In this document: positions 1 through 64,000 of the stretch, piece after piece
Layout: the number at the start of each line of letters is the position of its first letter
Position numbering within the stretch: position 1 is the stretch's first letter
Virus record (IMG/VR): IMGVR_UViG_3300008017_000012
Reading direction: 5' to 3' (one strand)
DNA length: 64,000 bases
Source: a virus
The notes under the pieces: generated by a model
Seen by the model: the letters and a program-made list of their open reading frames with translations, nothing else
What the model was told of the DNA's origin: nothing
The model's database searches: none
Program-made: the position numbers and the translations under genes

Positions 1-1
1 G

Positions 2-205
2 TATTTAGCTGATAATACATATAGTTCTTGGGCTGATAGTACTTCAAATGAAAATTCGTTTGGACTTTCTGTATGGACAGAAAAAGAAGCAAAAAATTAC
101 TGAAACGAATTAGTCATTAAAGTTAAAGTTAAATATAAAGATGTTGCTAGAGTTGTACATAATGGAGGCAAAATTAGATGTTTTAAACTTACTGTTCTTA
201 ACTGA
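2..205 (+). pseudogene. 3' end of a paralogue of the 304..1212 gene, with an in-frame TGA at 101-103 where the paralogue has Cys (TGT)
   Basis: Frame 2 reads YLADNTYSSWADSTSNENSFGLSVWTEKEAKNY*NELVIKVKVKYKDVARVVHNGGKIRCFKLTVLN*, aligning without gaps to the C-terminus of 304..1212. The 5' part lies outside the window. Confidence 0.75.
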
Positions 206-224
206 CAATATTTTTAAAAATATA

Positions 225-303
225 TTGACAAACTTTTAGAAATAAAGTATTCTATATTTGTGGTTAACGAGATAGAAACAATACTTTCTAAAGGATATTT
301 GAA
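225..303 (+). promoter_or_regulatory. Early sigma70-type promoter plus leader cassette, copy 1
   Basis: TTGACA (225-230), 17-nt spacer, TATTCT (248-253), then ATATTTGTGGTTAACGAGATAGA and an RBS; near-identical copies at 1219 and 47199 (-). Confidence 0.85.
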
Positions 304-1212
304 ATGAATATTAATTACAAAGTACCTATGACAGAAGATTTTATCAGAGAAAATCAAGATAATGTAGACTGGAGGTATATTTCTAAATGGCAAAAGCTTT
401 CTGAAAATTTTATTAGAGAATTCCAAGATAAAGTAAACTGGGGTTCTATCTCAGCGTGCCAAAACCTTTCTGAAGATTTTATCAGAAAATTTAAGAACAG
501 AGTAGGTTGGGGTTATATTTCTAGATACCAAAAGCTTTCAGAAAATTTTATTAGAAAGTTTAAGAATAAAGTAGACTGGAATTGTATTTCTAAATGTCAA
601 GAGCTTTCTGAAGAATTTATTAGAGAATTTCAGGATAAAGTAAGTTGGGGATGTATTTCAGCTTATCAAAACCTTTCCAAAAATTCTATTAGAGAGTTTA
701 AGAATAAAGTAGGCTGGAATTATATCTCTAGGTACCAAAACCTTTCTGAAGAATTTATTAGAGAGTTTAAGAATAAAGTAAACTGGAAGTGCATTTCTAA
801 ATACCAAAAGCTTTCTGAAAACTTTATTTGTGAGTTTCAAGATAAAGTAGATATGGAATTGATTAGTGATAATTGGGTCTATAAAGATACATCATTCAAA
901 AAAGAACAAGTTGTTAAAACTGGATTGTATGAATGCTATGATGATTACTTTATTGCTTATAAAGGTATTAGAAGTGACCGGTATAGCAACTTTAATTTTC
1001 AATATCAATACTTGAAAAATAATACTTATTCTTCTTGGGCTGATTCTAGTAAAGATGAAAATTCTTTTGGGCTTTCTGTATGGACAGAAAAAGAAGCTGA
1101 AAAATATTGTAATCAGTTAGTCATTAAAGTCAAAGTTAAATACGAAGATGTTGCTAGAGTTGTACATTCAGGAGGTAAAATTAGATGTTTTAAATTTACT
1201 GTTCTTGATTGA
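304..1212 (+). CDS. 23-aa tandem-repeat protein (LSExFIREFxxKVxWxxISxxQx, about 8 units) with a C-terminal globular domain resembling DUF7666-type phage domains
   Basis: Repeats are visible in the translation; own promoter and RBS. The DUF assignment is from memory and tentative. Confidence 0.8.
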   Translation: MNINYKVPMTEDFIRENQDNVDWRYISKWQKLSENFIREFQDKVNWGSISACQNLSEDFIRKFKNRVGWGYISRYQKLSENFIRKFKNKVDWNCISKCQELSEEFIREFQDKVSWGCISAYQNLSKNSIREFKNKVGWNYISRYQNLSEEFIREFKNKVNWKCISKYQKLSENFICEFQDKVDMELISDNWVYKDTSFKKEQVVKTGLYECYDDYFIAYKGIRSDRYSNFNFQYQYLKNNTYSSWADSSKDENSFGLSVWTEKEAEKYCNQLVIKVKVKYEDVARVVHSGGKIRCFKFTVLD

Positions 1213-1218
1213 AATATG

Positions 1219-1295
1219 TTGACAATCTTTTAGAAATGAAGTACTCTATATTTGTGGTTAACGAGATAGATAATTTTTCTAAAGGAGACTTTAAA
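1219..1295 (+). promoter_or_regulatory. Early promoter plus leader cassette, copy 2
   Basis: TTGACA (1219-1224), 17 nt, TACTCT (1242-1247), same leader, AAGGAG RBS before ATG 1296. Confidence 0.85.
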
Positions 1296-1475
1296 ATGAA
1301 ATTTGGCCAAAGAGTTTGTGTTACTAAAGGCAAAAATCATTATGTTTATGGAATTATTACTGGTATGAAGGGTAAAAAAGTTAAAGTCAAACAAGATCAT
1401 TATTATGGAATTGAAAAAATTGATCAAGAATGTTTTAATGGAGTTTGGGTTTCTCGTTCACAAATTATGGCATAA
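1296..1475 (+). CDS. Small hypothetical early protein (MKFGQRVCVTKG...)
   Basis: The ORF track start at 1209 runs through the promoter; the RBS supports ATG 1296. Confidence 0.7.
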   Translation: MKFGQRVCVTKGKNHYVYGIITGMKGKKVKVKQDHYYGIEKIDQECFNGVWVSRSQIMA

Positions 1476-1491
1476 GAAAAATAAAATATTT

Positions 1492-1527
1492 ACAATGGAG
1501 TTAAAAATAAAATTTTAGCTCCATTGT
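1492..1527 (+). terminator. Intrinsic terminator hairpin
   Basis: ACAATGGAGTTAAAA / TTTTAGCTCCATTGT inverted repeat followed by a T tract. Confidence 0.7.
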
Positions 1528-1591
1528 TTTATAAGAAAAATTAGATATTATTGAGGTAAGATTTTAAATAATTTTCATTTTAAGGGTATAT

Positions 1592-3292
1592 ATGAAAACT
1601 TTAGAAGAAATTGCTAATGAAGCATATTACAATGAAGAGCAATCACTTATCACTGATGAAGAATTTAATTTATTAAGTGATACAGGGTTAGAGATTTCTA
1701 ATTTTAGAAATAAAACAGAACATTATCAAGCAATGGGATCATTAAAAAAAATCAAAACAAAAGAAGAATTTGAAAAATGGGTATCAGGTAAGTACAAAGT
1801 AACACCTAAACTTGATGGGAATTCTATTGAGTTAGTTTATGAAAATGGAATTTTAATAAAAGCAATAACTCGTGGAAATGGATATATTGGAAATAATTGT
1901 ACAGATAAAGTAGTACATTGTAATATTAAATATAGTCCAACAAATATGGAATTACATAGTGTAAAATGTGAAGCTATCATGAAGAAAGAATTTCAAAAAT
2001 TATTTGAAAAGAACATTAGAAATGTTGTTGCAGGAACCCTTGGTCGTAAATCAGTTGTTAAAGAAGAACTTAATAAAATTGATATTCTAGTTTTTGAAGA
2101 ACTTGATTCACATTATTTTAATAGTTATGAAGAAATAGAAAAACAATTTCATTATTGGAAAGAAAAATATCCTTATGAAATTGATGGAATTGTAGTAGAA
2201 CTTGAAACTTCTATTTATAAAGAAAGTGACAAGTTACTGCCAGCAAATATAATTGCACTGAAATTCAATAAAGATGGAATAGATGCAGTTATAGGTAAAG
2301 TTGAATGGAATCTAGGAAAACATGGAAGACTCACACCAGTGTTAATTCTTGAGAAAGCTATTGACATTGATGGTACTATGGTTCAACGTGTTTCCGCCTC
2401 TAATTATGGTATTTTGAAAGCAGCAGGGCTAAATGTAGGAGCTAAAGTAAAAGTCATTAAATCAGGAGATATTATCCCTTATATTTCTTCTGTTATTTCT
2501 AAATCAAAACAACAGTTAATGATTCCATGTTGTCCTAAATGTGGTTCTGAAGCTGAAATTTCTGAAAGTGGTATTCATGCAACTTGCCCAAATAATAATT
2601 GTTTGAGTAAAAAAATTGTTGAATTACAACATATATTTAAAGTTTTTGATCTTGAATATATTTCTGATTCAACTATTGAAAATTTATTTTATAATGCTGG
2701 GTTTATTTCTTTAGAAGATTTCCTTAATGCTTCTGAAAAAGATTTTGAAAATGTTGCCGGTTTTGGTAAAAGTAAAACTAACAATATTATCTCAAAATTG
2801 AAAAATTTAAAATTAACTGAAGCACAAGTCATTGAATGTGCTATGGTTAAAGGTATCAGTTCTTCACAAAGTAAAAAACTTATTGAACATTTCGGAAATA
2901 TTGAAAATTTTATTTTCAATGCAAAAAATACAATTATTTCTGATATTGAGGGCTTTGGCATTGTTTTAGAAAAAACTATTCATGAAAATATCAACCAATT
3001 CTTTAAAATTTATTCCACTCTAAAAAATTGTAATGTTGAAATTATCAAAGAAGTCCATAATGAAAATAAAAAAATGTTTAAAAATATTGGTTTTACAGGA
3101 GTGCACCCCACAATGACAAGAAAAGAACTTTCTACATATCTTGAAGATAAAGGTTATACAATTCAATCAACAATAAATAAGAATACGGATCTTCTTCTTA
3201 CTTCTGATCCAAATTCTATTTCTTCTAAAACCAAGAAAGCTAAGGAATTAAATGTCAATATTATCTCATACGAAGATTTCTTTAAAAGCTAA
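1592..3292 (+). CDS. ligA: NAD-dependent DNA ligase
   Basis: KLDG adenylation motif, ITRGNG, OB-fold GRLTPV, Cys zinc finger (CPKCG...CPNNNC), HhH repeats, C-terminal BRCT (FTG...KTKKAKELNVNII). Confidence 0.93.
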   Translation: MKTLEEIANEAYYNEEQSLITDEEFNLLSDTGLEISNFRNKTEHYQAMGSLKKIKTKEEFEKWVSGKYKVTPKLDGNSIELVYENGILIKAITRGNGYIGNNCTDKVVHCNIKYSPTNMELHSVKCEAIMKKEFQKLFEKNIRNVVAGTLGRKSVVKEELNKIDILVFEELDSHYFNSYEEIEKQFHYWKEKYPYEIDGIVVELETSIYKESDKLLPANIIALKFNKDGIDAVIGKVEWNLGKHGRLTPVLILEKAIDIDGTMVQRVSASNYGILKAAGLNVGAKVKVIKSGDIIPYISSVISKSKQQLMIPCCPKCGSEAEISESGIHATCPNNNCLSKKIVELQHIFKVFDLEYISDSTIENLFYNAGFISLEDFLNASEKDFENVAGFGKSKTNNIISKLKNLKLTEAQVIECAMVKGISSSQSKKLIEHFGNIENFIFNAKNTIISDIEGFGIVLEKTIHENINQFFKIYSTLKNCNVEIIKEVHNENKKMFKNIGFTGVHPTMTRKELSTYLEDKGYTIQSTINKNTDLLLTSDPNSISSKTKKAKELNVNIISYEDFFKS

Positions 3293-3408
3293 GAAAAAAA
3301 TTATTTCTTGCTGTTTTGTTGTGTATGAAAATTCTATTCCTTGGCACAGTTTGAGAGATCATTCTTCTAATAAAATTGGAATACATACTTATATATTAGT
3401 TTCTAATT

Positions 3409-3792
3409 GTGTTGATTAATATTTTTAAAAAAGGAGTATTAAAAATGCCTAATTTTAAATTTAAAATATATGAGAATAAAGAAGATTACTTAAAAATGAA
3501 AGAAAATTTTAAATCTTTATTATGTGAAAGAAAAAGCTTGACTCATTATCATTATATTTTGTATAATCTTTTAAGAAATAAAAATCCTAATATTGATATT
3601 ACAAAATTTAATGGGGATACTTATTATAAATTGAAAAATAAAGTTGAATTTATCATAAAATATAAAATGCTGTTTAACTTAAATTATCATTTTTTAAAAA
3701 TTTTTAATATATCAGATATAGATTTTATAGAAATTAATAATTATATTTATGAAACATACTTCAAAGGGAAAAAACCACATGAAAACATTTAA
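3409..3792 (+). CDS. Hypothetical protein (probable start 3445)
   Basis: ORF with an internal AGGAG RBS before MPNFKF. Confidence 0.6.
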   Translation: MLINIFKKGVLKMPNFKFKIYENKEDYLKMKENFKSLLCERKSLTHYHYILYNLLRNKNPNIDITKFNGDTYYKLKNKVEFIIKYKMLFNLNYHFLKIFNISDIDFIEINNYIYETYFKGKKPHENI

Positions 3793-3994
3793 AGAGTATA
3801 TTAAATTCGGAAAAATTGAAGGTTATCTATCAGAAGCAGCTTATGATTCAAATTTAGGTGCTGTTGAAATGATTGCATTCTTTCAAAAAGCATCTCCTGA
3901 TGAAATTGAAAAAATGGAAAAAATTGTTAAAAATGAAAATTGGGATGATTTTAAAAAATTAATTAAAAAAGTGCTAAATGTTCAATTACATTAA
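3779..3994 (+). CDS. Small protein with N-terminal MKTFKEYI tag; putative internal head protein
   Basis: Start MKTFKEYIK overlaps the previous gene; tag shared with many genes in the window. Confidence 0.6.
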   Translation: MKTFKEYIKFGKIEGYLSEAAYDSNLGAVEMIAFFQKASPDEIEKMEKIVKNENWDDFKKLIKKVLNVQLH

Positions 3995-4034
3995 TTTTTT
4001 TAATAATATCTATTTTTAAAAAAAGAGAATAAAA

Positions 4035-4493
4035 ATGAAAGAAATTCAAGGGGATTTAATAGAATTAGCATTAAATGGTAAATTTGATGTTATAGTTCAT
4101 GGATGTAACTGTTTTTGTAATATGGGAGCCGGTATTGCTAAAACAATAAAAGAAATATTTCCTGATGCTTATTATAGAGATTTACAAACAATAAAAGGGG
4201 ATAAAACAAAATTAGGTACCTTAAATTTTAGTTATGAATCTAAAATCCCTTTGTATATTATTAATGCTTATACACAATATTATTATGGCATATCTGAAAA
4301 TGGTAATGTACCTGTAGATTATGAAGCTATTCGTTCTTGTATGAAAAAATTAAAATCTTTATTTAAAAATTCTCATATAGGAATGCCACTTATTGGTTGT
4401 GGACTTGCAGGAGGTAAATGGGAAATTGTAAAGAAAATAATTGATGAAGAATTAAAAGGAATGAATGTAACTATTGTTCATTACAAAGGATAA
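4035..4493 (+). CDS. Macrodomain (ADP-ribose / Appr-1-p processing) protein
   Basis: GDL...IVHGCNCFCNMGAGIA...INAYTQY...MPLIGCGLAGGKW macrodomain signature. Confidence 0.9.
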   Translation: MKEIQGDLIELALNGKFDVIVHGCNCFCNMGAGIAKTIKEIFPDAYYRDLQTIKGDKTKLGTLNFSYESKIPLYIINAYTQYYYGISENGNVPVDYEAIRSCMKKLKSLFKNSHIGMPLIGCGLAGGKWEIVKKIIDEELKGMNVTIVHYKG

Positions 4494-4496
4494 AGA

Positions 4497-4661
4497 ATGA
4501 AAAATTTTATTATAGATGCTTCACATATTGAAGTTTTAATATCAGATGATGATACAACTATTTGTGTTTATTGTGGGGTTAAAATTTCTGATAATCCAGA
4601 TGACGAAATTTGTATTTGTGGTTCTTGTTGTGATAAATATTATAGTTTTCCAAAAAAATGA
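4497..4661 (+). CDS. Small Cys-rich (CxxC) protein, 54 aa
   Basis: Manually translated MKNFIIDASHIEVLISDDDTTICVYCG...CICGSCCDKY. Confidence 0.55.
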   Translation: MKNFIIDASHIEVLISDDDTTICVYCGVKISDNPDDEICICGSCCDKYYSFPKK

Positions 4662-4792
4662 CTAAAATATTCTCTATTATTTTTTAATTAAATTCCTTAG
4701 TATATTTTGCTATTGATGGAATTTTTTTATTTTTAAAAAATCTTTTTAAATAATAACAACTATAAAAAACAGAATAAAAAGGGGTATAACAA

Positions 4793-5332
4793 ATGAAAAT
4801 ATTTATTATTTCAGGAAAAGGTGGTTCAGGTAAAGATACATTTGTTGAATTATATAGCAAATATATAGAAAAAAAATATAATGATGTATGTTATAACATT
4901 TCATCAGTGGATGAAATAAAAGAAATAGCAAGAAAATATTTTGGATGGAAAGGACAAAAAACATCTGAATGGAGAAAAACTCTTTCAGATTTAAAAGATT
5001 TACAAACTAGAAGTTGTGATGGGCCATTTAACTATATGAAAATTTGTTTTTCTAATATTATTAAAGAAGAATTTCATCATAACAGAGAATGTGTTGTATT
5101 TTTACATATAAGGGAAACAGAAGAAATTGAACGTGCTAAAAAAGAATTTAATGCTAAGACAATTCTAATAAAACGTTTTGATGAAACAGTTTCCTATGGT
5201 AATCATGCAGATGATAATGTTGAAAATTATAACTATGATTATGTATTTGAAAATTATGGAACATTAGAAGAATTGAATGAAAAAGTTATTGAATTAGTAA
5301 AAATAAAAGAAAAGGAATCATTGACAAAATAA
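4793..5332 (+). CDS. P-loop kinase, probable deoxynucleoside monophosphate kinase
   Basis: IISGKGGSGKDT Walker A; HADD..NYNYDYVFENYGTLEEL C-terminal pattern typical of phage dNMP kinases. Confidence 0.75.
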   Translation: MKIFIISGKGGSGKDTFVELYSKYIEKKYNDVCYNISSVDEIKEIARKYFGWKGQKTSEWRKTLSDLKDLQTRSCDGPFNYMKICFSNIIKEEFHHNRECVVFLHIRETEEIERAKKEFNAKTILIKRFDETVSYGNHADDNVENYNYDYVFENYGTLEELNEKVIELVKIKEKESLTK

Positions 5333-5349
5333 ATTATATTTGTTATAAT
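5321..5349 (+). promoter_or_regulatory. Consensus sigma70 early promoter
   Basis: TTGACA, 17 nt, TATAAT. Confidence 0.85.
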
Positions 5350-5386
5350 GTATAAAATAACAACTTAATTAGGAGAAGAAGAAAAA

Positions 5387-5557
5387 ATGTCACAAAAAAA
5401 TCAAGATGAATTTGTATTACCTTGTGGTTGTGTTTCAATGAAGATTGATGGATTTGGTTGGAAAACAATTCTTTGTGAAGATTGTGAAGAAAATGAAGAA
5501 AGTGAATATTTTACACCTCAGAAAGTAGGTAAATTTAGGGATCAATATTCCCAATAA
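5387..5557 (+). CDS. Small Cys-containing protein, 56 aa
   Basis: AGGAG RBS; MSQKNQDEFVLPCGC...CEDCEE. Confidence 0.6.
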   Translation: MSQKNQDEFVLPCGCVSMKIDGFGWKTILCEDCEENEESEYFTPQKVGKFRDQYSQ

Positions 5558-5610
5558 TAAGTTAGAAAAAGATTTTAACTTTAACAAATTAACTAAAGGA
5601 GAACTAAAAA

Positions 5611-6291
5611 ATGGGCAAAGAAAAATCTTTTATGTACACTGATACCGAAATTACTGTATTGCGTAATTTTTCAAGTATCAACACTTCAATGGTGTTAAAA
5701 GGAACAGGATTTAGTGTGATTAATAACTCTAAATCAGTTATTGGTAATTTTGAATTTGAACAACCTTATGACTATGAATCATTTGGTATTTATGAAACTT
5801 CAGAATTTTTAACAGCACTTAATGCAATGAAAGATCCTAAAATTGTTGTATCTGAAAAATATCTTACAATTATGGATGGTACTTCAAAACTTAAATATTT
5901 TACAACAGCACAAGATTTGCTACCTGTTGTTCCTGATGTTGAAACAAAATTTTCTACTCTTGATTGTGAACTAGATTTTACTATTACAGCTGATAAATTA
6001 GCTTTTCTTTTAAAAATGGCATCTATTCTTAAATCTAAATTTCTTTTCTTTGAAACGGATTCTAAAAAAATTCGTATAACTGCGGGGGATGAATTGTCTT
6101 CAAGTAATAATTCTTATGTTGTTGAAATTTCCGATTGTATTAAATCTAATCGCCTTGATGCTCCTGTGAAAATTGCATTAGAATTTTTTAAACTTATTCC
6201 TAGTGATTATAACGTTTCTCTAAGCAAAAAAATTAGTAAATGGGTTTCACCAAATGGAATAGTTTATTATGTAGGATGTTCAGCAGTATAA
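5611..6291 (+). CDS. 45: Sliding clamp (T4 gp45-like)
   Basis: LRNFSSINTSMV...FGIYETSEFL pattern; position before the clamp loader. Confidence 0.85.
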   Translation: MGKEKSFMYTDTEITVLRNFSSINTSMVLKGTGFSVINNSKSVIGNFEFEQPYDYESFGIYETSEFLTALNAMKDPKIVVSEKYLTIMDGTSKLKYFTTAQDLLPVVPDVETKFSTLDCELDFTITADKLAFLLKMASILKSKFLFFETDSKKIRITAGDELSSSNNSYVVEISDCIKSNRLDAPVKIALEFFKLIPSDYNVSLSKKISKWVSPNGIVYYVGCSAV

Positions 6292-6561
6292 AATGATTAT
6301 CTATTCAGAAAAAATATCCCTTAAATGATTTATTTTTTTAATTAATAAACCATTTGAGGGATTTTTCTAATCATTAAAAGATATATTGATCTGTATAATA
6401 AGTGAATAAGACGCAAAAACTAGCATAGAACACAAACTTTATGATTGAGGCGGGGTAACCTACCAATAGACAAAATAAAGGCTATCAGAAGCTAATTTCA
6501 GCGGCTTATAATGTATATTGAAGTAAAAATAAATAAAAATACTAAAAATGGAGTTTAAAAA

Positions 6562-7515
6562 ATGGAACAAATTGGGCAAAGTAGTCTTTATTGTGAAAAG
6601 TATCGTCCAAGTAAAATTAATGATATTATTTTACCAGCAAAATATAAAAACTTGATTGAAAATATAATCAAGCAAGGTGAAACCCCTAATTTACTTTTAT
6701 CAGGAAGTGCTGGAATTGGTAAAACTACATTAGCAAAAATCATTGGGATTGAATTGAAATCAGATGTACTTTTTATTAATGCATCTGTTGAAAATGGGAT
6801 TGATACTGTTCGATATAAAGTTCAACAATTTGCTTCAACCTCATCTTTTTCAGATAGTAAAAAAATTGTTATATTAGATGAAATGGAACGTCTTGGTGGT
6901 AGTAATGGTTCAACAGGGGCACAAGATGCTTTAAAAGGTATTATTGAAGCAACAGATAAAAATTGTAGGTTCATATTTACAACAAACAATCTTTCAAAAA
7001 TTATTGATCCTTTAAAATCTCGAACCCAATTAATAGATTTTTCATTCACTAAAATTGATATTCAAGAAATTATCATTCAATATTTCAAACGTTGTTGTTA
7101 TATTCTTGATAATGAAAACATAAAATATGACAAGAAAATTTTAGCAGATTTTATCAAGAAACTTTATCCTGATTTTAGAAAAATTTTAAATGAAATTCAA
7201 AAAGCTGTTTCGATGTTTGGTTGTATTGATAAACAAGTTTTTTCAATTTCTTCTGATGCTGTTTTAGACAACTTATTAACAGCATTGAAAAATAAAAAAT
7301 TCTTTGATGTACAAAAAATTATCAATCAACTTGATCCGAATGATCTTTATACACTGCTAGATGAAAAATTATTAGATTTATTGAAACCTGAATGTTTACC
7401 TGATATTACATTTATTCTTGGAGAAGGTGCATATAGAAATGCAACATCAACAGATAGAATGATTCAAGCAAGAGATACCTGTTGTCAAATTATGAAAACA
7501 GCTATCTGGAAATAA
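6562..7515 (+). CDS. 44: Clamp loader large subunit (T4 gp44-like AAA+)
   Basis: EKYRP, GSAGIGKTT, ILDE, SR, YPDFRK motifs. Confidence 0.93.
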   Translation: MEQIGQSSLYCEKYRPSKINDIILPAKYKNLIENIIKQGETPNLLLSGSAGIGKTTLAKIIGIELKSDVLFINASVENGIDTVRYKVQQFASTSSFSDSKKIVILDEMERLGGSNGSTGAQDALKGIIEATDKNCRFIFTTNNLSKIIDPLKSRTQLIDFSFTKIDIQEIIIQYFKRCCYILDNENIKYDKKILADFIKKLYPDFRKILNEIQKAVSMFGCIDKQVFSISSDAVLDNLLTALKNKKFFDVQKIINQLDPNDLYTLLDEKLLDLLKPECLPDITFILGEGAYRNATSTDRMIQARDTCCQIMKTAIWK

Positions 7516-7553
7516 TTATAATCTTTATTTTTTCAAATTAAAAAGGTAACTTA

Positions 7554-7961
7554 ATGCCAGAATTATTTGATTACTTAAAAAGTCTTACTAATAAAAAAAT
7601 TAAATATGAAAGCGAAGAAGACTTTAAAGGGTATTCCCAGTGGATGATTAATCGTTATTTATCAACTATTGATTCTTTATTACCCATTGTTTCCGAAATA
7701 AATAGAGAATATATTATTTCGGATAAAGCTCATTATAATTTATTTTTTACTATTATACCAAAGTCAAACTCTTATTTAAAATATAATTTTAAAAAAGAAA
7801 AAAATGATAAAGAAATTGAATATCTAATGAATTATTTTAATTGTGATTTTCATTTAGCAAAAACATATTCAGAATTAATATCTAAAGAAGAATTTGAAAA
7901 AATTATTTCTTTTTATGAAGATAGAGGTTATAAGCAAACAACAAAAAGGAGAAAGAAATGA
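7554..7961 (+). CDS. 62: Clamp loader small subunit (T4 gp62-like)
   Basis: LFDYLKSL...YSQWMINRYLS; directly follows gp44. Confidence 0.85.
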   Translation: MPELFDYLKSLTNKKIKYESEEDFKGYSQWMINRYLSTIDSLLPIVSEINREYIISDKAHYNLFFTIIPKSNSYLKYNFKKEKNDKEIEYLMNYFNCDFHLAKTYSELISKEEFEKIISFYEDRGYKQTTKRRKK

Positions 7962-8052
7962 ATATACCTGAATTTGTAAATTTTCAACAATGGTTAGGTT
8001 GGTATGTTATTATTGTAACTGCTCTTGCTATTATTAAAAAAGGAAATAACTA

Positions 8053-8490
8053 ATGACAAGTCCCCTTGAAATTAAAATAAAATATTTTGATGAAACGTTA
8101 GAAAAAATTTCTAAAATTGATATTGGTGATTGGATTGATCTTCGTTCAGCAATTGATATAGAATTAAAAGCTGGGGATTTTAAATTAATTCCACTTGGTA
8201 TTGCAATGAAACTTCCAACAGGATATGAGGCAAATACTGTACCACGTTCTTCTACTTTTAAAAATTGGGGAATCATTCAAACTAATAGTTTTTCTGTAAT
8301 AGATGAATCATATTGTGGTAATAATGATCAATGGTTTTATCCAGTTTATGCTACAAGAGATACTGTTATCAATAAAAATGATCGTATTTGTCAATTTCGT
8401 ATTAATAAAAAACAACCTTCGATTATTTTCACTGAAGTTAAAGATCTTAAAAATGAAGATCGTGGTGGATTTGGTTCAACAGGTAAATAA
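8053..8490 (+). CDS. dut: Trimeric dUTPase
   Basis: [28 protein letters not shown] motifs. Confidence 0.93.
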
Positions 8491-8502
8491 AAAAGGATTA
8501 TC

Positions 8503-8697
8503 ATGAGAAATAAAACTGTTAAAAAATTGAATGCTTTTGTTGATTTACTTATTATTAATACTCCTCCAAAAGAACTAAATAAGTCTAGAGAAACATTATT
8601 AAAAGAAATTAAAACTCTCTGGAAATCTCAAGGTAAAAATGGAAAAATTTTTATTGATAAAGTTGTTAATGGGGAATTTTTTATTGAAAATAAATAA
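8503..8697 (+). CDS. Hypothetical protein
   Basis: ORF with AGGA RBS. Confidence 0.55.
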   Translation: MRNKTVKKLNAFVDLLIINTPPKELNKSRETLLKEIKTLWKSQGKNGKIFIDKVVNGEFFIENK

Positions 8698-8742
8698 AAT
8701 ATAAATAAATATAAAATACTATTATATAAAGGAGTAAAAAGT

Positions 8743-9357
8743 ATGAACAAATTAAATTTTTTAGAAATTCTTGAAGAAACCTTTTCTTTGAAAGATGTAG
8801 ATGAAGATAATATTTATTTAAATGAAGATGAAGATGAAACAGAAGATGATGAATTAGAAAATGACGATGATGAAACAGAAGAAGATGATGAAGATCTTTT
8901 TCATCAAGGAACAGAAGATTATAGTGCGGATGATTTTCGTGAAATTATTGACTATGTAAAAGATTTAATTGATCTTGAAGACGATAATGAAATTAACAAT
9001 TCTGTTGATGAAATTGGATTAGCTTTACTTTATGATTATGCTGATGTAATGCCACAAACTTTAATTAATCAAATGGTTGAAGATTTAAAAGAAATTTTTG
9101 AAATTGAAGATGAAATGATGGAATCTTTAGTTACAGAAGGATTTGTTAAAAAGAAAAAAGGTGTATTAGCTAGGAAAAAATCCATAAAAGCAGCTAAAAT
9201 TTATAAAGCTAAAAAAGCTAAAATTAAGTTACGTGCTTCAAAATGGCGTAGATCTGCAAGAGGCAAAAAAGTTATTTCTATACATAAAAAACTCCAAAAA
9301 AGACTAGGTAAAAGAAAAGGGATGAGACTTGTTTCTAATTTACCAAATGAAAAATAA
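8743..9357 (+). CDS. Acidic N-terminal / basic C-terminal late protein, prohead-core-like
   Basis: TATAAATA late promoter at 8700-8707; D/E-rich tract then K/R-rich tract, as in T4-like prohead core proteins (inference). Confidence 0.55.
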   Translation: MNKLNFLEILEETFSLKDVDEDNIYLNEDEDETEDDELENDDDETEEDDEDLFHQGTEDYSADDFREIIDYVKDLIDLEDDNEINNSVDEIGLALLYDYADVMPQTLINQMVEDLKEIFEIEDEMMESLVTEGFVKKKKGVLARKKSIKAAKIYKAKKAKIKLRASKWRRSARGKKVISIHKKLQKRLGKRKGMRLVSNLPNEK

Positions 9358-9376
9358 TTTTTAAATTTTTAAACTA

Positions 9377-9414
9377 ATAAAGGTTCTTAATTAAAAAATA
9401 CTAAGAACCTTTAT
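9377..9414 (+). terminator. Intrinsic terminator
   Basis: ATAAAGGTTCTTA / TAAGAACCTTTAT inverted repeat plus T run. Confidence 0.7.
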
Positions 9415-9482
9415 TTTTAAGTAAAAGATTTATTAAAAAATACTAAATAAAAATAAACAACATTTATTAAAGGAGAAAAACA

Positions 9483-9767
9483 ATGAGTACATTTGAAAAA
9501 TATCTTAAAGAAGCAAAAATGACTAAATCTGTTTTAAACAGAGCATTAATGGCAGTTGATGACACACAAGATCCAAATGCTTTAAAACATGAAGTTACAA
9601 ATTTTTATTCTGACCTCACAACTAAAACAGCTGAATTAAAAAAACTTTTTACCAAAGCTAAAAGTAAACCTAATCTTCCTGAAGTTCAGTTATTTATTGT
9701 AGCTTTTAGAAAACTTGAAGAAATTATTATGGGTAACACCAAAGATGATGTTGAGGAAGAAAATTAA
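9483..9767 (+). CDS. Putative internal head protein (MSTFEKYLKEA tag)
   Basis: AGGAG RBS; tag variant. Confidence 0.6.
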   Translation: MSTFEKYLKEAKMTKSVLNRALMAVDDTQDPNALKHEVTNFYSDLTTKTAELKKLFTKAKSKPNLPEVQLFIVAFRKLEEIIMGNTKDDVEEEN

Positions 9768-9772
9768 GTTTA

Positions 9773-10099
9773 ATGACTTCTAATATTGAAATTAAATTGG
9801 CACTTTGTTACAAAGTACCAAGAACTACTTCTTTTATTAATAAAGATATTTTAATATTTAAAAAAATTAATAGTTCTTTTCAAAAATTAGATAGAACTAA
9901 TAATGATATATATATATTAGAAATTTTTAATTTATTAAAAATATTAGATAATATTTTTGATATGCATAAATTATATTTAATATTATGTGAGTATATAGAT
10001 ATTGATTATCATAATACCTTAGCATTTTTAATAAATGAAATAGAAAAAGATAAAACTGATTATATCATAAAAAAATTAAAAGAATTAGTCAAGGAATAA
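9773..10099 (+). CDS. Hypothetical protein
   Basis: ORF within the late cluster. Confidence 0.55.
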   Translation: MTSNIEIKLALCYKVPRTTSFINKDILIFKKINSSFQKLDRTNNDIYILEIFNLLKILDNIFDMHKLYLILCEYIDIDYHNTLAFLINEIEKDKTDYIIKKLKELVKE

Positions 10100-10102
10100 T
10101 AA

Positions 10103-10606
10103 ATGGCCTCTTATATTCTTTCAGAAAACATGGTGTCAACAGTAGCATTATATATGATTTTAAAAAAATTAATGCTGCCATTTAATAAATGGGATGCATA
10201 CAAGTTAGGCTTGATTGATAAAGACGGCAAAAAACTTAAAAATGCAGTATCAGCTAAAGAAAAAAAAGCATGGGATTTGTTGACAAAATTTGTTTGGAAT
10301 TTTAAAAAGATTTTAAATAAATTTGTTGGAAGATCGAATTTAGCAACATATATTACAGCAGCATATTTATTAAAAGATTCTCTATCTACCTTTTATATAG
10401 AATATAATAAAGAAATTTTAAATGAAACTTTATTATCTGATTTAACTTATACTAAGCAAAATTCAATTTATGAATTATTGAAAAAAATAAATAGTCCTTC
10501 TGAAAAAATAACAGAAGAAAATTTTGAATATTATTTATTTCTTTTTTCACCTATAATTGAAAAATATTTAGATAATAAAACTCTAATAGTAAAGGATATT
10601 ATATGA
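10103..10606 (+). CDS. Conserved T4-like phage hypothetical protein (PFNKWDAYKLGLIDKDG motif)
   Basis: Motif recognised from T4-like structural regions; function unknown. Confidence 0.65.
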   Translation: MASYILSENMVSTVALYMILKKLMLPFNKWDAYKLGLIDKDGKKLKNAVSAKEKKAWDLLTKFVWNFKKILNKFVGRSNLATYITAAYLLKDSLSTFYIEYNKEILNETLLSDLTYTKQNSIYELLKKINSPSEKITEENFEYYLFLFSPIIEKYLDNKTLIVKDII

Positions 10607-10773
10607 AAATGTTAAAAGAAGATGGAGATGCTGTTGCATCTGCGCCAGGGGTTTCAACAGCTGATTTATCTCAAGCCCCTGGTGATAAAATTGGCCCTGT
10701 TTTAAAACGTAAAAGAAAAAAGAAAAAACTAAATAATATTAAAAAGATGCTATCAAAATTTGAGGAGTTATAA
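10603..10773 (+). CDS. Small basic protein, 56 aa (MKMLKEDGDAVASAPG...KRKRKKKK)
   Basis: Manually translated; AAGGA RBS; not in the ORF track. Confidence 0.6.
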   Translation: MKMLKEDGDAVASAPGVSTADLSQAPGDKIGPVLKRKRKKKKLNNIKKMLSKFEEL

Positions 10774-10980
10774 ATGAAAATAGATGTTAAAAATGACTTA
10801 ATGACTGTTATTGAATTAGAAACAGCTGAAGGCCAATGTGCTTTTTTTGCTGGCAAAGATGATCATCGACATTGGCAAAGAAGTCCTGAAACAATCGAAC
10901 TTTCACAATTCTGTCAAGATAATAGAAAAAGTTCTCAGTTAGTTGTTAAAACTAATGATTGTTACACGAGAATTAAATAA
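10774..10980 (+). CDS. Hypothetical protein
   Basis: GAGGAG RBS. Confidence 0.6.
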   Translation: MKIDVKNDLMTVIELETAEGQCAFFAGKDDHRHWQRSPETIELSQFCQDNRKSSQLVVKTNDCYTRIK

Positions 10981-11016
10981 TCTTTTTATCTCATTCAATT
11001 AAAAAAGGAAATAATT

Positions 11017-11328
11017 ATGGCAAAGTATATCGTAAATGCTCCTGATGGTAAAGAAGTTTCTGTTGCAACTCCTTTTGGTGTCCAAAAATTTCCTCATGGC
11101 TCTTATATGTATGATGACAGATTTCATAGTGTTTATCCAAAATATTTTATCCCTGTTGTTGAAGTTAATACAGAATATATCCCTACTACTAAAGATGAAC
11201 CAGTTATTAAAGATGAACCTAAAAAAGTAATTGATGAAAAACCAGTTATTAAAGATGAAAAACCTAAAAAAGTAATTAATGAAAAATATAAACAAAAAAG
11301 GCAATATATTAGAAAATCTAAACAATAA
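11017..11328 (+). CDS. Hypothetical protein with duplicated PVIKDE(K)PKKVIxEK segment
   Basis: Repeat seen in the translation. Confidence 0.6.
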   Translation: MAKYIVNAPDGKEVSVATPFGVQKFPHGSYMYDDRFHSVYPKYFIPVVEVNTEYIPTTKDEPVIKDEPKKVIDEKPVIKDEKPKKVINEKYKQKRQYIRKSKQ

Positions 11329-11336
11329 GGATATTT

Positions 11337-12104
11337 ATGTCTGTTCCCTATGTAAAATCTATAAATGAATTAAAACAATTTATACTTCGTCATTTAGGGT
11401 CACCAGTTGTTGAAATAGAAATTACTGATGATCAATTAACAGATTGTATAACAGAAACTATTGATGAATATTTACCAGTAGCATATTCTGGTGTTGTAGA
11501 AAGACATATACCTATAACTTTACTACCTGGGTATAATGAATATATTCTTCCTTATTCTGTTTTTGCTGTAACAGGAATTCATTCAGTAGATATGCAGGGA
11601 ATAGGTAATTCTGTACCTTCTAATCTTTTTTCAATTAATAACTTTATTGCAGCAGATTTATATAAACCCGGTACAGCTAAAATTGATCTTATTGGATATG
11701 AAGCAATTAATGAAATGATTTCAACAATGAATCTTATGTTTTCAAGAAAAATTTCTTATGACTTCAATAGTATCTCTAAAGTTCTTCATCTTTTTGCAGA
11801 AAATAATGGTGAAAATATTATCATTCAATGTTTCAAAAAATTAGATATTGAAGGAACACCAGTTTCAGGTGGTAAATATGCTGAAGAAAATATTTATAAT
11901 GAACGTTGGATTAGAGATATGGCTGTTGCTAAATCTCAGCTTCAATGGGGTAAAAATATTTTAAAATATTCTGGGTCTATACTCCCAAATGGTGGTACTT
12001 TAAATGGTGATTTTATATATAATGAAGCAAAAGAAGCTATTGATAAATTAATGGTTAGATTACAAGAAGAATATACCTTACCAATTGATTTTATGACAGG
12101 ATAA
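11337..12104 (+). CDS. 13: Neck protein (T4 gp13-like)
   Basis: LKQFILRHLGSPVVEIEITDDQL...WIRDMAVA...QWGKNILKY...LPNGGTLNG. Confidence 0.9.
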   Translation: MSVPYVKSINELKQFILRHLGSPVVEIEITDDQLTDCITETIDEYLPVAYSGVVERHIPITLLPGYNEYILPYSVFAVTGIHSVDMQGIGNSVPSNLFSINNFIAADLYKPGTAKIDLIGYEAINEMISTMNLMFSRKISYDFNSISKVLHLFAENNGENIIIQCFKKLDIEGTPVSGGKYAEENIYNERWIRDMAVAKSQLQWGKNILKYSGSILPNGGTLNGDFIYNEAKEAIDKLMVRLQEEYTLPIDFMTG

Positions 12105-12118
12105 TTTACTAAAAAATT

Positions 12119-12334
12119 ATGACAACAAATATTTATCCATTACAAGTAACTTTAGATAATATTTTAACAATAAATTCTAATGAAGATTCTATTGTTATTC
12201 CATATCATCAAAATATAATTAGTCATGAAATTATAGAACAAAATTCATTAGAACCATTAATACCAGTTGGTGAAAATACTGAAAAATTTTCACCAACTAT
12301 TATTTTTGGTAATGTAATTATAATTAATTCATAA
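12119..12334 (+). CDS. Hypothetical protein
   Basis: ORF between gp13 and gp14. Confidence 0.5.
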   Translation: MTTNIYPLQVTLDNILTINSNEDSIVIPYHQNIISHEIIEQNSLEPLIPVGENTEKFSPTIIFGNVIIINS

Positions 12335-12347
12335 AAAGGAATTTATT

Positions 12348-13049
12348 TTGACAATATTTGCTAAATATAATGCTTATGGCCCTTCAGGTGCACCTCCTTA
12401 TCTTTTTGCAAAAACTATGGATACTGAAGTTGCTGAAGCTTATCTGTATGATAACATACTGTCAGAATTTATTTATCTTTATGGATCTGATGTTGTTTGG
12501 TTACATAATGAAGTTAATAAAGCTGAACCAATTTTTGGAGAGTATCTAGCAGCTGAAATTGATCGTGGTTACCCTATGAGAATGTTTATTGAAGAAACAG
12601 AAGCTTGGGGTGGTTCTGGTGATATGTTTTCAAAATTTGGGTTACAAGTCACTGATGAATGTACACTTCATATTAATAAAGCTTCATTTTTAAATGCATC
12701 TGCTTCAGCTTATCCAAAACAAGGAGATCTTGTTTATATTAATAAAACCCAAAAATTATTTGAAGTAACCCATATAGAAAATGAAACCTCACCTGGTTTT
12801 TATCTTTTTGGCAATAGAACAGTTTATAGAATTTCCTGTAAACTTTATAGTTATGACCACAAAAAAATTAATCAAAGTGTTTCAGCAGGTATTCCAGAAG
12901 CAATTCAAGCTTTAGATGCTTTAATAGAAGATACTAAAACAAATGATTTAGTTACACTAGAAACAAAAGAAGTTAATAATACAAATGCTGTAATAAACCA
13001 AGAATCTTCTTTTTTACTTGATAACACAGAAAATGACCCTTTAGGATAA
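12348..13049 (+). CDS. 14: Neck protein (T4 gp14-like)
   Basis: GGSGDMFSKFGLQVTDE...PKQGDLVY...LFEVTHIE...FY; synteny. Confidence 0.88.
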   Translation: MTIFAKYNAYGPSGAPPYLFAKTMDTEVAEAYLYDNILSEFIYLYGSDVVWLHNEVNKAEPIFGEYLAAEIDRGYPMRMFIEETEAWGGSGDMFSKFGLQVTDECTLHINKASFLNASASAYPKQGDLVYINKTQKLFEVTHIENETSPGFYLFGNRTVYRISCKLYSYDHKKINQSVSAGIPEAIQALDALIEDTKTNDLVTLETKEVNNTNAVINQESSFLLDNTENDPLG

Positions 13050-13095
13050 TATAAATAATGATAATTATAGAAATTAATTTTTTAAAGATGATTAT

Positions 13096-14340
13096 ATGAG
13101 TGTTGATAATTTTATAACTAAATCTATATTAACAGGATTTATGGATTGGTTCACAAAAATTTCTGTTATTAGATATTCCGATGCAATTACCTCGTTAGAT
13201 AACCACGTTTATATTTCAAGAAAAGTAATACCTGTTCCTGTTCAATGGGCTACATACGATAAATGGTTTGCTATATATAATTCTTCATCTGCAAGAAAAA
13301 GTATGGATCCTACATTTAGAGCTAAAAATCCAGTGGAAATGCAATGGATTTTGCCAAGAATTTCAGTATATATGAATGGTGTTATGTATGATAATACAAG
13401 GAAATTAATTAAAACACAAAAAGTTCCTAACTTTCCTAATGATTCAAATACTCAAAGAACAAGACAATATACACCTGCGCCATTTAATTTTGATGTAGAT
13501 GTAGCTGTTATAACAAAAACATTAGATGATAGTTTTCAAATAATGGAACAAATAATTCCATTTTTTAGTCCGGATTTATCAATTAATGTTAAAACAGTTC
13601 CCGGTATGGAATCTGAATCTATTCCAATAGTTTTAAATGGGGTTATACCTGATATTCCTACTGATATTTCTGAAGAGGAAGAAAGATTTTTTACTTTCAC
13701 TTATGGTTTTACAATCAAAGCAAATTTATATCCAAAGAAAAAATATTCTAATACTAAACAAATACTTATTAATGGAATTTCAGGAACAAATGAAGTTATA
13801 ATAGATGGAAATGCAGAAATATTAGGAGTAACACCTGGTACATTAATTTCTGGGACAAATATTCCACCAGAAACAATAGTTCTTTCTGTTAATGATCCTT
13901 CAACATTAGTATTATCTCAAATTATAACAAATGATATAATTGATGGTATAGCAAATATTAGTGGTGGTAATATAATTTCATCTATTGATATTAATGAATG
14001 TAATTTTGATGCTATTTCAAATATTATTACTGTGCCTGTTAGTGCTTCTGATAAATTAATTCCTGGAATGTATGTTTTTGGCCCTGGTATTGGTTTAAAT
14101 ACATATATAGAAAGTATAAATAACAACACAATTACTATCACAAGTCATACTGTTTCTGCTGGTGTAAATGTAAAATTATATTTTGGTTCTAATTCTACTA
14201 TAAATCATGTGACTAGTAATTTATATATGGGTAAAGATTATATACAAATAGATCAAGAATGGATAGAGTATTTACAAAAAATAGATGAAAAATTTAATGA
14301 ATATGAAGCTAATGCAAATACACCTAATCCATTTCTTTAA
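13096..14340 (+). CDS. 15: Tail sheath stabiliser/terminator (T4 gp15-like) with extra C-terminal beta-rich repeats
   Basis: LPRISV...APFNF...QIMEQIIPFFSPD gp15 motifs; late promoter at 13050-13057. Confidence 0.85.
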   Translation: MSVDNFITKSILTGFMDWFTKISVIRYSDAITSLDNHVYISRKVIPVPVQWATYDKWFAIYNSSSARKSMDPTFRAKNPVEMQWILPRISVYMNGVMYDNTRKLIKTQKVPNFPNDSNTQRTRQYTPAPFNFDVDVAVITKTLDDSFQIMEQIIPFFSPDLSINVKTVPGMESESIPIVLNGVIPDIPTDISEEEERFFTFTYGFTIKANLYPKKKYSNTKQILINGISGTNEVIIDGNAEILGVTPGTLISGTNIPPETIVLSVNDPSTLVLSQIITNDIIDGIANISGGNIISSIDINECNFDAISNIITVPVSASDKLIPGMYVFGPGIGLNTYIESINNNTITITSHTVSAGVNVKLYFGSNSTINHVTSNLYMGKDYIQIDQEWIEYLQKIDEKFNEYEANANTPNPFL

Positions 14341-14349
14341 GGTCATTTA

Positions 14350-14874
14350 ATGAATAAAAAATTAGATAGGTTAGAAAAAAAATTTAGTATAGCAACAGAA
14401 TTAGTTGATTCATTATATGAAGAGTTTGAAGAAATAGATAATGCACCTGTTGAAATTACTGTGACAGAAGAAAATGAAGAAGTTTTTAATATATCAGGAT
14501 TAAAATCTGATTTCTTATTAGTCAGAAATAATATAATGAAATTAGTAAATTCAGGACAGAGAGTATTAGATACGGCTTCTTTAATAGATGTTTCTGATTT
14601 AACAGCTTCACAACTTAAATCATTAGCTGAAATGCAAACTGCTATTGGTGGAAATTTAAAACTTTTAATTTCTATTTATAAGGAAATTGCTGAAGTTGAA
14701 AAAATGAGACTAAAAGATAAAAATATTAAAGAAATACCACAAAATATTATTAATGGTACTGTAAATAATAATCAAATTATGTTTTCTGGTTCAAGTTCTG
14801 AATTATTAAATATAATTAAAGATAATCAAAATATAAATACTAAAGAAAATACAATTTTAATTGAAAAGGATTAA
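14350..14874 (+). CDS. 16: Terminase small subunit (T4 gp16-like)
   Basis: DFLLVRNNIMKLV...NNNQIMFSGSSSELL; position after gp15. Confidence 0.75.
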   Translation: MNKKLDRLEKKFSIATELVDSLYEEFEEIDNAPVEITVTEENEEVFNISGLKSDFLLVRNNIMKLVNSGQRVLDTASLIDVSDLTASQLKSLAEMQTAIGGNLKLLISIYKEIAEVEKMRLKDKNIKEIPQNIINGTVNNNQIMFSGSSSELLNIIKDNQNINTKENTILIEKD

Positions 14875-14876
14875 AA

Positions 14877-16226
14877 ATGAAAATAAAAGACGAAATTTTA
14901 GCAGAAAGTATGCATCAAAATTTTCTAAAAGAATCTGGAACATCTGAAGATATTGGAAAATATGCTCCTCTAATTCTTCCTCTTGTTCAAAAAATTTATC
15001 CTGAATCTCTTGTAAATCAAATTGCATCAGTACAACCAATTAAATCCCCAATTGGAAAAGTTGCTGCATTATATTCAATTTATACAGGGTCAGGGTCTAA
15101 TAACGATAATAATATTCATTTAGAAAATTCTAGAATTTTTACTGTTCCAGCATCAGCTGATGCTTCATTTACAATTGGATCAACTGGTGCTTCAGGGGGA
15201 AATAGTTTTACTGTTTTCTATAAAGAAAATGCAAAAGAATATACAGCTACTTATGCTCCTTCAGGTGGTAACTATTTGACTCGTGATTTTCCAGAGAAAT
15301 ATACTCATGTTCTTGTGAGAATTGATTCTGGTAATTTTGTAACTGGTGATACAATTGTTTCAGGTGATGGAGCAGGGGAAACTCTCCTTTATGTTTCTGC
15401 TAATAGAAATGTTATTAAAAGGGTATTCCATGATTACGCTCTTGTGTTAGAAAATAATTCCAATTTAAAAGAAATTAATTTTGAAATTAGAACTGCTACA
15501 CTTGAAACAAAATCAAGAAAAATTAAATCAAAATTTACATTAGAAAAATTACAAGAATTAAAATCTCTATATAATGAAAAAGCTGAAAAATTTGTTAGTG
15601 AATATATTGCTAATGAAATTCAACAAGAAATTGATCGTGAAGTTATTGATTATCTAAAAGATATAGCAACTCCTATGTACAATGATGTTAATCTAACTTA
15701 TTCTCAATCAACTGTTGGTGATAATTTACTCGGGCAAACTTATGATATTTATGTAAGTATTTTTATGGCAATTGAAGAAATTGTTAGAGCAACAAAAAGA
15801 AATAGAACAATGTTTATTCTTGCTGATAATGCTACCTGTTCTATGTTATTATTAAATCCATTACAATCAGAATCTCATCCTGATGAATCAAACCCTTATC
15901 GTGTTGGATCTGTTGGTGTATATCCACTGTATTGTGACCCTTACGCAACAGAACATTATGTTCTAGTTGGTTATCGCTTTGAATCTAAAGCATCAGATGA
16001 TGCAGGATTGATTTTTTCACCATATACTTCAAGCATCATTGAAGCTGTAAACCCTGATACTTTCGGTAAAGATTTTATGTCTCTTAATAGATATGGTTAT
16101 ATTAGGCATCCTCAAGATCAAGGTAAAGGATCTGGGGATAGTGATTTCTTTAGATATTTCTCTGTAATTTATGGTACTGATGGCGCTTTAAGAAACTTAA
16201 CTGATCAAATTAGAAAAAATTATTAA
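14877..16226 (+). CDS. Major-capsid-fold paralogue (gp23/gp24-like, probable vertex protein)
   Basis: LPLVQKIYPESLVNQIASVQPIKSP...SRKIKSKFTLEKLQEL...EIQQEIDREVI...LIFSPY...NRYG gp23-family motifs. Confidence 0.75.
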   Translation: MKIKDEILAESMHQNFLKESGTSEDIGKYAPLILPLVQKIYPESLVNQIASVQPIKSPIGKVAALYSIYTGSGSNNDNNIHLENSRIFTVPASADASFTIGSTGASGGNSFTVFYKENAKEYTATYAPSGGNYLTRDFPEKYTHVLVRIDSGNFVTGDTIVSGDGAGETLLYVSANRNVIKRVFHDYALVLENNSNLKEINFEIRTATLETKSRKIKSKFTLEKLQELKSLYNEKAEKFVSEYIANEIQQEIDREVIDYLKDIATPMYNDVNLTYSQSTVGDNLLGQTYDIYVSIFMAIEEIVRATKRNRTMFILADNATCSMLLLNPLQSESHPDESNPYRVGSVGVYPLYCDPYATEHYVLVGYRFESKASDDAGLIFSPYTSSIIEAVNPDTFGKDFMSLNRYGYIRHPQDQGKGSGDSDFFRYFSVIYGTDGALRNLTDQIRKNY

Positions 16227-16244
16227 TAGAGGAGATAATTTAAA

Positions 16245-16457
16245 ATGAGTAATATCAAAAAAATATTAGATGAACTTTGTGAAGCAAAAGAAATGATTAG
16301 ATTTTATACCGACGGTAAATATATGGGTGCAAAAAAATTAACTTCTTATAGAGAGCAGGCTTTAGAATTAAAATCTTGGATAAGATCTGGTAATTATATT
16401 AAAATTGGTAATAAACTTATTAATGATATAGATGAAATTAAAAATATTTATAATTAA
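16245..16457 (+). CDS. Hypothetical protein
   Basis: GAGGAG RBS. Confidence 0.6.
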   Translation: MSNIKKILDELCEAKEMIRFYTDGKYMGAKKLTSYREQALELKSWIRSGNYIKIGNKLINDIDEIKNIYN

Positions 16458-16542
16458 TTTTCATTTAAAAAATATTATAATTTAATTAAGAACTCTTATG
16501 ACTATAAATAGTTATAAGAGTTTTTTAATTAAGGAAATAAAT

Positions 16543-19353
16543 ATGTTAGAAGATTTAACAACAGATATAAATGGAAAAGAATTAGCTTTTAAAGGTGATT
16601 CCTCATTAAAACAATGTGGTGCAAAATTAGCATTTACAAAAGAACATACAGAAGAATTTCTAAAATGTTCTAGTGATTGGAAATATTTTATAGAAAAGTA
16701 TCATCATATTATCTCTCTTGATGATGGAATCACTAAAATAAAATTAAGACCATATCAATTAAAACTTATTGAAAATTATATAAGCCATAGATTTAATATA
16801 GTATTAGCTTCAAGACAATGTGGTAAAACAGAGTCTTATGTAGGCTTCATTCTGCATTATATATTATTTAATGAAAATAAATCCGTTGCAATTCTAGCAA
16901 ACAAATTAAAAACAACAAAAGGAATTTTACAAAAAGTCAAACAAAGTTATTCTCTATTACCTAAATTTATTCAACAAGGGGTAAAAACATGGAATAAAAC
17001 AGAAATTGTATTAGAAAATGGATGCAGTGTTTTTGCATCAGCCACCACTGGTTCATCTATTCGTTCTGGTAGTGCAAATATTGTAATAATTGACGAATGT
17101 GCATTTATACAGTCTAATACTTGGACAGATTTTTATGAATCTACCTATCCTACAATTTCATCATCAAAAGAATCAAAAGTAATAATGGTGTCATGTGTTA
17201 TTAAAGATACTTTTGTTTTTAGTGATAAAGGTTTAACTCAGATAAAAAATTTAATTAACCCAAACAAAAATAAAGGTTATGAGGTAGAAAAATATGTTAT
17301 AAGAGGTAAAGATAAATTAAGAACTGGTAATATTATGTATAATAATGGTTTAGCTAAAACTAAAATATTAAATACAAGTTTTGGTGAATTAGAATGTTCT
17401 TTATCTCATAAATTATGGTCTTGTGTTAATGGTATATATGGATGGCATAAAGCTGATGAGATAAAAGTAAATGATTTTATTTCTTTAGAATATAATATGA
17501 ATATTTTTGGTAATAATGATGTTATAAATTTTAATCCTCTCATATCTTCTAATAGAATTAAAAATACATTTAAATGTGAAAAAATAGATAAAGATATTGC
17601 TTATTTCTTAGGATTATTTATTTCTAAAGGATATTGTGAAAAAATATTTGCTAAAAATGGAAAATTAAAAGATTCTAAAATTGTTATAACTTCTGAGGAT
17701 TCTCTTGAAACAATTTTAAATAAATTAAATTTAACATTTTCATGTAGAGATGAAATTCATTATATTATTAATTCTACTCAATTAATGTTATTTTTTGAAT
17801 TTTTAGGATTTGATTTTAATAAAAAAGAAAATGAAAAATTAATCCCTGATAGATTATTACAAATGAGTAAAGAAAATATAATAGCTTTGTTACAAGGAAT
17901 ATTTGATGGTAATGGAGATTCTAAAATTGTCAATGGAACAGTAAGTTATACATCAGAATCAAAAACATTAGTTTATCAAGTCAAAATGTTATTATTAAAT
18001 TTAGGATTATTAACAGATATTAAAAAAAATATAACACTATCAAATGATAAAGTTCATTCAACTGATTATATTGCAAGCATGAATACATATTATTCAAAAA
18101 TTTATTATGATTTAATTGGATTTAGAATTGAAAGAAAACAAATTAAAAGAGATAATTTAAAAAAATCTAATGGATCTAAAGATTTATTTGATTTAATTCC
18201 TTATGCAAAAAAAATATTAAAATTAAAAAACCCTAAAGAAAACATAAAGTGGTTTAGTGTTAATGAAATTTCATATTCAGAAAATGAAGTTTATGATTTT
18301 TCATTACCAGATGATGATAAAGATGAATGGTGTCATTCTGTCTTATATAATGGTTATATAGGTCATCAAACACCAAATGGGATGAATCATTTCTATAAAT
18401 TTTGGGAAGATTCTATTAATAAAAAAAATGTTTATAAAAATACTAGAGTTGATTGGTGGGAAGTTCCTGGTAGAGATGAAAAATGGAAAGAAGAAACAAT
18501 AGCAAATACTTCAGTTGTTTCTTTTGCTCAAGAATTTGGTAATGATTTTTGTGGTAGTGTAGCAACACTTATTGATCCTTTAAAATTAAAAGAAGTTAAA
18601 TTTTCACCTTCATTAGAAGTTTCAAATATTCATAATAGAATATCAGAAGAATATCATCGTTTTATAAAAATTTATAAAGAACCAATTAAAGGGCATATTT
18701 ATTCAATAGGAGTAGATTCATGTAAAATGACAGAAGAAAATTCAGGTGATGCGCTTGGTATGCAAGTCATAGATATAACAAAATTTCCTTATGAACAAGT
18801 AGCAACGTTTTTTGCAAAAGAAGGGTTCAATTATTTATTTGCACCAGAAATTGCAGTATCATTAGGTAATTATTATAATAGTGCATATATGTTTGTTGAA
18901 AATAATGAAGTAGGTCAAGAAGTAGCTAATGCAATTCATTTTGATTATGAATATGAAAACATATATTTTGAAAAAGGTAATACAGCTGGTTATAGAACTA
19001 CAAAAAGAACAAAAAGATTAGGTTGTACTAATTTAAAATTATTAATAGAAAAAAATAAAATTATTTTAAATGATTTTGATACAATTTCTCAATTATCAAC
19101 TTTTATAAAAGTAAAAAATTCTTTTAAAGCAGAAAATAGTTATCAAGATGATTTAGTCATGGCATTAATCTCAGCAATATTTTTTATGATAAATAAAGAT
19201 TTAGATATAGGTGAATTAGAAGATACACAAACAATGTTATCTATTTTAAAAAATGAAAAAGAAGAAATTGAAGAAACCCCTACTTTTGGTGTTTTGCCAA
19301 GTGATGAATATGAAGAACATTCTCAAATTGATATAGATGGGTTCTCTTGGTAA
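16543..19353 (+). CDS. 17: Terminase large subunit (T4 gp17-like) containing an intein
   Basis: SRQCGKT Walker A, IIDECAF Walker B, STPNG split by the intein, DDLVMAL nuclease motif; start moved to the RBS-supported ATG 16543. Confidence 0.93.
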   Translation: MLEDLTTDINGKELAFKGDSSLKQCGAKLAFTKEHTEEFLKCSSDWKYFIEKYHHIISLDDGITKIKLRPYQLKLIENYISHRFNIVLASRQCGKTESYVGFILHYILFNENKSVAILANKLKTTKGILQKVKQSYSLLPKFIQQGVKTWNKTEIVLENGCSVFASATTGSSIRSGSANIVIIDECAFIQSNTWTDFYESTYPTISSSKESKVIMVSCVIKDTFVFSDKGLTQIKNLINPNKNKGYEVEKYVIRGKDKLRTGNIMYNNGLAKTKILNTSFGELECSLSHKLWSCVNGIYGWHKADEIKVNDFISLEYNMNIFGNNDVINFNPLISSNRIKNTFKCEKIDKDIAYFLGLFISKGYCEKIFAKNGKLKDSKIVITSEDSLETILNKLNLTFSCRDEIHYIINSTQLMLFFEFLGFDFNKKENEKLIPDRLLQMSKENIIALLQGIFDGNGDSKIVNGTVSYTSESKTLVYQVKMLLLNLGLLTDIKKNITLSNDKVHSTDYIASMNTYYSKIYYDLIGFRIERKQIKRDNLKKSNGSKDLFDLIPYAKKILKLKNPKENIKWFSVNEISYSENEVYDFSLPDDDKDEWCHSVLYNGYIGHQTPNGMNHFYKFWEDSINKKNVYKNTRVDWWEVPGRDEKWKEETIANTSVVSFAQEFGNDFCGSVATLIDPLKLKEVKFSPSLEVSNIHNRISEEYHRFIKIYKEPIKGHIYSIGVDSCKMTEENSGDALGMQVIDITKFPYEQVATFFAKEGFNYLFAPEIAVSLGNYYNSAYMFVENNEVGQEVANAIHFDYEYENIYFEKGNTAGYRTTKRTKRLGCTNLKLLIEKNKIILNDFDTISQLSTFIKVKNSFKAENSYQDDLVMALISAIFFMINKDLDIGELEDTQTMLSILKNEKEEIEETPTFGVLPSDEYEEHSQIDIDGFSW
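17194..18369 (+). mobile_element. Intein (392 aa) in gp17, Cys start, His-Gln end, +1 Thr, degenerate LAGLIDADG domain
   Basis: MVS|CVIKDTFV...YNGYIGHQ|TPNG; blocks YFLGLFISKG and LLQGIFDGNG. Confidence 0.9.
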
Positions 19354-19453
19354 TTTTTTAAATTTACTATTTATATAAATAAAAATGTAGCAAAAAAATA
19401 CTAAATAATAACAATGAAAATAATTTTAAACAAACAATTAAAGGAGTTTAATT

Positions 19454-22024
19454 ATGGGTTTTTCACTTTCGCCAGCAGTAACAGTTAAAGAATTTAATCT
19501 TTCCCAAAATGTAGCTAATTTACCTTCTGCAAGAACAGGACATATTATTAGAGCAGATTATGGTTATTGTCAAACACCAGTAGGTGTAACAACTGAAACG
19601 GAATTAGTATCTATGTTTGGTAAACCAACATCTTCAAATTATCAAGATTGGTTTCAAGCATGGAACTTTTTACAGTATTCATCATCATTATATCTTGTTC
19701 GGCCTATTCCAAAAAATGCATTAAATCATAATTATGAAAATGCTGGTATTCATATTTATAATAATGTTGCCACAGCTGATAGTAGAGAACTCTATAATAA
19801 AAATAAAGCAGAAGATACCTTATCAAATATTTCTGTAAATGGTAAACTTGCTTTTTATAATAAATATATTGTTCCTTCACAAAATCTTGGTATTGCTGTT
19901 TGTTCAAATAGTGCTTATTGGAATGAACCAATTGCTGATACTTATTCAGCAAAAATTGGCTCTATTTCAGTATCTGGCTCTTCAATTCCTGTTACAAGTA
20001 ATACTCTTGTTAAAGGTAATAAATTTTTATCTCTTGGTACAGGAAAATTATTTAATGTCTTAACTTCAACACCTTCTAATATTACTGTTGATTATAGTTT
20101 TTCTACTGTTGCCGAAATGAAAAAAGAATTCTCATTAGGTTATATTGAATTTATTTCTGATTCAGTTTCAGGTAGTACATTCTCTGTTATTTCAACTACA
20201 ACTTCTAATAATGCTATTGTTGGGCAAGCATATTCATTCGGCATGGATTTAGCTTATGTTACATCTATTGCAACTGTTGGATCAGAGGAAACAATTTCAT
20301 TTAGAAGTGCTGATGGAACTGCTATGGACATTGAAGCAGGTGAAGGTGTTGTATATTCTAATGCTCAAGCTAATTGGATGACTCTTTCAAGTGAATACCA
20401 AACAAATGCAGTTTCTGGTATTCCTGCTGGGTCAACTCAATTCAATGTTCAATCTGGGTTTAATATCCCTGTAGGATATGTATTTACCCTTGATGCAGCA
20501 GCTAATAATTTTACAACTTCTGTTGATTTATATTTAGAATCAGATTCCGCTTATACTGTTATTGCTGTTGATGATGTTAATAATACTATCTATCTTGACA
20601 GCCCTCTTGCTTCTGATGTTAAATATTTTAATTCCGTTGCAATTACTTCTTCATTAAATTATACTGATATTGATCCTATTACATCTTCAATAAAAGGTAT
20701 TAATCTTATTGCAAATAAATATGATTCTTCTCTTATTAAAAAATCTCGGTTAACTGCTAAATTTGCTGTTGATGGTGATACTGCAACTTTGAAACCTTAT
20801 GTTAAAGAAGATCTTGTTAGTTTTTCTGATTTGTTTGAATTTGAACCAAATTGGGCTAATGGGGAATTTGTTACTGTTGTCCTTAAAAAGAACTCTTCTG
20901 AAATTTATGAAAATGTTGAAATTCTATTAGCTTCTTATAATGAAAATGCAAGAAATAGTGATGGAAGAAATATTTTTGCTAATAATATTTTCTTCGATAC
21001 ATCAAATTACCTCTATGCTAAAGTTGGTACTGGTAAAGATGTTCAAGTAAATTCTAGTCTTGCTGCTGGTTTATTTGAATTTGAATCTTCTACTGACACT
21101 GCTTATGTATTTGATGATTTTAATCAAGCTTCAATTCAATTTGCTTATGAAGAATTTGCTGATCCTGAATCATTTGATATTAATATTCTTATTTCTCACC
21201 AACTTGATATGAATTATGCTGCAACAATTGCTGAAACAAGAAAAGATTGTGTCTCTATTGTTGCTACTTATGATTTTTCTGAACTTATTACAAAATCCGC
21301 ATCAGAAGCTACTAAAATTCTTCTAGAGAAATTTGGTTCAAGAACTGTTTATGATTCTAAAATTTTTAATACCTTTGGCACTTATTCTGCTGTTTATGGT
21401 AATATGAAATACCAGTATGATAAATATAATGATGTTAACCGCTGGATTTGTGTTGCTGGTGATGTTGCTGGCCTTTATGCTCAAACTGATAGCAATAGAG
21501 ACCCTTGGTGGGCACCTGCTGGCTCTGAACGGGGTATTATCAAGAATGTGATTAAACTTGCTTTTAACCCTAATAAACAGAATCGTGATGATCTTTATGT
21601 GAATGCTATTAACCCTATTATTAGTATTGTCGGTGAAGGTGCTGGCGTTGTCTATGGTCAGAAAACTGCTACTGCTATTTCTAGTTCTTTTGACAGGGTT
21701 AATGTCAGAAGACTCCTTATCTATCTAGAAAAATCTATTGCTACTTATGCAAGAACTGGCTTGTTTGAATTTAATGATGCTTTCACTCGCCAGCGGCTTT
21801 ATAGTGGTATTGAACCTTTTTTGAGAACTGTTAAAGCTAGACGTGGTTTATATGAATACCTTTGTATTATTGATGAAACTAATAATACTAATGAAGTAAT
21901 TGATTCTAATGCACTTGTTATTGATATTTATTTACAACCTACAAAAGTTGCTGAAAGTATCAATGTGAATGCTATCCTTACTAAAACAGGTGTTTCATTT
22001 AGTGAAGTAGTTGGAAGTTTTTAA
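19454..22024 (+). CDS. 18: Tail sheath protein (T4 gp18-like), 856 aa
   Basis: LSPAVTVKEF, PWWAPAG..RG, AINPI, GQKT, FDRVNVRRL, FEFND motifs; late promoter at 19374-19381. Confidence 0.95.
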   Translation: MGFSLSPAVTVKEFNLSQNVANLPSARTGHIIRADYGYCQTPVGVTTETELVSMFGKPTSSNYQDWFQAWNFLQYSSSLYLVRPIPKNALNHNYENAGIHIYNNVATADSRELYNKNKAEDTLSNISVNGKLAFYNKYIVPSQNLGIAVCSNSAYWNEPIADTYSAKIGSISVSGSSIPVTSNTLVKGNKFLSLGTGKLFNVLTSTPSNITVDYSFSTVAEMKKEFSLGYIEFISDSVSGSTFSVISTTTSNNAIVGQAYSFGMDLAYVTSIATVGSEETISFRSADGTAMDIEAGEGVVYSNAQANWMTLSSEYQTNAVSGIPAGSTQFNVQSGFNIPVGYVFTLDAAANNFTTSVDLYLESDSAYTVIAVDDVNNTIYLDSPLASDVKYFNSVAITSSLNYTDIDPITSSIKGINLIANKYDSSLIKKSRLTAKFAVDGDTATLKPYVKEDLVSFSDLFEFEPNWANGEFVTVVLKKNSSEIYENVEILLASYNENARNSDGRNIFANNIFFDTSNYLYAKVGTGKDVQVNSSLAAGLFEFESSTDTAYVFDDFNQASIQFAYEEFADPESFDINILISHQLDMNYAATIAETRKDCVSIVATYDFSELITKSASEATKILLEKFGSRTVYDSKIFNTFGTYSAVYGNMKYQYDKYNDVNRWICVAGDVAGLYAQTDSNRDPWWAPAGSERGIIKNVIKLAFNPNKQNRDDLYVNAINPIISIVGEGAGVVYGQKTATAISSSFDRVNVRRLLIYLEKSIATYARTGLFEFNDAFTRQRLYSGIEPFLRTVKARRGLYEYLCIIDETNNTNEVIDSNALVIDIYLQPTKVAESINVNAILTKTGVSFSEVVGSF

Positions 22025-22041
22025 AAAGTATAAAAAATACT

Positions 22042-22088
22042 AAAAAAGAAAAGGGACAATAGTTTTTTCTATTGTCCCTTTTCTTTTT
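22042..22088. terminator. Bidirectional intrinsic terminator
   Basis: AAAAGAAAAGGGACAATAG / CTATTGTCCCTTTTCTTTT perfect inverted repeat between convergent genes. Confidence 0.85.
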
Positions 22089-22135
22089 CAAGAATAAAGA
22101 CTTTGTTACCAAAATCCCATTCAGTTAATGTTTTA

Positions 22136-23287
22136 TCAAAATTCTTTAATTTTGCAACGTGTAAGAACCGTTTGATTTGTTCCATTATAATCTTTATGTT
22201 CTTTAATAGTTCCTTTAACTTTATAAGTCATTCCTTCTATAATATCAATATATTTAGAAGTAATCCAAACAAAAGTGTTTCCTTTTTCATCATTAAAAAT
22301 ATCAATGAAACTTGTTCCATAATAACTCTGAAAAGAAATACCTTTTACATAGGTTAATTCCATTTCAATTTTTTGACCAATTGTTCCAACAAATTCATTT
22401 GATTTGTTTTCTTTTTCTTTTGTAATTTCCATAGCTTTTTTATAAGCAACTATCATTGAACAAACATAACCAAACCCTTTAGCATGGGAATATCCGCAAC
22501 TTGCAAATTTTTTAAGATTTATCAAATATTCATTAGTTGGTTCTACATTCACAAAATATTCAACTACTTTTGAAACATATTCTGAATCTTCTTTATTAAA
22601 GGGAAGAGTAAAATCCCTGTTTTTGTTAAACATGAATTCTTTTACTGTATCAGCAGTTGAAGTTTTAAATTCATCATAAGCAACTGAGCCAGAAACCCAA
22701 CCATATTTTTTGATAGCTGCAAGTGTTAATTCAAGTACATTTTGAATTGGATATAATGCTTGACCAAAACTATATTCTGAAAAATCTTCATTATCTTTAA
22801 GCTCATCAATTTCTTTCAGCATACTTGCATACCAAATTAATGATTCTGCTGTTTTACCTCCGAGAAACATTTTCAAACAAGCTGAACCAATTGATTTATA
22901 TTCAAGTGTTTCAACATTTTGTATAATATAATTTACTTTACGTTCCCTTTTATGCCCACAATGATCACAAATATTATCATGATAATAATATTTTTCTGGT
23001 AGAACTTCAGAAGGAACTGTATTTAATATTGACCCAATACCTTCAATAAATTCAATTTTTGAAATTAATTTCCATCCTGAAAATTTTGGGAATTTTCCAG
23101 AAATGTTAACTTCTGAAAATTCAACATAAAAAGGATATAATATATTATCTTCATTTTTTTCTAATTTAGTATTTCCTGTTAATTCAAACTCAAACCCATC
23201 AAGACCATATTTTTTTGCTTTTTTATTTGCCTTTTCAACAAAATCTTTAATTTTAGAAATATTTTCTGTTGGGATAAAAGCAATCAT
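22136..23287 (-). CDS. Early hypothetical protein with probable C-terminal OB fold
   Basis: GGAGAG RBS before ATG 23287; CDHC motif; C-terminal FVGTIGQK...GTIKEHKDYNGTNQTVLTRCK. Confidence 0.7.
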   Translation of the reverse strand: MIAFIPTENISKIKDFVEKANKKAKKYGLDGFEFELTGNTKLEKNEDNILYPFYVEFSEVNISGKFPKFSGWKLISKIEFIEGIGSILNTVPSEVLPEKYYYHDNICDHCGHKRERKVNYIIQNVETLEYKSIGSACLKMFLGGKTAESLIWYASMLKEIDELKDNEDFSEYSFGQALYPIQNVLELTLAAIKKYGWVSGSVAYDEFKTSTADTVKEFMFNKNRDFTLPFNKEDSEYVSKVVEYFVNVEPTNEYLINLKKFASCGYSHAKGFGYVCSMIVAYKKAMEITKEKENKSNEFVGTIGQKIEMELTYVKGISFQSYYGTSFIDIFNDEKGNTFVWITSKYIDIIEGMTYKVKGTIKEHKDYNGTNQTVLTRCKIKEF

Positions 23288-23352
23288 TGTCTCTCCTTGA
23301 AAGTTTTTGTTAACTACAAAAATACAGTAACATTTATATTTCAAGTTGTCAA
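23288..23352 (-). promoter_or_regulatory. Early promoter, divergent member of the repeated cassette
   Basis: TTGACA (23352-23347), 17 nt, TACTGT, then ATTTTTGTAGTTAAC resembling the ATATTTGTGGTTAAC leader. Confidence 0.7.
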
Positions 23353-23399
23353 CTATATATTTTTATTATTTCAGATTGACAATAGATTTTTATTAGGTT

Positions 23400-23943
23400 T
23401 GGTTTTTAGAGAAATGCAGATACAGAAAGGCACCTTTCTATCCGTTGATTCTTGGCGATAACCAAAAATACTGTATTTAAGCGAATTGAAACTCTCAACA
23501 GTCGAATATACTAGGGTTGACCTTGGCTTTTCGCCAGTTTTTCTTATATGATTCTATATGAATCAATTTCAAAAAACGCCACTAATTGCATCGTATTCTT
23601 AAAAAGCAAGAGATACTTATCTTTGGGTTAGTGGTTCCGTTGTGGAATTACCTATCCACATACCATGTGCTGCGACAATTCAACCAAAGACACAAGGTAC
23701 TGATTCGGTCACCTCTTTCGAGGAATCAACGTCAATAGTTGTCAGGTGCCGACAGAGCTATCACTTTTTATTTCATCTTCTACAAGGTTGGAAGACTCAA
23801 CAGAAAAAAATAATCACATATAAGAATAGCCATTTATATTCATCCTCTTTAAAATAAAAGAGGCGTTCTACTTATAAAAAGTAGAAACCAACGCTCACCA
23901 CTCACAGCGTCCTATTACTAGATTTGTTTTATATGTGATTATC
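23400..23943 (-). ncRNA. Putative large structured non-coding RNA (~540 nt), family not recognised
   Basis: GC-richer than the flanks, no credible ORF, many helices including a 14-bp 5' stem, a GAAA tetraloop and long-range complementarities; minus-strand TATAAATA at 23956-23949. Confidence 0.65.
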
Positions 23944-23983
23944 AATGTTATTTATAAAAATAATTTTTAATATAAATAACATT
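23944..23983. promoter_or_regulatory. Back-to-back T4 late promoters forming an inverted repeat
   Basis: AATGTTATTTATA...TATAAATAACATT; TATAAATA on - (23949-23956) and + (23971-23978). Confidence 0.8.
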
Positions 23984-24018
23984 AAGATTCAATATAACAT
24001 AAAAAAGAGGAATTGTCA

Positions 24019-24234
24019 ATGAATAAAATTTATGATTACTGGAAAATGTTATCAAAAGATTCTAATAAATCATTAGATAAAGTTGAAACAGCATGGAGAC
24101 AAACTGTTGATGAACTTTCAAAAGAAGGAATAAAACCAACAGATAAAAAATATAATTCTGAACTCATTTTAAGAACTAAAAAGAAAGTTATGAAAGAAAG
24201 TAAACTTCAACAATATCTTAATGAACTTTTATGA
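24019..24234 (+). CDS. Small late hypothetical protein
   Basis: GAGG RBS; follows the late promoter. Confidence 0.65.
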   Translation: MNKIYDYWKMLSKDSNKSLDKVETAWRQTVDELSKEGIKPTDKKYNSELILRTKKKVMKESKLQQYLNELL

Positions 24235-24707
24235 AAACATTCAAACAATTTATTACAGAAAAAATATTTTATAGAGGATTATCAGATAAATATGATCCAT
24301 CTTATAAAACACATATTGAATGGTTTTCTGAAACAGAAGAATTAGCAAAAGATTATGCAGGCAATGAAGAAAATTCAACTATCATAACAAAAAATTTATC
24401 TAATAATATTATTGAAAGATCATTCCAACATGGGTTTAGAACAGCTTTTACTGAAATTAAAGCTTCTGACTTCATTTCTAGAATAAAAAATGGAATAAAT
24501 ATTGCCTTTAAAAATAAATGGATTTCTAGAGAAGAAGGAATAAAACTTTTTGATGAAATAGATAATTTAGATTTACCAAAAGGATTTAAACGAGTATTTG
24601 ATTGGTGGAATTCTTATCCACCTTTTATTAATATTTTAAAAAAAGCTGGATATAAAAGTATACATAATATAGAAAATAATATTAATACCTATGGAGTTTT
24701 TAAATGA
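24231..24707 (+). CDS. MKTFKQFITE-tagged protein with ADP-ribosyltransferase-like fold
   Basis: FYRG...WFS...LAKDYA pattern resembles the ART beta1/beta2 motifs. Confidence 0.6.
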   Translation: MKTFKQFITEKIFYRGLSDKYDPSYKTHIEWFSETEELAKDYAGNEENSTIITKNLSNNIIERSFQHGFRTAFTEIKASDFISRIKNGINIAFKNKWISREEGIKLFDEIDNLDLPKGFKRVFDWWNSYPPFINILKKAGYKSIHNIENNINTYGVFK

Positions 24708-25261
24708 TTTCTTTTAAACAGTTTATAAATGAAAGTAAAAAAATAATTGCTTATCATGGTTCAAAAGATGTAATTGATGATTTTAAATATGATTATACCA
24801 ACAAAGGAAATGATCAATTAGGTAGTGGTTTTTATTTTACAACAGATAAAAATGAAGCAAAAAGTTATGGTAAAAATGTTCATGAAGTAGAATTAACTTT
24901 AGATAATCCTATTGATGCTGAAAAAATAGGTAATCTTTCTATTCAACAAGCTAAAATGTTTATTAAAAATGCTCCTAATTATAATGAAGATCTTATGAAT
25001 TGGGGTGATGTTGATAGAGAAGGTGAAGAAAAAGTTTTAAAAACTGCATCAGAAGCTTATGCTTTCAAAAATAGAATTATTGTTAGAGCTTTGTTTAATT
25101 TAGCTAATGATTTCTATAGAGATGAAACTGAAGAATTTAATAAAAATGTTAAGAAAATTTTAGGATTTGATAGTTTATATAAAAAACATGAAAATGGTGC
25201 AATCCATTATGTTGCCTTTTTCCCCTCTCAAATAAAAATACTAAAGATTGTTCCTGAATGA
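24704..25261 (+). CDS. MISFKQFINE-tagged ADP-ribosyltransferase-like protein
   Basis: AYHGS...F...LGSGFYFTTDKNEAKSYG, typical of the ART domains of phage polyvalent proteins. Confidence 0.7.
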   Translation: MISFKQFINESKKIIAYHGSKDVIDDFKYDYTNKGNDQLGSGFYFTTDKNEAKSYGKNVHEVELTLDNPIDAEKIGNLSIQQAKMFIKNAPNYNEDLMNWGDVDREGEEKVLKTASEAYAFKNRIIVRALFNLANDFYRDETEEFNKNVKKILGFDSLYKKHENGAIHYVAFFPSQIKILKIVPE

Positions 25262-25331
25262 AATTCTTAATTAATTTATTATTAAAAAATAATGTTAACT
25301 AAATTCTATTTAATATGGAGAGATAACTTAG

Positions 25332-25691
25332 ATGAAAACATTTAAGCAATTTATATCAGAAGCTGAATATAATATAAATAAAAATGAATTAAAAGAGATA
25401 AATAAACATTTATATGATTTAGTGAAAAAAACAGATAGTTTTGAAACTACTAAAGATATGCTTGATTCAATTATACTTGCTTTAGAAGATTATGATTTAG
25501 TAATTTTATCAAAAGATAATAAAACTTTTTCTGGTAAATTATTAGTAAATAAAGGAAGTAAAGAATTTTCTTTATCTAATGTGAATAATGTTGAACAAGG
25601 AAGATTTATTCCATTTGAAAATTTAAAACTAACTGTTAATTGGTCAATTACTGAAGATGGAATAAATCTTAAAGATGTTTTTATTGGGTAA
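25332..25691 (+). CDS. MKTFKQFISE-tagged hypothetical protein
   Basis: Tag; GGAG RBS. Confidence 0.65.
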   Translation: MKTFKQFISEAEYNINKNELKEINKHLYDLVKKTDSFETTKDMLDSIILALEDYDLVILSKDNKTFSGKLLVNKGSKEFSLSNVNNVEQGRFIPFENLKLTVNWSITEDGINLKDVFIG

Positions 25692-25753
25692 TATAGATAT
25701 TCAAAGGGGTACCGGATAAGCCTCATTATATCATCTAGAACCGGATCTGTCAA
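25692..25753 (-). promoter_or_regulatory. Perfect-consensus sigma70 promoter, antisense to late genes (copy A)
   Basis: TTGACA (25753-25748), 17 nt, TATAAT (25730-25725); near-identical to 35012..35072. Confidence 0.8.
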
Positions 25754-25788
25754 GCTTTTTTATTTTTGAACTCTAATAAAGGTACCAA

Positions 25789-26616
25789 ATGAAAACTTTT
25801 AAACAATTTATTTTAGAAAAAACTTTTAATGTTGATGAAGATGTAGATTTTCTTTATAAAAAATCTAAAATGGATAAGTTCATAAATGCTATTCAGGAAT
25901 CTAATGAAGATTATATTTTTTCTACTTTAAAAGCTAATTTTATTAGTGGTGATGGTGGATATTTGTTTTTAGAAACCACATCAAAAATTTTGAGATCTGA
26001 AGATGGAATGAAAGCTCATGAATTAAATCCAGTTACATTACGTTTAGGGATGTTTCCTAATGGAAGTTATTATAAACCTAAAGAAAAAATAATTTATATG
26101 TCTTTAAACTATAATGCATTTGGTTTAGCATCGAATTCTAATTTCAATAAGAAAAGTATAGAAAAATATCTTGACCACAAATCAGAAAGATTTTTTAATG
26201 AATTTTCTTCAAAATCATTCAAAGCAACTATTTACCATGAATTAACTCATTGGATTGATGATACTTTACATAATAAATTTATCACTAAAAAAATAGAAAA
26301 AGCTAAAGATGGAGATTTGAAAGGAAAATTAGGAAGTGTTAATCATGCTAATTTTGAAATAAATTCTCAGATACACGCAATTAAACAGATAAAAAGAGAA
26401 ATGAGTCAAGAAGATTTTGATGATTTGACTTGGGAAAATCTATTTAAGAAAAAATCATCTTTGATGAGTAATTTCAAAAATTTTAAAGATGAGAAAACCT
26501 ATAATATTTTCATAAATAACTTTGTGAAAAGATTACACAAAGAAGGACTTTTACCAAAAAAAATGAATAGAATTCCATCTTGGTTAAAAATGCAAATAAT
26601 TTTAAAAAGCATCTAG
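25789..26616 (+). CDS. MKTFKQFILE-tagged protein with HExxH zincin motif
   Basis: IYHELTHWIDD and a downstream EINS glutamate. Confidence 0.65.
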   Translation: MKTFKQFILEKTFNVDEDVDFLYKKSKMDKFINAIQESNEDYIFSTLKANFISGDGGYLFLETTSKILRSEDGMKAHELNPVTLRLGMFPNGSYYKPKEKIIYMSLNYNAFGLASNSNFNKKSIEKYLDHKSERFFNEFSSKSFKATIYHELTHWIDDTLHNKFITKKIEKAKDGDLKGKLGSVNHANFEINSQIHAIKQIKREMSQEDFDDLTWENLFKKKSSLMSNFKNFKDEKTYNIFINNFVKRLHKEGLLPKKMNRIPSWLKMQIILKSI

Positions 26617-26623
26617 GAATAAA

Positions 26624-27151
26624 ATGAAAACATTCAAACAGTTTATAACAGAAGCTAATCTTTATTTTAATGTATTTGTAGAGAAAACTTTAAAGAATAA
26701 TACAATTGATATCTCACAGGCTAATGAATTTCTTACCCCTGAATATCAATATAGTGGAGTAATCTATAAAGTTCTTTTTGTTAATAAAGAAGAAGTATTA
26801 AAATATTATAATCCAGAAGAAGGAATACAAGATGCAAAAGGATTAGCTAGTGTTATTGTTAAAAAGTTTAATCCAAATAGATATGTATTTTATTCTAAAT
26901 CTTTAACAGGTTTAGATAATCTTATAAAATATCCTAATCTTTTTAAAATATCTGATGATCAAATTGGTGTTATATATTCTAAAAAAACTAATATAGCAAT
27001 TGATTTAACAAAATATGAAGGCAAAGATCCATCTATTAAAAAACGTTTATCACAAACTCAAGAAGTATTAGATTTTGAAGATATTAAAATAAATAAAATT
27101 GATGCTGTTTACCTATTAACTAATTCCGGTTGGGTATTAAAAACTTTATGA
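26624..27151 (+). CDS. MKTFKQFITE-tagged hypothetical protein
   Basis: Tag; possible ART-like fold (YSG.IYKVL...FYSKS...QEVL), weak. Confidence 0.6.
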   Translation: MKTFKQFITEANLYFNVFVEKTLKNNTIDISQANEFLTPEYQYSGVIYKVLFVNKEEVLKYYNPEEGIQDAKGLASVIVKKFNPNRYVFYSKSLTGLDNLIKYPNLFKISDDQIGVIYSKKTNIAIDLTKYEGKDPSIKKRLSQTQEVLDFEDIKINKIDAVYLLTNSGWVLKTL

Positions 27152-27768
27152 AATCTTTTAAATCCTTTATAAATGAAGAAAAAAATAGTTCTTATACTAA
27201 AGAAATGAAAGAATGGTTTCTACAAAGAACTAAAAATCACATTCAGAACGTCCAGGACTTCGCTGGTCTTGTTGAAAAAGAATTTCCAGTATATGCTAAG
27301 GGGTTAATAAAAAATACTCTTAAACACGATAAAAATAAATTTGAAGAACCTTCATTAACACCATATATACATATTACATGGAAATATAAAATGAAAGATG
27401 AAGGTAAAGAATATGAAATTCCTGAAACAATAAATGATTATGAAGCAACAGAATATCATGTAAAAACAAATGATCATCATCCTGAATATTGGACTGATCA
27501 AACTGAAACTATAAATAAAAATGATAGAGATAAACTTTCTAAACTCATAGATGGAACAAAAATGAGTAATAGAGTTATTTCAGAAATGTGTTCCGATTGG
27601 ATGGCAATGAGTTTTGAAAAAGGTGGAGATCCAAGAGATTGGGCTAAATCTAATATTAATGTTCGTTGGAAATTTTCAAAAGACCAAGAAAAAATGATTT
27701 ACAAAATTTTAAATAAAATATGGGAAATAAAGGAGAATAATCATGAGTATAAAATTAACAGATTTTAA
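27148..27768 (+). CDS. MKSFKSFINE-tagged HD-like metal-dependent hydrolase (DUF5662-like)
   Basis: H...KHDKNK...H...NDHHPEYW...EMCSDWMA His/Asp cluster. Confidence 0.65.
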   Translation: MKSFKSFINEEKNSSYTKEMKEWFLQRTKNHIQNVQDFAGLVEKEFPVYAKGLIKNTLKHDKNKFEEPSLTPYIHITWKYKMKDEGKEYEIPETINDYEATEYHVKTNDHHPEYWTDQTETINKNDRDKLSKLIDGTKMSNRVISEMCSDWMAMSFEKGGDPRDWAKSNINVRWKFSKDQEKMIYKILNKIWEIKENNHEYKINRF

Positions 27769-28285
27769 AGCAGCTGTAAGAGATGTTTGTAGACCAAATA
27801 GGTATCAATTATCTATTGGTGGTGCAGGTTCAGAAGGTGCAGGTGGTTGGACAGAAACAAAAACATTTTTATGTAAATCAGCACAATTACCTTCAAGAAC
27901 TCTTGGGCAAATTGAACTAAATTGGCAAGGGATGAAAACAAAAATTGCAGGTGATCCAACTTTTGATGATATTTCAGTTACATTTTTAGCAGATGTAGAT
28001 TTTGAAGCTAAAAACTTTTTTGAACAATGGGTTGAAAATATTTCTAATATGGCAAGTAATGAAAGAAGTGAACATCAAGAATATAAAGCTGATGTTACAC
28101 TTGAACAATTAGGTAGAACTGGTGAAATTTTAGCAAGCTATATTTTGATTGGTTGTTATCCAACATCATTAGATGCTGTTGAACTTTCTACAGAATCTAA
28201 TGATACCCCAATGGAATTTACAGTCAATTTAACTTATGACTTTTTTAGACGAAGTGACTCATCAGGTATTTCAACTGAAGTTTAA
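27743..28285 (+). CDS. 19: Tail tube protein (T4 gp19-like)
   Basis: RPNRY...CKSAQLP...KIAGDPTFDDISVTF...FEQW...GCYP...EFTVNLTYD. Confidence 0.88.
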   Translation: MSIKLTDFKAAVRDVCRPNRYQLSIGGAGSEGAGGWTETKTFLCKSAQLPSRTLGQIELNWQGMKTKIAGDPTFDDISVTFLADVDFEAKNFFEQWVENISNMASNERSEHQEYKADVTLEQLGRTGEILASYILIGCYPTSLDAVELSTESNDTPMEFTVNLTYDFFRRSDSSGISTEV

Positions 28286-28400
28286 AATAATTTAAAAATG
28301 GTTCTAATAAATTTATTAGAACCATTTTTTTATAAAAGTAATTTTTAAAATAAAATAAACTCCTTTTACTTATATAAATAAATTAAAAGGAGTTTAATTT

Positions 28401-28868
28401 ATGGCAACTACAGATTTTTTTAAAGTTAGTTCATTTATAATACAATTCAAAGATCAAAAAACACTAGAACTTATGGTGAATGGATGTAATATACCAGGAT
28501 TTACATTAGGGCAATTAGAAATTAATAGACCTGTACTTCTTGATAAAAGGCCAGGGGATAGTTTAGAATATAATGATCTAACAATTAATGTTATATGTGA
28601 TGAAGAATTAAAAGCATATAAAGAAATTTATAATTATTTAATCCTTGCAGCTAATCCTAATACAGGTGATTTAGAAATAAATGATACTGTATTCGATTGT
28701 AATATTCAAATATTAACAAATAAAAATAATATACAACATAAAATTCATTTTTATAATGCTTTTATTAAAGGTATTAGTGATATTACACTTGATTCAACTT
28801 CAACAGAATCAGAAGCTCCAACATTTACTGTTGATTTAGGATATTCATTTTTTAATTTTGAGGATTAA
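28401..28868 (+). CDS. 3: Tail completion/terminator protein (T4 gp3-like)
   Basis: NIPGFTLG...PGDSLEYNDL..NVICDEEL..YKEIYNYL; late promoter at 28373-28380. Confidence 0.75.
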   Translation: MATTDFFKVSSFIIQFKDQKTLELMVNGCNIPGFTLGQLEINRPVLLDKRPGDSLEYNDLTINVICDEELKAYKEIYNYLILAANPNTGDLEINDTVFDCNIQILTNKNNIQHKIHFYNAFIKGISDITLDSTSTESEAPTFTVDLGYSFFNFED

Positions 28869-29354
28869 ATGTCTAAAGATAAAAAATATTATCAAATTTC
28901 AGATTTATACCCATTATTACAACATCCGGAAAAATACAAAGGGAAACGTCCAATTCAGATGAGATCTAGTTGGGAAACAAAATTTGCCCTTAAATGGCTT
29001 GATATTAATATTAATATAATTGAATGGTCTAGTGAAGAAATTATTATTAAATATTTTAATCCTATTAAAAATAGAAATGCTAGATATTTTATGGATTTTT
29101 CTTTCAAAGCTAAAAATAAAAATGGTGATATAAAAGAATTTTGGGTTGAAATTAAACCTTCAGCTGAATGTACTGAACCAAAAAAACAAACAAGAATAAC
29201 TAAATCTTATAAATATAAAATTGAAACTTATATAACAAATAAAGCAAAATGGGATGCAACAGAAAATTTATGTGAAAGTTTAAGACAACAAGGTAAAGAT
29301 ATAACTTTTATGAAAGTAACTGAAAAAGATGCTCCATTCTTTTTAAGAGGTTAA
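28869..29354 (+). CDS. 4: Head completion nuclease (T4 gp4-like)
   Basis: PEKYKG..PIQMRSSWE...WSSEEIIIKY...RYFMDF...VEIKP. Confidence 0.9.
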   Translation: MSKDKKYYQISDLYPLLQHPEKYKGKRPIQMRSSWETKFALKWLDININIIEWSSEEIIIKYFNPIKNRNARYFMDFSFKAKNKNGDIKEFWVEIKPSAECTEPKKQTRITKSYKYKIETYITNKAKWDATENLCESLRQQGKDITFMKVTEKDAPFFLRG

Positions 29355-29396
29355 ATATTATGTTATCATTTAAAAAATTTATTAAAAGAAATTTAA

Positions 29397-29813
29397 ATGA
29401 TTGAATATAGTAAAATATACTATGGAAAGTATTTTCCACGAGGATTTGGAAAATTACATATATATGATTCAAAGCCACTATTTTTACCCCTTAGAATTAT
29501 TGGTAGATCAATGATAGTTATGAATCTTCATTGGATTCCAGGGCCACTAAGATATAAATTATGTCTTTTACTTAAAAATATATATGATCGAACAGAACCA
29601 AAAGAAGCTTTCAGAGTAACATATCAATTATTAAAAAACAATCCAGCATTAGTTTTTACAATGCCAGCTATTAGAAGATATTATTTAAATGGATTATCTA
29701 ATTTAATAGAAATACCAGGGGAAAATTGGGAAGATTTACCTCTATTATCTAATTCAAAATATAGAGCTAGATATTTAAAACAAATTTATGCTCCTGCTGG
29801 GTTGTTAAAATAA
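29397..29813 (+). CDS. 2: DNA end protector protein (T4 gp2-like)
   Basis: YDSKPL...MNLHWIP..LR...AIRRYY; adjacent to gp4. Confidence 0.75.
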   Translation: MIEYSKIYYGKYFPRGFGKLHIYDSKPLFLPLRIIGRSMIVMNLHWIPGPLRYKLCLLLKNIYDRTEPKEAFRVTYQLLKNNPALVFTMPAIRRYYLNGLSNLIEIPGENWEDLPLLSNSKYRARYLKQIYAPAGLLK

Positions 29814-29844
29814 ATACATATAAATATATTTAGGTGATTATATA

Positions 29845-30210
29845 ATGATAAGATTTAAAGAATTTATAACTGAAAATAAACATTATTCTGATATTGAAGA
29901 ATTTAAAAAATATTGGAAAAATAAAGGTGTTGATAATTCAATAACTGAAACAAAAAATATTATTAAACCAAATATTATTAAAATTGATAAAGAAAATAGA
30001 AATAAAGGTTTAGGAACAGATTTTATGAAAGATTTAATTTCTTATGCAGATAAAAAAGAAAAAATATTAACTCTTTCACCAACAATAAATTTTGGTGCAA
30101 CAAGTAAAAAAAGATTAATTAATTTTTTTAAAAGATTTGATTTTGTTGAAAATAAAGGGCGTAATATAAATTATCAGTTTTCTGACTCTATGTATAGAGA
30201 ACCTAAATAG
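29845..30210 (+). CDS. MIRFKEFITE-tagged GNAT acetyltransferase-like protein
   Basis: IKIDKENRNKGLGTDFM acetyl-CoA motif A and LINFFKRFDF; late promoter at 29819-29826. Confidence 0.75.
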   Translation: MIRFKEFITENKHYSDIEEFKKYWKNKGVDNSITETKNIIKPNIIKIDKENRNKGLGTDFMKDLISYADKKEKILTLSPTINFGATSKKRLINFFKRFDFVENKGRNINYQFSDSMYREPK

Positions 30211-30219
30211 GATTAAAAA

Positions 30220-31836
30220 ATGAATTTATTAGAAAGTTGGAATGAATTAACTGAATCTTTAAAAAAACCATTTTATAGCCATAAAGAAGCTAGATTGGAT
30301 ACTTTTAAAGATTCTAGTCAAATTATAAAACCAAGTGAAACTGAAGATACCAGTATATATTATGATCCATTTTCTGGTTATTCAAATAGTATGTTACAAA
30401 ATAGTAACGCTGTTGCTACATATAATGATTTTGTAAAAAAATGGCGTGAAGTTTCTTGTCTACCTGAAGTTGATCAAGCAATTCAAGAAATTTCATCAGA
30501 AGCAATTGTTTTTGATGAAATTGATGAAGTTATTGAATTAAATCTTGATAATATTGAATTACCTGAATCTATAAAAACAAAAATTAAAGATTCTTTTGCT
30601 AAAATTATGTATCTATTAGATTTTAATGAAAAAGGTGAAGAATTATTTAGACAATGGTATATTGATGCAACTTTAAATTTAGAAGTTGTTTATAATAATA
30701 GAAAACCTAAAGATGGTATACAAAAATTAATTCTTTTATCACCTTATAATATTTTTAAATTTAAAAATGAAAAAACTTCTGAAATTAAATGGTATATAAA
30801 TTCTAAACAAACTTATAATATTTTAAAAGATATTAATAATTCTGAAAAATCCTATTATGATGAACAAATTGTCCATATTAATTCAGGTTTGTTATCTCCT
30901 GATAAAAAATTTTACCATAGCTTTCTCCAAAAAGCAATAAAACCTATTAATCAATTATACTTATTAGAAGATTCTTTAGTTATTATGAGAATGTCTAAAA
31001 GTGTTGAAAAAAGAGCTTTTTATGTGGATACAGGTAATCTTCCTAAATCTAAAGCTGAAGAATATATGAGAAATTTAATTACTAAATACCGCCAAAAGAA
31101 AGTCTATAATACTGAAAAAGGTACTATTGAAAACCAAAATAAAACTATTTCCGTTTTAGAAGATTTTTGGTTTCCTGTTAACTCAACTTCAAGAGGTACT
31201 AGAGTTGAAAACCTCCAAGGGGTTTCTAATAATTTTACTTCTTTTGATGATGTTAATTATTTTATTGATAAAGTTTATAATGCTTTGCAAATTCCTGCCA
31301 CTAGAAGAAATAAAGAATCTCGTTTGTCTATTGGTTCTAATATTGATATTGAACGTGATGAAATCCAATTTTTTAAGTTTATCCTAAAACTTAGAAGACG
31401 TTTCAATAATATGTTTGTTGATTTGTTGAAAAAAGATATTATTTCTCGCCAAATTATGACTTTGCGTGATTGGAATAAAATCCAAGAAAAAATAAAATTT
31501 ATTTATGCTAACTCTAATGAAATATCTTTGATTAAAAAAATGCAAATTACTCAAATTAAAATGGATTCAGCAGCTTCTAGTCTCTCTATGCTTCAAGATG
31601 GAATTATTTCTAAAAAATATATCCAAAAATATATTCTTGAATTAACTGATGACGAAATTAAAGAAATTGATATGGATATAATGACAAATGATAATACTGA
31701 AGTCGATGCCTTAGGAAATCCTTCAAGTAATACACCTGATGGTGAAGAACAAGGATATGAAGAAATTAGTAATGATGAAGTCAATCCTGATTCTGATGAT
31801 TCTGATGAAAAAATAACTCCTGTTGCTAAATCTTAA
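30220..31836 (+). CDS. 20: Portal protein (T4 gp20-like)
   Basis: PEVDQAIQEI, FRQWYID, LEDSLVI.R..., RAFYVDTGNLPKSKAEEY, EDFWFP, RDEIQF. Confidence 0.95.
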   Translation: MNLLESWNELTESLKKPFYSHKEARLDTFKDSSQIIKPSETEDTSIYYDPFSGYSNSMLQNSNAVATYNDFVKKWREVSCLPEVDQAIQEISSEAIVFDEIDEVIELNLDNIELPESIKTKIKDSFAKIMYLLDFNEKGEELFRQWYIDATLNLEVVYNNRKPKDGIQKLILLSPYNIFKFKNEKTSEIKWYINSKQTYNILKDINNSEKSYYDEQIVHINSGLLSPDKKFYHSFLQKAIKPINQLYLLEDSLVIMRMSKSVEKRAFYVDTGNLPKSKAEEYMRNLITKYRQKKVYNTEKGTIENQNKTISVLEDFWFPVNSTSRGTRVENLQGVSNNFTSFDDVNYFIDKVYNALQIPATRRNKESRLSIGSNIDIERDEIQFFKFILKLRRRFNNMFVDLLKKDIISRQIMTLRDWNKIQEKIKFIYANSNEISLIKKMQITQIKMDSAASSLSMLQDGIISKKYIQKYILELTDDEIKEIDMDIMTNDNTEVDALGNPSSNTPDGEEQGYEEISNDEVNPDSDDSDEKITPVAKS

Positions 31837-31847
31837 TAAGGAATAAA

Positions 31848-34220
31848 ATGAAAATTAAAACAAAATTTATAAAAGATCTTCAAAATTCTGAGGGGTATAA
31901 TTCTGAAAGCTTTGTTCCTGTCTCAGATGGCGGTGTTACTAAAAAATTAAAAGAATCTGAATTAGCCCCTGTTAGAAGTTTTAATGGCAGAATAGGCGAT
32001 GTAGAATTTACACAAGATGATTTTGATTCAAAATTATCTATCCATACTAACCCATCTGCTAGTGTTGACCCTCATCCACAATATCTAAGAAGTGCTGTTG
32101 CTTTCCCTGTTAAATCTGTTCAAGCTGTTGATAAGTTTGGCGCTATTTCTCCAATTCAATATGGTAATATTTTTCTGAATGTTTCTGATTTTGGCCTAGA
32201 TCAAGTTGATAATACAAGTGATTTGAATAAACCAATTTCTAATAATACTCAAAATGCTCTTGATTTAAAATCTGATATTAATAATAGTCATTTAACAGGT
32301 ACAACTGTTATAGATAATTTAAGTGTTTCAGGTTCTGTGTCAGGTATTGATAAATCTGATGTTGGCCTAGATCAAGTTGATAATACAAGTGATTTGAATA
32401 AACCAATTTCTAATAATACTCAAAATGCTCTTGATTCAAAAGTTAATGCTAATAATAGTCATTTAACAGGTACAACTGTTATAGATAATTTAAGTGTTTC
32501 AGGTTCTGTGTCAGGTATTGATTATAATATGTTAGAAGGGGATATTAATTATATCTCTTTAAATAATGCTCCAACAATACCAGCATTTAAAGAAGGAAAT
32601 AGTTATTGGGATAATGAAAATAAATGTATTTCAACACAATTAACACAAGATGTTACATTACAAAATGGTCAAGAAATTCATGTGTATGTAAGTAATATTT
32701 CAGGAAGTACAATTACTAATGGAACTGTAGTTTATATTGATACACATAATAATGGTTATCCAACAATTCAAAAAACTAATAATACTGAAACAATGGAAAG
32801 TCATGTTCTAGGTGTTGCAACTCAAGATATTCTTAATAATGATCATGGCTATGTAACAGCTTATGGATTTGTACATGATATAGATACTTCTTCTTGTACA
32901 GAAGGACAAATGGCATATTCTGATGAAAATGGAAATTTAATAACCACAAGACCTGTACCACCTGATTACCCTGTTTGTGTTGGTAAAATAATCATTTCTC
33001 ATGCTGTTTCAGGAAGTATTTTTGTTGATCCAGGTGATGCAGCTTCTATAACTTCATTAACAGATATGTTTGCTTCATCAAAAGATCCTACTGGTTGGGT
33101 AGATCCAAATAATTTAATTATTAACTATTCTGCTTCTGGTAGAACTATTTCTTTAACTCATTCTATTCCAGGCAAAAATATTGAATATATGTGGCAGGGT
33201 TTAAAGAAAAATATTGGAACTTCTTGGGTTTCTCCTCAACATCCAGCTACTTTAGATAAACAATATTTTTTATTTTCTTCTGATGGTGTTACTTTTAATT
33301 GGTCAGAAATGTCTTGGGCATTTAGTGATATTATGGTTGCTTTTGTTAATTATGGAACAATTGATAAATATTGTATTCGGGAGACTCATGGTTTGATGCC
33401 TTGGCAAGTACATGAAGAGTTTCATCAAATACATGGCACATATAGAATATCAGGCGGTACTTTATCTAATTATGTTTTATCATCAACAACAGCAGCTAAT
33501 AGAAGACCTTTTGTCACTGAAACACTTATTAAAGACGAAGATTTAAAAACATATAATCCATTACTTAATACTGCTTTATATACAAGAATGCATTTAGAAT
33601 CAACAGGTTTAAATATATTTTCAAAATCAAATAGTGATATTATTGCGTTATCTGGTAATCAACCATATTATAATCAATTTACTGGTGGAACATGGGTACA
33701 AACATTAGTTGCAAATAATGAATATACTACAGTTTGGTTAATTTCTGCACCAATGGCAGCAGATAGTAATTCACAAGCATATAGATATATATGGTTACAA
33801 GGACAATCATCAGGTAGTTTAACTTCGCAAGAAGCTTTATTTCCAAGTGATTTAAATTTAGGATTTTTAGGAGAGTTAACAACAGAGTTTATTTTTATAA
33901 CAAAACTAATTATTAGATATACTTCTAGTAATTGGTTTATAGTATCAGTAAGTGATTTAACAGGCACAAGACAATCAACCACAGGTGTTGGTACATCAGG
34001 AGTTTATTTATCAGCTGTTACAACAGATCTTTCACTTAATGGATTAGGAACATCTGTATCACCTTTATCATTATTAAATTCAGAAGGTGTTGGATTCATA
34101 CCTAATTCAACTGTAATACCAGTTGCTGACCCTGTTGGTGGTGGTTATTTTTATGTTGAAGCTGGAGCTTTAAAATATAGAGGTTCTTCAGGTACAATTA
34201 CTACTATAGCGAATGCATAA
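31848..34220 (+). CDS. Fibre/virion structural protein, 790 aa
   Basis: VGLDQVDNTSDLNKPIS fibre repeats, DPHPQY motif, beta-rich composition. Confidence 0.65.
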   Translation: MKIKTKFIKDLQNSEGYNSESFVPVSDGGVTKKLKESELAPVRSFNGRIGDVEFTQDDFDSKLSIHTNPSASVDPHPQYLRSAVAFPVKSVQAVDKFGAISPIQYGNIFLNVSDFGLDQVDNTSDLNKPISNNTQNALDLKSDINNSHLTGTTVIDNLSVSGSVSGIDKSDVGLDQVDNTSDLNKPISNNTQNALDSKVNANNSHLTGTTVIDNLSVSGSVSGIDYNMLEGDINYISLNNAPTIPAFKEGNSYWDNENKCISTQLTQDVTLQNGQEIHVYVSNISGSTITNGTVVYIDTHNNGYPTIQKTNNTETMESHVLGVATQDILNNDHGYVTAYGFVHDIDTSSCTEGQMAYSDENGNLITTRPVPPDYPVCVGKIIISHAVSGSIFVDPGDAASITSLTDMFASSKDPTGWVDPNNLIINYSASGRTISLTHSIPGKNIEYMWQGLKKNIGTSWVSPQHPATLDKQYFLFSSDGVTFNWSEMSWAFSDIMVAFVNYGTIDKYCIRETHGLMPWQVHEEFHQIHGTYRISGGTLSNYVLSSTTAANRRPFVTETLIKDEDLKTYNPLLNTALYTRMHLESTGLNIFSKSNSDIIALSGNQPYYNQFTGGTWVQTLVANNEYTTVWLISAPMAADSNSQAYRYIWLQGQSSGSLTSQEALFPSDLNLGFLGELTTEFIFITKLIIRYTSSNWFIVSVSDLTGTRQSTTGVGTSGVYLSAVTTDLSLNGLGTSVSPLSLLNSEGVGFIPNSTVIPVADPVGGGYFYVEAGALKYRGSSGTITTIANA
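32191..32522 (+). repeat. Near-perfect tandem duplication, 171-nt (57-aa) period
   Basis: TTGGCCTAGATCAAGTTGATAATAC starts at 32191 and 32362. Confidence 0.9.
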
Positions 34221-34265
34221 TTTTTATAAATAACATAAACTATATATATTAAGAGGAGTTTACTT

Positions 34266-34526
34266 ATGGATTTTAATCAAGTTTTAAAAAAATTAGAAGA
34301 GCAAGAAATTGAAGTTGAATATAATATTCCTTCAGGTAAAGAATCTATTGCTGATAGAGTGTTTTCACCTTTATTGAAACAACAATCTCAAAAAAATAAA
34401 AATAAAATTTCTGCTTCACCTGCATTACAAAAAACTGGGCCTAATAAAGGTAAAAAAATTAAAGTTCGGTATAGAAATGCGCAAGAAAAAGAAGCTTATG
34501 AACGTAAATTAGGAATTGGAGAATAA
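34266..34526 (+). CDS. Hypothetical late protein
   Basis: Late promoter at 34225-34232; GAGGAG RBS. Confidence 0.65.
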   Translation: MDFNQVLKKLEEQEIEVEYNIPSGKESIADRVFSPLLKQQSQKNKNKISASPALQKTGPNKGKKIKVRYRNAQEKEAYERKLGIGE

Positions 34527-34528
34527 CT

Positions 34529-35011
34529 ATGTTATCTCAAGAAATATTAGAAGCTCTTAATGATCAAGCACAACATGAAAAAACAAATTCTTATATATAT
34601 AGGAATTTTGCAGGTATTGCTGATTATCAATCACTATTAGGAACAACAAAATGGTTTATGAAACAAAGTAAAGAAGAAGCAAGCCATTTTGACCTTGTTG
34701 TTAATTATATTCAAAACCAAGGTCATATACCAAAATTATTATCTATCCCTGAACAAGATAATACAAATATTACTCTTTATGATATGTTTGTTAGAAGTTT
34801 AGCAACTGAAATAGAAACTCTTGAAAAACTCAAAAAAATATGTTCACTTTGTAAATTAGAAAATGATGATCAAACTTATAAATTAATACTTGATATGGTA
34901 TATGAACAAATTGAAGAAGTGAAAACAGTTAGTGATATTTTAAATAGAATTAAACAAGCAGGTACTGGTTTAGGATTTATTATTATTGATCAAGAATTGG
35001 CTAATAGATAA
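34529..35011 (+). CDS. ftn: Non-haem ferritin
   Basis: LNDQ..HE...Y...WF.KQS.EE..H...YEQIEE ferroxidase-centre pattern. Confidence 0.85.
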   Translation: MLSQEILEALNDQAQHEKTNSYIYRNFAGIADYQSLLGTTKWFMKQSKEEASHFDLVVNYIQNQGHIPKLLSIPEQDNTNITLYDMFVRSLATEIETLEKLKKICSLCKLENDDQTYKLILDMVYEQIEEVKTVSDILNRIKQAGTGLGFIIIDQELANR

Positions 35012-35072
35012 TAGATATTTAAAGGGGGTACCGGACAAGCCTCATTATATCATCTAGTACCGTATCTGTCAA
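35012..35072 (-). promoter_or_regulatory. Perfect-consensus sigma70 promoter, antisense to ferritin (copy B)
   Basis: TTGACA (35072-35067), 17 nt, TATAAT (35049-35044). Confidence 0.8.
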
Positions 35073-35096
35073 CCTCTTTCTAAGAAAGAAAAATGA

Positions 35097-35267
35097 ATGA
35101 ATATTAAAAAAATATGTATTAAAATCTTATTAACACTACCTGCAATTGGTTTAGGAATTTTAGCTTTACTTATTCAATTATTTTTTTCTATAACTGAATG
35201 GCTAAGAACATTTGTTTTATTTCAACCAATTATAGATTTGTGGTTTCCAAATAATTTAAAGGAATAG
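35097..35267 (+). CDS. Small membrane protein, 56 aa
   Basis: Manually translated MNIKKICIKILLTLPAIGLGILALLIQLFF...; one long hydrophobic stretch. Confidence 0.5.
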   Translation: MNIKKICIKILLTLPAIGLGILALLIQLFFSITEWLRTFVLFQPIIDLWFPNNLKE

Positions 35268-35269
35268 AT

Positions 35270-35845
35270 ATGAAGTGGTCAGATGTAGGTGATTGGGTAA
35301 AAGAAAATGCTGGGGCTGGCGTTGGATTAGTTGGCTCTCTTTTAACTGGTAATATTCCTGGTGCTATTGCAGCAGGGGTTTCAATGGTGTCTAGTGCTAC
35401 TGGTAGTGATGATCCTGATAAAGCTTTATCTATTTTACAATCTAACCCTGAAGCTACTTTGAAACTTAAAGAATTATATTTCAAAAATGAAGATTCCATT
35501 AGAAGTCATTTAGAACAAATGACTAAACTTGATCTTGAAGATAAACAAAAAGAACATGAACAAACTCAATTGACTATTCGTAATGCCGATAATGCTACTG
35601 ATGAATATGTCAGAAGAACTAGACCTAAAATGGCTAAACAAAGTTTTTGGCTTGGCTCTCTTTATTGCTGTATTATGGAATTAGGAAATTCAATTTCTTT
35701 CTTTGATTCTAATAATATTGAACACCAATTATTATCAAGTGGCGCTAATTGGGAAATTGCTACTCTTTTATTTTCAGGTGCTTTTGCTTATATGGGGTTA
35801 CGTACTATGGATAAAATTAAAGGCAAAAATTCTATAATTAAATAA
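35270..35845 (+). CDS. Holin-like membrane protein (3TM-holin type)
   Basis: Gly-rich N-terminus, coiled region, VRRTRP followed by hydrophobic helices ending FAYMGLRTMDK. Confidence 0.65.
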   Translation: MKWSDVGDWVKENAGAGVGLVGSLLTGNIPGAIAAGVSMVSSATGSDDPDKALSILQSNPEATLKLKELYFKNEDSIRSHLEQMTKLDLEDKQKEHEQTQLTIRNADNATDEYVRRTRPKMAKQSFWLGSLYCCIMELGNSISFFDSNNIEHQLLSSGANWEIATLLFSGAFAYMGLRTMDKIKGKNSIIK

Positions 35846-35884
35846 CTATAAATAAATATAAACTACTTAAGGAGACTATTTACT

Positions 35885-37834
35885 ATGGCAATTGGCGATT
35901 TAACAGTTGTTGGATCTAATCTAACAGGGATTTCATGTTCAGGAAATTATCATGGTGAATTTACTGGGGATCTTGTAAAACCAGTAAAAAATGAGCAAGT
36001 TCTTCTTGCTGATCTTAAAAATATTATAGGTAATCCAGGTGATACTGTATATATGACAGGAAGAACCTCACCAGGTGATGGAGATGATGGTACTTTCTAC
36101 TGGGATTCTAGTGACTTATCAGCTAAAGTAGCAACTGATACTCTTAGTGATATATATGTTGCTCCGAATATAGATTTGACCGGGGCAAGCGGAGGGTGGG
36201 TGCGGCAGCTCATTAGTGCCACTCAAGCCGAAATGGAAGCAGGCACCGAAACCGCGCTTCGTTCTATGTCGCCACTACTGGTTCGGCAGGCAATAGATGC
36301 TCAGATGCCAAACAATATTATTGGTGCACCTGGGGAAGCAGGTTTTGGTGTTGGCATTGCCCCTGCCTCAGCTGTCCCAGAAGGAATGACGTATCTTGGG
36401 ACGTCATTCCTTCTGGGAGATAATTACGGCAATTACCAGTTTTCTGATGGTTCCATCATGTGCTACGTACCGAAGTTTTACTACCGCATAGCTCATGTCA
36501 GTAATCCAACCTATGCAACCTACGGGGTTAACTCGTGTGATGTTAAAGGGGTCAACACCTTTGCAACTACCGCAGATGCCAACGCCGCAGGCTATGCGCT
36601 GCATCGTGCTTTTATTGACGGCGGTACCGAAAAAGATGGATTTTTTGTTGATAAATATATGTGTAGTAAAAACGCCCTTGGCAGTGGTTTTGTTGCCAGT
36701 TCCCTTCAAAACGGTCTGCCAATTTCAACCAACAATACCCATAACCCAATTGCCGCCCTGACCGCCTGCGCGGACAACTATAATTACGAAGCGATTAATG
36801 CTGCTCATGCCCGTGACGGTATAGATGGGGCAATTAATCCTGATTCGATTTTTTTCTGCAACTCTCGTCAAATTCATGGAGCACTGGCGCTGCTCTCCCT
36901 CGCTCACGGCCAAAAATCCTTAAATACCACAAACTGCGCCTGGTATGATGCTACCTACAATTTCCCCAAAGGTTGTAACAATAACGCCCTGGGGGATGCA
37001 AACGATGCCACTATCGCTTACACCAGTGATGGTTTTGACAACTGCGGGAAGACCGGCAGTGGTACCCCGTTTGCAAAAACCACACACAATGGCCAAGCGT
37101 GCGGCGTAGCTGATTTGAACGGTTTGATGTACGAGGTCAATATTGGTCTAACCTGTATCGCCACTACCAAAACAATAACCGCAATAACGCAAGCCAACCC
37201 CTGTCAGGTTACTGTTGTCGGTCACGGACTGACAACAGGAGACTACGTACTAATTGGTAGCCTTGCTGGCATGACGGAACTTAGAAATAAAATCTATAAG
37301 GTCACGGTTGTTGATGCGAATAACTTTACCTTGTATGGTGTTAACTCAACGGCCTTTTCTGCCTATATCGGCGGGGGTACTGCCATTATAGGTACATTTT
37401 ATCGGGCAGCTGATAGTACAGAGATGCGCAATTTTACCGCAGGCAACACACTGGCAACAGATCATTGGGGGGTCACAGGAGTCACCGCAATGATGACGCC
37501 GTTTGTTCCTGCGTTTGCGGCAACCTACCCTAGCAACAATTCTACTCAGCGTTTTGGTTCATCGGCGGAGCAGGTTATTGCCAGTAATGTTAGCGGAGAC
37601 GCCTGGGAAATGGCGGGGCTGGGATTTCCGCGGCAGACGGCAATCTCCCAAGTAGGCACAAATTTGTTTGGTGTAGATTATTACTATCAATATGTGCGTC
37701 ATGATCTGTGCCCGGCTTCGTCCCACTTTTGGCAAAATTTGACGCTGGCCGGGATCTGGTCGTTCGACTTTACCTCTTACCGGACGACTTCGAGCAACAT
37801 TTTCGGGTTCCGTACCGCCTGTTACCCTGCTTAA
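35885..37834 (+). CDS. Chimeric tail fibre / receptor-binding protein with C-type-lectin (FGE/Mtd-like) C-terminus
   Basis: AT-rich N-terminus with a GDGDDGTFYWD tailspike motif; GC-rich remainder with FFVDKY, GVADLNGLMYE and a terminal ...AGIW...GFR variable-region pattern; late promoter at 35847-35854. Confidence 0.75.
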   Translation: MAIGDLTVVGSNLTGISCSGNYHGEFTGDLVKPVKNEQVLLADLKNIIGNPGDTVYMTGRTSPGDGDDGTFYWDSSDLSAKVATDTLSDIYVAPNIDLTGASGGWVRQLISATQAEMEAGTETALRSMSPLLVRQAIDAQMPNNIIGAPGEAGFGVGIAPASAVPEGMTYLGTSFLLGDNYGNYQFSDGSIMCYVPKFYYRIAHVSNPTYATYGVNSCDVKGVNTFATTADANAAGYALHRAFIDGGTEKDGFFVDKYMCSKNALGSGFVASSLQNGLPISTNNTHNPIAALTACADNYNYEAINAAHARDGIDGAINPDSIFFCNSRQIHGALALLSLAHGQKSLNTTNCAWYDATYNFPKGCNNNALGDANDATIAYTSDGFDNCGKTGSGTPFAKTTHNGQACGVADLNGLMYEVNIGLTCIATTKTITAITQANPCQVTVVGHGLTTGDYVLIGSLAGMTELRNKIYKVTVVDANNFTLYGVNSTAFSAYIGGGTAIIGTFYRAADSTEMRNFTAGNTLATDHWGVTGVTAMMTPFVPAFAATYPSNNSTQRFGSSAEQVIASNVSGDAWEMAGLGFPRQTAISQVGTNLFGVDYYYQYVRHDLCPASSHFWQNLTLAGIWSFDFTSYRTTSSNIFGFRTACYPA

Positions 37835-37855
37835 GCAACAATAAGGAGTTTCACT

Positions 37856-38281
37856 ATGCAAATCTACAGCTATCAAAAAATATCCGATGATTACACCACC
37901 TACACCGCACAAGGCAGTGAAGAAAGTCCGGTGCAAGAGTTGTGTACAATTGACGGGACAACCTATTTTTACGGCCCAGACGAGCTGCCTCCGCAGCCTG
38001 AGAAGATTACAGTTGTGCCGGTAGTATTGACCGAGGAGTTACGTACTGCGATTAAAGCCGCTAGCCCAATGTGTCAATTGTCGTATCGCCGTACAAAAGC
38101 CCGCATCCGCGAGCGATACAGCCAAGAAGATGAAACATTTCTCGCCCGTATCGGCGTCGGCCAAGCTCTTGGGGTCTATCAAATGTCACCAGGAGAAATG
38201 CAAGAGCTGGCGGATTACCAAGCGTTTGTTGAAGAACAACGTGCCTGGGGTCGGGAACAACGGGAGCTGATAGGATTATGA
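37856..38281 (+). CDS. Hypothetical protein, possible fibre assembly/chaperone
   Basis: AAGGAG RBS; directly after the fibre gene in the island. Confidence 0.65.
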   Translation: MQIYSYQKISDDYTTYTAQGSEESPVQELCTIDGTTYFYGPDELPPQPEKITVVPVVLTEELRTAIKAASPMCQLSYRRTKARIRERYSQEDETFLARIGVGQALGVYQMSPGEMQELADYQAFVEEQRAWGREQRELIGL

Positions 38282-38397
38282 GCGACAAGTATAATCTGAT
38301 GAGATACTTAATAATAGCATTGATATTATTGTTGCCCTGTTCGGTCTCCGCCGACAATTACTATTATCTCTTTGGTGTAAAAGTCACGCTTTGGTAA
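38278..38397 (+). CDS. Small hydrophobic peptide, 39 aa
   Basis: MSDKYNLMRYLIIALILLLPCSVSADNYYY...; overlaps the upstream stop. Confidence 0.4.
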   Translation: MSDKYNLMRYLIIALILLLPCSVSADNYYYLFGVKVTLW

Positions 38398-38409
38398 AGG
38401 AGCCACACA

Positions 38410-38832
38410 ATGATCTTATATATTAGATTGGCCGGTATCACCCCGGAAACTTACACCGATGAATTAGCACGTACCGCCTTGCACAGTGCCGCGCTGGAGA
38501 TTCAAGGGCTGAATGCCGCAGTGCCGGGCCTTGCGTTTGACCCAATTAAATCAACCCCAGCGACATGGGATGAGGATGGTAACACAGACCTGCTCACCAG
38601 GCCGATTGAGACCTTTTTAGGCAACTGCAACACGCCGCCGAACGCATGGGGAGATGTAGGCGTACAGATTGACAATTACAACTGGCTGGAACTACCGCCG
38701 GGAATCGCGCCCAAAACGTTTTCTATTACCCTTGGTCGACCGATCCGTCAAACCGTTGACGCTGAGGGCAACCCGGTAACGGTGGAGGTTGGCATGATAG
38801 CCGGGGCGACGATTGAGCCGGAGACGTTATGA
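38410..38832 (+). CDS. Hypothetical protein
   Basis: AAGGAG RBS; island codon usage. Confidence 0.65.
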   Translation: MILYIRLAGITPETYTDELARTALHSAALEIQGLNAAVPGLAFDPIKSTPATWDEDGNTDLLTRPIETFLGNCNTPPNAWGDVGVQIDNYNWLELPPGIAPKTFSITLGRPIRQTVDAEGNPVTVEVGMIAGATIEPETL

Positions 38833-39044
38833 GTGACAAGTACAGCCAAAAATGGGTAACGCTCTTTTCCAAAGCGGATAAGTGGGCCATTACCTTAGGG
38901 CAGACAACCTATTACAGCTGCAACGAATTTGCAATCACACCAAGCTGGAGACGGCACGAAGAGGAGCATAAACGCCAGTGGCGTGAGCACGGTTGGCTCT
39001 TTGCGTTGAAATACTTGTGGGAGTTGCGCAAGGGGTTGAAGTAG
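38829..39044 (+). CDS. Small HExxH-like protein, possibly truncated at the island edge
   Basis: WRRHEEEHKRQW...KYLWE; ends exactly where GC content drops. Confidence 0.5.
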   Translation: MSDKYSQKWVTLFSKADKWAITLGQTTYYSCNEFAITPSWRRHEEEHKRQWREHGWLFALKYLWELRKGLK

Positions 39045-39057
39045 TTAAAAATATTTT

Positions 39058-39110
39058 TATAAATAAATATAAATAAGTATGAAAAGCTATGAAATAAATT
39101 TTTATAAATA
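39058..39110 (+). promoter_or_regulatory. Three TATAAATA late-promoter boxes
   Basis: At 39058-65, 39068-75 and 39103-10, followed by an AGGAG RBS. Confidence 0.7.
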
Positions 39111-39129
39111 CTATTAGGAGAAACAAAAA

Positions 39130-39288
39130 ATGAAAGTAGTTAGAGTGACAAATGAAGAGTTTGAATTAGAAGATGGGTCTATTCATCCTATCTTGTTTGA
39201 ACTTGATTATACTCCTACCGTAGAAGAATTTCAACTTATATACGATGAATCAGTAAAACAACTGGAATCTATACTACATGACAAATGA
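39130..39288 (+). CDS. 52-aa acidic ORF coupled to IS607 tnpA
   Basis: MKVVRVTNEEFELEDGSIHPILFELDYTPTVEEFQLIYDE...; its stop overlaps the tnpA start region. Confidence 0.7.
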   Translation: MKVVRVTNEEFELEDGSIHPILFELDYTPTVEEFQLIYDESVKQLESILHDK

Positions 39289-39901
39289 AAAATTATATAC
39301 ATTATCTGATGTAGCCAAATTATTAAATGTTCATCAAGACACTTTAAGACTATGGGATAAATCTGGTAAATTGGTTTCTATAAGAACTAAAGGTGGGCAC
39401 AGACGATATAAAGAATCTGTTGTTCATGAAATGATGAATATTATCAAAGAGCCAGAAGTTATATCCAATGTAATTTGTATTTACTGTAGAGTATCATCAA
39501 ATGAACAGAAAACCAAAGGTGATTTAGAAAGACAGAAGCAACGTCTATATGAATACTGTATACAAAAGAAATACATAGTTGAATACATTTTTGAAGAAGT
39601 TGGTAGTGGGTTGAATGATAAAAGACCTAAACTACTCAAGATGATGGATTTAGCTAAAGAAAGAAAACTAACTAAAATAGTTATAGAGCATAAAGATAGA
39701 TTGATTAGATTTAATAAAAATATACTAATCAAGTATTTTGAAAGTCATGGTGTTACCGTAGAATGGAGTCAAGAAACATTAGAACTGTCATACCAAAATG
39801 AACTAGTAGAAGATATGCTTTCACTTATAGCCTCATTCAGTTCTAAACTTTATGGTAAACGTAGTGCTGAAAATAGAAAAATTAAAAAAAGAGAACTCTG
39901 A
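39278..39901 (+). CDS. tnpA: IS607-family serine recombinase TnpA
   Basis: N-terminal MerR-like HTH (TLRLWD..GKL..IRT.GGHRRY); YCRVSS, EVGSGLN.KR, EHKDRL.RF, ELVEDML. Confidence 0.95.
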   Translation: MTNEKLYTLSDVAKLLNVHQDTLRLWDKSGKLVSIRTKGGHRRYKESVVHEMMNIIKEPEVISNVICIYCRVSSNEQKTKGDLERQKQRLYEYCIQKKYIVEYIFEEVGSGLNDKRPKLLKMMDLAKERKLTKIVIEHKDRLIRFNKNILIKYFESHGVTVEWSQETLELSYQNELVEDMLSLIASFSSKLYGKRSAENRKIKKREL

Positions 39902-40058
39902 TGAATAAAAATACTCCACTAATAACACCGACTTTTAAAAAGAGTTATCCTATAATAGATATAGAACCTAAAATTATGACAGATTGGGAATTTACTATTC
40001 GTAAGCTAAAACTATTAACATTGTGTTGTAGAGGTGAAGATGGATGGTGTAGATTAAA

Positions 40059-41273
40059 ATGATTAGAACAACAGAACATTCATTAAAATATATTACTGAC
40101 TACAAGAAACAAAAACTTGATATTTTGTTTGATGAATATCAACGTGTAGTCAACCAATATATTAATGTGTTCTGGAATCAAACATCATGGAAATCTAAAG
40201 CAACAGCAGATGAATATAAATTAGTAGATTCTTGGCTTATGGGTAAAGTGATGAAGTGTGCTTATGCTCAAGCTATACAAATGATTCGTTCAACCAAAGA
40301 TAAACAAAAGAAATTAGTTTACAAACAATACAAAAGAGTTTATAGTAAAGCTAAACGTAAGAATAAAAATTGGGATATAGTAAATCAAACCTTTACGGTT
40401 TGGAGCAAAGATAAAACTTTCAGAGATAGAACTAAAATTCCTTTCTTCTCTGGAGATTCTATAGAACTCAATTCTGACTTATGTAAGATATATCAAGATG
40501 TCTCTATATCTCATTTTGATATGGTTGTTAGATTGGGTTCGATATGGGGAAATAGGCTTTCATTAGAGTTACCAATAAGAAAGCACAAACATTTCAATCA
40601 ACTGTTTGCATCTGGTTTTGGTGTAAAAACGTCTTTGAGATTGAGTAGAAAGAACAACAAATATAGCATCAATCTCTATATGTCAAAAGACTTTGAACAA
40701 GTAAAAGATGAAGGGAATATTATAGGGATTGACGTTGGCATTAAAAAACTTATGTCGGTTAGTGATGGTACTTTTATTGGAACTGATATAGAATCAATTA
40801 TTAGAAAGTATAAAAGAAGAAAGCAAAATAGCAAAAACAGTAAGAAAACATTAAAGCAAATAAAAGACTATATCGGGCATTCTGTTAATCAACTCAACTT
40901 TACTGATACACAATGTATTGTTATGGAAGAGTTAAAGCCAAGTAATATGTTAGTCAAAGGTAAATCTAGTAAAGAGTTTAGAAAAATATTAAGTAAATGG
41001 AATCAAAACTTGTTAGTGGAAAGAATACAAAATAAATGTGAGCTTAACCGTGTTGAGCTTCAGTTTGTTTTACCACATCATACAAGTCAGCAGTGTTCTC
41101 AATGTGGAGAAATCCATAAAGAGTCAAGAAAAGGCGAACTATATCAATGTGTTGGTTGTGGTTATACGATAGATGCAGACTACAATGCTTCATTGAATAT
41201 AGTTAATAAATTCTTGAATAAGGAATTTACCGTTCCTTCTAATACAAAAACTACCATTCCTAGATTTTCATAG
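40059..41273 (+). CDS. tnpB: TnpB RNA-guided RuvC nuclease
   Basis: GIDVG (D), VMEEL (E), TSQQCSQCG...CVGCG zinc finger, DADYNAS (D); all three acidic residues present. Confidence 0.93.
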   Translation: MIRTTEHSLKYITDYKKQKLDILFDEYQRVVNQYINVFWNQTSWKSKATADEYKLVDSWLMGKVMKCAYAQAIQMIRSTKDKQKKLVYKQYKRVYSKAKRKNKNWDIVNQTFTVWSKDKTFRDRTKIPFFSGDSIELNSDLCKIYQDVSISHFDMVVRLGSIWGNRLSLELPIRKHKHFNQLFASGFGVKTSLRLSRKNNKYSINLYMSKDFEQVKDEGNIIGIDVGIKKLMSVSDGTFIGTDIESIIRKYKRRKQNSKNSKKTLKQIKDYIGHSVNQLNFTDTQCIVMEELKPSNMLVKGKSSKEFRKILSKWNQNLLVERIQNKCELNRVELQFVLPHHTSQQCSQCGEIHKESRKGELYQCVGCGYTIDADYNASLNIVNKFLNKEFTVPSNTKTTIPRFS

Positions 41274-41305
41274 GTTTGGTTGAACGGTATTTTACTAATC
41301 AGAAA

Positions 41306-41599
41306 TTAAATAGTATCAGATTTTGGTGAACCACTAACAATTGTTGCTATCATAGGGCCAATAACAGAATCCCCAACTCTACCAACACCTCTTCCTTCTA
41401 TAGTAGAAACAGAGCTACCAGAAGCAACAACACCAGTATGGCCACAACTAAAAGTCACAATATCACCAACTCTGACCCCTGGTTTATCATCAATAAAAAC
41501 AACATTAGAGCCACTTGATATAACACCAGTAACAGAAATAGGTTTATCATGTGCTCTACAAATACCAGTTGCAATATCACCTACTCTTGCTAATTGCAT
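41306..41599 (-). CDS. PAAR-repeat spike tip protein (T4 gp5.4-like)
   Basis: ARVGD repeats, CRAH and CGH metal ligands. Confidence 0.9.
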   Translation of the reverse strand: MQLARVGDIATGICRAHDKPISVTGVISSGSNVVFIDDKPGVRVGDIVTFSCGHTGVVASGSSVSTIEGRGVGRVGDSVIGPMIATIVSGSPKSDTI

Positions 41600-41611
41600 A
41601 TTAAAATTTCA

Positions 41612-42316
41612 TTAAAGCAAAGGAATTTGAGGGAAGAGAATATTAAAATCATTATTCATACCTCTATCAATAATAAATTCTTCTAATTTCATATCATCAA
41701 GCAAATAATCTTTTGTAGATTTAAAAATATCTTTAGTTTTAGATGAGCGAAAAAGTTGAAAGAGGACTTTATCAGAAATTGCATTTTGAACAGAATCGGG
41801 TAAATTTTTCCAAGAATCTAATTCAGCAATAGCATGAGCAGGTATATCAATTTCGATAATATTAAATTCAGGTGTTTTTTCTATAGTAACAGAATAATTA
41901 GGTGGATCAAAAGGAGCAGGGCCACCAGATGCATCTTCATTAATTAATTCTGTAGCAATAAAAGGTAATACAGTAATTATCTCATTAGAAGTTGGTAATT
42001 CATATATTGGTGTAAGATTTAATAAAGAATTATTAGTACAAATATCAACTGGATCAATATTATTTTCGACAAAAATTGTTGAATATTTTAGTGAACAATA
42101 AGAATATAAAGTTGTTAATTGTGATTTAATAACATCAGAAGTTATTAAATTATTATATGAGATTGCATTTATCCAATCTTCAATATTTGTTCCTGTTTCA
42201 TCAGAGACAAGATAGCCTTGAGATTCTAAATCAGCAATGAAAGAAGATTTTTCAACATTCATTGCTGAAATAATATCAGATTTCCAAATTACTAAATTTT
42301 CTTCAGTTAAAATCAT
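41612..42316 (-). CDS. Hypothetical protein
   Basis: Long ORF in an operon with PAAR. Confidence 0.6.
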   Translation of the reverse strand: MILTEENLVIWKSDIISAMNVEKSSFIADLESQGYLVSDETGTNIEDWINAISYNNLITSDVIKSQLTTLYSYCSLKYSTIFVENNIDPVDICTNNSLLNLTPIYELPTSNEIITVLPFIATELINEDASGGPAPFDPPNYSVTIEKTPEFNIIEIDIPAHAIAELDSWKNLPDSVQNAISDKVLFQLFRSSKTKDIFKSTKDYLLDDMKLEEFIIDRGMNNDFNILFPQIPLL

Positions 42317-42318
42317 TT

Positions 42319-42453
42319 TTATTTACGAGGTTTTTGTTTTAAAAAAGTAGGGCACAATGCCATTTTATTACTATCTTCATATTTACATTTATTGCCATGG
42401 AAAGAAGATTTAATACATTCAGCACAAATTGTTACATTTTTAGATTCTTCCAT
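42319..42453 (-). CDS. Small Cys-rich protein, 44 aa
   Basis: MEESKNVTICAECIKSSFHGNKCKY...LCPTF; AAGGA RBS. Confidence 0.5.
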   Translation of the reverse strand: MEESKNVTICAECIKSSFHGNKCKYEDSNKMALCPTFLKQKPRK

Positions 42454-42479
42454 TTTTACATTCCTTTTCTTAGTTAAAT

Positions 42480-42695
42480 TTATTTTCCAAAATTTTTATA
42501 ACTTGCATAAAGATCCCAGAATCCATAAAAATCCATATTTTCAATTCTTAACCCTTGAAACATTTTCTTTGCTTTATTTAATAGTCTTTTATATTTTACA
42601 GGGTATTTTTCATCATCAAGCAATTCAATTTCATCTAATAAATCACACAATTGAACAGTTAACATAGTTTTTGGTTTATCACCAGATATATTCAT
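42480..42695 (-). CDS. Hypothetical protein
   Basis: AGGAG RBS. Confidence 0.6.
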   Translation of the reverse strand: MNISGDKPKTMLTVQLCDLLDEIELLDDEKYPVKYKRLLNKAKKMFQGLRIENMDFYGFWDLYASYKNFGK

Positions 42696-42705
42696 TTAAA
42701 TACTC

Positions 42706-43305
42706 CTAAAACAATCCTATAAAAATACTATCTGTTATGTCATATTTTGTTTCTATATTATATTTATTATAGGTTATATAGTCAATTATTTTATTTTGAA
42801 TTTCTTTATTTAATTTTAACCAAGTTTTTTCTTTAATAGAAGCATCAAGTTCAAGATTTTTATTAAAAAGTAATATTTCTTTACGATTGTTACCTTTTTC
42901 CCCTTGTGAACTTTTCTTTAATAATTTTAATCTTTTCTTTGCTTCAGCTAATTCTTTTCTTTCATATTTATTAAATAAAGGATTTCTCCAAGTTAAAACA
43001 GGTATAATTTCTAATTTTGAATTAGGAAATTCTTGAACAATTTTACAACGAAGATACCAGAATTGACCAGTAATAATATCTTTTGCTCCTGATATTGAAT
43101 TAAAAGAAAGTCCTTCTATTCTAATAAAATCTGGATTTTCATTTTTTTCTTTTATCCAATTAATGATTTTATTACAATTATCTAATATAAGGTCTTCATC
43201 TTTAGCAGTTTTATTTTTAATAACAGAAAAATCAATTAAAGTATTTTTTACAACATAAGAAATACCAGTTGATCTTAAAGATAAATCAATAGCAATAATT
43301 TTCAT
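42706..43305 (-). CDS. RuvC-like Holliday junction resolvase
   Basis: IAIDLSLRSTG, IEGLSF, DITDSIFIG catalytic pattern. Confidence 0.8.
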   Translation of the reverse strand: MKIIAIDLSLRSTGISYVVKNTLIDFSVIKNKTAKDEDLILDNCNKIINWIKEKNENPDFIRIEGLSFNSISGAKDIITGQFWYLRCKIVQEFPNSKLEIIPVLTWRNPLFNKYERKELAEAKKRLKLLKKSSQGEKGNNRKEILLFNKNLELDASIKEKTWLKLNKEIQNKIIDYITYNKYNIETKYDITDSIFIGLF

Positions 43306-43358
43306 AATAGTAAATTCCTTTAAATATATTTATAAAAGAATTTACTCTAATATGAAAA

Positions 43359-43610
43359 TTATTTTGTACAACAACCTTCACAACAAAATGTATCACAAAT
43401 CCATTCAGGCATTTCATCATTTTTAAAACGTTCAATTACTTCAATAGTATCACCTCTTGCTAACCAAGATCTGAATGTTTTAATTTTATCGTGATTATTC
43501 CAATTTACATCATCCCATGCGGAAGCTGAAATTTTTCCACATTTTCTTTTAGCAACATACACAAAACCTAAACTTGTACTCATTGTACTAATCTCCTTCA
43601 ATATCAACAA
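43359..43610 (-). CDS. Hypothetical Cys-rich protein
   Basis: ORF; C-terminal CDTFCCEGCC. Confidence 0.55.
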   Translation of the reverse strand: MLILKEISTMSTSLGFVYVAKRKCGKISASAWDDVNWNNHDKIKTFRSWLARGDTIEVIERFKNDEMPEWICDTFCCEGCCTK

Positions 43611-43621
43611 ACTCGATAAAC

Positions 43622-44251
43622 TTAATTTTTTAAGAATTCAAATAATTTTTGTTTAACCTCAGAGTAATTTGTAGCATATTTTGTTAGATTCTCATTATAG
43701 TTTTCATTATCAGTAAAATGAGAATATTTTTCAATTTTACTCCAAGCATTTTTACCATTAAAATCAAAAATAATACCTAAACCTTTATTTTCAATATTAT
43801 GTTTCAAAATATGTAATGGATAATCATCTATTAAAATTGCATTTTTTGTTAATTTAAATTTTTCATTTAATTCTGAATAGAAATTAATTTTTAAATCAAT
43901 AGGGACTCTATCAGTTAGCCATTTTCTTTTTGCAAATTCAGTTTTTTTTGACCAAGAATGAGTTAAGATTTCAACATCATAATTAATATATAACCATAAA
44001 ATAAATTCTAAAAAACCTGGATATTCTTTTACAGATGAATAGCATTGTAAAGGGTCTTTAGTAAAATAATCTTTAACATTATTACCAAATTTATCAAACA
44101 TCCAATTATAATCAGTAATATCTTCAACAGAATAAAGAGTATTTGTATAATTATTATCAACAAGCCATTGCATCCAAGGTGACATAAAATCACAAATTGT
44201 TGAATCCATATCTAAATAGAGTTTTTTATTTGTCATTTTTAACCTTTTCAA
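43622..44251 (-). CDS. HAD-family 5'(3')-deoxyribonucleotidase
   Basis: LYLDMDSTI motif I, K..WL, ILIDD motif. Confidence 0.85.
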   Translation of the reverse strand: MKRLKMTNKKLYLDMDSTICDFMSPWMQWLVDNNYTNTLYSVEDITDYNWMFDKFGNNVKDYFTKDPLQCYSSVKEYPGFLEFILWLYINYDVEILTHSWSKKTEFAKRKWLTDRVPIDLKINFYSELNEKFKLTKNAILIDDYPLHILKHNIENKGLGIIFDFNGKNAWSKIEKYSHFTDNENYNENLTKYATNYSEVKQKLFEFLKN

Positions 44252-44504
44252 TTTTTGTTACATTAGCAACAATAAATGAACGAATTCCTTTTGCCTCAAT
44301 ATCCCAAACAACTAAATTATTTTCTGATTCTTTTCTTTGTGGTTTTTCATTAATAGTTTTTTTAGGTAATGTAGATTTATTTTCAAAATATTTTGGTAGT
44401 AATGTACATTTCATCCTTCTTGTTTCGCCATTTATTTTTGTGAAAGTTATATTATAAATTCCATATTCTAGTTCTTCTTTTAGTTCTTTTTTTGTTAAAA
44501 TCAT
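44226..44504 (-). CDS. Small SH3/WYL-like conserved T4-like protein
   Basis: ITFTK.NGETR.MKCTL...VWD....IRSF. Confidence 0.7.
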   Translation of the reverse strand: MILTKKELKEELEYGIYNITFTKINGETRRMKCTLLPKYFENKSTLPKKTINEKPQRKESENNLVVWDIEAKGIRSFIVANVTKIEKVKNDK

Positions 44505-44523
44505 TGTGACTCCTTTTGATATA

Positions 44524-44985
44524 TTAAATTCCTTTAATAATCAATTCTTTTTGGATATGTAATAAATCTTCCCAATTTTTTTTATTCATAGGTTCATGGT
44601 GGAATTTATACCAATCAGGTTTCATCATAATTTTTTGATATATTCTTTCAAATGAAGTCAACATATCTTCTTTATTAGGTACCCAATCATTAAGATATTT
44701 TTTATCATTTATATAAAGAATATCATTATGCTGAATATTGAAATTTCTTTTTTTTAATTCTGTTTTTAATTCTTTGAATCTATAATAAATATAATTTAAT
44801 TTATCATAGAAAAAATAGCCATGGCCTGTATTCAGAATATATTTTTTAGATATTTTTTCTTTTAAAATTCCATTTTTTGAATTTTTTGATTTTAAAAATG
44901 CTTTGGGCAACATTTTAATTTCTCTGTATTCAGCAAATAAATGAACATCTGCTAAAAAGTCAACAGGAATACAATTAATTCTCAT
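44524..44985 (-). CDS. denV: Pyrimidine-dimer DNA glycosylase / endonuclease V
   Basis: MRIN...L.D.HL.AEYREI...GH..FFYDK. Confidence 0.88.
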   Translation of the reverse strand: MRINCIPVDFLADVHLFAEYREIKMLPKAFLKSKNSKNGILKEKISKKYILNTGHGYFFYDKLNYIYYRFKELKTELKKRNFNIQHNDILYINDKKYLNDWVPNKEDMLTSFERIYQKIMMKPDWYKFHHEPMNKKNWEDLLHIQKELIIKGI

Positions 44986-45048
44986 GATATAATCCTTTCT
45001 ATTTTTTAAAAATACATCATATAAAGAATTATGTCAAGAAAAATAAAA

Positions 45049-45195
45049 TTAATAATCTTCATAGTCTTCACAATTAAAATTATCAATTAAATCTTCAATA
45101 TTTTTAAAATCATCTTCAGAATTGTAATTTTTATAAAGATCACTATAATCTTTATGCAAAATAAAATCATAAGCATCTTCTAAATAATCATTCAT
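45049..45195 (-). CDS. Small acidic protein, 48 aa
   Basis: MNDYLEDAYDFILHKDYSDLY...; AAGGTG RBS. Confidence 0.5.
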   Translation of the reverse strand: MNDYLEDAYDFILHKDYSDLYKNYNSEDDFKNIEDLIDNFNCEDYEDY

Positions 45196-45309
45196 AATAT
45201 CACCTTTTTTGTTAGTTAGTGGGGTAAGATTACCAATACTTACATCTTTCTACAATAAGTAGAATGCTCTTCTATGGTATTTAAGCTAACCACTAAGAAA
45301 TATAGTCAT

Positions 45310-46656
45310 TTATTTTTTAAGTATTTTTTTCAATTCCCTTAATTCAGTTAGCCATATATCTTGGATTTTTTTATTTTGGATATTAAATAAAAGTTCTTTT
45401 TTAATATCAATAATTTTTTTTAATTCATTAAAAGTTTCTATTGAAAGACTATGAATAGGCATATTAATCAAAAAAGAGAAATCTTCAAAAGAGTCAAAAG
45501 GGAAAGCTTTATTATTTTTAATTTGAGTTTCAATTTGAATTTTAGAATTTTTATTAATAATAATTTTATCGGATAAAATTTCTTTAATAAAAAAATATTT
45601 AGCACCTAAATAGAGAAGTTCTTCTTTTAGTTTTTGAATTTGGTAAAGCTTTCGTTTTTCATAATAAAGAAGTCTAATTTTAATAAAAGCATCAAGAATT
45701 TCAGTATCAGAGGTAAATTCAACAATTTGGTTATTTTCTCCAATACAAGTAAAATTTTCTGTTACTCTTCTAATTAATTTTAATTTATCTAGAATATAAT
45801 CATCATCTTTTTTTGTAAATTCCCTAGAAACTTTCAATTCAAATAAAAATGTATTATCTTCACTTTTATCAGTAAAATCATTTATAACTTTATCTTCTTC
45901 TAATTTTGATAAAATCTTATTATATTTTTCAAGGTCATACCCAACTGGTAATTCTGTAATTGTTATTGTTGTTGTATTTGTTCGTTCAAAGTTACCTATA
46001 ATTTCATACGAGAACCCGTCTAATCGCTTAATGGTGCCCTTAAAATCTTTAAAGTGTGGTAGTAGTTCAGTAGGGGTTGAATGTCTTTTTTTATTAGTTA
46101 ATTTATCTTCTAAAATATCAATTATTTCTAAAACATTACGTGATAATATTTTTTGAGCAAATCCATTACCAATACCTTCATTACCATTAATAAGAATCAT
46201 AGGAACAATAGGAATATAAAATCTTGGCTCAATAATAGTTCCTTCAAATTCTTGTGAAATTAGAATTGATTTATCTAAATCAATAAAAATCTTATCAATA
46301 ATATTATTTTTTTTTGTAAAAATATATCTTGATGCAGCAGAAGATTGAATTGTTCTTGTGCCAAATGATCCTTCAGGTAATAACAAATTTATATTATTAC
46401 TACCACAAAAATTTTGTGCCATTCCTATGACAACACCTTCAAGAGATGTTGCACCATGTATATATTCATTTTCTCTAGCTACATCTGATACAAATATAGA
46501 TACTTTTTCTTCTTTTGTACTTTTACGTTTAGTTATAGAATTTATAACTTTTCTTGCTGATGGCTTTAATCCATCAATATAATTCCCTATACTTCGATAA
46601 GAATCATATATAGCAAAATTAATATATTCTTTATCATAAAAATCTGAAATTTTCAT
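45310..46656 (-). CDS. 52: Type II topoisomerase, GyrA-like subunit (T4 gp52-like)
   Basis: DGLKPSARK, YIHG, G.FGTR, AASRYI (catalytic Tyr), EP.FY.P..P..L.NG..GIG.G. Confidence 0.93.
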   Translation of the reverse strand: MKISDFYDKEYINFAIYDSYRSIGNYIDGLKPSARKVINSITKRKSTKEEKVSIFVSDVARENEYIHGATSLEGVVIGMAQNFCGSNNINLLLPEGSFGTRTIQSSAASRYIFTKKNNIIDKIFIDLDKSILISQEFEGTIIEPRFYIPIVPMILINGNEGIGNGFAQKILSRNVLEIIDILEDKLTNKKRHSTPTELLPHFKDFKGTIKRLDGFSYEIIGNFERTNTTTITITELPVGYDLEKYNKILSKLEEDKVINDFTDKSEDNTFLFELKVSREFTKKDDDYILDKLKLIRRVTENFTCIGENNQIVEFTSDTEILDAFIKIRLLYYEKRKLYQIQKLKEELLYLGAKYFFIKEILSDKIIINKNSKIQIETQIKNNKAFPFDSFEDFSFLINMPIHSLSIETFNELKKIIDIKKELLFNIQNKKIQDIWLTELRELKKILKK

Positions 46657-46794
46657 TTAAAATATCCTTTAATACATTTCATTAGGGGCATAATATTTAT
46701 CTTATCTATTATGATCAAGAATATATTCTTGATTTTAAAAGTTCACTAGAAAATTTCATTCATTAGTATTTTTTTCTATATTATGAAATAAAAT

Positions 46795-47121
46795 TTACTT
46801 TATTTTGAAATCTTTAGATAATTTCTGATATTTAGATATATAATACCAATCTACTTTATCTTGAAACTCACGTATAAATTCTTCGGAGAGTTTTTGATAA
46901 CAGGAAATACGATCCCATTTGACTCTATTAGTAAATTCTCTAATGAAAACTTCTGATAAAGTTTGAAACTTTGAAACAGAAAGCCATTCTACTTTATCTT
47001 GAAACTCACGTATAAATTCTTCGGAGAGTTTCTGATACATACAAATTAAATCCCAATTTACTTTATCGTGATTTTCTCTAATGAAGTTTTCTGACATAGA
47101 TGTTTTGTAATTAAATTTCAT
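46795..47121 (-). CDS. Short or truncated 23-aa-repeat protein (paralogue of 304..1212 lacking the C-terminal domain)
   Basis: About 4 LSEEFIREFQDKVxW repeats; a one-base shift just before the stop would restore FKNKVN. Confidence 0.75.
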   Translation of the reverse strand: MKFNYKTSMSENFIRENHDKVNWDLICMYQKLSEEFIREFQDKVEWLSVSKFQTLSEVFIREFTNRVKWDRISCYQKLSEEFIREFQDKVDWYYISKYQKLSKDFKIK

Positions 47122-47199
47122 TTAACTCTCCTTTAGAAAGTATTGTTTCTATCTCGTTAACCACAAATATAGAATACTTCATTTCTAAAAGATTGTCAA
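47122..47199 (-). promoter_or_regulatory. Early promoter plus leader cassette, copy 3
   Basis: TTGACA (47199-47194), ATCTTTTAGAAATGAAG, TATTCT, leader, AAGGAG. Confidence 0.85.
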
Positions 47200-47207
47200 G
47201 ATATTTT

Positions 47208-49085
47208 TTAAACTCCATTTATATCAAATTGTTTAGATTTTACTTTTTCTTTTCGATAAGTTACAGTTTTCCCACTCATCCAATTTTTAATATAATCTTC
47301 ATAAGAATCTTCAACTTCAAAATCAACAATAAATGATTCTAACCCATCTTTAGCAAAGATATATTTTAACTCATCTTTTTTCCAAGAGCCTAAACCTTTT
47401 TTATAAAAATACTCATAATTTTCTTTATTATTTTCTTTAAAAATATTATATTCTTCAAACGAATAAAAACATTTCAAAATTTTATTTCTTTTTTTAGCAA
47501 CAATCATAGGAGTTTTAAGATACGAGACTTGGTTATTAGCAATTAATGAAGGAGCAAATCTTTGGAACAAACAAAGTAATAAGCCTCTAATAGATATACC
47601 ATCAAGGTCTGAATCTGTTGCAAAAACAATTTTTTGATGTGAAATAGATTGAATATCTTTATCTAAACGAAGGTTAAGAATACTGATAATATTTTTTAAT
47701 TCTTCATTAGATGTTATTTTAGTAATAGAAGCTTCTAAAGAGTTTAAAGGTTTTCCTTTAAGAGGAAAAAAAGAGCATTTTTCACGACCAATAACAGGCA
47801 TTAATAATGAATTAGCTGAATCTCCTTCTGATAACATAAGATATGTTTGTTGTTTAACAGCAGGATAATATTTATCAATACGAATTTTTTTCTTAGAAGA
47901 ATTTAATTTTTTAAGTTCAATATTATCTTTTACTTGTTGTTTGAGTTTATAGGATTCAACAATAGGTAAAATAATTTCTTCATTTTTACAAATTGATTTT
48001 AATAATTTCTCAGAAAGAAGTTCATTAATTAAATCTTTAAAATTGTTATTACTAATAAGTCTTTCTTTTGATTGATTATCAAAACTAGGAGCTTTCATTC
48101 TAATAGCTAAAATCAAGAAAAGTTTTGATTTAATGTCAAGAGGTTTAACATCTATTTTATGTTTTTTCTTTAAAAAGTTTCTTAAATAATCAACAATCAA
48201 AGATAAAGCATAATCAATATGAGTACCACCCCTTGAGGTATGAGTACCATTAACCCAACTCATTTGCTGAAAATCAGTATCAGAATAAAATAATCCAATA
48301 CGAGCATTTTCAACTTCATTACATTCATATACTTCATGAATTTGTTTCAAAAAACTTTTCAGATTGTTTCCATGAATTTTTTCTTTGTTATACGTAAATT
48401 CAATTTCTGGATAAGCAAAAGCAAGATCTGTAATACGTTTATGATAAAGAGAATCCAAATTGTTATTAACATCATCAGAAATATTAAAATAATTATAATT
48501 TAAAAAATATGTGATAATAGTAAAATTTTTATTGGATTTTTTAATAATTGGTGGTCTTTTAATAGCAATATGGTTTTCAAGTAATTGTTTGTAATGGAAT
48601 TTACCATTAGCAGTATCAATAATAAATTTCCTTGAAAAAATAGCTGCAAGTGAGCCACCTACTCCATTCATCCCTGCAAGCATAGCTTTATTTTCATCAT
48701 CAAAATTACTTCCAGCATTTAAATTTGTATAAATTTGTTCTGGTGTATATATACCAGTTTCTATATTTTTTTCAATTGGTAAACCCCTGCCATTATCTTC
48801 AATTGTAACTGAACCTTCAGTTTTATTGAATGTTACTTTAATCTTATTTGCATATTGAAAATTAGTTCTAATTGATTCATCAACAGCATTGGTCAAAATC
48901 TCATCATAAAGTTTTAATATTCCTGGTATTTGTGGTATATCTTTCTGTACAATATATCCATTTTCATAGACATACGATGAAATTTTTTCTTCACTTGTTG
49001 AACCAATATACATTGGTGCTCGTAATAAACAATGTTCCACTGGATTTAATTGTACAATATCATTTTTCCTCAAAGCTTGACTCAT
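47208..49085 (-). CDS. 39: Type II topoisomerase, GyrB-like subunit (T4 gp39+60-like, unsplit)
   Basis: EILTNAVD, EDNGRG, GMNGVGG, EGDSA, PLKGK, DSDLDG, KGLGS. Confidence 0.93.
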   Translation of the reverse strand: MSQALRKNDIVQLNPVEHCLLRAPMYIGSTSEEKISSYVYENGYIVQKDIPQIPGILKLYDEILTNAVDESIRTNFQYANKIKVTFNKTEGSVTIEDNGRGLPIEKNIETGIYTPEQIYTNLNAGSNFDDENKAMLAGMNGVGGSLAAIFSRKFIIDTANGKFHYKQLLENHIAIKRPPIIKKSNKNFTIITYFLNYNYFNISDDVNNNLDSLYHKRITDLAFAYPEIEFTYNKEKIHGNNLKSFLKQIHEVYECNEVENARIGLFYSDTDFQQMSWVNGTHTSRGGTHIDYALSLIVDYLRNFLKKKHKIDVKPLDIKSKLFLILAIRMKAPSFDNQSKERLISNNNFKDLINELLSEKLLKSICKNEEIILPIVESYKLKQQVKDNIELKKLNSSKKKIRIDKYYPAVKQQTYLMLSEGDSANSLLMPVIGREKCSFFPLKGKPLNSLEASITKITSNEELKNIISILNLRLDKDIQSISHQKIVFATDSDLDGISIRGLLLCLFQRFAPSLIANNQVSYLKTPMIVAKKRNKILKCFYSFEEYNIFKENNKENYEYFYKKGLGSWKKDELKYIFAKDGLESFIVDFEVEDSYEDYIKNWMSGKTVTYRKEKVKSKQFDINGV

Positions 49086-49221
49086 AAATTATTCCTTTAA
49101 ATTATTTCTGCTTTTTAGTTAGTTTTCTATTTATCTTATCTTATAGTTTTTCTTTTGTCAAATAAAAAATCCTCTAAAATATTAGAGGATTTTAATTTTT
49201 TAAAAATTTAAAATAAATAAT

Positions 49222-49635
49222 TTAAATCATAGAATAAACATATTGATTATTAGAAAATTGTTCTAAAGGAATTTCTCTTCTATATCTATGACCATATTTA
49301 TCTTCAAGAGTAATATTATCAGAATCAGGTAAAAGCTTTTTATCAACTAAAACTGTTTTATTTGATTGTCTGTATACTTTAACAGTTTTAGTTGAAGAAG
49401 GCAGAACAATAAAAGTTTCTATTTTATTTTCTTTTTTTTCAAATATCTTAAGAGTTTTAGAAAAATTACTTTCAGATTTAGTTTTTTTATAATTCTTCAC
49501 CATTTTTGTAACTGTACCAACAACAGCTTCCCAATTTTCCCCATATTCATCTTTAGCTTTTTCCCAAAAAATTTCTATTTGTTTCATGGGAACATTATAT
49601 TTTTCTGAAAATGATTTTAATAATTTGTTTGGCAT
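49222..49635 (-). CDS. Late hypothetical protein
   Basis: Last gene of the minus-strand late cluster; terminator at about 49165-49195. Confidence 0.6.
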   Translation of the reverse strand: MPNKLLKSFSEKYNVPMKQIEIFWEKAKDEYGENWEAVVGTVTKMVKNYKKTKSESNFSKTLKIFEKKENKIETFIVLPSSTKTVKVYRQSNKTVLVDKKLLPDSDNITLEDKYGHRYRREIPLEQFSNNQYVYSMI

Positions 49636-49637
49636 TT

Positions 49638-49931
49638 TTATTTATCCCCTATTTTAAATGTTTTTAACCCTTCTTTTGGGTGTGCTAGAATAAAATTTGA
49701 AACAGAAATACCTAATTTAGTTGGAGTAGTTGCTGTATTTATAACTCCAATAACTTTTGATTTAGTTTGTGGTGTTAGATTATTAGCTGCATCTAATTTT
49801 TGTTTGATGTATTTTTTACCATCTTCAATAGTCATTTTAATAATTTTATCAACATCATCCATATTAAATATAGATTTACCTTTAATTTCTTTTTCAAGAA
49901 TAAGGTTAAAAATTTGTAAAAATCTGCCCAT
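49638..49931 (-). CDS. Late hypothetical protein
   Basis: AGGAG RBS. Confidence 0.6.
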   Translation of the reverse strand: MGRFLQIFNLILEKEIKGKSIFNMDDVDKIIKMTIEDGKKYIKQKLDAANNLTPQTKSKVIGVINTATTPTKLGISVSNFILAHPKEGLKTFKIGDK

Positions 49932-49960
49932 AAAAACTCCTAATAATGATTATTTAAATA

Positions 49961-50650
49961 TTATTCAACTTCAATAATTTCAAAATTCTTTAAATGATAA
50001 AATTTATTTTCACATAAAATAACTTCAACAGTACAATTTTCAAAAACTAAATTTTTTATATTATAACCATATTGTTTTTCTTCAGCCAAGAGTTCATTTT
50101 TACAATGTTCAGTCATTAAGTAATCAATATACTTAATAAACTTAGATGAATAATCATCATAATATGATTCAAGGATTATTTTTTTTGTTTTACCAGAATC
50201 ATTTTTTTGAATATCTTGTTTGCCGTGGGGTAGCATGGTAATAATAACAAATTGATTACCTTTTACTTCTCCTGATTTATCTGGTCGATAATCAATAGCA
50301 ATAGCTTGATTCAAACTTTTTGAGTAAAAAAGATATTCCCCTGGTGAAATATCTTGTTCAAGAGAACTATCAATAATATTAGAAAAGAATTTTTTTAATT
50401 GTGTAGCAGATAGTTTATTTCTTTCTTCAAATCGTTCATAACCATGTGTTGTTGTAATAAACCATTTCCCTTTATATTCAAAAATATAATTAAGGGATTT
50501 ACCTCCTAATTGTTTCCATATAGGTGTATTAATAACTTTTAATCTCGGTTTATTATATACTTCTGGTTCTTTTTTTGTTTGAACACGTTCAGCAGAACGC
50601 ATTAAAGATGCTAAACTTGCTTCTTTAATAAATTCTTTAAATGTTTTCAT
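49961..50650 (-). CDS. MKTFKEFIKEA-tagged hypothetical protein
   Basis: Tag; internal TTHGYERFEER. Confidence 0.65.
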   Translation of the reverse strand: MKTFKEFIKEASLASLMRSAERVQTKKEPEVYNKPRLKVINTPIWKQLGGKSLNYIFEYKGKWFITTTHGYERFEERNKLSATQLKKFFSNIIDSSLEQDISPGEYLFYSKSLNQAIAIDYRPDKSGEVKGNQFVIITMLPHGKQDIQKNDSGKTKKIILESYYDDYSSKFIKYIDYLMTEHCKNELLAEEKQYGYNIKNLVFENCTVEVILCENKFYHLKNFEIIEVE

Positions 50651-50652
50651 TC

Positions 50653-50961
50653 TTACTTACCTTTACTAAAAGAATAGGAATCCACAGTATTTCTTGCATT
50701 ATGATCAATTTTTTTATTTTGAGATTCCCCATCAGCTTTTACTTCAATATCAATTTCTGCATCATAATTGAACTTTTTATTAAGTTCTTTTTCCCAAGCT
50801 TTAGCAGCATTGAATGCTGAATCTCCATCTGTAAGTCCTAGTTTTTTCTGTACAACTTTTCTTTGTTTCTCATAATCAATTGTAGCAATTAAAACATAAT
50901 CACGGATTCCTTCTTTTTTGTTTATTTTAACTTCTGCTAAAATTTCTTTAAAAGATTTCAT
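50653..50961 (-). CDS. MKSFKEILAE-tagged hypothetical protein
   Basis: Tag variant. Confidence 0.6.
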   Translation of the reverse strand: MKSFKEILAEVKINKKEGIRDYVLIATIDYEKQRKVVQKKLGLTDGDSAFNAAKAWEKELNKKFNYDAEIDIEVKADGESQNKKIDHNARNTVDSYSFSKGK

Positions 50962-51314
50962 TTATTATCTCCTTGTTTTTCGATATTAACAACTTTTATA
51001 TTTTTATTTTTGAAAATAACCCAATCATCATCAAGATGAATAGAATCAAAACCTAAATTTTCAATTTCAAACAAACTTAATTTTTCATAATCATCCCAAC
51101 CAGCAGTTTTGTCAACAGTTAAAATTACTTCCATAATATATTTTGAACTTACTGCACCACTTGTACCTTTAATAATTTTATCTTTATCTTCTGAAAACCA
51201 AAAAACACCTTGAGCAGAAAAATCCCTATTAAATTTATTAATAGGTACATTACTTCCATGATAAGCTTTTATTTTTCTTTTATTTTCAGTTAAGAATTGT
51301 TTGAATGATAACAT
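50958..51314 (-). CDS. MLSFKQFLTE-tagged ADP-ribosyltransferase-like protein
   Basis: AYHGS...F......GVFWFS; minus-strand TATAAATA at 51350-51343. Confidence 0.65.
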   Translation of the reverse strand: MLSFKQFLTENKRKIKAYHGSNVPINKFNRDFSAQGVFWFSEDKDKIIKGTSGAVSSKYIMEVILTVDKTAGWDDYEKLSLFEIENLGFDSIHLDDDWVIFKNKNIKVVNIEKQGDNK

Positions 51315-51401
51315 ATATAAACCTTTTATTATAGTTTATATTTATTTATATAAAAAAATATTTATAAAAATAGTTTATTTGAGGGGAGATAATTTCTAAG
51401 A

Positions 51402-51467
51402 AAAGAAACTCCTTTGAAGTTTAAGTATATTGTTTAGAAAACAATATTAGTTCAAAGGAGTTTCTTT
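51402..51467. terminator. Long hairpin after the RNR gene
   Basis: AAAGAAACTCCTTTGAA / TTCAAAGGAGTTTCTTT 17-bp perfect arms with an inner ATATTGTTT/AAACAATAT stem. Confidence 0.7.
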
Positions 51468-51475
51468 GTCAATAT

Positions 51476-53713
51476 TTAAATTCTTTTAATTTCACAAGCC
51501 CCACCAGAACAAGCAGTTGCAGCATATTCATTAACATCATTATATTTAGGAGCAAGGAGAATTTCTTCAAAATTAATAGATTTAAGGTTACGATTAATTT
51601 TTAACCATTTATGCCATAAATGAACATCTTTCAAACAATAGATCATTTTTTGAATATCACCTTTAAAGTTATTCTTAGCAAATTGTTTTGCTCTACGAAC
51701 CCAATCTTCTTTCAAAATAATTTCAGTTCTAGTACCAACAAATTTTTTATTTTTATTAAGGACAAAATCACAAGCATCCCAAAGATCATTATCAAAATAA
51801 TGTAATCCATCAACAATAATTCCTGATGCAAAAATAACAGCATCACCATATTTATCTAATAACTCTTGAGAATTAAAAACTGAAGTAAATGGTGATTGTG
51901 GATAATCTTTATCACCAAAATCACTTAGAAAACTAATTGCTGTGAATGTTTTTTGATTTTTAAAAACATAATCACTAATTTCTTTTATATCATCAATAAT
52001 AACAGTACATGAAACATTATTCATTAGATATGGTTTATTACATCTTTCAATATGTTTACCACCAGCAATCCATGTATTTTGAACTAATTTGATTTTTTCT
52101 AAATGTGCAACTCCTTTCATTTGTTCTTTAAATAAAGCATTAGGATCATTTTCAACAGGAATATAAATAACATAATCAGAATTTGTTGCTGACCATACAG
52201 AGTCTTCAATCATTTCAGGGAAAGCATTTTCACCTAACCAATTACCAATTTCAGAATATTTATTAATTTGCATTAATCTAAAATAAGTTTTAGCGTGTTC
52301 AGGGTGAATACCAGAAGCAGTTTTAAGCAAAGTACTTGCATTACCTGAAGGTTTTACGGCTGTTGTTCTTGCAGCTGGATTAATATTGATCATATTAGCT
52401 ACTTTTTCATTTGTTTTATTGACAATTGAAACACCAATATTAAGAATTTCTTCATCAAATAATTCTGGATTATCCATCCAACCAGTAATTGAAACCCCAA
52501 TTAAAGCTTCTTTTTTTGTAATGTCTTCTGAATCTTTACCGAGATAAGGAAAATCCGTATAACCAGCTTGAAGTGTTGCAATTACTGAAGCACTTTCACA
52601 AGCTTTGTAAAACTTTTCTTTATCTATTTTTCCATTTTTCATACAATCAATAGCATTAATTTCTGTAAGATTACAAAATTGAAATGCACTTACACCATTA
52701 GGAAGAATAGGAGAAAAACCTATCTCAAAACAAGGGTTCATAACTACATCAGTATCATCACAAAAAACAAACCCTATATCAGACATACCACTATTAAGGT
52801 CAAAAAACTTATCAAAATCTTTTTTTGTAAATTGATCTCTTATTAGTATAACAGAATTATTACTTCTTTCACGTTGTTTATTAGTTTCTCTCCAATTACC
52901 TGTTTTAGCATTAATTAATTCTGTATCAGTAGGGTCAATCATAATAGCCATAGCAGCACGTCTAACCCCACCTGAAAGTGTTGCATCGGCACAATGCATC
53001 AAACAATCATACGCATCAATACTTTTTAATTGTGTATTTTTATCAACTGAATCTAAAAGTTTTTCAATACGTTCTAGAGATTGTTTTAGTCCTTCTGAAC
53101 CAGGAGCTTTAAACCCACCAGAAATTAAAGAACCTTTAGATCTAATTTCAGAATAATCAAAACGCACAACACATCCTTGATATTCAGGAAAAGGAACTTC
53201 ACCATCACAAAATGAACTTAATAATACACCAACTGAATCACTCCAACCTTCTATTGAATCATCAATAACAAAATTTTTAACTGTATTATCACTTCTTTCA
53301 ATTATATTTGGTAATTTTGATACAAATTTTTTATGTAATTGCAAGGTAACACCACATCCACATAATGATAGATAAAATGCTTTATTAATTTTTTCTATGG
53401 AATCTAAATGGGAAACTACACAATTATAAATTCTTGCATTATGTTTTTTAATTTGGTCTTTTCTATATTGTAAATTCCTTTGTGAAGCAAGAATTGTTTT
53501 TTCTTTATACATTTTTTCAGCATTATTAATTAATTCTAATAATTCACTATTATTATCAATTTCATTTTTATATTTTTCACGATGCATATTAATAACATCT
53601 TCACAAGATTCTTCCCATCTCTCATAACGACCTAAAGAAGGAACCCATTTTGCATAATCATTATAAAATTTAAGATCTGATAATAATTGTTTTCCTTTTT
53701 TAAATTTGCTCAT
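51476..53713 (-). CDS. Ribonucleotide reductase catalytic subunit, most like monomeric class II (B12-dependent)
   Basis: NPCFEI active-site loop, FCNLTEIN, TAVKPSG, C-terminal CSGGAC; no beta subunit seen in the window. Class assignment is tentative. Confidence 0.8.
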   Translation of the reverse strand: MSKFKKGKQLLSDLKFYNDYAKWVPSLGRYERWEESCEDVINMHREKYKNEIDNNSELLELINNAEKMYKEKTILASQRNLQYRKDQIKKHNARIYNCVVSHLDSIEKINKAFYLSLCGCGVTLQLHKKFVSKLPNIIERSDNTVKNFVIDDSIEGWSDSVGVLLSSFCDGEVPFPEYQGCVVRFDYSEIRSKGSLISGGFKAPGSEGLKQSLERIEKLLDSVDKNTQLKSIDAYDCLMHCADATLSGGVRRAAMAIMIDPTDTELINAKTGNWRETNKQRERSNNSVILIRDQFTKKDFDKFFDLNSGMSDIGFVFCDDTDVVMNPCFEIGFSPILPNGVSAFQFCNLTEINAIDCMKNGKIDKEKFYKACESASVIATLQAGYTDFPYLGKDSEDITKKEALIGVSITGWMDNPELFDEEILNIGVSIVNKTNEKVANMININPAARTTAVKPSGNASTLLKTASGIHPEHAKTYFRLMQINKYSEIGNWLGENAFPEMIEDSVWSATNSDYVIYIPVENDPNALFKEQMKGVAHLEKIKLVQNTWIAGGKHIERCNKPYLMNNVSCTVIIDDIKEISDYVFKNQKTFTAISFLSDFGDKDYPQSPFTSVFNSQELLDKYGDAVIFASGIIVDGLHYFDNDLWDACDFVLNKNKKFVGTRTEIILKEDWVRRAKQFAKNNFKGDIQKMIYCLKDVHLWHKWLKINRNLKSINFEEILLAPKYNDVNEYAATACSGGACEIKRI

Positions 53714-53847
53714 TTCTTGTCCTTTGCTTTAGTAAAAAAATCTATTTTTTAAAAAATTGGGTTTTATAAAAATCCTTTCATTGGATATTCAAGTTAAAAA
53801 TTTTTAATTAATACATTATCCATAATAAAAAGCTTTTCTAATTTTCA

Positions 53848-54021
53848 TTATTTCTTCCTTTTAGGTGGTTTATTAATTGCAGTTTCAATTAAAAGAATGA
53901 GTTTATTTATGATATAATTTGCATCTTCATCATTTTTTGATTTAATATCATCTTGATTTATTACAGATTTATAATTTTTAATAAATGATCTTAATTCTTT
54001 TTTTGCTTGAGTAGAAGTCAT
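53848..54021 (-). CDS. Small hypothetical protein, 57 aa
   Basis: Manually translated MTSTQAKKELRSFIKNYK... Confidence 0.5.
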   Translation of the reverse strand: MTSTQAKKELRSFIKNYKSVINQDDIKSKNDEDANYIINKLILLIETAINKPPKRKK

Positions 54022-54043
54022 AAAAATTACCTATGGAGTATTT

Positions 54044-54694
54044 TTAAATTTTTAGTAATTCTTTAGTTGAGACAGGGAAATATTTTTGCATTATAGGCAA
54101 AACTAAGTTAGCAAATAGCTGTGCTTCTTGTTGTGCATGAGAATCTAAACGCAATTTACATACTCTAGCCCAAAATAATAAAGTTCCAGTCCAATACCAT
54201 TCTGTCATCGTATTTAATGGTAAAACAATTCTAGCTTGTTCTGGTGCAACACCAAGATTTAATAATTCTTCATACTCTGTTAAACATTTTGAAACAACTG
54301 AATGTACTTTATCTTGCGCAGCCATATTATGTTGAATTGGTTCATTGATAGAACCTTGTTTTAGATTTTCTGCTCTTTGTCTAAAAAAATCAGGGAACCA
54401 AAATTCAGGTTCATAAGAAACATAGCGTCTTGAAACTTCATTCCATGAAGCGCCAATCTGGTGTTTAGCTAGTTGTCTAGTCAAAAAAATAGGAGCTTTA
54501 CATTTTAATTGGATAGAAGTATGAGCAAAAGGAGACCAATGATCATGTTTTGCTAGATATTTAATTAATTGTTCATCTTTTTCTAAAAAATCTTCATTAT
54601 TATCTTGATTAAAAGAAACTCTTGCTGCATTTACTACTGTTTTATCAGTTCCCATGTGATTAATATATGTTACTTCAATATTAGCTTCTTTCAT
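54044..54694 (-). CDS. thyX: Flavin-dependent thymidylate synthase
   Basis: H.SPF.H, RQL.KH...S.NEVSRRY, LR...HAQ.E. Confidence 0.93.
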   Translation of the reverse strand: MKEANIEVTYINHMGTDKTVVNAARVSFNQDNNEDFLEKDEQLIKYLAKHDHWSPFAHTSIQLKCKAPIFLTRQLAKHQIGASWNEVSRRYVSYEPEFWFPDFFRQRAENLKQGSINEPIQHNMAAQDKVHSVVSKCLTEYEELLNLGVAPEQARIVLPLNTMTEWYWTGTLLFWARVCKLRLDSHAQQEAQLFANLVLPIMQKYFPVSTKELLKI

Positions 54695-54728
54695 TTATTA
54701 ATTCCTTTCAGATATACATTTTTTTATT

Positions 54729-55007
54729 TTATAGAGTTATATTTTTAGCTCTAGCATTATTATATCTTTCTTCAATTTTTTTCTCAGAATCTAAATTTTT
54801 ATTCATTTCATTTTGAGTTACTTCATATCCAGTATTAAAAAACCATCCTGACCCTAGAAATTTCACCATTGGGGCTGTTACTACTTGATACATTAAATAA
54901 TCACATTCACAAGTAATTTGATTTTTTTTCTTTGAATGTTCTTCGAATGACATTTTAATTTCTTTTGTAACACCACATTTATCACATTTATAAATATATA
55001 TTGCCAT
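54729..55007 (-). CDS. FmdB-family zinc-ribbon protein
   Basis: M.IY.YKC.KCG...C.C...F.GSGW. Confidence 0.8.
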   Translation of the reverse strand: MAIYIYKCDKCGVTKEIKMSFEEHSKKKNQITCECDYLMYQVVTAPMVKFLGSGWFFNTGYEVTQNEMNKNLDSEKKIEERYNNARAKNITL

Positions 55008-55991
55008 TTAACGTTCCTTCCTCATATTTTTAAAAGTCAATCTTGTTTTTAATTCTATACCAGCATAACAGTTATCTAATATTAATTGTTTAACTTTTTT
55101 ATTTGACCAACCATTAACAGATAAATCATTAAAATCTTTATATTTTATTTCATTAGGCCATACAAAAACTTCACAATTATTATCACAATATTTTAAAGAT
55201 TTTAAAATACCAGTTTTATCATTATCAAAACCATAGATTATTCTTGAATTTTCAAAATATTTTTTAACACCTACAGTTAAATCTGAACCTACCATAGCAA
55301 TTGAATTTTCAATATTATAATGATCTATAATTGATTCAACTGCTATAATTGGTTTCTTTTTATTTACATGAAAAATACCACAAGATTTAAAGGAATCATT
55401 TTTACAAAAAACGTGAAAATTTTTATTTTCTGTGTGTCTACCTTGAAACCCATAAAGTCTTTCATCACCAAGAAGAAAAGGAAAAATTAACATTCCTTTC
55501 AATATGGATTTTTCATTTATATTATAATACAATGTATCTAATTTATCAAGAATATTTCTCTTTTTACAAAATTCAATAGCTTTTTTATAATTTTTAGCTG
55601 GTTTAAAATACTCTTTATTTAGAGTAAATTTATATTTAATATCAAGATTGTCAATATTTATTTTTAAAGATTTTTCTTTTTTTATTAATTTTCCTTCTTT
55701 CAGAGAATTTAAAAAATCTTCTTTTTCTTCTTTTAAATACTCTTCAAAAACTAAAGGATCAACTAATTTAATAAATTCTCTAAGGTTTGTACTAAGATTA
55801 CAATTATGGCAAAAAACTAATATTGTATCAGGTAGTTTATCAGTTAAAAACCAAAGTCTTTTTTTATATTTTGATTTACGACTATCACCACAAACAGGGC
55901 ATCTCCCATTAAAATTATTATTTACTTTATGTATTCCTTCTATATTAAGTAAATGAATAAATTTTAATTGATCATATTTTTGTAGTGCCAT
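55008..55991 (-). CDS. 61: DNA primase (T4 gp61-like)
   Basis: RCPVCGDS...FCHNC zinc finger; VESIID, DNDKTG, KDFND TOPRIM motifs. Confidence 0.92.
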   Translation of the reverse strand: MALQKYDQLKFIHLLNIEGIHKVNNNFNGRCPVCGDSRKSKYKKRLWFLTDKLPDTILVFCHNCNLSTNLREFIKLVDPLVFEEYLKEEKEDFLNSLKEGKLIKKEKSLKINIDNLDIKYKFTLNKEYFKPAKNYKKAIEFCKKRNILDKLDTLYYNINEKSILKGMLIFPFLLGDERLYGFQGRHTENKNFHVFCKNDSFKSCGIFHVNKKKPIIAVESIIDHYNIENSIAMVGSDLTVGVKKYFENSRIIYGFDNDKTGILKSLKYCDNNCEVFVWPNEIKYKDFNDLSVNGWSNKKVKQLILDNCYAGIELKTRLTFKNMRKER

Positions 55992-56001
55992 TATTTAATT
56001 C

Positions 56002-56190
56002 CTAAATCATAAATTCACAAATTTCACTATCTTCACATTCTTTTACTGTGCATGGTTTTACTTTTGATGGACTTAATTTTCTACATTCTATATTTAAATC
56101 ACACCGTATACAGCATAAATTTGTGCTTTGTTTACAAAAACTTGGCCTAATTTTTGCTGAACAAAATAAATATTTTTCTTTATCTGACAT
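56002..56190 (-). CDS. Small Cys-rich protein
   Basis: Nine Cys in 62 aa. Confidence 0.55.
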   Translation of the reverse strand: MSDKEKYLFCSAKIRPSFCKQSTNLCCIRCDLNIECRKLSPSKVKPCTVKECEDSEICEFMI

Positions 56191-56213
56191 TTTTGTTTCT
56201 CCTTTTTTAAAAG

Positions 56214-57155
56214 TTAACTAAAAAAATTCTCAATGTTACTTTCTTCAATATCTTCATTTTTCTTTTTTTCATCTATACTACTAGTCATTTTAGTTTCAAT
56301 TTTTTTATCATCTAATTTAAAATTATTAATATCTTCTGAATGTTTTACAAGATTAAACTTGACAAAATCACTCATCAATTTCATTCCATTATAAGAAAAA
56401 GACTGATTATTAAATTCCTCAATAATTGAATTATAGATTTCTAAAGGGATATAATCAAAATCAACAAGGTTTTGGTTAAAATCCCAGTGTTTTTTCATCA
56501 AAGGATCTGTAGATAAAAGATCATCTAATTCCGATAGAATTTTAATAGCAGTTTTTTCCCCTAATCTAGGTCTAATAGCAAGAATATTATCACTCTTATC
56601 CCCAATCATAGTATGAATTTTTTTAAAAAGTTGAACATCAATTTGTGGTTTAAAAATTTGTTTATGTTGATCATATATTAATACTTTATTTTTATCTTGA
56701 AGCTGAACAAAGTCTTTATCTGAAGATAATATATATATAGTTTCTTTATCTTTGAAATGTTTTGTTAGACAAGCAATAACATCATCTCCTTCTGCTTCGT
56801 CTATTTGAATGACGTACATATCAGAATAATTTTTTAAAGACTCCATGACGCTATTATAGCACGAATAGATAGCATCCCAATCAAACTTTGTATCTTTAGT
56901 TCTATTACCTTTATATTGTTGTTCTTCAAGTCTAGGAATACCATCTCTATTATCTAGATAATATTTTTTCCTCCAGTTATTTTTTCCTTCAAGTGCAATA
57001 ACAAAAGGATTTTGTTTAGATGCTCCAAATTTTTTAGATAAATATGTAATTTGAGATAATACTAAATGTGTGATAAAATTTGGATTTTCAATAATATCAT
57101 CAGCATTAGCCCAAAGAACCCGATTCATTGCCATAGCACCATCTAAAATTATCAT
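56214..57155 (-). CDS. rnh: RNase H / 5'-3' flap exonuclease (T4 rnh-like)
   Basis: ILDG, YKGNR, EGDDVIA, SSDKDF.QL, GDKSDNI. Confidence 0.92.
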   Translation of the reverse strand: MIILDGAMAMNRVLWANADDIIENPNFITHLVLSQITYLSKKFGASKQNPFVIALEGKNNWRKKYYLDNRDGIPRLEEQQYKGNRTKDTKFDWDAIYSCYNSVMESLKNYSDMYVIQIDEAEGDDVIACLTKHFKDKETIYILSSDKDFVQLQDKNKVLIYDQHKQIFKPQIDVQLFKKIHTMIGDKSDNILAIRPRLGEKTAIKILSELDDLLSTDPLMKKHWDFNQNLVDFDYIPLEIYNSIIEEFNNQSFSYNGMKLMSDFVKFNLVKHSEDINNFKLDDKKIETKMTSSIDEKKKNEDIEESNIENFFS

Positions 57156-57262
57156 TTAACTCTCCTATATAAAATAATAATCAAGTATATCATATTAAAT
57201 TTATTTTTTCAACTTTTATTTTTTGTAAAATTGTAAACTATTAGTTTACATTTGAACATTTT

Positions 57263-59263
57263 TTAAAACCCTAGCCTTTCAAATAGTTCTTCATATTTTC
57301 TTAAAATTAAATCCCCATTTTCTTCAAAAGTGAACTGTTGTTTTACTTTTTTATTTGCAACATCAATAATTTCTAATCTTTTTTGTTCATTAAGGATTAA
57401 CTCTTCTAAATAAATATACCAATCTGTTTTTGGTTTTTTAATAAGAAAGCCATCTTTTTCATGGTCAATAGTTGTTGCATAAGGATATACATTATCAGCA
57501 ACAGAAACAACTTTTGCTAAACTATACTCTATGTATTTTAAATTGGATTTACACTTATTAAAATCATTATTAGCCGCAACAATAATTCCAATATCAAGAT
57601 TAAGAGATATTAATGTTTTCATAAAATCATCAATAGAAGACCATTCTGTATGAATAGCAAAACTTTTATAAGATGGAGGGCAATAACCAAAAGTATAAAA
57701 ATCAAAATCATATTTCTCTTTTAGTTTTCTAATAGCATTACCTAAATAGTGAGAAAAATCTGATTTATGGGTGTTACCACACCAAAACATTTTACCTTCT
57801 CTTCTAACTAATAAAGTATGATAAGGAACAGTCACACAATAAATCCTACCTTCATAGTGAACTTTACTTACTTCTTCTTTTAAAACTATTTTTTCTTTCT
57901 TTTTATAATCAAATTTTATTAAATATGCATCATATTTTTTGTTTGTTTTTTTATTAATATTTAAATTAATACATGAAACCCCTATTTTAATAGCAATTTC
58001 ATTTATATCATTCATTAAATTTAAAGATGAAGTTGAATAAGAAATTCTTTTATCTTTACCAATAGAAACATCTTCTTTGATTATCCAATCAAATAATATT
58101 TTTAATTGTCTTGAAGAGGTATTTAATAATTCTCTGGGGACAAATTTATTTTCTTCTTTCCCTATTTGATTAAGATAATTACATAATTGTTCATTAAAAA
58201 TAATTAATTGAGAATTATTTTTTGTATAATTCCATTTATATTTTTTTGCTATTTGCTCAATAATATAAAGATACTGATTATTTTTATAATGAGATAATAC
58301 AATTTGGTTATCATATTCAGAAACACAACAAGCATCAGAAAGCCATAAACCAAAGAATTTAAGCCAATCATCCATATATATTAGATGTTCATCGTGGTTT
58401 TTTAATTTAGGCAAGACAAAATATTTAACTTCTTTACCCTCATAATTACACATATTTTTAACGTAAAAATCTAATCCTTCTAATGATTCCATACTATGAA
58501 AATTAAAATCTAAATTCTTTTCAGATTTCATAATAGAAGCATACATATTATGATTAGGTGTAACTAAAAAATTCGTATGACTACCATTTCCATAATACAT
58601 ATCTCCTAAATATTGTTCATCAACATATTCAGTTGGTAAATGATATTCTAACATATTTGTTACAGGGTTTAAAGAAGCAACTTTTTCATTTTTATCTAAA
58701 TTTTTAAATAACTTCCAACCATTTTCCGTTAATAATTCTGTTTTTTCATCATAACAATAACTTCCATGCCATCCAATTCTAATTTTTTCATTTTTTGGTT
58801 TAATAAAATCTTCAGGTGTATGATACATATTAGGGATAATAATTGGTTCTTTATTAAATCTTTTTTTTAAGTATTCAGCAAGAGGAATAGTTGATGTTGT
58901 TATTTCATCTGACTGTTTAAACACAAAATCAAGTTTATCAAGTTCTTTTCTATTATAATGATTATGTGCTAGATTCCCTGCTGGAATACCCCAAATAAGA
59001 TCATCAATATCTGATACAATTTTTTTGCCTTTAGATTTAATATATGGAAGCCATTTCTGAAAAAAAATATCATTAGCTCGTTGAAGTCCAATTACATCTA
59101 CTTCTTCTAATCTTGGATCATTAGGTGGAAAACCAAGAGTATATTCTACATTATTCATGTGTTGTTTTAAAAATTCTGCTGGTTGTTTTACCCGCATATA
59201 TCCACAACCATATATATCTGATGAAGTTGCTAAATATTTAATATTTTTAAATTTTTCGTTCAT
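57263..59263 (-). CDS. GT-B glycosyltransferase containing an intein
   Basis: GCGYMRV..P, DIDD..W, IGWHGSY|THKSDF, DIGI...FNKCKSNLKYIEYS. Confidence 0.8.
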   Translation of the reverse strand: MNEKFKNIKYLATSSDIYGCGYMRVKQPAEFLKQHMNNVEYTLGFPPNDPRLEEVDVIGLQRANDIFFQKWLPYIKSKGKKIVSDIDDLIWGIPAGNLAHNHYNRKELDKLDFVFKQSDEITTSTIPLAEYLKKRFNKEPIIIPNMYHTPEDFIKPKNEKIRIGWHGSYCYDEKTELLTENGWKLFKNLDKNEKVASLNPVTNMLEYHLPTEYVDEQYLGDMYYGNGSHTNFLVTPNHNMYASIMKSEKNLDFNFHSMESLEGLDFYVKNMCNYEGKEVKYFVLPKLKNHDEHLIYMDDWLKFFGLWLSDACCVSEYDNQIVLSHYKNNQYLYIIEQIAKKYKWNYTKNNSQLIIFNEQLCNYLNQIGKEENKFVPRELLNTSSRQLKILFDWIIKEDVSIGKDKRISYSTSSLNLMNDINEIAIKIGVSCINLNINKKTNKKYDAYLIKFDYKKKEKIVLKEEVSKVHYEGRIYCVTVPYHTLLVRREGKMFWCGNTHKSDFSHYLGNAIRKLKEKYDFDFYTFGYCPPSYKSFAIHTEWSSIDDFMKTLISLNLDIGIIVAANNDFNKCKSNLKYIEYSLAKVVSVADNVYPYATTIDHEKDGFLIKKPKTDWYIYLEELILNEQKRLEIIDVANKKVKQQFTFEENGDLILRKYEELFERLGF
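57773..58756 (-). mobile_element. Intein (328 aa) in the glycosyltransferase, Cys start, Gly-Asn end, +1 Thr
   Basis: GSY|CYDEKTELLTENGWK...VTPNHNMY...YCVTVPYHTLLVRREGKMFWCGN|THK; degenerate LAGLIDADG remnant FGLWLSDA. Confidence 0.9.
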
Positions 59264-59285
59264 ATTAAACCTTTATTAAAAATAA

Positions 59286-59480
59286 TTAACCTAAAAGAAT
59301 GTTATGAGTATTATTGTCTTTATTTCTTTTAGCACATTCTGTACACACATTTTTAGTAATTTTTTTACCTTCTTGAATAACAATAATTGGTTCTAAATTT
59401 TCATGTAAAGCACCACATTCTTGGCAAACTTGAAATAACATAATAGCTCTCTCTCTCCTTTTTAAATTAAGAAAAATCAA
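59286..59480 (-). CDS. Small zinc-finger-like protein
   Basis: CQECG...CTEC. Confidence 0.55.
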   Translation of the reverse strand: MIFLNLKRRERAIMLFQVCQECGALHENLEPIIVIQEGKKITKNVCTECAKRNKDNNTHNILLG

Positions 59481-60840
59481 ATCCTATATTAGATTCTTCT
59501 TTATTAATTTTATTTTGTTGTTCTTTTAACATATCTTTAATATGGATAGGAATTTCTTGTTGAGAATCATCTAAATTAAGAAGTTTCATTTTTGAATAAT
59601 CAACACCTATAGTATAACATTTTTCATTATTACCAGCAAATCTAGTTTTAATAGTTTTTAAGATATATTTATTTTGTTCTTTCAGTTCAGGAGTTTGGAT
59701 TAAAGCCCCTGACCAGTCAGAAGTTTGTGAAATTCCATAACCTAAACCAACATCTTCATTACTAACGTCTGTTTTTTTATCTTTTGCAGTACGATTAAAC
59801 TGTGCTGCTGTCAATATTACAATATCAAATTCTTTAGCAACAGCCCTTATTTCTTCAGCAACACAATAAACATATAAATGTGTTCCTGTTTGACTAGCAG
59901 GCAGTCTATATGATGTAAATAAAGTTAAATGATCTAAAATTAAAATTTCTGGTACATATCCTTTTTTATTTTTTATTTCATTTAATAAATTCGTCAAATG
60001 TTTGGCATTTGTACTACCAGTAGATACTTCTTTGATTAATAATTTACCATGAGCTTGTGAAGCAATATCTTTAAATTTACTTTTAAATAATTTTTTATCC
60101 ACTGTATTAGATAAAGTAGAAATATCTATATCTAATACATTAGCATCAATTCTTTTGCCAATTTCTTCAAACCCCATTTCACCAGATACATAAAGAATAT
60201 TTTTACCAGATTTTAATAAACTAGAAGCACAATGGCATAACCATAAAGTTTTACCAACATTAGTTTGTGCCATAAAAATAAAAATTGATTTTTTAGCTAA
60301 CCCCCCACCCATTGCCATATTTACCAAATCTATATCTAAAGTTATTTTATCTTCATTCTCTAAATATCTCTTTAATCGTTCTACTGCATCTTCAAAAAAA
60401 TCATGCCCTAATTTTACTTCAAATTCAACACTTAATGCTTCTTTTATAATATCTTCTATTAAACCTTTTGACTTTTTATTATTTTGAATAATTTCAACTG
60501 ATTCAAGTATAGCGTTTTCTAATGCTCTTGATTGACAAAATTTTTCAGTTTCTTTTATTAAAAGTTTTTCATCTGTTACTTCTTCTGTTGTTTTTAAACT
60601 ATCTAAAAACTTATAAATCGAATCTGATAAACTTTCACTAATTTCATTATCAGTTTCTATGAGTAATTTAATGTCAGAAATTTTAGGTTGTTTATTGTAT
60701 GTCTCATTATATAATTTAATTTTTTTGAATAAATTAATATGAATACTATCATTAAAATATTCTTCTTTTAAATGTGGTAAAACTACTCTAAAAAATTCAG
60801 AACTTGTTGTCATTTTTTTAAATAGATTTTCGTGTAACAT
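59467..60840 (-). CDS. 41: Replicative helicase (T4 gp41-like)
   Basis: AQTNVGKT, GEM....I..RIDAN, IILDH, TAAQFNR, KTRF. Confidence 0.93.
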   Translation of the reverse strand: MLHENLFKKMTTSSEFFRVVLPHLKEEYFNDSIHINLFKKIKLYNETYNKQPKISDIKLLIETDNEISESLSDSIYKFLDSLKTTEEVTDEKLLIKETEKFCQSRALENAILESVEIIQNNKKSKGLIEDIIKEALSVEFEVKLGHDFFEDAVERLKRYLENEDKITLDIDLVNMAMGGGLAKKSIFIFMAQTNVGKTLWLCHCASSLLKSGKNILYVSGEMGFEEIGKRIDANVLDIDISTLSNTVDKKLFKSKFKDIASQAHGKLLIKEVSTGSTNAKHLTNLLNEIKNKKGYVPEILILDHLTLFTSYRLPASQTGTHLYVYCVAEEIRAVAKEFDIVILTAAQFNRTAKDKKTDVSNEDVGLGYGISQTSDWSGALIQTPELKEQNKYILKTIKTRFAGNNEKCYTIGVDYSKMKLLNLDDSQQEIPIHIKDMLKEQQNKINKEESNIGFDFS

Positions 60841-60957
60841 TAAATCCTCTTTATCTATTAAAGGTGAGAGAACCTAAATATTATATTTAAGTTCTCTCAA
60901 TCTCTCTACTTATTTCATATAGTATATATTATTTTTTAAGTTTTTTCAAGTTTTTTT

Positions 60958-61374
60958 TCAGTTAGGACAAACAATACTGTGAATTTCAGATGCAATTGTG
61001 TTTTTTCCAATAGTAAAATATTCATTAGGTGTTAAACTTTTTAAAATATATTTATTTGCATCATATACTTTAAATGTCATAATTCGATATAGTTCCGTAT
61101 CTTCACAGTAAAAATATGTGTCAACAATAATTGTTTTAATATTGTCTGGAAAAGGAACAAAATCATATTGTTCCCTACGATAATTAATACTTTCAGGGGA
61201 ATTATTGAACCTCATATAATAATCTAATTGAACCATTGGATACTCTGAAATGTCAATTGCATCTCCATCAATATAAATATCATATTTATCATTTGCAATG
61301 ATTTTTACAATTTCAGCATTGGAATAAGAGACGGGGATAACCAGTAATGCCATAATTAAAATTAGTTTTTTCAT
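60958..61374 (-). CDS. Hypothetical exported protein
   Basis: MKKLILIMALLVIPVSYSNA signal-peptide pattern. Confidence 0.65.
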   Translation of the reverse strand: MKKLILIMALLVIPVSYSNAEIVKIIANDKYDIYIDGDAIDISEYPMVQLDYYMRFNNSPESINYRREQYDFVPFPDNIKTIIVDTYFYCEDTELYRIMTFKVYDANKYILKSLTPNEYFTIGKNTIASEIHSIVCPN

Positions 61375-61377
61375 TCT

Positions 61378-62019
61378 TTATTTCTCCTTATTATTAAGAA
61401 TTGTTAATGCAACTTCTTGTTCTTGAATTTTTTCTTCAATATCAGTGACAACATCTTTAACTTCAATATCTTTAGTTTTACTCTGTACAAGAATCTTTGT
61501 AATAGTTTTTAATGTTTCTTTTGTATCAGAAATATTATTGGCTTGTGTATTAAATTCTTCTTTATAATTATCTGTCTCAATTTTTATTTCTTTAAAGTTA
61601 GCTGTAAGTGAATTTTGAATTCTAACTATATCATTTTCAGGATTACAACTCGGTTCTAAAAAATAATATTCAAATTCTTCTTTATATTTTTCGATTTTTT
61701 TAGAATTATTTTTGTACTTTAAAGAAAAATTACAACTTTGAAGATTTACTGAATGAACATTTTTTAAATAATTAGAAAAATTTTCAAAAGAACCCTGAAT
61801 ATAAATTGCTTTGATAATATTACCAATGTTGTCATAAAGTTTTTTAATTTCATCTTGATCTTCAGATCCAAAAACTTTTGCTACTTTTTCAACTCCTTTG
61901 TTGTCTCCTTCAAATCCAAGTGTAATGAGTTTTTTTAAACGTGAAATCTCTTTTTTAAGATCATTTGTATTTACCACAAGATCTGATAAATTTTCTGCAA
62001 CTTCTAATGTTGTTGACAT
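61378..62019 (-). CDS. Hypothetical coiled-coil protein
   Basis: GGAGAG RBS. Confidence 0.6.
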   Translation of the reverse strand: MSTTLEVAENLSDLVVNTNDLKKEISRLKKLITLGFEGDNKGVEKVAKVFGSEDQDEIKKLYDNIGNIIKAIYIQGSFENFSNYLKNVHSVNLQSCNFSLKYKNNSKKIEKYKEEFEYYFLEPSCNPENDIVRIQNSLTANFKEIKIETDNYKEEFNTQANNISDTKETLKTITKILVQSKTKDIEVKDVVTDIEEKIQEQEVALTILNNKEK

Positions 62020-62069
62020 TTTAGTTTCTCTCTCTCCTTTAGTTAGTTAGTTGGTTAATTACATATCAA

Positions 62070-62693
62070 TTAATAGTCCTCAATAGATTTTTTAAACTTT
62101 TTCATTTCTTCATCATGATTATACCCAATGAATACAAAAGGAACATCACCAAATTTATTTTTAATTTGCATATTATAATCTTCTTCAAGTAGACTCCAAA
62201 AAATAACTTCATTAAAATTGAAATCCTCTTGATATTTAGGGGTTTCCCCATCTTTAAAAACTGGTTTAATATTAAATTCTTTAAATCCTTTACCGTAATT
62301 AACAGGTTTATCGTTAATCATTTCTACAATAATTATTTTAATTCTATCTTCTTTAATAAATTTATCTAATTGAGTATCCATGTAAATTAATTGATGTTGA
62401 ATCATATTTGCTTCAAGAGCAAATTGCCCTTGTTTAATTAGAGACATTCCTAGAGAGATTGCATCTTCACCATTAATCCACATACAAATTTCAGCATCAG
62501 GAATACTTGAATTTTTATTATTTTCAAAATCCGGTTGAGATTTAATATTAATATATACATCCCTATCTTCATAAGATCTGTCAGGAGTTTGACCTAAAAT
62601 TTCAAATGAAATATTTTCATTATACTCCGATAAAGTAGAATTTGGGAATGTAAAAAAATCTGGGGTTTCTCTGCGATACATTACAGTTTTCAT
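62070..62693 (-). CDS. Hypothetical early protein
   Basis: Upstream TTGACA-17-TACAAT promoter at about 62718-62746 and GAGGAG RBS. Confidence 0.65.
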   Translation of the reverse strand: MKTVMYRRETPDFFTFPNSTLSEYNENISFEILGQTPDRSYEDRDVYINIKSQPDFENNKNSSIPDAEICMWINGEDAISLGMSLIKQGQFALEANMIQHQLIYMDTQLDKFIKEDRIKIIIVEMINDKPVNYGKGFKEFNIKPVFKDGETPKYQEDFNFNEVIFWSLLEEDYNMQIKNKFGDVPFVFIGYNHDEEMKKFKKSIEDY

Positions 62694-62761
62694 TTATGTT
62701 TCTCCTCTAGTTAATTGATTGTAGCTAAAAAATAAAAAAATGTCAAGTATTATATTAGTTA

Positions 62762-63937
62762 TTATTCAGATTCTTCTTCATCAAGACCAATACTATTAGA
62801 TATACTTTGGTAAGAAAATTTATTATGAAGGTATTTACCAAGGTATAGATCTAAAAATTCTTCCCATATTTCATCAGTAATTGTTGTAAATTTTTCACCT
62901 TGTTTATAATTAGTTTCTTCTGAAAATATCCAAGAACGACCTACTTTATTAATAATTTTTTCATCAGAACAGAATAATTCAAGGCCAGAAGTTTTAGCCA
63001 ATCCATTATCAAAATCAATAGTAAATTTTACTTTTGTACGCTCTTTAGCTGTTCTACATTTAGAGACAGTAGAAGTCACTAAAGCACCTGTCATTGTTTT
63101 ACCATCTTTTCCTTTTTCTTGAGATTTTGAAAATTCAGCAATGATACTTGCATTATACAAACCGCCAGATCCACCAGCAATTTGTTGTCCACCTGAAAAG
63201 AATCCACCAATTATAGCGTAAGTATGGTTTATTGCAATAATTGGTATATTTTTCACACCTGATCTAAGTGTAACAGTGCGGAATAAAGATTTTAACTGTG
63301 CTGCTCTTGACATATCTTTAGTTGTATTTCCTTCTGTTGAATCTTCTATTTCTTTATTTGTACTCAAGTTACCAATGGAATCAACAATCATAAAAATTTT
63401 ATCATCTTCACCAACTTCATCAATAAGATTTAACATTGATGTTTTTAAATTTTCAACAGTATCAACAGGTATAAATAATAAACGTTCAGTATCAATCCCT
63501 CTACCTTTTAAATCATCTTTATTATTATTGGCCATTTCACTATCAAAGATAACACCAAAATAACCAAGTTCTTGAGCATTTTTTAAAGTTTCAAGTGCTA
63601 GATATGATTTTCCTGTAGACTGAACTCCAGCAAACATTGAAACTCTTCCTGAAGGTACACCTTTTTTATAATCACCAGAAATTTGTGCATTAAATAAATA
63701 ATTGCCAGTAGAAATCCAATCTCTAATAGGAAATTTATCATCATTGTCATCACCCATCAATTGAGCATATTTACTTTTTGATGAGTTTAACAAACGTTCA
63801 CCTAGACTCATTTTTGATTTTTTTTCTTTAGCTTCTTTGTCATTCTCTTTTAAAATCAATTTTTCTTCTCTAGATAATTTGATTCCATTTTTCTTTTTAA
63901 ATTCTAATTCTAATAATACTTCATCACTAACAGCCAT
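62762..63937 (-). CDS. uvsX: RecA-like recombinase (T4 UvsX-like)
   Basis: ISTG...N..ISG...G.P..R, AG..STGKS, FDSE, VDSIGNL...KE, GGSG..Y. Confidence 0.93.
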   Translation of the reverse strand: MAVSDEVLLELEFKKKNGIKLSREEKLILKENDKEAKEKKSKMSLGERLLNSSKSKYAQLMGDDNDDKFPIRDWISTGNYLFNAQISGDYKKGVPSGRVSMFAGVQSTGKSYLALETLKNAQELGYFGVIFDSEMANNNKDDLKGRGIDTERLLFIPVDTVENLKTSMLNLIDEVGEDDKIFMIVDSIGNLSTNKEIEDSTEGNTTKDMSRAAQLKSLFRTVTLRSGVKNIPIIAINHTYAIIGGFFSGGQQIAGGSGGLYNASIIAEFSKSQEKGKDGKTMTGALVTSTVSKCRTAKERTKVKFTIDFDNGLAKTSGLELFCSDEKIINKVGRSWIFSEETNYKQGEKFTTITDEIWEEFLDLYLGKYLHNKFSYQSISNSIGLDEEESE

Positions 63938-64000
63938 AATTTCTCCTCATTAGTTGTTTAAATTTCTCTTACAATTTATCTGTCTGAGAGAGCCAAAAGA

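What the first reader, a model, noticed from the sequence alone, without database searches (positions are those of the whole stretch)
23400..23943. Unrecognised ~540-nt multi-domain structured RNA under its own late promoter
Seen on the minus strand: TATAAATA (23956-23949) is followed within a few nt by a perfect 14-bp stem (23929-23942 with 23810-23823). That stem encloses three hairpins: ACGCT/AGCGT, TTCTAC/GTAGAA and CCTCTTT/AAAGAGG. After a U run comes a second domain with TCTTC/GAAGA, TGTC-GGCACCT-GACA, CCTC-GAAA-GAGG, TGTGGA/TCCACA, CCACTAA/TTAGTGG, TGATTC/GAATCA, TGGC-GAAAA-GCCA and AGAAAGG/CCTTTCT. Long-range complements include CGTTGATTC/GAATCAACG, GGTTGA/TCAACC, TGGCGA/TCGCCA and loop GGCACCT with distal AGGTGCC, suggesting pseudoknot or kissing contacts. 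It is much GC-richer than the flanks and has no credible ORF. I recognise no group I/II intron, RNase P or tmRNA signature. Established: large phage ncRNAs of unknown function exist (ROOL, GOLLD). Inference: a late-expressed large RNA, transcribed divergently from the tagged-effector operon, possibly virion-associated or a scaffold/decoy.
Basis: partly seen in the sequence, partly recalled or inferred. Interest (0 to 1): 0.9.

Follow-up and report, generated by a model that had tools for sequence, protein, structure and literature searches.

The report
Orphan structured-RNA candidate in a phage
A 731-base gene-free, unusually GC-rich stretch of an uncultured T4-like groundwater phage, placed behind phage promoters, folds into two closed stem-loop modules and is most likely an unclassified non-coding RNA, but no relative exists anywhere I could search, so the fold and the RNA itself remain unproven.

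Summary
Window 23288-24018 is the longest intergenic gap in the window: 731 nt against 324 for the next. Its core has 35-41% GC, against a median of 18.6% for the other gaps. It has no credible ORF under four genetic codes. It folds better than shuffles into two closed modules.

- Module 1 (23942-23810) has a perfect 14-bp closing stem around five hairpins, followed by U7.
- Module 2 (23750-23429) is closed by a 7+5+9-bp interrupted helix.

A TATAAATA box with the same extended context as genuine late promoters of this phage puts the late +1 at the base of module 1. A sigma70-like promoter lies just upstream.

The interpretation cannot be proven here. Rfam gives nothing. No homologue turned up in any of the searches run: phage and plasmid records, IMG/VR, JGI metagenomes, representative prokaryote genomes, or contigs of related phages. 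Covariation is therefore untestable. No RNA run holds the sequence. The folding signal is equally strong on both strands and only moderately unusual against the rest of the genome. The nearest relatives (65-67% sheath identity) lack the segment at the same position.

Verdict: a plausible orphan ncRNA locus (about 0.4, or about 0.55 counting a cis-leader role). The main rival is an acquired or mobile DNA remnant.

The parts
23991..24019 (-). Sigma70-like (early-type) promoter, TTGACA-17-TATATT with TG, firing toward the gap. Its extended -35 (ATTGACAAT) recurs in front of the downstream gene.
   Evidence: 11 of 12 matches; I2 (inverted copy of 23375-23399).
23949..23956 (-). T4-type late promoter box TATAAATA. 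The predicted +1 is about 23943-23942, at the base of the module 1 stem.
   Evidence: the context ttttTATAAATAacat matches the box at 34225, which precedes a gene with a Shine-Dalgarno sequence; 17/17 identity to 34220-34236. The position of +1 follows from T4 knowledge (the box spans -13 to -6) and is an inference.
23971..23978 (+). Partner late promoter box for the plus-strand operon starting at 24019 (the operon includes an ART-PolyVal gene). Together with 23949-23956 it forms a 28-nt palindrome centred at 23963/23964.
   Evidence: (I3).
23810..23942 (-). Module 1: a perfect 14-bp closing stem around five hairpins (a multi-way junction), 133 nt.
   Evidence: I5; pairing probabilities 0.84-0.98; MFE -41.5 kcal/mol, z -5.24, 0 of 200 shuffles fold as well.
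23803..23809 (-). U7 tract directly after the 3' arm of the module 1 stem. This is terminator-like, with a branched 'loop'.
   Evidence: Sequence. The consensus terminator scan did not call it because its loop limit is 8 nt. Termination here is an inference.
23769..23802 (-). Linker hairpin (UGUU/AAUA plus GUCUUC/GAAGAU).
   Evidence: P 0.90-0.95.
23429..23750 (-). Module 2: 322 nt closed by an interrupted helix (GGCACCU/AGGUGCC, CUAUU/GAUAG, CGUUGAUUC/GAAUCAACG). It encloses about nine hairpins, including a C-GAAA-G tetraloop and a GAAAA pentaloop.
   Evidence: MFE -94.5, z -3.81. GC is concentrated in paired positions on the minus strand only (0.21 against 0.13 in shuffles, 7% of shuffles as high).
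23325..23385 (-). Two tandem sigma70-like promoters (TTGTCA-17-TATATA and TTGACA-17-TACTGT, a repeat unit 30 nt apart) serving the downstream gene. They lie between module 2 and that gene.
   Evidence: Sequence; D5/D6. These are read by eye and are not in the list at its threshold.
22136..23287 (-). Downstream gene on the same strand: a 383-aa protein of phrog_2319 with a C-terminal OB fold and invariant C107/H109/C110/C137.
   Evidence: RecG wedge Z 9.8, RPA domain Z 9.6 over residues 299-383.
22043..22088 (.). Strong bidirectional terminator (20-bp perfect stem). It is the first consensus intrinsic terminator the scan finds downstream of the gap on the minus strand.
   Evidence: I6.

Best explanation
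The gap is a non-coding transcription unit on the minus strand that gives structured, trans-acting phage RNA.

Transcription would enter from a sigma70-like promoter (24019-23991) early in infection, and from a T4-type late promoter (23956-23949) late in infection. The late transcript would start at the foot of module 1. Its 5' end would then be locked in a 14-bp stem, and the stem is followed by U7, so a discrete RNA of about 140 nt is expected. Read-through, or the early transcript, would add module 2, a 322-nt multi-helix junction closed by a 21-bp interrupted helix.

Shown here: the sequence anatomy, the non-coding nature, the GC and length outlier status, folding better than shuffles, the promoter context, and the absence of any known family.

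Inferred: that it is transcribed, the strand, the ends, and the fold.

My guess at function is a stable RNA that binds or sequesters a protein (scaffold or decoy), by analogy with other phage-borne structured RNAs. Nothing here tests that.
For: - It is by far the longest gap of a 92%-coding window: 731 nt against 324 nt for the next.
- Its core has 35-41% GC where intergenic DNA has a median of 18.6%. Long, GC-rich gaps in AT-rich genomes are the property used to find structured ncRNAs (PMC6429828, PMC8632094).
- There is no coding signal. ORFs in the gap score -0.1 to -0.6 per codon with GC3 of 0.28-0.44, against +0.2 to +0.56 and 0.12 for real genes.
- Six-frame Pfam scans give nothing, and alternative codes open no ORF.
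- Fold z-scores run from -3.8 to -5.2, with high pairing probabilities.
- The late box has the extended context of genuine late promoters, but it is the only intergenic one without a Shine-Dalgarno sequence and ATG within 45 nt.
- The predicted +1 coincides with the start of the stem, and a U7 follows the stem.
- Two features favour the minus strand: a GAAA tetraloop closed by C-G and A-rich loops appear only on that strand, and GC is concentrated in the stems of module 2 on that strand only.
- The region is invariant in 22 DNA runs, while nearby coding DNA carries SNPs. This is weak, since only about 1 SNP would be expected.
Against: - There are no homologues, so there is no covariation support at all.
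- The excess folding energy over shuffles is the same on both strands (-24.9 against -24.2 kcal/mol). Helices are pure Watson-Crick, with G-U pairs only at helix ends. The signal is therefore equally that of DNA inverted repeats.
- Against the genome's own background the fold is only moderately unusual: 300-nt windows rank 6th and 25th of 165.
- The segment is absent at the syntenic place in the closest relatives.
- No consensus terminator follows module 2.
Confidence: 0.4

Rival explanations
1. It is a remnant of acquired or mobile DNA. One or two small non-autonomous elements bounded by terminal inverted repeats, or a decaying piece of foreign higher-GC DNA, landed in a variable region. The 'stems' would be DNA inverted repeats with no RNA function.
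For: - Each module is bounded by inverted repeats: 14 of 14 for module 1, and 21 paired bases within 23-28 nt for module 2.
- The folding signal is strand-symmetric.
- The window holds other GC-rich foreign islands and an IS607/TnpB element (earlier notes; codon score of 38829-39044).
- In the nearest relatives the sheath gene is followed directly by a terminator, a late promoter and the next plus-strand gene. The 383-aa gene and the gap are therefore an insertion or translocation in this phage.
Against: - It is single-copy in 64 kb.
- Five IMG/VR motif scans, one JGI metagenome scan and one scan of 185,579 species' genomes with the closing-helix arm gave only chance hits.
- There is no abutting target-site duplication and no trace of a protein family in six frames.
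- A rich set of internal hairpins lies beyond the terminal repeats.
- No population variant lacks it (no joints).
- In a genome with 12% GC3, a neutral 38% GC stretch should erode unless it is recent.
Confidence: 0.25
2. It is a long structured 5' leader of the downstream 383-aa OB-fold/zinc-motif gene. It would act in cis as a stability element or as an operator on which the nucleic-acid-binding product regulates its own mRNA, as T4 gp32 does through the pseudoknot in its leader.
For: - It lies on the same strand as the gene.
- No consensus terminator lies between module 2 and the gene; the first strong one is at 22088-22043.
- The product has an RPA/RecG-wedge-like OB fold and an invariant Cys/His cluster.
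- An AU-rich, unstructured 130 nt separates module 2 from the start codon. T4 gene 32 autoregulation is established knowledge, cited from memory.
Against: - The gene has two sigma70-like promoters of its own downstream of module 2 (D5).
- Homologues at 42-45% identity have only 66 and 180 nt upstream and nothing similar to this region.
- U7 after module 1 should stop part of the transcripts.
- 540 nt is far larger than known operators.
- The protein is not shown to be the phage's SSB: no gp32 Pfam match.
Confidence: 0.15
3. It is a DNA-level element: a replication origin or a protein-binding region, in which a promoter plus an AT-rich palindrome and hairpin-prone DNA act as double- or single-stranded DNA.
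For: - Back-to-back promoters sit in a 56-bp AT-rich palindrome.
- It lies between divergent genes.
- Self-complementarity is strand-symmetric.
- T4 origins combine a promoter with an unwinding element (from memory).
Against: - There are no iterons or tandem repeats.
- The GC-rich part is the opposite of an unwinding element.
- GC skew changes here only as expected from the change of gene orientation.
- Nothing ties origin function to a 320-nt closed multi-hairpin domain.
Confidence: 0.06

Closest known systems
ROOL and GOLLD (large ornate RNAs of phages and prophages)
   Same: Both are phage-borne, several hundred nucleotides long, multi-helix and of unknown function. GOLLD rises during lysis (PMC12286853, read). 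Here a late promoter heads the locus.
   Different: There is no match to the Rfam models even at E up to 10 on short stretches. No tRNA island lies nearby. The candidate has two separately closed modules rather than one fold. There is no family, hence no covariation. Oligomerisation is untested.
GC-rich long intergenic regions used for ncRNA discovery (GC-IGR approach)
   Same: The defining signature is the same: an intergenic region that is an outlier in both length and GC in an AT-rich genome (PMC6429828, PMC8632094).
   Different: Those pipelines accept a motif only after finding homologues and covariation. Here none exist, so this would remain a low-ranked singleton there.
T4 gene 32 mRNA leader (translational operator with 5' pseudoknot)
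   Same: Structured RNA lies upstream of an AU-rich leader of a gene for an OB-fold, zinc-binding nucleic-acid-binding protein. Transcription comes from several promoters, including a late one.
   Different: The T4 operator is tens of nucleotides; this is 540. The gene here has its own promoters downstream of the structure. Homologous genes lack the structure. The protein is not shown to be gp32.
Miniature inverted-repeat elements (MITE-like DNA)
   Same: Both are short, non-coding and bounded by terminal inverted repeats. This one sits in a variable region, in a window that also carries an IS element.
   Different: It is single-copy wherever I could look, and no target duplication is seen.
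T4 stable RNAs C and D (small phage RNAs of unknown function; from memory)
   Same: Both are small structured non-coding RNAs in a T4-type phage.
   Different: The T4 species lie in the tRNA cluster and are processed with the tRNAs. No tRNA genes are present here, and there is no sequence relation by Rfam.

Membership tests
ROOL / GOLLD / OLE / raiA / HEARO and every other Rfam 15 family | Match to the family covariance model | tested here: not met
   No match at gathering score over the whole window. At E up to 10 on 901-, 371- and 231-nt stretches only junk hits appear, at 10-18 bits.
ROOL / GOLLD | Usual context next to tRNA islands in phages or prophages | tested here: not met
   ARAGORN finds no tRNA or tmRNA gene in the 64-kb window.
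Group I / group II intron | Ribozyme core model, and interruption of a host gene | tested here: not met
   No Rfam intron hit. Both flanking genes are complete: the 383-aa protein aligns over 99% of its homologues, and the plus-strand gene starts at 24019.
tmRNA / RNase P RNA | ARAGORN or Rfam model match | tested here: not met
T4-type late transcription unit | TATAAATA box in the context used by the phage's late genes | tested here: met
   identical extended context to the box before the gene at 34266. About 12 boxes stand 25-45 nt before late genes.
T4-type late transcription unit | Transcript that starts about 6 nt after the box late in infection | not testable with these tools
   No RNA run holds the sequence.
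Structured ncRNA (general criterion) | Compensatory base changes in homologues | not testable with these tools
   No homologue in any collection. The only other copies are 100% identical in the gap.
MITE-like mobile element | Terminal inverted repeats | tested here: met
   14/14 for module 1 and 7+5+9 for module 2.
MITE-like mobile element | Multiple dispersed copies, and a target-site duplication | tested here: not met
   Single-copy in the window. The 18-mer of the terminal arm gives 4 chance hits in 185,579 genomes. No abutting duplication in the sequence. The rest of the phage genome and the true host could not be searched.
Intrinsic terminator after module 1 | Stem directly followed by a U run | tested here: inconclusive
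   A 14-bp stem is followed by U7, but the 'loop' is a 105-nt branched insert, outside the consensus scan.

The most novel reading that the evidence does not exclude
A new class of large phage RNA. It would be made up of a late-expressed 140-nt capped-stem module plus a 320-nt closed multi-helix module, be specific to a deep-branching T4-like lineage of groundwater phages, and act as a protein-binding scaffold or decoy (or self-assemble, as ROOL and GOLLD do) during late infection. It sits next to an operon that includes an ADP-ribosyltransferase-like gene.
Probability: 0.25. Interest if true: 0.75.

Novelty: new variant of a known kind. Interest (0 to 1): 0.45.

Why it matters
Large structured RNAs of phages (ROOL, GOLLD) are a current puzzle: their architectures are now solved but their function is not. 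Every known class was found through families. A singleton in a deep-branching T4-like phage (major capsid protein only 25% identical to any cultured phage) would show that such RNAs also arise as lineage-specific inventions. It would also offer a case with unusually clear promoter wiring: early and late promoters, with +1 in a stem. If it is instead a DNA remnant, it marks a recombination hot spot between the sheath gene and the operon downstream that includes the ART-PolyVal gene. Either way the claim is cheap to test in vitro, because the whole unit is under 600 nt.

Tried and rejected
**Homologue searches, all negative**
- blastn against phage records and plasmids.
- nhmmer and blastn against 80 IMG/VR loci anchored on the sheath gene, and one more anchored on the 383-aa gene.
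- Contigs of the two nearest homologues of the 383-aa gene.
- Contigs of the nearest sheath relatives at 59-67% identity.
- Five exact-motif scans of IMG/VR (checked).
- One 19-mer scan of JGI metagenomes.
- One 18-mer scan of GTDB genomes.
- A covariance model of the 194-nt core, run on 38 loci and on five IMG/VR records of related phages, three of them complete. It found only itself.
- The scan's own index has no look-alike.

**Expression**
- No RNA holder is listed among 24 runs.
- Reads laid from four DNA runs are contigs only. They show no variant, no deletion and no joint in the gap.

**Rejected readings**
- Hidden gene: rejected.
- omegaRNA or an end of the IS607 element: rejected, since the only similarity to 39-41.3 kb is in promoter boxes.
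- tRNA pseudogene cluster: rejected.

**Strand from folding energy**
- Rejected as evidence. The 14 kcal/mol advantage of the minus strand equals the difference between the shuffle means of the two strands.

**Not attempted**
- Complex prediction between the RNA and the OB-fold protein, because the tool handles proteins only.

Full report
**Setting**

The window is part of an uncultured T4-like myophage. It carries these core genes:
- gp23-type capsid, gp15, T4-type large terminase with a LAGLIDADG intein, and tail sheath;
- portal, neck and clamp loader;
- topoisomerase II, RNase H, gp41-type helicase and UvsX.

Coding DNA has 27.6% GC with GC3 of 0.12. The capsid protein is only about 25% identical to any cultured phage. 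Twenty-two DNA runs from groundwater, aquifer and hot-spring metagenomes hold the stretch. No listed holder is an RNA run.

**The observation**

The gap runs from the start of the minus-strand 383-aa gene (ATG at 23287) to the start of the plus-strand operon (24019). It is 731 nt long. The next longest intergenic gap in the window is 324 nt, and coding density is 92%. The median GC of the 37 gaps is 18.6%, while 23400-23900 has 35-41%.

The ORFs inside the gap have no native codon bias: scores of -0.1 to -0.6 per codon and GC3 of 0.28-0.44. Reading the stops through gives no Pfam trace in any frame, and recoding TGA, TAG or TAA opens nothing long.

**Anatomy on the minus strand**

- A sigma70-like promoter (TTGACA-17-TATATT, TG-extended) lies at 24019-23991.
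- Two TATAAATA boxes stand back to back, at 23956-23949 on minus and 23971-23978 on plus, inside a 28+28-nt palindrome.
- The minus box has the context ttttTATAAATAacat. This matches the box 33 nt before the Shine-Dalgarno sequence and ATG of the gene at 34266.
- About a dozen such boxes stand 25-45 nt before late genes. The minus box here is the only intergenic one with no gene behind it.
- With the T4 rule (the box spans -13 to -6; from memory), the late +1 falls at 23943-23942, which is the first base of the 14-bp stem.
- Module 1 (23942-23810) is that stem around five hairpins. Its z-score is -5.24, and U7 follows it.
- After a linker hairpin comes module 2 (23750-23429). It is closed by GGCACCU/AGGUGCC, CUAUU/GAUAG and CGUUGAUUC/GAAUCAACG, and holds about nine hairpins with pairing probabilities mostly 0.7-0.99.
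- Two tandem sigma70-like promoters follow at 23385-23325, then the 383-aa gene.
- The first strong terminator is at 22088-22043.

**How strong is the fold?**

Against dinucleotide shuffles the fold is significant: z from -3.8 to -5.2, and no shuffle folds as well. Three cautions apply.

- The plus strand does as well (z -4.3 and -3.7). The 14 kcal/mol advantage of the minus strand equals the difference between the shuffle means of the two strands. Energy therefore says nothing about the strand, or about RNA against DNA.
- The helices are pure Watson-Crick, with G-U pairs only at their ends.
- In a scan of 165 300-nt windows of this genome, the two windows covering the region rank 6th and 25th, and z of -3.8 is about the 5th percentile.

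Small hints favour the minus strand. A C-GAAA-G tetraloop and a GAAAA loop become UUUC-type loops on the other strand. In module 2, GC is concentrated in paired positions on the minus strand only (0.21 against 0.13 +/- 0.06 in shuffles, while the plus strand shows 0.07).

**Known families**

Rfam 15 gives nothing at gathering thresholds over the window. At E up to 10 on short stretches it gives only junk. ARAGORN finds no tRNA or tmRNA. The region is therefore not ROOL, GOLLD, OLE, an intron, RNase P, a riboswitch or a CRISPR-repeat family in Rfam.

**Homologues**

All the homologue searches listed under Tried and rejected found nothing beyond the sequence itself. The other copies (L084-L086, and contigs of four runs) are identical in the gap; their few SNPs lie in coding DNA.

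**Comparative context**

The big protein collection holds sheath proteins at 67% and 65% identity. In both contigs the sheath gene is followed, after about 100 nt holding a terminator hairpin and a TATAAATA box, by a plus-strand gene.

In a contig from the same run (L083), the homologue of the 383-aa gene lies in a cluster with UvsX, an RNA ligase and RlaP, with only 180 nt upstream. So the block of 383-aa gene plus gap is not at this place in the nearest relatives. The structured stretch does not travel with that gene either. It is a lineage-specific addition in a variable region.

**The neighbouring protein**

The 383-aa product (phrog_2319) folds with pLDDT 83. Residues 299-383 form an OB fold, with best matches to the RecG wedge (Z 9.8) and an RPA domain (Z 9.6). 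The family keeps C107, H109, C110 and C137. A nucleic-acid-binding protein downstream of a structured leader recalls T4 gene 32 autoregulation. However, the gene's own promoters and the bare upstream regions of its homologues weaken that reading.

**Weighing**

| Reading | Weight |
|---|---|
| Trans-acting RNA locus | 0.40 |
| Acquired or mobile DNA remnant | 0.25 |
| Cis-acting leader | 0.15 |
| DNA-level element such as an origin | 0.06 |
| Nothing functional | remainder |

For an RNA:
- the length and GC outlier status of a non-coding gap in a compact, very AT-rich genome, which is the criterion of the GC-IGR discovery pipelines (PMC6429828, PMC8632094);
- a late promoter with nothing to translate behind it;
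- a +1 in a stem;
- a stem followed by U7;
- two well-defined closed modules.

Against an RNA, or neutral:
- strand-symmetric self-complementarity;
- inverted repeats bounding each module, as in small mobile elements;
- other foreign GC-rich islands and an IS607 in the window;
- absence from relatives.

**Novelty and interest**

If real, this is a new RNA class of the already known kind 'large structured phage RNA of unknown function'. It has clear early and late promoter wiring and a two-module build.

Noticed in passing
window 22025-24018 vs L182:12563-12677, L184:5504-5600: In the nearest relatives (sheath 65-67% identical) the sheath gene is followed directly by a terminator hairpin, a TATAAATA box and a plus-strand gene. 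In L184 that gene starts MKTFIQFVNE, like the tag at the head of the window's downstream operon. The 383-aa gene and the gap are therefore an insertion or translocation in this phage.
   Followed up: partly
window 23780-23833 (-): A 17-codon hydrophobic ORF (MAILICDYFFLLSLPTL) has GAGG 9 nt upstream. That GAGG is buried in the hairpin 23863-23844, and the ORF runs through the U7 tract. It is probably a by-product of the U-rich sequence, although the layout recalls type I toxin mRNAs.
   Followed up: no
window 23866-23886 (-): The hairpin UUUCUACUU-UUUAU-AAGUAGAA shares UUUCUAC...GUAGA with the Cas12a repeat handle as I remember it. This could be a chance 7-mer. An RNA anti-CRISPR mimic cannot be tested without the host.
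   Followed up: no
window 16498-19353 (+): The large terminase (951 aa) is interrupted by a LAGLIDADG domain at residues 461-524, between its ATPase and nuclease halves. This is probably an intein. The relatives' terminases have 566 and 458 aa.
   Followed up: partly
window 22136-23287 (-): phrog_2319 ('unknown function') is a three-part protein: a beta-rich N-terminal domain with an invariant C-x-H-C...C cluster, a helical middle and a C-terminal OB fold. In a relative it sits in a UvsX / RNA ligase / RlaP cluster. It may be an ssDNA- or RNA-binding replication or repair factor.
   Followed up: partly
window 23325-23385 and 23991-24019 (-): Three minus-strand sigma70-like promoters share an extended -35 (ATTGNCAA). 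Two of them form a 30-nt tandem repeat in front of the 383-aa gene.
   Followed up: no
window 9301-9900, 12001-12300, 36301-36600, 46501-46800: These 300-nt windows fold further below their shuffles than the finding itself (z -4.2 to -6.7 with 12 shuffles). Some hold perfect 17-25-bp inverted repeats (12253-12310, 36375-36418, 46621-46727).
   Followed up: no
window about 25747: Several independent assemblies break here (L085, and contigs of runs X2 and X19). The breaks are consistent with a real repeat.
   Followed up: no

Follow-up and report, generated by a model that had tools for sequence, protein, structure and literature searches.

The window, which is the whole 64,000-nt stretch of DNA that was analysed, was read as part of a T4-like myophage with a GC content of about 26%. 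It carries genes for a gp24-like protein, the portal, gp4, gp2 and gp13 to gp19. The portal was about 33 to 35% identical to those of the nearest cultured phages, with no DNA similarity, and 55 to 61% identical to the portals of three complete relatives. The source is classed as an uncultured, very distant relative of T4. Between the sheath gene (gp18) and the tube gene (gp19) lies an array of six consecutive, partly overlapping genes, three junctions of which are ATGA overlaps. Each of the six starts with the decapeptide quoted in an earlier sequence-only reading of this DNA, without a single mismatch (24231 to 27768, plus strand). In the relatives, the gp18-gp19 interval was as short as 1.8 kb and as long as about 23 kb, and tags were present there in two of them as well. 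The features at this locus are as follows.

23971 to 23978, plus strand: TATAAATA, a T4-type late-promoter motif, 48 nt 5' of the array's first gene
24019 to 24234, plus strand: untagged 71-aa ORF leading the operon; no family found
24231 to 24707, plus strand: tagged cargo 1, MKTFKQFITE, 158 aa; candidate ADP-ribosyltransferase (ART) suggested by Atlas
24704 to 25261, plus strand: tagged cargo 2, MISFKQFINE, 185 aa; ART-PolyVal domain (Pfam PF18760)
25332 to 25691, plus strand: tagged cargo 3, MKTFKQFISE, 119 aa; no family match
25789 to 26616, plus strand: tagged cargo 4, MKTFKQFILE, 275 aa; HExxH-motif protein (alignment A1)
26624 to 27151, plus strand: tagged cargo 5, MKTFKQFITE, 175 aa; full-length homologues are tagged
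27148 to 27768, plus strand: tagged cargo 6, MKSFKSFINE, 206 aa; DUF5662 (Pfam PF18907, E 5e-22)

Two proteins of the array had been called ART-like. For 24704 this was confirmed by Pfam, the PF18760 score being 48.9 bits against a gathering cut-off of 31.2 (E 1.5e-12). The same protein aligned over the full profile of the AcrIF11 family (PF26151; NCBIfam NF052490, E 0.002), at 19 bits and thus below the cut-off of 50. For 24231, no Pfam match was found, and the hhalign probability against the 24704 group was only 20%. Its Atlas features (score 0.94, 185 shared features) and its predicted structure (TM 0.5 to 0.58) placed it near the ART-PolyVal/AcrIF11 clusters, and the protein probably adopts an ART fold. 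In a comparison with the H-Y-acidic catalytic triad of this clade, a YHG motif and an aromatic-rich second motif were conserved in 24704, in the tagged protein 50958 described below and in the homologue from relative G001; 24231 has YRG. AcrIF11 itself is, as we take it from the family name, an anti-CRISPR ADP-ribosyltransferase, and we know of no report of its packaging in virions.

The protein encoded at 25789 had been described as HExxH peptidase-like. The motif was invariant, but a recognisable peptidase fold was not found. In alignment A1 (19 sequences), H150, E151, H154, D158 and E190 were conserved throughout, together with E10 of the tag. The AF2 model (pLDDT 84.5) showed the tag as a low-confidence helix at residues 4 to 10 preceding the fold. 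No known fold was matched by Foldseek (best E 0.76) or by VIA, whose best hit in the wide search (Z 5.3) was an unrelated protein, and 25789 is assigned to an undescribed family. In the homologue P0019, a GNAT domain precedes Glu10, and the L-x-E junction falls within a low-confidence linker; domain fusions of any kind were seen only in the distant homologues P0017 and P0019. In G001, the HExxH homologue is adjoined by a homologue of the untagged ORF 24019. For 25332, no family was found in Pfam, phrog or NCBIfam.

The start codon of the DUF5662 gene is the ATG at 27148 and not the TTG at 27130. The proposed HD-like hydrolase was supported by both motif and fold. Among 37 DUF5662 sequences, H31, H60, D61, H104, H110, H111 and D150 were invariant, corresponding to an H...HD...D signature. 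With the AF2 model (pLDDT 91.9), the best 10 VIA matches were all HD domains, as were most of the best 21, the few exceptions being GlyRS chains. The top match was PgpH (Z 9.2, 151 aligned residues, rmsd 3.9), followed by an HD-GYP domain (Z 8.9), a Z of about 9 being moderate for a helical protein. The Foldseek comparison of payloads, which had been suggested as a check, gave a weak match here (E 0.37) and none for 25789. The models point to an HD-superfamily hydrolase-like protein, structurally nearest to cyclic-dinucleotide phosphodiesterases.

Further tagged genes and related features were located elsewhere in the window.

3779 to 3994, plus strand: possible long IPI-type tag, MKTFKEYIKF, 71 aa; start codon uncertain
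9483 to 9767, plus strand: weaker tag, MSTFEKYLKE, 94 aa
14877 to 16226, plus strand: gp23/gp24-family capsid protein (Pfam Gp23, E 8.6e-49)
29819 to 29826, plus strand: TATAAATA motif, 26 nt 5' of tagged gene 29845
29845 to 30210, plus strand: tagged cargo 7, MIRFKEFITE, 121 aa; between gp2 and portal; phrog_10691, E 6e-24
49961 to 50650, minus strand: tagged cargo 8, MKTFKEFIKE, 229 aa; tag matches T4 IPI and gp61.1
50653 to 50961, minus strand: tagged cargo 9, MKSFKEILAE, 102 aa
50958 to 51314, minus strand: tagged cargo 10, MLSFKQFLTE, 118 aa; ART-PolyVal-like (PF18760, E 6e-4)
51343 to 51366, minus strand: two TATAAATA motifs, 36 and 52 nt 5' of the three-gene tagged cluster

The three minus-strand genes are consecutive (49961 to 51314). 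The tag had been claimed for all six of these genes, and it was recovered at 9483, 29845, 49961, 50653 and 50958. ORF 3779 lacks Glu10 and carries a longer variant, in which YLSE followed by A ends at residue 19, the length of the T4 IPI propeptide. The GNAT and ART-like labels given to 29845 and 50958 reflect similarities that fell below family cut-offs. The best Pfam GNAT score of 29845 was 18.6 bits (cut-off 27), and at 121 aa the protein has less than the usual length of a GNAT. An R-x-x-G-x-G-like acetyl-CoA loop aligned with the GNAT part of P0019 (pairwise E 0.001), and 29845 may be called weakly GNAT-like. The PF18760 score of 50958 was 21 bits, also below the cut-off, and its BLASTP match to 24704 had an E of 1e-4. 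This pair was the sole exception to the claim that the tagged bodies are unrelated, since all others were pairwise dissimilar by BLASTP. At least one of the cargos, and probably three, would be ARTs of the ART-PolyVal/AcrIF11 kind. Enzyme-like features were found in only about 6 of the 12 tagged proteins, and the phrase "about a dozen enzymes" was too strong.

The consensus of the window tags is MKTFKQFIxE. Eleven ORFs fit the pattern of a T4-type capsid-targeting sequence (CTS) fully, and the twelfth (3779) is the IPI-like long variant. A loose pattern, M-x-x-[FY]-x-x-[FYIL]-[ILVM]-x-E, occurred at a frequency of 0.0007 per internal position, by which about 0.06 matches would be expected at the 90 ORF starts; 11 were observed (Poisson P~1e-21). 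At internal Met residues, the pattern was found in 0 of 321 cases. When position 10 was left free, 11 of the 13 N-terminal matches still had Glu there. Conservation was 12/12 at F4, at F/Y/I7 and at I/L8 and 11/12 at E10, positions that are partly fixed by the pattern with which the tags were collected. Outside that pattern, K2 was present in 8, T/S3 in 11, K5 in 11 and Q/E6 in 10 of the 12 tags. The codons of the tags vary synonymously, the DNA upstream of them is not conserved, and tags are retained in relatives with 30 to 46% GC, indicating selection on the peptide and not on the DNA. The density of the strict pattern was 15.6 per 100 kb in the window, compared with 1.8 in T4 (about eightfold lower) and 0.7 to 1.1 in KVP40, HTVC008M, S-T4 and CJLB-7.

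The tag closely resembles the CTS of T4. In the T4 record (NC_000866), ipII and ipIII start with MKTYQEFIAE and ipI with MKTFKEF, the latter identical to the start of 49961-50650 over 7 of 7 residues. Mutagenesis in T4 has assigned CTS residues 4 and 7 to targeting and residues 8 and 10 to processing (PMC9026906). The near-fixed positions of the window tags, F4, F/Y7, I/L8 and E10, are the positions required in T4, which supports their reading as a CTS. The CTS sequence has been given in a paper which states that fusing a protein to it, whatever the protein, leads to packaging (PMC8442874). However, T4 gene 61.1 (54 aa), which lies in an early-gene cluster and has no annotated function in the T4 record, begins with MKTFKEFIKE, identical to the tag of 49961-50650, indicating that the peptide alone is no proof of packaging.

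Late expression would fit the placement of the TATAAATA motifs. The motif also lies 26 to 48 nt 5' of the gp15, gp24-like and tube-like genes, a spacing like that in front of the tagged genes. Since composition alone predicts about 22 copies per strand, it is where the motif lies, and not how often it occurs, that counts as promoter evidence. Near ORFs 3779 and 9483, no clear late-promoter motif was found.

No gp21, gp22 or gp23 gene was found in the 64-kb window, and a gp21-type protease is therefore assumed from the relatives. Peptidase_S77 (PF03420) scored above the cut-off in all three complete relatives, encoded 3' of the portal gene, and all three carry the same decapeptide tags. Their gp21 proteins begin with an LIEE-type motif. 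The capsid protein at 14877 has two N-terminal motifs, ILAE followed by S and FLKE followed by S, and the gp24-like homologues in the relatives keep L-x-E followed by S, V or A at the aligned site. This capsid protein is likely a substrate of the same prohead protease that would cut the tagged proteins.

The tag is modular, being joined to unrelated bodies and occurring on some members of a payload family and not on others. Of the closer DUF5662 homologues, about one-third bear the tag or a variant close to it, whereas the others start at the domain. Among distant DUF5662 homologues on contigs without T4-like genes, the tag was present in 0 of 40. The idea of a T4-type CTS on modular cargo, put forward in the sequence-only reading, is thus well supported by the N-termini of the T4 ip genes, the mutagenesis map, the presence and absence of the tag, the late-promoter motifs and the protease of the relatives.

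We consider it likely that the window tags are T4-type CTSs and that the tagged proteins are cargo loaded into the head and injected. The position of the array among tail genes, from gp18 to gp19, and a window without a visible protease gene would also suit a tag that stays uncleaved and docks proteins elsewhere, on the capsid exterior, the tail, the baseplate or a non-virion complex. This is unlikely, since the tag matches the T4 head signal nearly residue for residue, including a Glu needed only for cleavage, Glu10 is retained at inter-domain junctions, and the cargos resemble small, soluble enzyme domains and not fibres or adhesins. A role outside the virion, in which the tag tunes translation initiation, mRNA stability or turnover (as a degron) of co-regulated genes, might be read from the A/T-rich codons at the extreme start of the ORFs, from the early-cluster location of T4 61.1 with its identical decapeptide, and from the ORFs at 3779 and 9483 without a clear late promoter. 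Synonymous codon usage and the persistence of the tag at 46% GC argue instead for selection on amino acids, the conserved aromatic, Ile/Leu and Glu positions match an experimentally proven packaging signal, and the tag is missing from homologues outside T4-like contexts; we regard such a role as very unlikely. It is most improbable that the genes arose by tandem duplication and then diverged until the N-terminus was the last region still alike. The tandem order, the stop/start codon overlaps and the detectable relationship of 24704 and 50958 would fit this, but every other pair is dissimilar, the payloads belong to distinct folds or families (ART, a helical HD fold and an HExxH family), and the same payload family occurs both tagged and untagged.

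The genes on which we favor a CTS are new members of the known T4 capsid-targeting and internal-protein system, in which the principle is known and the cargo set is new. As in T4, an N-terminal peptide of about 10 residues with critical positions 4, 7, 8 and 10 heads proteins that are unrelated, look non-essential and are encoded in variable parts of a T4-like genome, and reviews have proposed the CTS as a general loading route for diverse proteins in T4-like phages. The T4 internal proteins are small and basic, IPII and IPIII strongly so, whereas several window cargos are enzyme-like, and most mature cargos are not strongly basic (pI 5.0 to 9.7), a point that speaks against the CTS reading. 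In contrast to the T4 system, the array occupies the interval from the sheath gene to the tube gene, and it is known from sequence alone.

T4 Alt is a head-packaged, injected ART that modifies host proteins after gp21 has cleaved its N-terminal propeptide (PMC5512222, PMC9026906). Alt is a member of the R-S-E Alt/VIP2 clade with a propeptide of 7 residues, whereas the candidate window ARTs (118 to 185 aa) are of the ART-PolyVal type (H-Y-type clade of polyvalent proteins) with a weak AcrIF11 match and an IP-type 10-residue tag. Polyvalent proteins (Iyer et al. 2017, PMC5512222) are predicted to come into the cell together with the DNA and to act at an early stage, and they share with the window a vocabulary of ART-PolyVal, acetyltransferase-like and metallopeptidase-motif domains. 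They are multi-domain giant polypeptides delivered through MuF or portal-associated fusions, whereas each window cargo has a single small domain with its own tag and would use the T4 scaffold and protease. No window cargo joins at least two disparate effector domains, which rules out that the cargos are themselves polyvalent proteins. In the giant phages phiKZ and SPN3US, ejection proteins have propeptides that a gp21-related protease cuts off behind Glu (PMC5694885, PMC7411985). There too, a short Glu-ending motif marks the processing site of many head-internal proteins, which are ejected into the host, but the propeptides are longer and mutually different, in contrast to the single decapeptide that the window proteins share at their very N-terminus.

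From T4 we infer the packaging, cleavage, ejection and function of the tagged proteins. They would be made late in infection, and the aromatic residue 4 and the aromatic or hydrophobic residue 7 would dock the cargo onto the scaffolding core during prohead assembly. A gp21-type prohead protease would then cut after I/L-x-Glu (residues 8 to 10), and the mature cargo, freed within the head, would exit with the DNA at infection. Most likely, the cargo would target host proteins or signalling molecules before phage gene expression, for counter-defence or host takeover.

The near identity of the tag to a proven T4 signal suggests that a packaged, probably injected, protein kit is legible from the sequence. 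A bolder and more tentative proposal, which we hold possible but do not favor, is that this clade has made the CTS a plug-in delivery route for many single-domain enzymes of the polyvalent repertoire, at least some of them pre-loaded counter-defence weapons. The HD-fold DUF5662 protein, for example, might break down cyclic nucleotides that serve as immune signals, and host proteins of immunity or transcription might be ADP-ribosylated by the ART-PolyVal/AcrIF11-like enzymes, in both cases ahead of transcription of the first phage gene. If this proposal is true, the set of injected proteins could be read directly from the genomes of uncultured phages by means of a ten-residue tag.

Six consecutive plus-strand genes make up the tagged array, and the N-terminal peptides quoted for them in the sequence-only reading matched exactly at each start. 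ATGA overlaps occur at three of the array junctions.

24231-24707, plus strand, array gene, ADP-ribosyltransferase (ART) lead
24704-25261, plus strand, array gene, ART-PolyVal domain above the Pfam cut-off
25332-25691, plus strand, array gene
25789-26616, plus strand, array gene, HExxH protein with invariant HExxH, Asp and Glu
26624-27151, plus strand, array gene
27148-27768, plus strand, array gene, DUF5662 protein with an invariant H..HD..H..HH..D signature and a confident AF2 model
29845, tagged gene outside the array, GNAT-like only below cut-offs
50958, tagged gene outside the array, short relative of 24704

The further tags claimed at 29845, at 9483 and on three consecutive minus-strand genes (49961-51314) were present. 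The one claimed at 3779 was present in part: this ORF starts with MKTFKEY but lacks Glu at position 10. Its ..LSE|A ends at residue 19, in a layout and length like those of the T4 IPI propeptide. A TATAAATA motif lies at 23971, ahead of the array, and two lie just upstream of the minus-strand tagged cluster. An untagged 71-aa ORF (24019-24234, plus strand) opens the tagged operon, and in relative G001 its homologue (163554-163769) directly adjoins that of the HExxH cargo. The two may work together, the small protein serving for instance as a chaperone, an inhibitor or another kind of partner.

The loose tag pattern occurs at a frequency of 0.0007 per internal position, so approximately 0.06 hits would be expected among the approximately 90 ORF starts, compared with 11 observed (P ~ 1e-21). 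The pattern was found at 0 of 321 internal methionines. When position 10 was left free, Glu occupied it in 11 of 13 N-terminal matches. The occurrence of the tag is real and far beyond chance.

In T4, the capsid-targeting sequence (CTS) is a decapeptide that is cut off, and fusion to it keeps any protein in the head (PMC8442874). In the T4 record (NC_000866), ipII and ipIII start with MKTYQEFIAE and ipI starts with MKTFKEF. The window consensus, MKTFKQFIxE, has 6 to 7 of 10 residues in common with the ipII/ipIII peptide, and the tag at 50650, the start of minus-strand ORF 49961-50650, agrees with IPI at each of its first seven positions. Mutagenesis of the T4 sequence linked residues 4 and 7 to targeting and residues 8 and 10 to processing, with cleavage blocked by Asp at position 10 (PMC9026906). 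The near-invariant positions of the window tags are the same four (F4, F/Y/I7, I/L8 and E10, with no Asp), a conservation partly forced by the pattern with which the tags were collected; K2, T/S3, K5 and Q/E6 are conserved too. The near-match to ipI, ipII and ipIII and the same functional positions support the earlier proposal of a T4-type capsid-targeting tag on modular cargo. Quite probably, the peptide directs a modular set of proteins into the head and marks them for cleavage, as the T4 CTS does. Injection of these proteins and a counter-defence function are less certain.

The tag codons vary synonymously (TTC/TTT, CAA/CAG, ATT/ATA and ACA/ACT), the DNA upstream of the tagged genes is unrelated between genes, and the cargo bodies are mutually dissimilar, except for 24704 with 50958. 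Selection thus acts on a peptide set before unrelated proteins. A paralogue remnant would also give a common N-terminus, and this source was ruled out by the differing folds. The unconserved flanks and the codon variation ruled out a repeat or recombination cassette at the DNA level. A signal peptide or membrane anchor was excluded, as the tag is charged and amphipathic.

The distribution of the tag among homologues was also examined. Full-length homologues of the 26624 protein, ten in a library of 1.8 billion representatives, all carried it. Approximately one-third of the closer DUF5662 homologues have the tag or a near-variant, and the rest start directly at the domain. It was found in 0 of 40 more distant DUF5662 genes, and T4-like core genes were found on none of those contigs. 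All 19 members of the HExxH family have Glu10, including two with a preceding domain, which leaves an L-x-E junction. In one of these (P0019) an N-terminal GNAT domain, and in the other (P0017) an uncharacterised domain of approximately 170 aa, is fused to the HExxH module via the retained L-x-E. The two thus resemble compact "polyvalent" counterparts of a pair of separate window cargos. Glu10 fits a processing site better than a structural residue, because the AF2 model of the HExxH protein places it before the folded domain, in a segment of low confidence.

The cargo had been described as about a dozen enzymes. About half of the tagged proteins look enzymatic, but a dozen is too strong, as the remaining six have no assignable function. 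PDB sequence searches with five cargos gave nothing meaningful. Of the two array proteins called ART-like, 24704 has the Pfam domain; it aligns weakly across the whole profile of the anti-CRISPR ART AcrIF11, and PADLOC gave it weak candidate-family matches only. The ART-like call for 50958 is a weaker lead, through its relationship to 24704. The other array protein, 24231, lies near ART-PolyVal and AcrIF11 clusters in the Atlas comparison (language-model features, 0.94; predicted structure, TM 0.5-0.58). Alignment of its group with the 24704 group by hhalign gave 20% probability, partly driven by the tag. Because there was no profile hit, its ART call stays a lead from the Atlas clusters. The predicted HD-like hydrolase was borne out by 27148: HD domains fill the first ten places among its structural neighbours and most of the first 21. 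PgpH, a c-di-AMP phosphodiesterase, ranks first (Z 9.2), and HD-GYP c-di-GMP phosphodiesterases score Z 6.4-8.9. The HD assignment is sound; the substrate of this putative hydrolase is a guess. For the peptidase-like 25789, the HExxH motif stood, but the model had no convincing fold match by Foldseek or the wide VIA structure comparison. The GNAT likeness claimed for 29845 was seen at its sub-threshold level.

The window encodes the late module of a T4-like myophage, which starts with gp13, gp14, gp15, a small terminase candidate, a gp23/gp24-family capsid protein and the large terminase gp17. Sheath gp18, a single minus-strand ORF and the tagged array follow, and then tube gp19, a second tube-like protein, gp4, gp2, a further tagged gene and portal gp20. 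The GC content of the window is 23-32%, except in an island at 36-42 kb that reaches 48%. DNA likeness to known phages was limited to patches of approximately 200 bp (66-70% identity) in the portal and gp4 genes. Exact 40-49-mers from the window matched nothing in viral_contigs or metagenome_contigs, and the relatives that a protein-based metagenome scan returned were at most 45% identical.

14877-16226, plus strand, gp23/gp24-family capsid protein, between the small and large terminase genes
16498-19353, plus strand, large terminase gp17, 951 aa
34529-35011, plus strand, ferritin-like protein (Pfam Ferritin E 3e-23), late region, downstream of the portal
35885-41273, plus strand, GC-rich island, up to 48% GC in a phage of approximately 26% GC
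39278-39901, plus strand, serine recombinase with MerR HTH, half of an IS607-type pair
40059-41273, plus strand, TnpB/Cas12f-like TNB protein, the other half of the pair

Approximately 500 residues separate the T4-type N- and C-terminal domains of gp17 and include a LAGLIDADG_3 domain (residues 461-524); this stretch is probably an intein or a homing endonuclease inserted in frame. The GC-rich island starts within a 649-aa fibre-like gene and ends at the IS607-type pair; the late module stops at the island, and minus-strand genes lie beyond it.

The prohead protease gp21 was not found in the 64-kb window by tblastn, nor was the major capsid protein gp23, which is obligatory for any phage of this T4-like type, so the head-core genes lie elsewhere in the genome. 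A portal search returned ten IMG/VR loci at 55-66% identity, and three of these belong to complete genomes of 205-216 kb. In all three, Peptidase_S77 (gp21) scored above the Pfam cut-off downstream of the portal. These genomes have 9, 3 and 3 tagged ORFs and a GC content of 30-46%, and gene order is conserved. The gp18-gp19 interval, which ranges from 1.8 to approximately 23 kb, contains tagged genes in two relatives also and so behaves like a site for changeable cargo. An L-x-E motif with S, V or A after it is retained at an aligned N-terminal site in the gp24-like proteins of the window and its relatives. The gp21 of the relatives has an LIEE-type motif at its N-terminus, and T4 gp21 likewise starts with one (PMC9026906). 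The true major capsid gene adjoins gp21 in the relatives. The position of the gp23/gp24-family gene is kept in two of the three complete relatives and differs in G003; homologues of the ferritin-like protein occur in two of the three.

Tag density was counted with two strict DNA patterns. The window had 10 hits in 64 kb (15.6 per 100 kb), compared with 3 in 169 kb for T4 (1.8 per 100 kb) and 1-2 hits each in the 124-245 kb of KVP40, HTVC008M, S-T4 and CJLB-7 (0.7-1.1 per 100 kb). The T4 hits were ipII, ipIII and, unexpectedly, gene 61.1 (18966-19130, minus strand), which belongs to an early-gene cluster, lies upstream of the primase gene 61 and encodes a hypothetical protein of 54 aa. Its N-terminus, MKTFKEFIKE, matches the window tag at 50650 in every residue and conforms to the CTS pattern. 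Either gp61.1 is an unrecognised internal protein or the peptide occurs on unpackaged proteins, in which case gene 61.1 would warn that the peptide alone is no proof of packaging. One or two sequences in the cyanophage S-T4 (NC_048049) resemble the tag: MKSFQQFLSE (138027-138056, minus strand) and MKNFLAFITE (100015-100044, minus strand). The latter lies in frame with an annotated cytidyltransferase, 60 nt upstream of it, a hint that cyanophages too have the CTS, at low copy number.

The T4 internal proteins are diverse injected proteins that counter defence and have only the CTS in common, which was suggested to let T4-like phages load varied proteins (PMC3012670, PMC9026906). IPI* blocks GmrSD, and IPIII is required for infection of ECOR17 (PMC3012670). 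The T4-family comparative genome papers PMC1524935 and PMC2993671 make no mention of internal proteins. The present system is an unusually rich new case of this already known principle, and differs from that of T4 in evolutionary distance, number of tagged genes and enzyme-like cargo. The cargo domains overlap those of polyvalent proteins, for which entry into the cell together with phage or plasmid DNA has been predicted (PMC5512222), but in the window they are separate tagged genes.

The T4 head-loading signal is near-unchanged in a lineage whose portal shares only about one-third of its residues with that of any cultured phage, a sign that the interaction of the tag with the scaffold core and protease is very old and under tight constraint. 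The known role of the CTS as a handle for protein delivery may therefore carry over to the entire T4 superfamily. Provided that the tag acts as it does in T4, the head-carried and probably injected proteins of an uncultured phage could be listed from sequence alone. Such a list would be a shortlist of first-minute effectors to try against bacterial defence systems, including the HExxH family and DUF5662, both without known function, and small ART-PolyVal enzymes. If true, this would give independent support to the 2017 prediction that the domains of polyvalent proteins enter the cell with the DNA.

Follow-up and report, generated by a model that had tools for sequence, protein, structure and literature searches.

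We propose that the open reading frame (ORF) at positions 35885 to 37834 of the window, the 64,000-nucleotide stretch of viral DNA (IMG/VR record IMGVR_UViG_3300008017_000012) analysed here, is a chimeric receptor-binding fibre gene and the horizontally captured, frozen DGR target of a T4-like phage of 27% GC. We assign this reading a probability of about 75%. The first ~55 codons, the ribosome-binding site, and a T4-late-promoter-like motif would be native, and an island of ~3 kb, including the TaqVP/Mtd-type C-type-lectin domain of the protein, would have come by horizontal transfer from a far more GC-rich phage lineage. A 115-nt stretch close to the 3' end of the gene would once have been written by a DGR through adenine-specific mutagenesis, in which a template repeat (TR) supplied the AAY codons. 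Hairpin, bAvd, TR, and reverse transcriptase (RT) would then have been lost, which would have left a 140-aa gene 21 nt past the stop codon of the target. Because these four elements are absent, the variable region (VR) has no template, no enzyme, and no cis element for retrohoming; it would be a fossil, a single fixed binding surface expressed like an ordinary late structural gene. The features on which this proposal rests are collected in Table 1.

Table 1 Coordinates of the fibre gene, its parts, and its neighbours in the window
Feature	Position	Strand	Basis or remark
Probable chimeric tail-fibre/receptor-binding gene, 649 aa	35885..37834	+	ORF call, family search, AF2 model, fold comparison
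Probably native N-terminal codons (~aa 1-55)	35885..36050	+	GC3 0.09, resembles phage backbone (portal 0.11)
Predicted C-type-lectin/FGE-fold ligand-binding domain, aa 140-649	36302..37831	+	AF2 model and structural matches to DGR variable proteins
E1_FCCH-like beta-barrel insert in the lectin domain, aa 446-500	37220..37384	+	Pfam PF16190, E 4.3e-09
VR equivalent	37707..37821	+	mapped from VR/TR pairs of relatives; 115 nt
Spacer with RBS AAGGAG	37835..37855	+	21 nt; in relatives the site of hairpin, bAvd, TR, and RT (~1.6 kb)
Conserved phage gene, 141 aa	37856..38281	+	starts 21 nt past the stop of the target; after the RT in DGR-bearing relatives
Island ORF, 140 aa	38410..38832	+	just 2 protein clusters matched
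71-aa ORF with HEEEH motif, last gene of the island	38829..39044	+	GC3 0.67
GC-rich island: rest of the fibre gene and three small ORFs	36180..39044	.	change-point fit over 33000-42000
16-nt motif TATAAATAAATATAAA, including the presumed T4 late-promoter box TATAAATA	35847..35862	+	23 nt upstream of the target ATG; left bracket of the cassette
16-nt late-promoter-like motif, second copy	39058..39073	+	14 nt past the last stop codon of the island

Fold and domain structure of the fibre protein

Of 8000 sequences scored against the target protein, 2971 are homologues at E <= 0.001, and the 120 best of these share 50-70% identity with it. Homologues span only the part of the protein from about residue 65 or 144 to residue 649, and the N-terminal ~55 codons presumably encode the part by which the fibre is attached to the virion. 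The best match on a viral contig is 62% identical. Among known phages, the gene has few counterparts: a megablast search of positions 35000-40000 against 50,697 phage records gave no match, and tblastn with the target returned only 18 partial and weak matches, none above 36% identity, to Campylobacter-type phages and phages of the gut.

An AF2 model of the C-terminal 510 residues was obtained with a pLDDT of 93.3 and a pTM of 0.93. Its top structural match is TaqVP (5vf4; Foldseek E 1.5e-12; VIA Z 31.3, rmsd 2.9, 301 residues aligned), in an alignment that spans model residues 27-509 at a sequence identity of just 13-19%, followed by TvpA (Z 12.3), Mtd (Z 11.9-12.3), and FGE (Z 10.5-10.8). As modelled, the fold of the target is that of the C-type-lectin/FGE type of DGR variable proteins. 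The first-pass annotation, made from the nucleotide sequence, had let its assignment of a VR depend on a C-type-lectin fold, and the match to TaqVP settles this point in its favour.

The lectin domain contains a beta-barrel insert that resembles the FCCH domain of UBA6 across model residues 286-365 (Z 14.7) and whose PDB profile matches include phage tail proteins. When PDB was searched by sequence with the family profile, this insert alone was matched and Mtd and TaqVP were missed, so that a fold search was needed. PF18454, which we take to be the N-terminal domain of Mtd, is carried by 8 of the best 120 homologues. A role of the target as a fibre is suggested by family context, namely matches to PHROG tail families and the location of the gene after the structural genes.

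The C-terminus is a DGR-type variable region

The last 45 residues of the target align without gaps with the C-termini of 119 homologues among the best 120. These 119 C-termini have a common scaffold, ...NELCLLSxGxWxxxSxAGVWxxxWxxxRxxSxxxVGFRxACYP, with 13 hypervariable columns, at which the residues of the window fit the spectrum of the 120 family proteins with one exception. This exception is a Gln (CAA), which AAY mutagenesis cannot reach; such residues are present in 4 of the 120 proteins, and the Gln fits ordinary drift after freezing. At the nucleotide level, the stretch is homologous, column for column and without gaps, to VRs paired with a cognate TR at 27 related viral loci. The C-terminus of the ORF is a genuine DGR-type VR, as the first-pass annotation had concluded from its likeness to the C-type-lectin VR template: peptide and codons lie within the positions it had given (37700 to 37834), and the VR/TR pairs of 27 relatives and the modelled fold agree with it.

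The same annotation had argued that the variable positions are NNC or NNT codons, as if derived from AAY codons mutated at their adenines, and this argument stands in part. Twelve codons are near-invariantly AAY in the TRs of relatives; the window has NNY at ten of them, the exceptions being CAA and CTG, a count that is consistent with such an origin and not significant alone against an NNY background of 64% in the remainder of the gene. Residues other than Asn are encoded at 10 of these 12 codons. Excess drift of the scaffold, which would be expected after freezing, was not seen: rare residues occupy 2 of 19 conserved columns, inside the range of the family, and the VR thus bears no positive mark of long neglect.

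DGRs in relatives of the target family

The end of the gene is included in 33 viral loci, and in 27 of these a TR was found 430-540 nt downstream. As for the remaining six, the contig of L034 ends where the TR begins, L015 is not assessable, and four are without a TR. Mismatches between VR and TR fall almost entirely at TR adenines (500 of 524 in the 27 viral loci), and the same holds for the genome loci, three of four of which have a TR (52 of 55 mismatches at A). DGR-bearing relatives share the gene order target, hairpin, bAvd, TR, RT, and then a conserved gene of ~140 aa; at locus L004, bAvd was matched at E 8.5e-16 and RVT_1 at E 2.3e-16. Judged by these sequence signatures, the target family is a working DGR target.

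By eye, a palindromic core with G(A/G)TA was recognised soon after the VR in 27 of 27 DGR-bearing loci. A folding test placed this core in a tetraloop at 24 of the 27, with dG <= -3 at 20. Strict, ungapped hairpin scans detected a post-VR hairpin in just 10 of the 27 relatives because many stems are bulged, and the folding test was used instead. For BPP-1, the available text of PMC3240598 describes efficient retrohoming as dependent on a hairpin that directly follows the VR.

The window lacks the mutagenesis module

The first-pass annotation had found neither an RT nor a TR in the window, and our searches confirm this. Comparison of positions 37600-37860 with the remainder of the 64-kb window by blastn gave no identical run of more than 12 bases, and a Pfam search of the 63 ORFs of the window gave no match to RT or Avd. 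With the 84 avd/TR/RT ORFs of the 27 DGR-bearing loci as tblastn queries, the VR alone was matched in the window, and the RTs had no match at E < 0.05. An RT-like tblastn match at 1218-1301, which covers 28 aa at E 0.14-0.6 and lacks a catalytic motif, was set aside as a chance match. The folding test detected no hairpin within the 90 nt after the VR.

The conserved gene behind the target indicates what is missing. Of 41 viral loci, 28 carry a homologue of it (E 1e-45 to 8e-06), which starts ~1.64 kb past the end of the target in DGR-bearing loci such as L004, L003, L023, and L022 and 25-356 nt past it in TR-less loci; the family search with this gene matched viral hypothetical clusters only, XkdW at 0.87 being a mere lead. 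Since the ~140-aa gene follows the RT in relatives and stands directly behind the target here, a module of ~1.6 kb is cleanly missing, and the short spacer between the two genes is probably a deletion scar, left by loss and not by gain.

The variable region compared across assemblies

Single contigs of assemblies X1, X3, and X21 run across the VR with zero differences from the window, and these contigs differ from the window or from one another at 37542, 37545, 37908, 38144, and 39668. This comparison, which also took in assembly X23, is one of assembled contigs, in which minority variants are lost; the source sample may be included in three of the four runs, and all samples possibly come from one campaign. 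In X23, positions 37653-37794 are uncovered and one contig begins at 37795, but its contigs are fragmentary throughout the gene, so the gap is uninformative. In L058, a JGI contig that belongs to this phage, the middle base of an AAC-equivalent codon, at 37794, is given as N, which could reflect a polymorphism at an adenine-templated site. As a control, six contigs of a DGR-bearing relative were compared: they are identical over 1100 nt upstream and in the TR, and in 14 of 15 contig pairs they differ at 10-18 positions of the 113-nt VR.

These data bear on whether the VR is still being diversified by a trans-acting DGR, with an RT and cognate TR located beyond the 64-kb window, in the genome, the host, or a co-infecting phage. 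The target ORF is intact and its AF2 model confident, the 3' end of the VR (…GCCTGTTACCCTG) resembles those of active relatives, and both the N at 37794 in L058 and the X23 contig that begins at 37795 would be in keeping with ongoing variation. Contigs carrying genes of this phage reach 156 kb, so that its genome is at least that long and lies mostly outside the window, and remote targets are known for DGRs, according to the available text of PMC4891356. Nevertheless, we consider such a DGR unlikely. The window has no post-VR hairpin of the kind that BPP-1 needs for efficient homing (PMC3240598, available text), the module is gone from precisely the site that it occupies in relatives, and X1, X3, and X21 all share the VR of the window despite adjacent SNPs, even though contigs do reveal VR turnover in a DGR-bearing relative. 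A cognate TR would, moreover, have to be a second GC-rich island, and there is none in the window.

The first-pass annotation had also called a DGR unusual for a lytic T4-like phage. This is weaker than claimed, as DGRs on apparently lytic phages have been published (PMC7981956, in the text available); for T4-like phages, no report of a DGR or DGR remnant was found in the literature searched, which is no proof of absence.

Intermediates of loss among relatives

Several related loci retain parts of the module. L036 has kept the hairpin and a truncated bAvd, L017 has kept a C-terminal remnant of the RT, and L031, otherwise nearly identical to the DGR-bearing L030, retains the post-stop sequence of L030, including the GCGGTAGC core. 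In L032, as in the window, the loss is complete. The remnants in L036 and L017 and the near identity of L031 to L030 make loss demonstrably the direction of change in these three relatives, and in the window, too, the change was probably one of loss rather than gain. The five TR-less entries are scattered across the tree.

The opposite polarity, in which the arrangement without avd, TR, and RT is ancestral, the gene was never a DGR target and is VR-like merely through descent from the same lectin family, and the retroelement was inserted later in relatives, would agree with the occurrence of TR-less loci in several branches and with the junctions of the window and L032, which show no recognisable scar. 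We regard it as very improbable in view of the three loci just described, and also of the VR of the window itself, where the AAY-equivalent codons have mostly departed from Asn while keeping NNY third bases (10 of 12 in each case) and the residues in the 13 hypervariable columns fit the spectrum generated by DGRs in the family.

A GC-rich island in a T4-like phage

The backbone of the phage is T4-like. It encodes a portal protein (Portal_T4, E 8e-113), Gp23, a T4 neck protein, gp15, gp19, sheath, and Terminase_6N/6C, as well as the replication proteins clamp loader, topoisomerase II, RNase H, and UvsX/RecA-like. Its portal is just 35% identical to the best match among known phages.

The island has a GC content of 49.6%, compared with 30% in its flanks and 27% in the whole window. 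GC climbs between ~36050 and ~36180, inside the target ORF, so that the island comprises the protein from about residue 60-100 onward, and GC3 rises from 0.09 in the N-terminal codons to 0.47-0.67 within the island. The right edge coincides with the exact stop codon of ORF 38829-39044, for which Pfam and the family search gave no match. Since the GC content has not been ameliorated, the capture would be recent. The remaining island gene, ORF 38410-38832, has an 85% identical homologue in another phage, behind an unrelated LRR-type fibre gene (L059, L060), and from this position it may be a fibre accessory gene; no relatives of it were found in viral contigs. The donor family, whose phage the first-pass annotation had supposed to be temperate, consists of uncultivated viral contigs and MAG contigs, and in one of its members, L017, a GC-rich target region likewise lies within a contig of lower GC.

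The 16-nt motif that brackets the cassette is present in four exact copies in the window (8700, 35847, 39058, and 51335 on the minus strand), compared with 0.24 expected, and four copies were reached in 0 of 100 shuffles. Every copy sits just upstream of an ORF start, and the motif contains TATAAATA, which we take to be the T4 late-promoter consensus box, suggesting that it is a putative late promoter.

The gene upstream of the target (35270-35845) was found at 12 loci of 41-68% GC, which had no common neighbours save a short target-like match in L047, and none of which is an AT-rich relative that lacks the island. A contig in X1, X21, X23, and X3 matches 35861-35953 and thereafter departs into AT-rich sequence. 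An exact stretch of 64 nt at the right end of the window had no match in the metagenome contigs.

Although the extreme jump from 27% to 49.6% GC within an ORF might suggest a metagenomic misassembly of two organisms, this explanation is hardly credible. Single contigs of X1 (35033-41500) and X3 (35033-41002) span both junctions, X21 (35033-39050) spans the left, and the right is also bridged by L058 (37754-40829). Moreover, no break interrupts the reading frame, and the right edge of the island is precisely a stop codon. Capture of a pre-diversified adhesin, one of the two origins put forward in the first-pass annotation, is favoured by the GC island, the missing module, the lost hairpin, and a VR that is the same in contigs of three assemblies differing nearby.

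Significance of a proposed frozen DGR target

As a captured and frozen DGR target, the gene would be a clean and datable case of a hypermutable receptor-binding gene separated from its retroelement. Scaffold, diversified codons, and reading frame survive in the window, which has neither the enzyme nor the template nor the cis hairpin. Considered alongside four relatives on viral contigs at different stages of loss, the gene suggests that DGR targets can outlast DGRs and spread among unrelated phages. Surveys that start from the RT overlook such genes, and a VR-like C-terminus by itself is not evidence of active hypermutation. The exchangeable adhesin repertoire of T4-like phages would gain a foreign lectin-type fibre tip.

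Tentatively, capture followed by freezing could be a recurrent route to a new host range, although we hold this somewhat less probable than its opposite. Other phages would take fitting tips from DGR phages, and module and hairpin would then be deleted repeatedly, locking specificity; the window, L017, L031, L032, and L036 would be independent instances. If this is true, DGR-bearing phages are generators of receptor-binding tips, also for large lytic T4-like phages of very different base composition.

Comparison with known systems

The protein shares with TaqVP of the Thermus aquaticus DGR (PDB 5VF4) the C-type-lectin/FGE fold and the C-terminal position of the variable residues, and differs from it in having an FCCH-like barrel insert (aa 446-500) and the N-terminus of a phage fibre. 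TaqVP is assigned to a DGR by the title of its entry; RT and TR were not found in the window.

BPP-1 is a temperate podovirus. Its Mtd (PDB 1YU0-1YU4) is, like the protein of the window, a receptor-binding protein with a C-terminal VR of C-type-lectin fold. The BPP-1 DGR (mtd-avd-TR-brt) has the target-avd-TR-RT order that is also found in relatives of the window, and, like these relatives, it has a hairpin after the VR (PMC3240598, available text). The window, unlike BPP-1, has no hairpin, avd, TR, or RT, the phage is T4-like, and identity to Mtd is 12-15%.

With regard to how the cassette is framed, the closest parallel is provided by PeSLs, which are early promoter and stem-loop elements. 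Promoter-terminator motifs mediate modular shuffling in T4-like phages, according to the available text of PMC4122927. The cassette resembles these cases in having an exact copy of the 16-nt late-promoter-like motif on either side, whereas its left recombination joint is intragenic (~36050-36180) and lies off the motif, unlike in PeSL exchange.

A VR-type C-terminus that is kept while RT and TR are absent has, as far as the available text of the reports goes, been described in Treponema denticola isolates without the core DGR and in Nostoc all3226. Those remnants are chromosomal and bacterial, whereas that of the window is on a lytic-type T4-like phage and has moved across a 22-point GC gap; for it, unlike for them, related phage loci provide a graded set of deletion intermediates for comparison.

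A family of DGR target proteins

The target gene, a chimeric, putative tail-fibre or receptor-binding gene, ends in the C-terminal peptide that the first-pass annotation had given and had read as the variable region (VR) of a diversity-generating retroelement (DGR), a resemblance that is not due to chance, as indicated by the scaffold of its protein family and by the pairs of VR and template repeat (TR) in its relatives. Of 8000 proteins scored in a search of the protein collection, 2971 were homologues at E <= 0.001; the top 120 have 50-70% identity over 54-90% of the query. Over their last 45 residues, the listed homologues share one scaffold, aligned gap-free, with 13 hypervariable columns, at which Gln, Lys, Glu, Met or Trp occurs in only 4 of 120 proteins; this is the residue spectrum expected from mutagenesis of AAY codons. 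Ten of the 12 window codons whose counterparts are near-invariantly AAY in the relatives' TRs are NNY, which is consistent with a DGR origin but, against a background of 64%, not significant alone.

An AlphaFold2 model of residues 140-649, built with 63 homologues (pLDDT 93.3, pTM 0.93), matches the Thermus aquaticus DGR variable protein TaqVP (5vf4; Foldseek E 1.5e-12; VIA Z 31.3, rmsd 2.9, 301 aligned), TvpA (Z 12.3), Mtd (Z 11.9-12.3), and formylglycine-generating enzyme (Z 10.5-10.8), and the assignment of the VR to the C-type-lectin type thus agrees with the predicted fold; a fold of another type, named in the first-pass annotation as grounds to refute the VR call, was not obtained. An E1_FCCH-like barrel (residues 446-500; Pfam E 4.3e-09; Z 14.7 to UBA6) is inserted in the lectin domain.

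Related loci were taken from viral contigs (41 in total), and 33 of them include the end of the target gene. A TR-like copy of the VR (110-122 nt, ungapped) lies 430-540 nt downstream in 27 of the 33; four others are without a near-copy, the contig of L034 ends where the copy starts, and L015 is not assessable. Across the 27 pairs, 500 of 524 VR/TR mismatches are at adenines of the downstream copy, and the loci from MAG contigs have a TR in three of four cases, with 52 of 55 mismatches at A. In the viral locus L004, the accessory protein bAvd (PF22296, E 8.5e-16) and a reverse transcriptase (RT; RVT_1, E 2.3e-16) are encoded between and after the repeats. These features identify the target family as bona fide DGR targets with the canonical order target-avd-TR-RT.

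Probable loss of the diversification module

The statement in the first-pass annotation that the window holds neither RT nor TR was borne out by blastn, Pfam, and tblastn within the 64-kb window. A blastn comparison of 37600-37860 with the rest of the window revealed no TR, the longest identical run being 12 bases; no Pfam match to RT or Avd was obtained among the 63 window ORFs; and tblastn with 84 ORFs (avd, TR, and RT) of the 27 DGR-bearing loci matched only the VR itself.

In each of the 27 DGR-bearing loci, a short palindrome centred on G(A/G)TA (core GCGATAGC or a variant) was read by eye at 10-35 nt 3' of the VR; folding puts the palindrome into a tetraloop in 24 of the 27, and dG is <= -3 kcal/mol in 20 of 27. 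Folding of the window gave no such hairpin element within 90 nt 3' of the VR. For BPP-1, PMC3240598 describes a 24-bp hairpin- or cruciform-forming sequence just 3' of the VR as needed for efficient retrohoming, its loop acting in a sequence-dependent manner. With this element missing, poor homing into the window VR would be expected even from a trans-supplied DGR. Diversification of this VR by a remote, trans-acting DGR is improbable.

Homologues of the ORF that follows the target in the window occur in 28 of 41 viral loci; in DGR-bearing ones such as L004, L003, L023, and L022, the homologue lies immediately 3' of the RT and starts about 1.64 kb 3' of the target. The window thus has both genes that flank the DGR cassette, without the contents of the cassette. 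After the target, L036 has, before the downstream gene, the post-VR hairpin and 95 aa of a truncated bAvd, L017 has a C-terminal remnant of the RT (RVT_1 positions 151-204), and L031, otherwise nearly identical to the DGR-bearing L030, has about 300 nt with the post-stop sequence of the latter. L032, like the window, has nothing: the stop codon is followed by 24 nt with AAGGAGTTTCA and then by the start codon. A tree built from the protein outside the VR intersperses the five TR-less rows with DGR-bearing rows, a scatter that points to repeated, independent loss of avd-TR-RT. A target ancestrally without a DGR is a still less probable explanation than a trans-acting DGR.

In L017, a second window-like case, the target region has 54-58% GC in a viral contig of 40-45% GC. 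The MAG locus L056 is without a TR within 4 kb downstream, its post-stop sequence resembles the start of the relatives' avd, and it may be another decayed cassette.

One VR in several metagenomes

The stretch is present in 23 runs (aquifer, groundwater, and hot-spring metagenomes), several of which possibly represent the source sample or one campaign, and in all of them as contigs, which mask minority variants, the comparison being one of consensus sequences only. The VR-spanning contigs of runs X1, X3, and X21 have zero differences from the window in the VR, and differ from the window or from each other at 37542, 37545, 37908, 38144, and 39668; with SNPs beside the VR and none within it, one VR is common to two haplotypes. 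As a control, the contigs of one DGR-bearing relative from six metagenomes (L024, L025, L026, L028, L029, and L040) were compared: they have 0 differences in the TR and in 1100 nt of upstream sequence, and 14 of the 15 pairs differ at 10-18 of the 113 VR positions. This is natural DGR turnover visible at the contig level, and contig comparison is therefore able to detect DGR activity. In run X23, 37653-37794 is uncovered, with one contig start at 37795. In L058, a JGI metagenome contig of the same phage, base 37794 (position 41 of L058) is an N; in the window it is the second base of AGC, an AAC-equivalent VR codon. This N possibly marks a polymorphism at an adenine-templated site, and a single such site differs from the multi-site pattern that DGR homing gives. 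Together with the masking of minority variants, these points weigh against a firm conclusion that the VR is static.

A foreign tip in a T4-like phage

The window, with a GC content of 27.1%, encodes a T4-type virion and replication gene set (Pfam), including Portal_T4 (E 8e-113), Gp23, neck protein, gp15, gp19, and sheath, as well as clamp loader, topoisomerase II, RNase H, and a RecA-like protein. No phage in the collection has a portal with more than 35% identity to this one, so that the source is an uncultivated, distant T4-like phage. The target is the final large gene in the rightward structural block. The domain inserted in the large terminase is probably an intein or homing-endonuclease insert.

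GC rises from about 30% to 49.6% between about 36050 and 36180 and drops back exactly at the stop codon of the third ORF 3' of the target. GC3 is 0.09 in the first 55 codons of the target and 0.11 in the portal gene, 0.47 in the remainder of the target, and 0.48-0.67 in the three ORFs 3' of it. Homologues align to the GC-rich part of the target only, and the target thus combines a native N-terminus with an acquired tip in one chimeric gene. Single contigs of X1 and X3 cross both GC junctions, a contig of X21 crosses the left one, and L058 the right one; the junctions are real, and a misassembled island is hardly credible.

Named relatives occur in MAG contigs labelled Planctomycetia, Deltaproteobacteria, Alphaproteobacteria, and Burkholderiales, labels that are compatible with higher-GC donors and pinpoint no single one. 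The second ORF 3' of the target has an 85% identical homologue 3' of an unrelated LRR-type fibre gene in a phage of 38-40% GC, and the island may itself be mosaic. The 16-nt motif TATAAATAAATATAAA, which contains the T4 late-promoter box, has four exact copies (0.24 expected), each just 5' of an ORF start, two of them flanking the acquired cassette. These copies probably serve the phage as late promoters, and the native promoter and RBS would lead to late expression of the target.

Coordinates of features in the window and in two related loci
Feature	Position	Observation
Target ORF	35885-37834 (+)	649 aa
GC-rich island	36180-39044	most of target and three small ORFs
VR, mapped from relatives	37707-37821
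First ORF 3' of target	37856-38281	starts 21 nt 3' of target stop
Second ORF 3' of target	38410-38832
Third ORF 3' of target	38829-39044
TATAAATAAATATAAA copies	8700, 35847, 39058 (+); 51335 (-)	35847 and 39058 flank the cassette
Second contig in X1, X3, X21, X23	35861-35953	matches gene start only; about 88% identity, 10-11 differences/93 nt; continues into AT-rich sequence in X1 and X21; may derive from a paralogue or from a related phage in which this N-terminus precedes a native fibre gene
Large terminase	16498-19353	951 aa; LAGLIDADG_3 between N-terminal ATPase and C-terminal nuclease parts
Ferritin-like protein	34529-35011	E 3.2e-23
Macro domain	4035-4493
ART-PolyVal ADP-ribosyltransferase domain	24704-25261
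TnsA-like endonuclease	28869-29354
IS607-type unit, directly 3' of island	39130-41273 (ORFs 39130-39288, 39278-39901, 40059-41273)	serine recombinase with MerR-type HTH (Resolvase E 9.5e-24) and TnpB (Cas12f1-like TNB, E 3.2e-17); AT-rich like the phage; same arrangement in another sample (L058)
Weak tblastn match	1218-1301	RT-like; rejected as chance
L017	7000-10500	second window-like case
L056	about 2473-2560	MAG locus

A probably captured target and its known counterparts

Our results suggest, with a probability of roughly three in four, that the tip of the window target is a captured and frozen DGR target. The ancestor of the tip would have been diversified by its own DGR, the tip and the downstream gene would have been joined by recombination to the native N-terminal part of a T4-like fibre gene, and the hairpin-avd-TR-RT segment would have been deleted before or after the transfer, leaving a single fixed lectin-type binding surface.

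RT-less targets are read as remnants in Treponema denticola isolates (PMC4891356), and for Nostoc all3226, an RT-less target, the authors suggest that diversification components may go once a good variant has been selected (PMC7517822). Horizontal transfer is described for DGRs with deviant GC (PMC5758913), and apparently lytic phages with DGRs are reported (PMC7981956). In the literature searched, we found no T4-like phage reported to carry a DGR or a remnant of one. To these published cases, the window adds a T4-like host genome, a GC gap of 22 points, and a deletion that left no scar and took the hairpin with it, and the related loci add a graded series of this loss.
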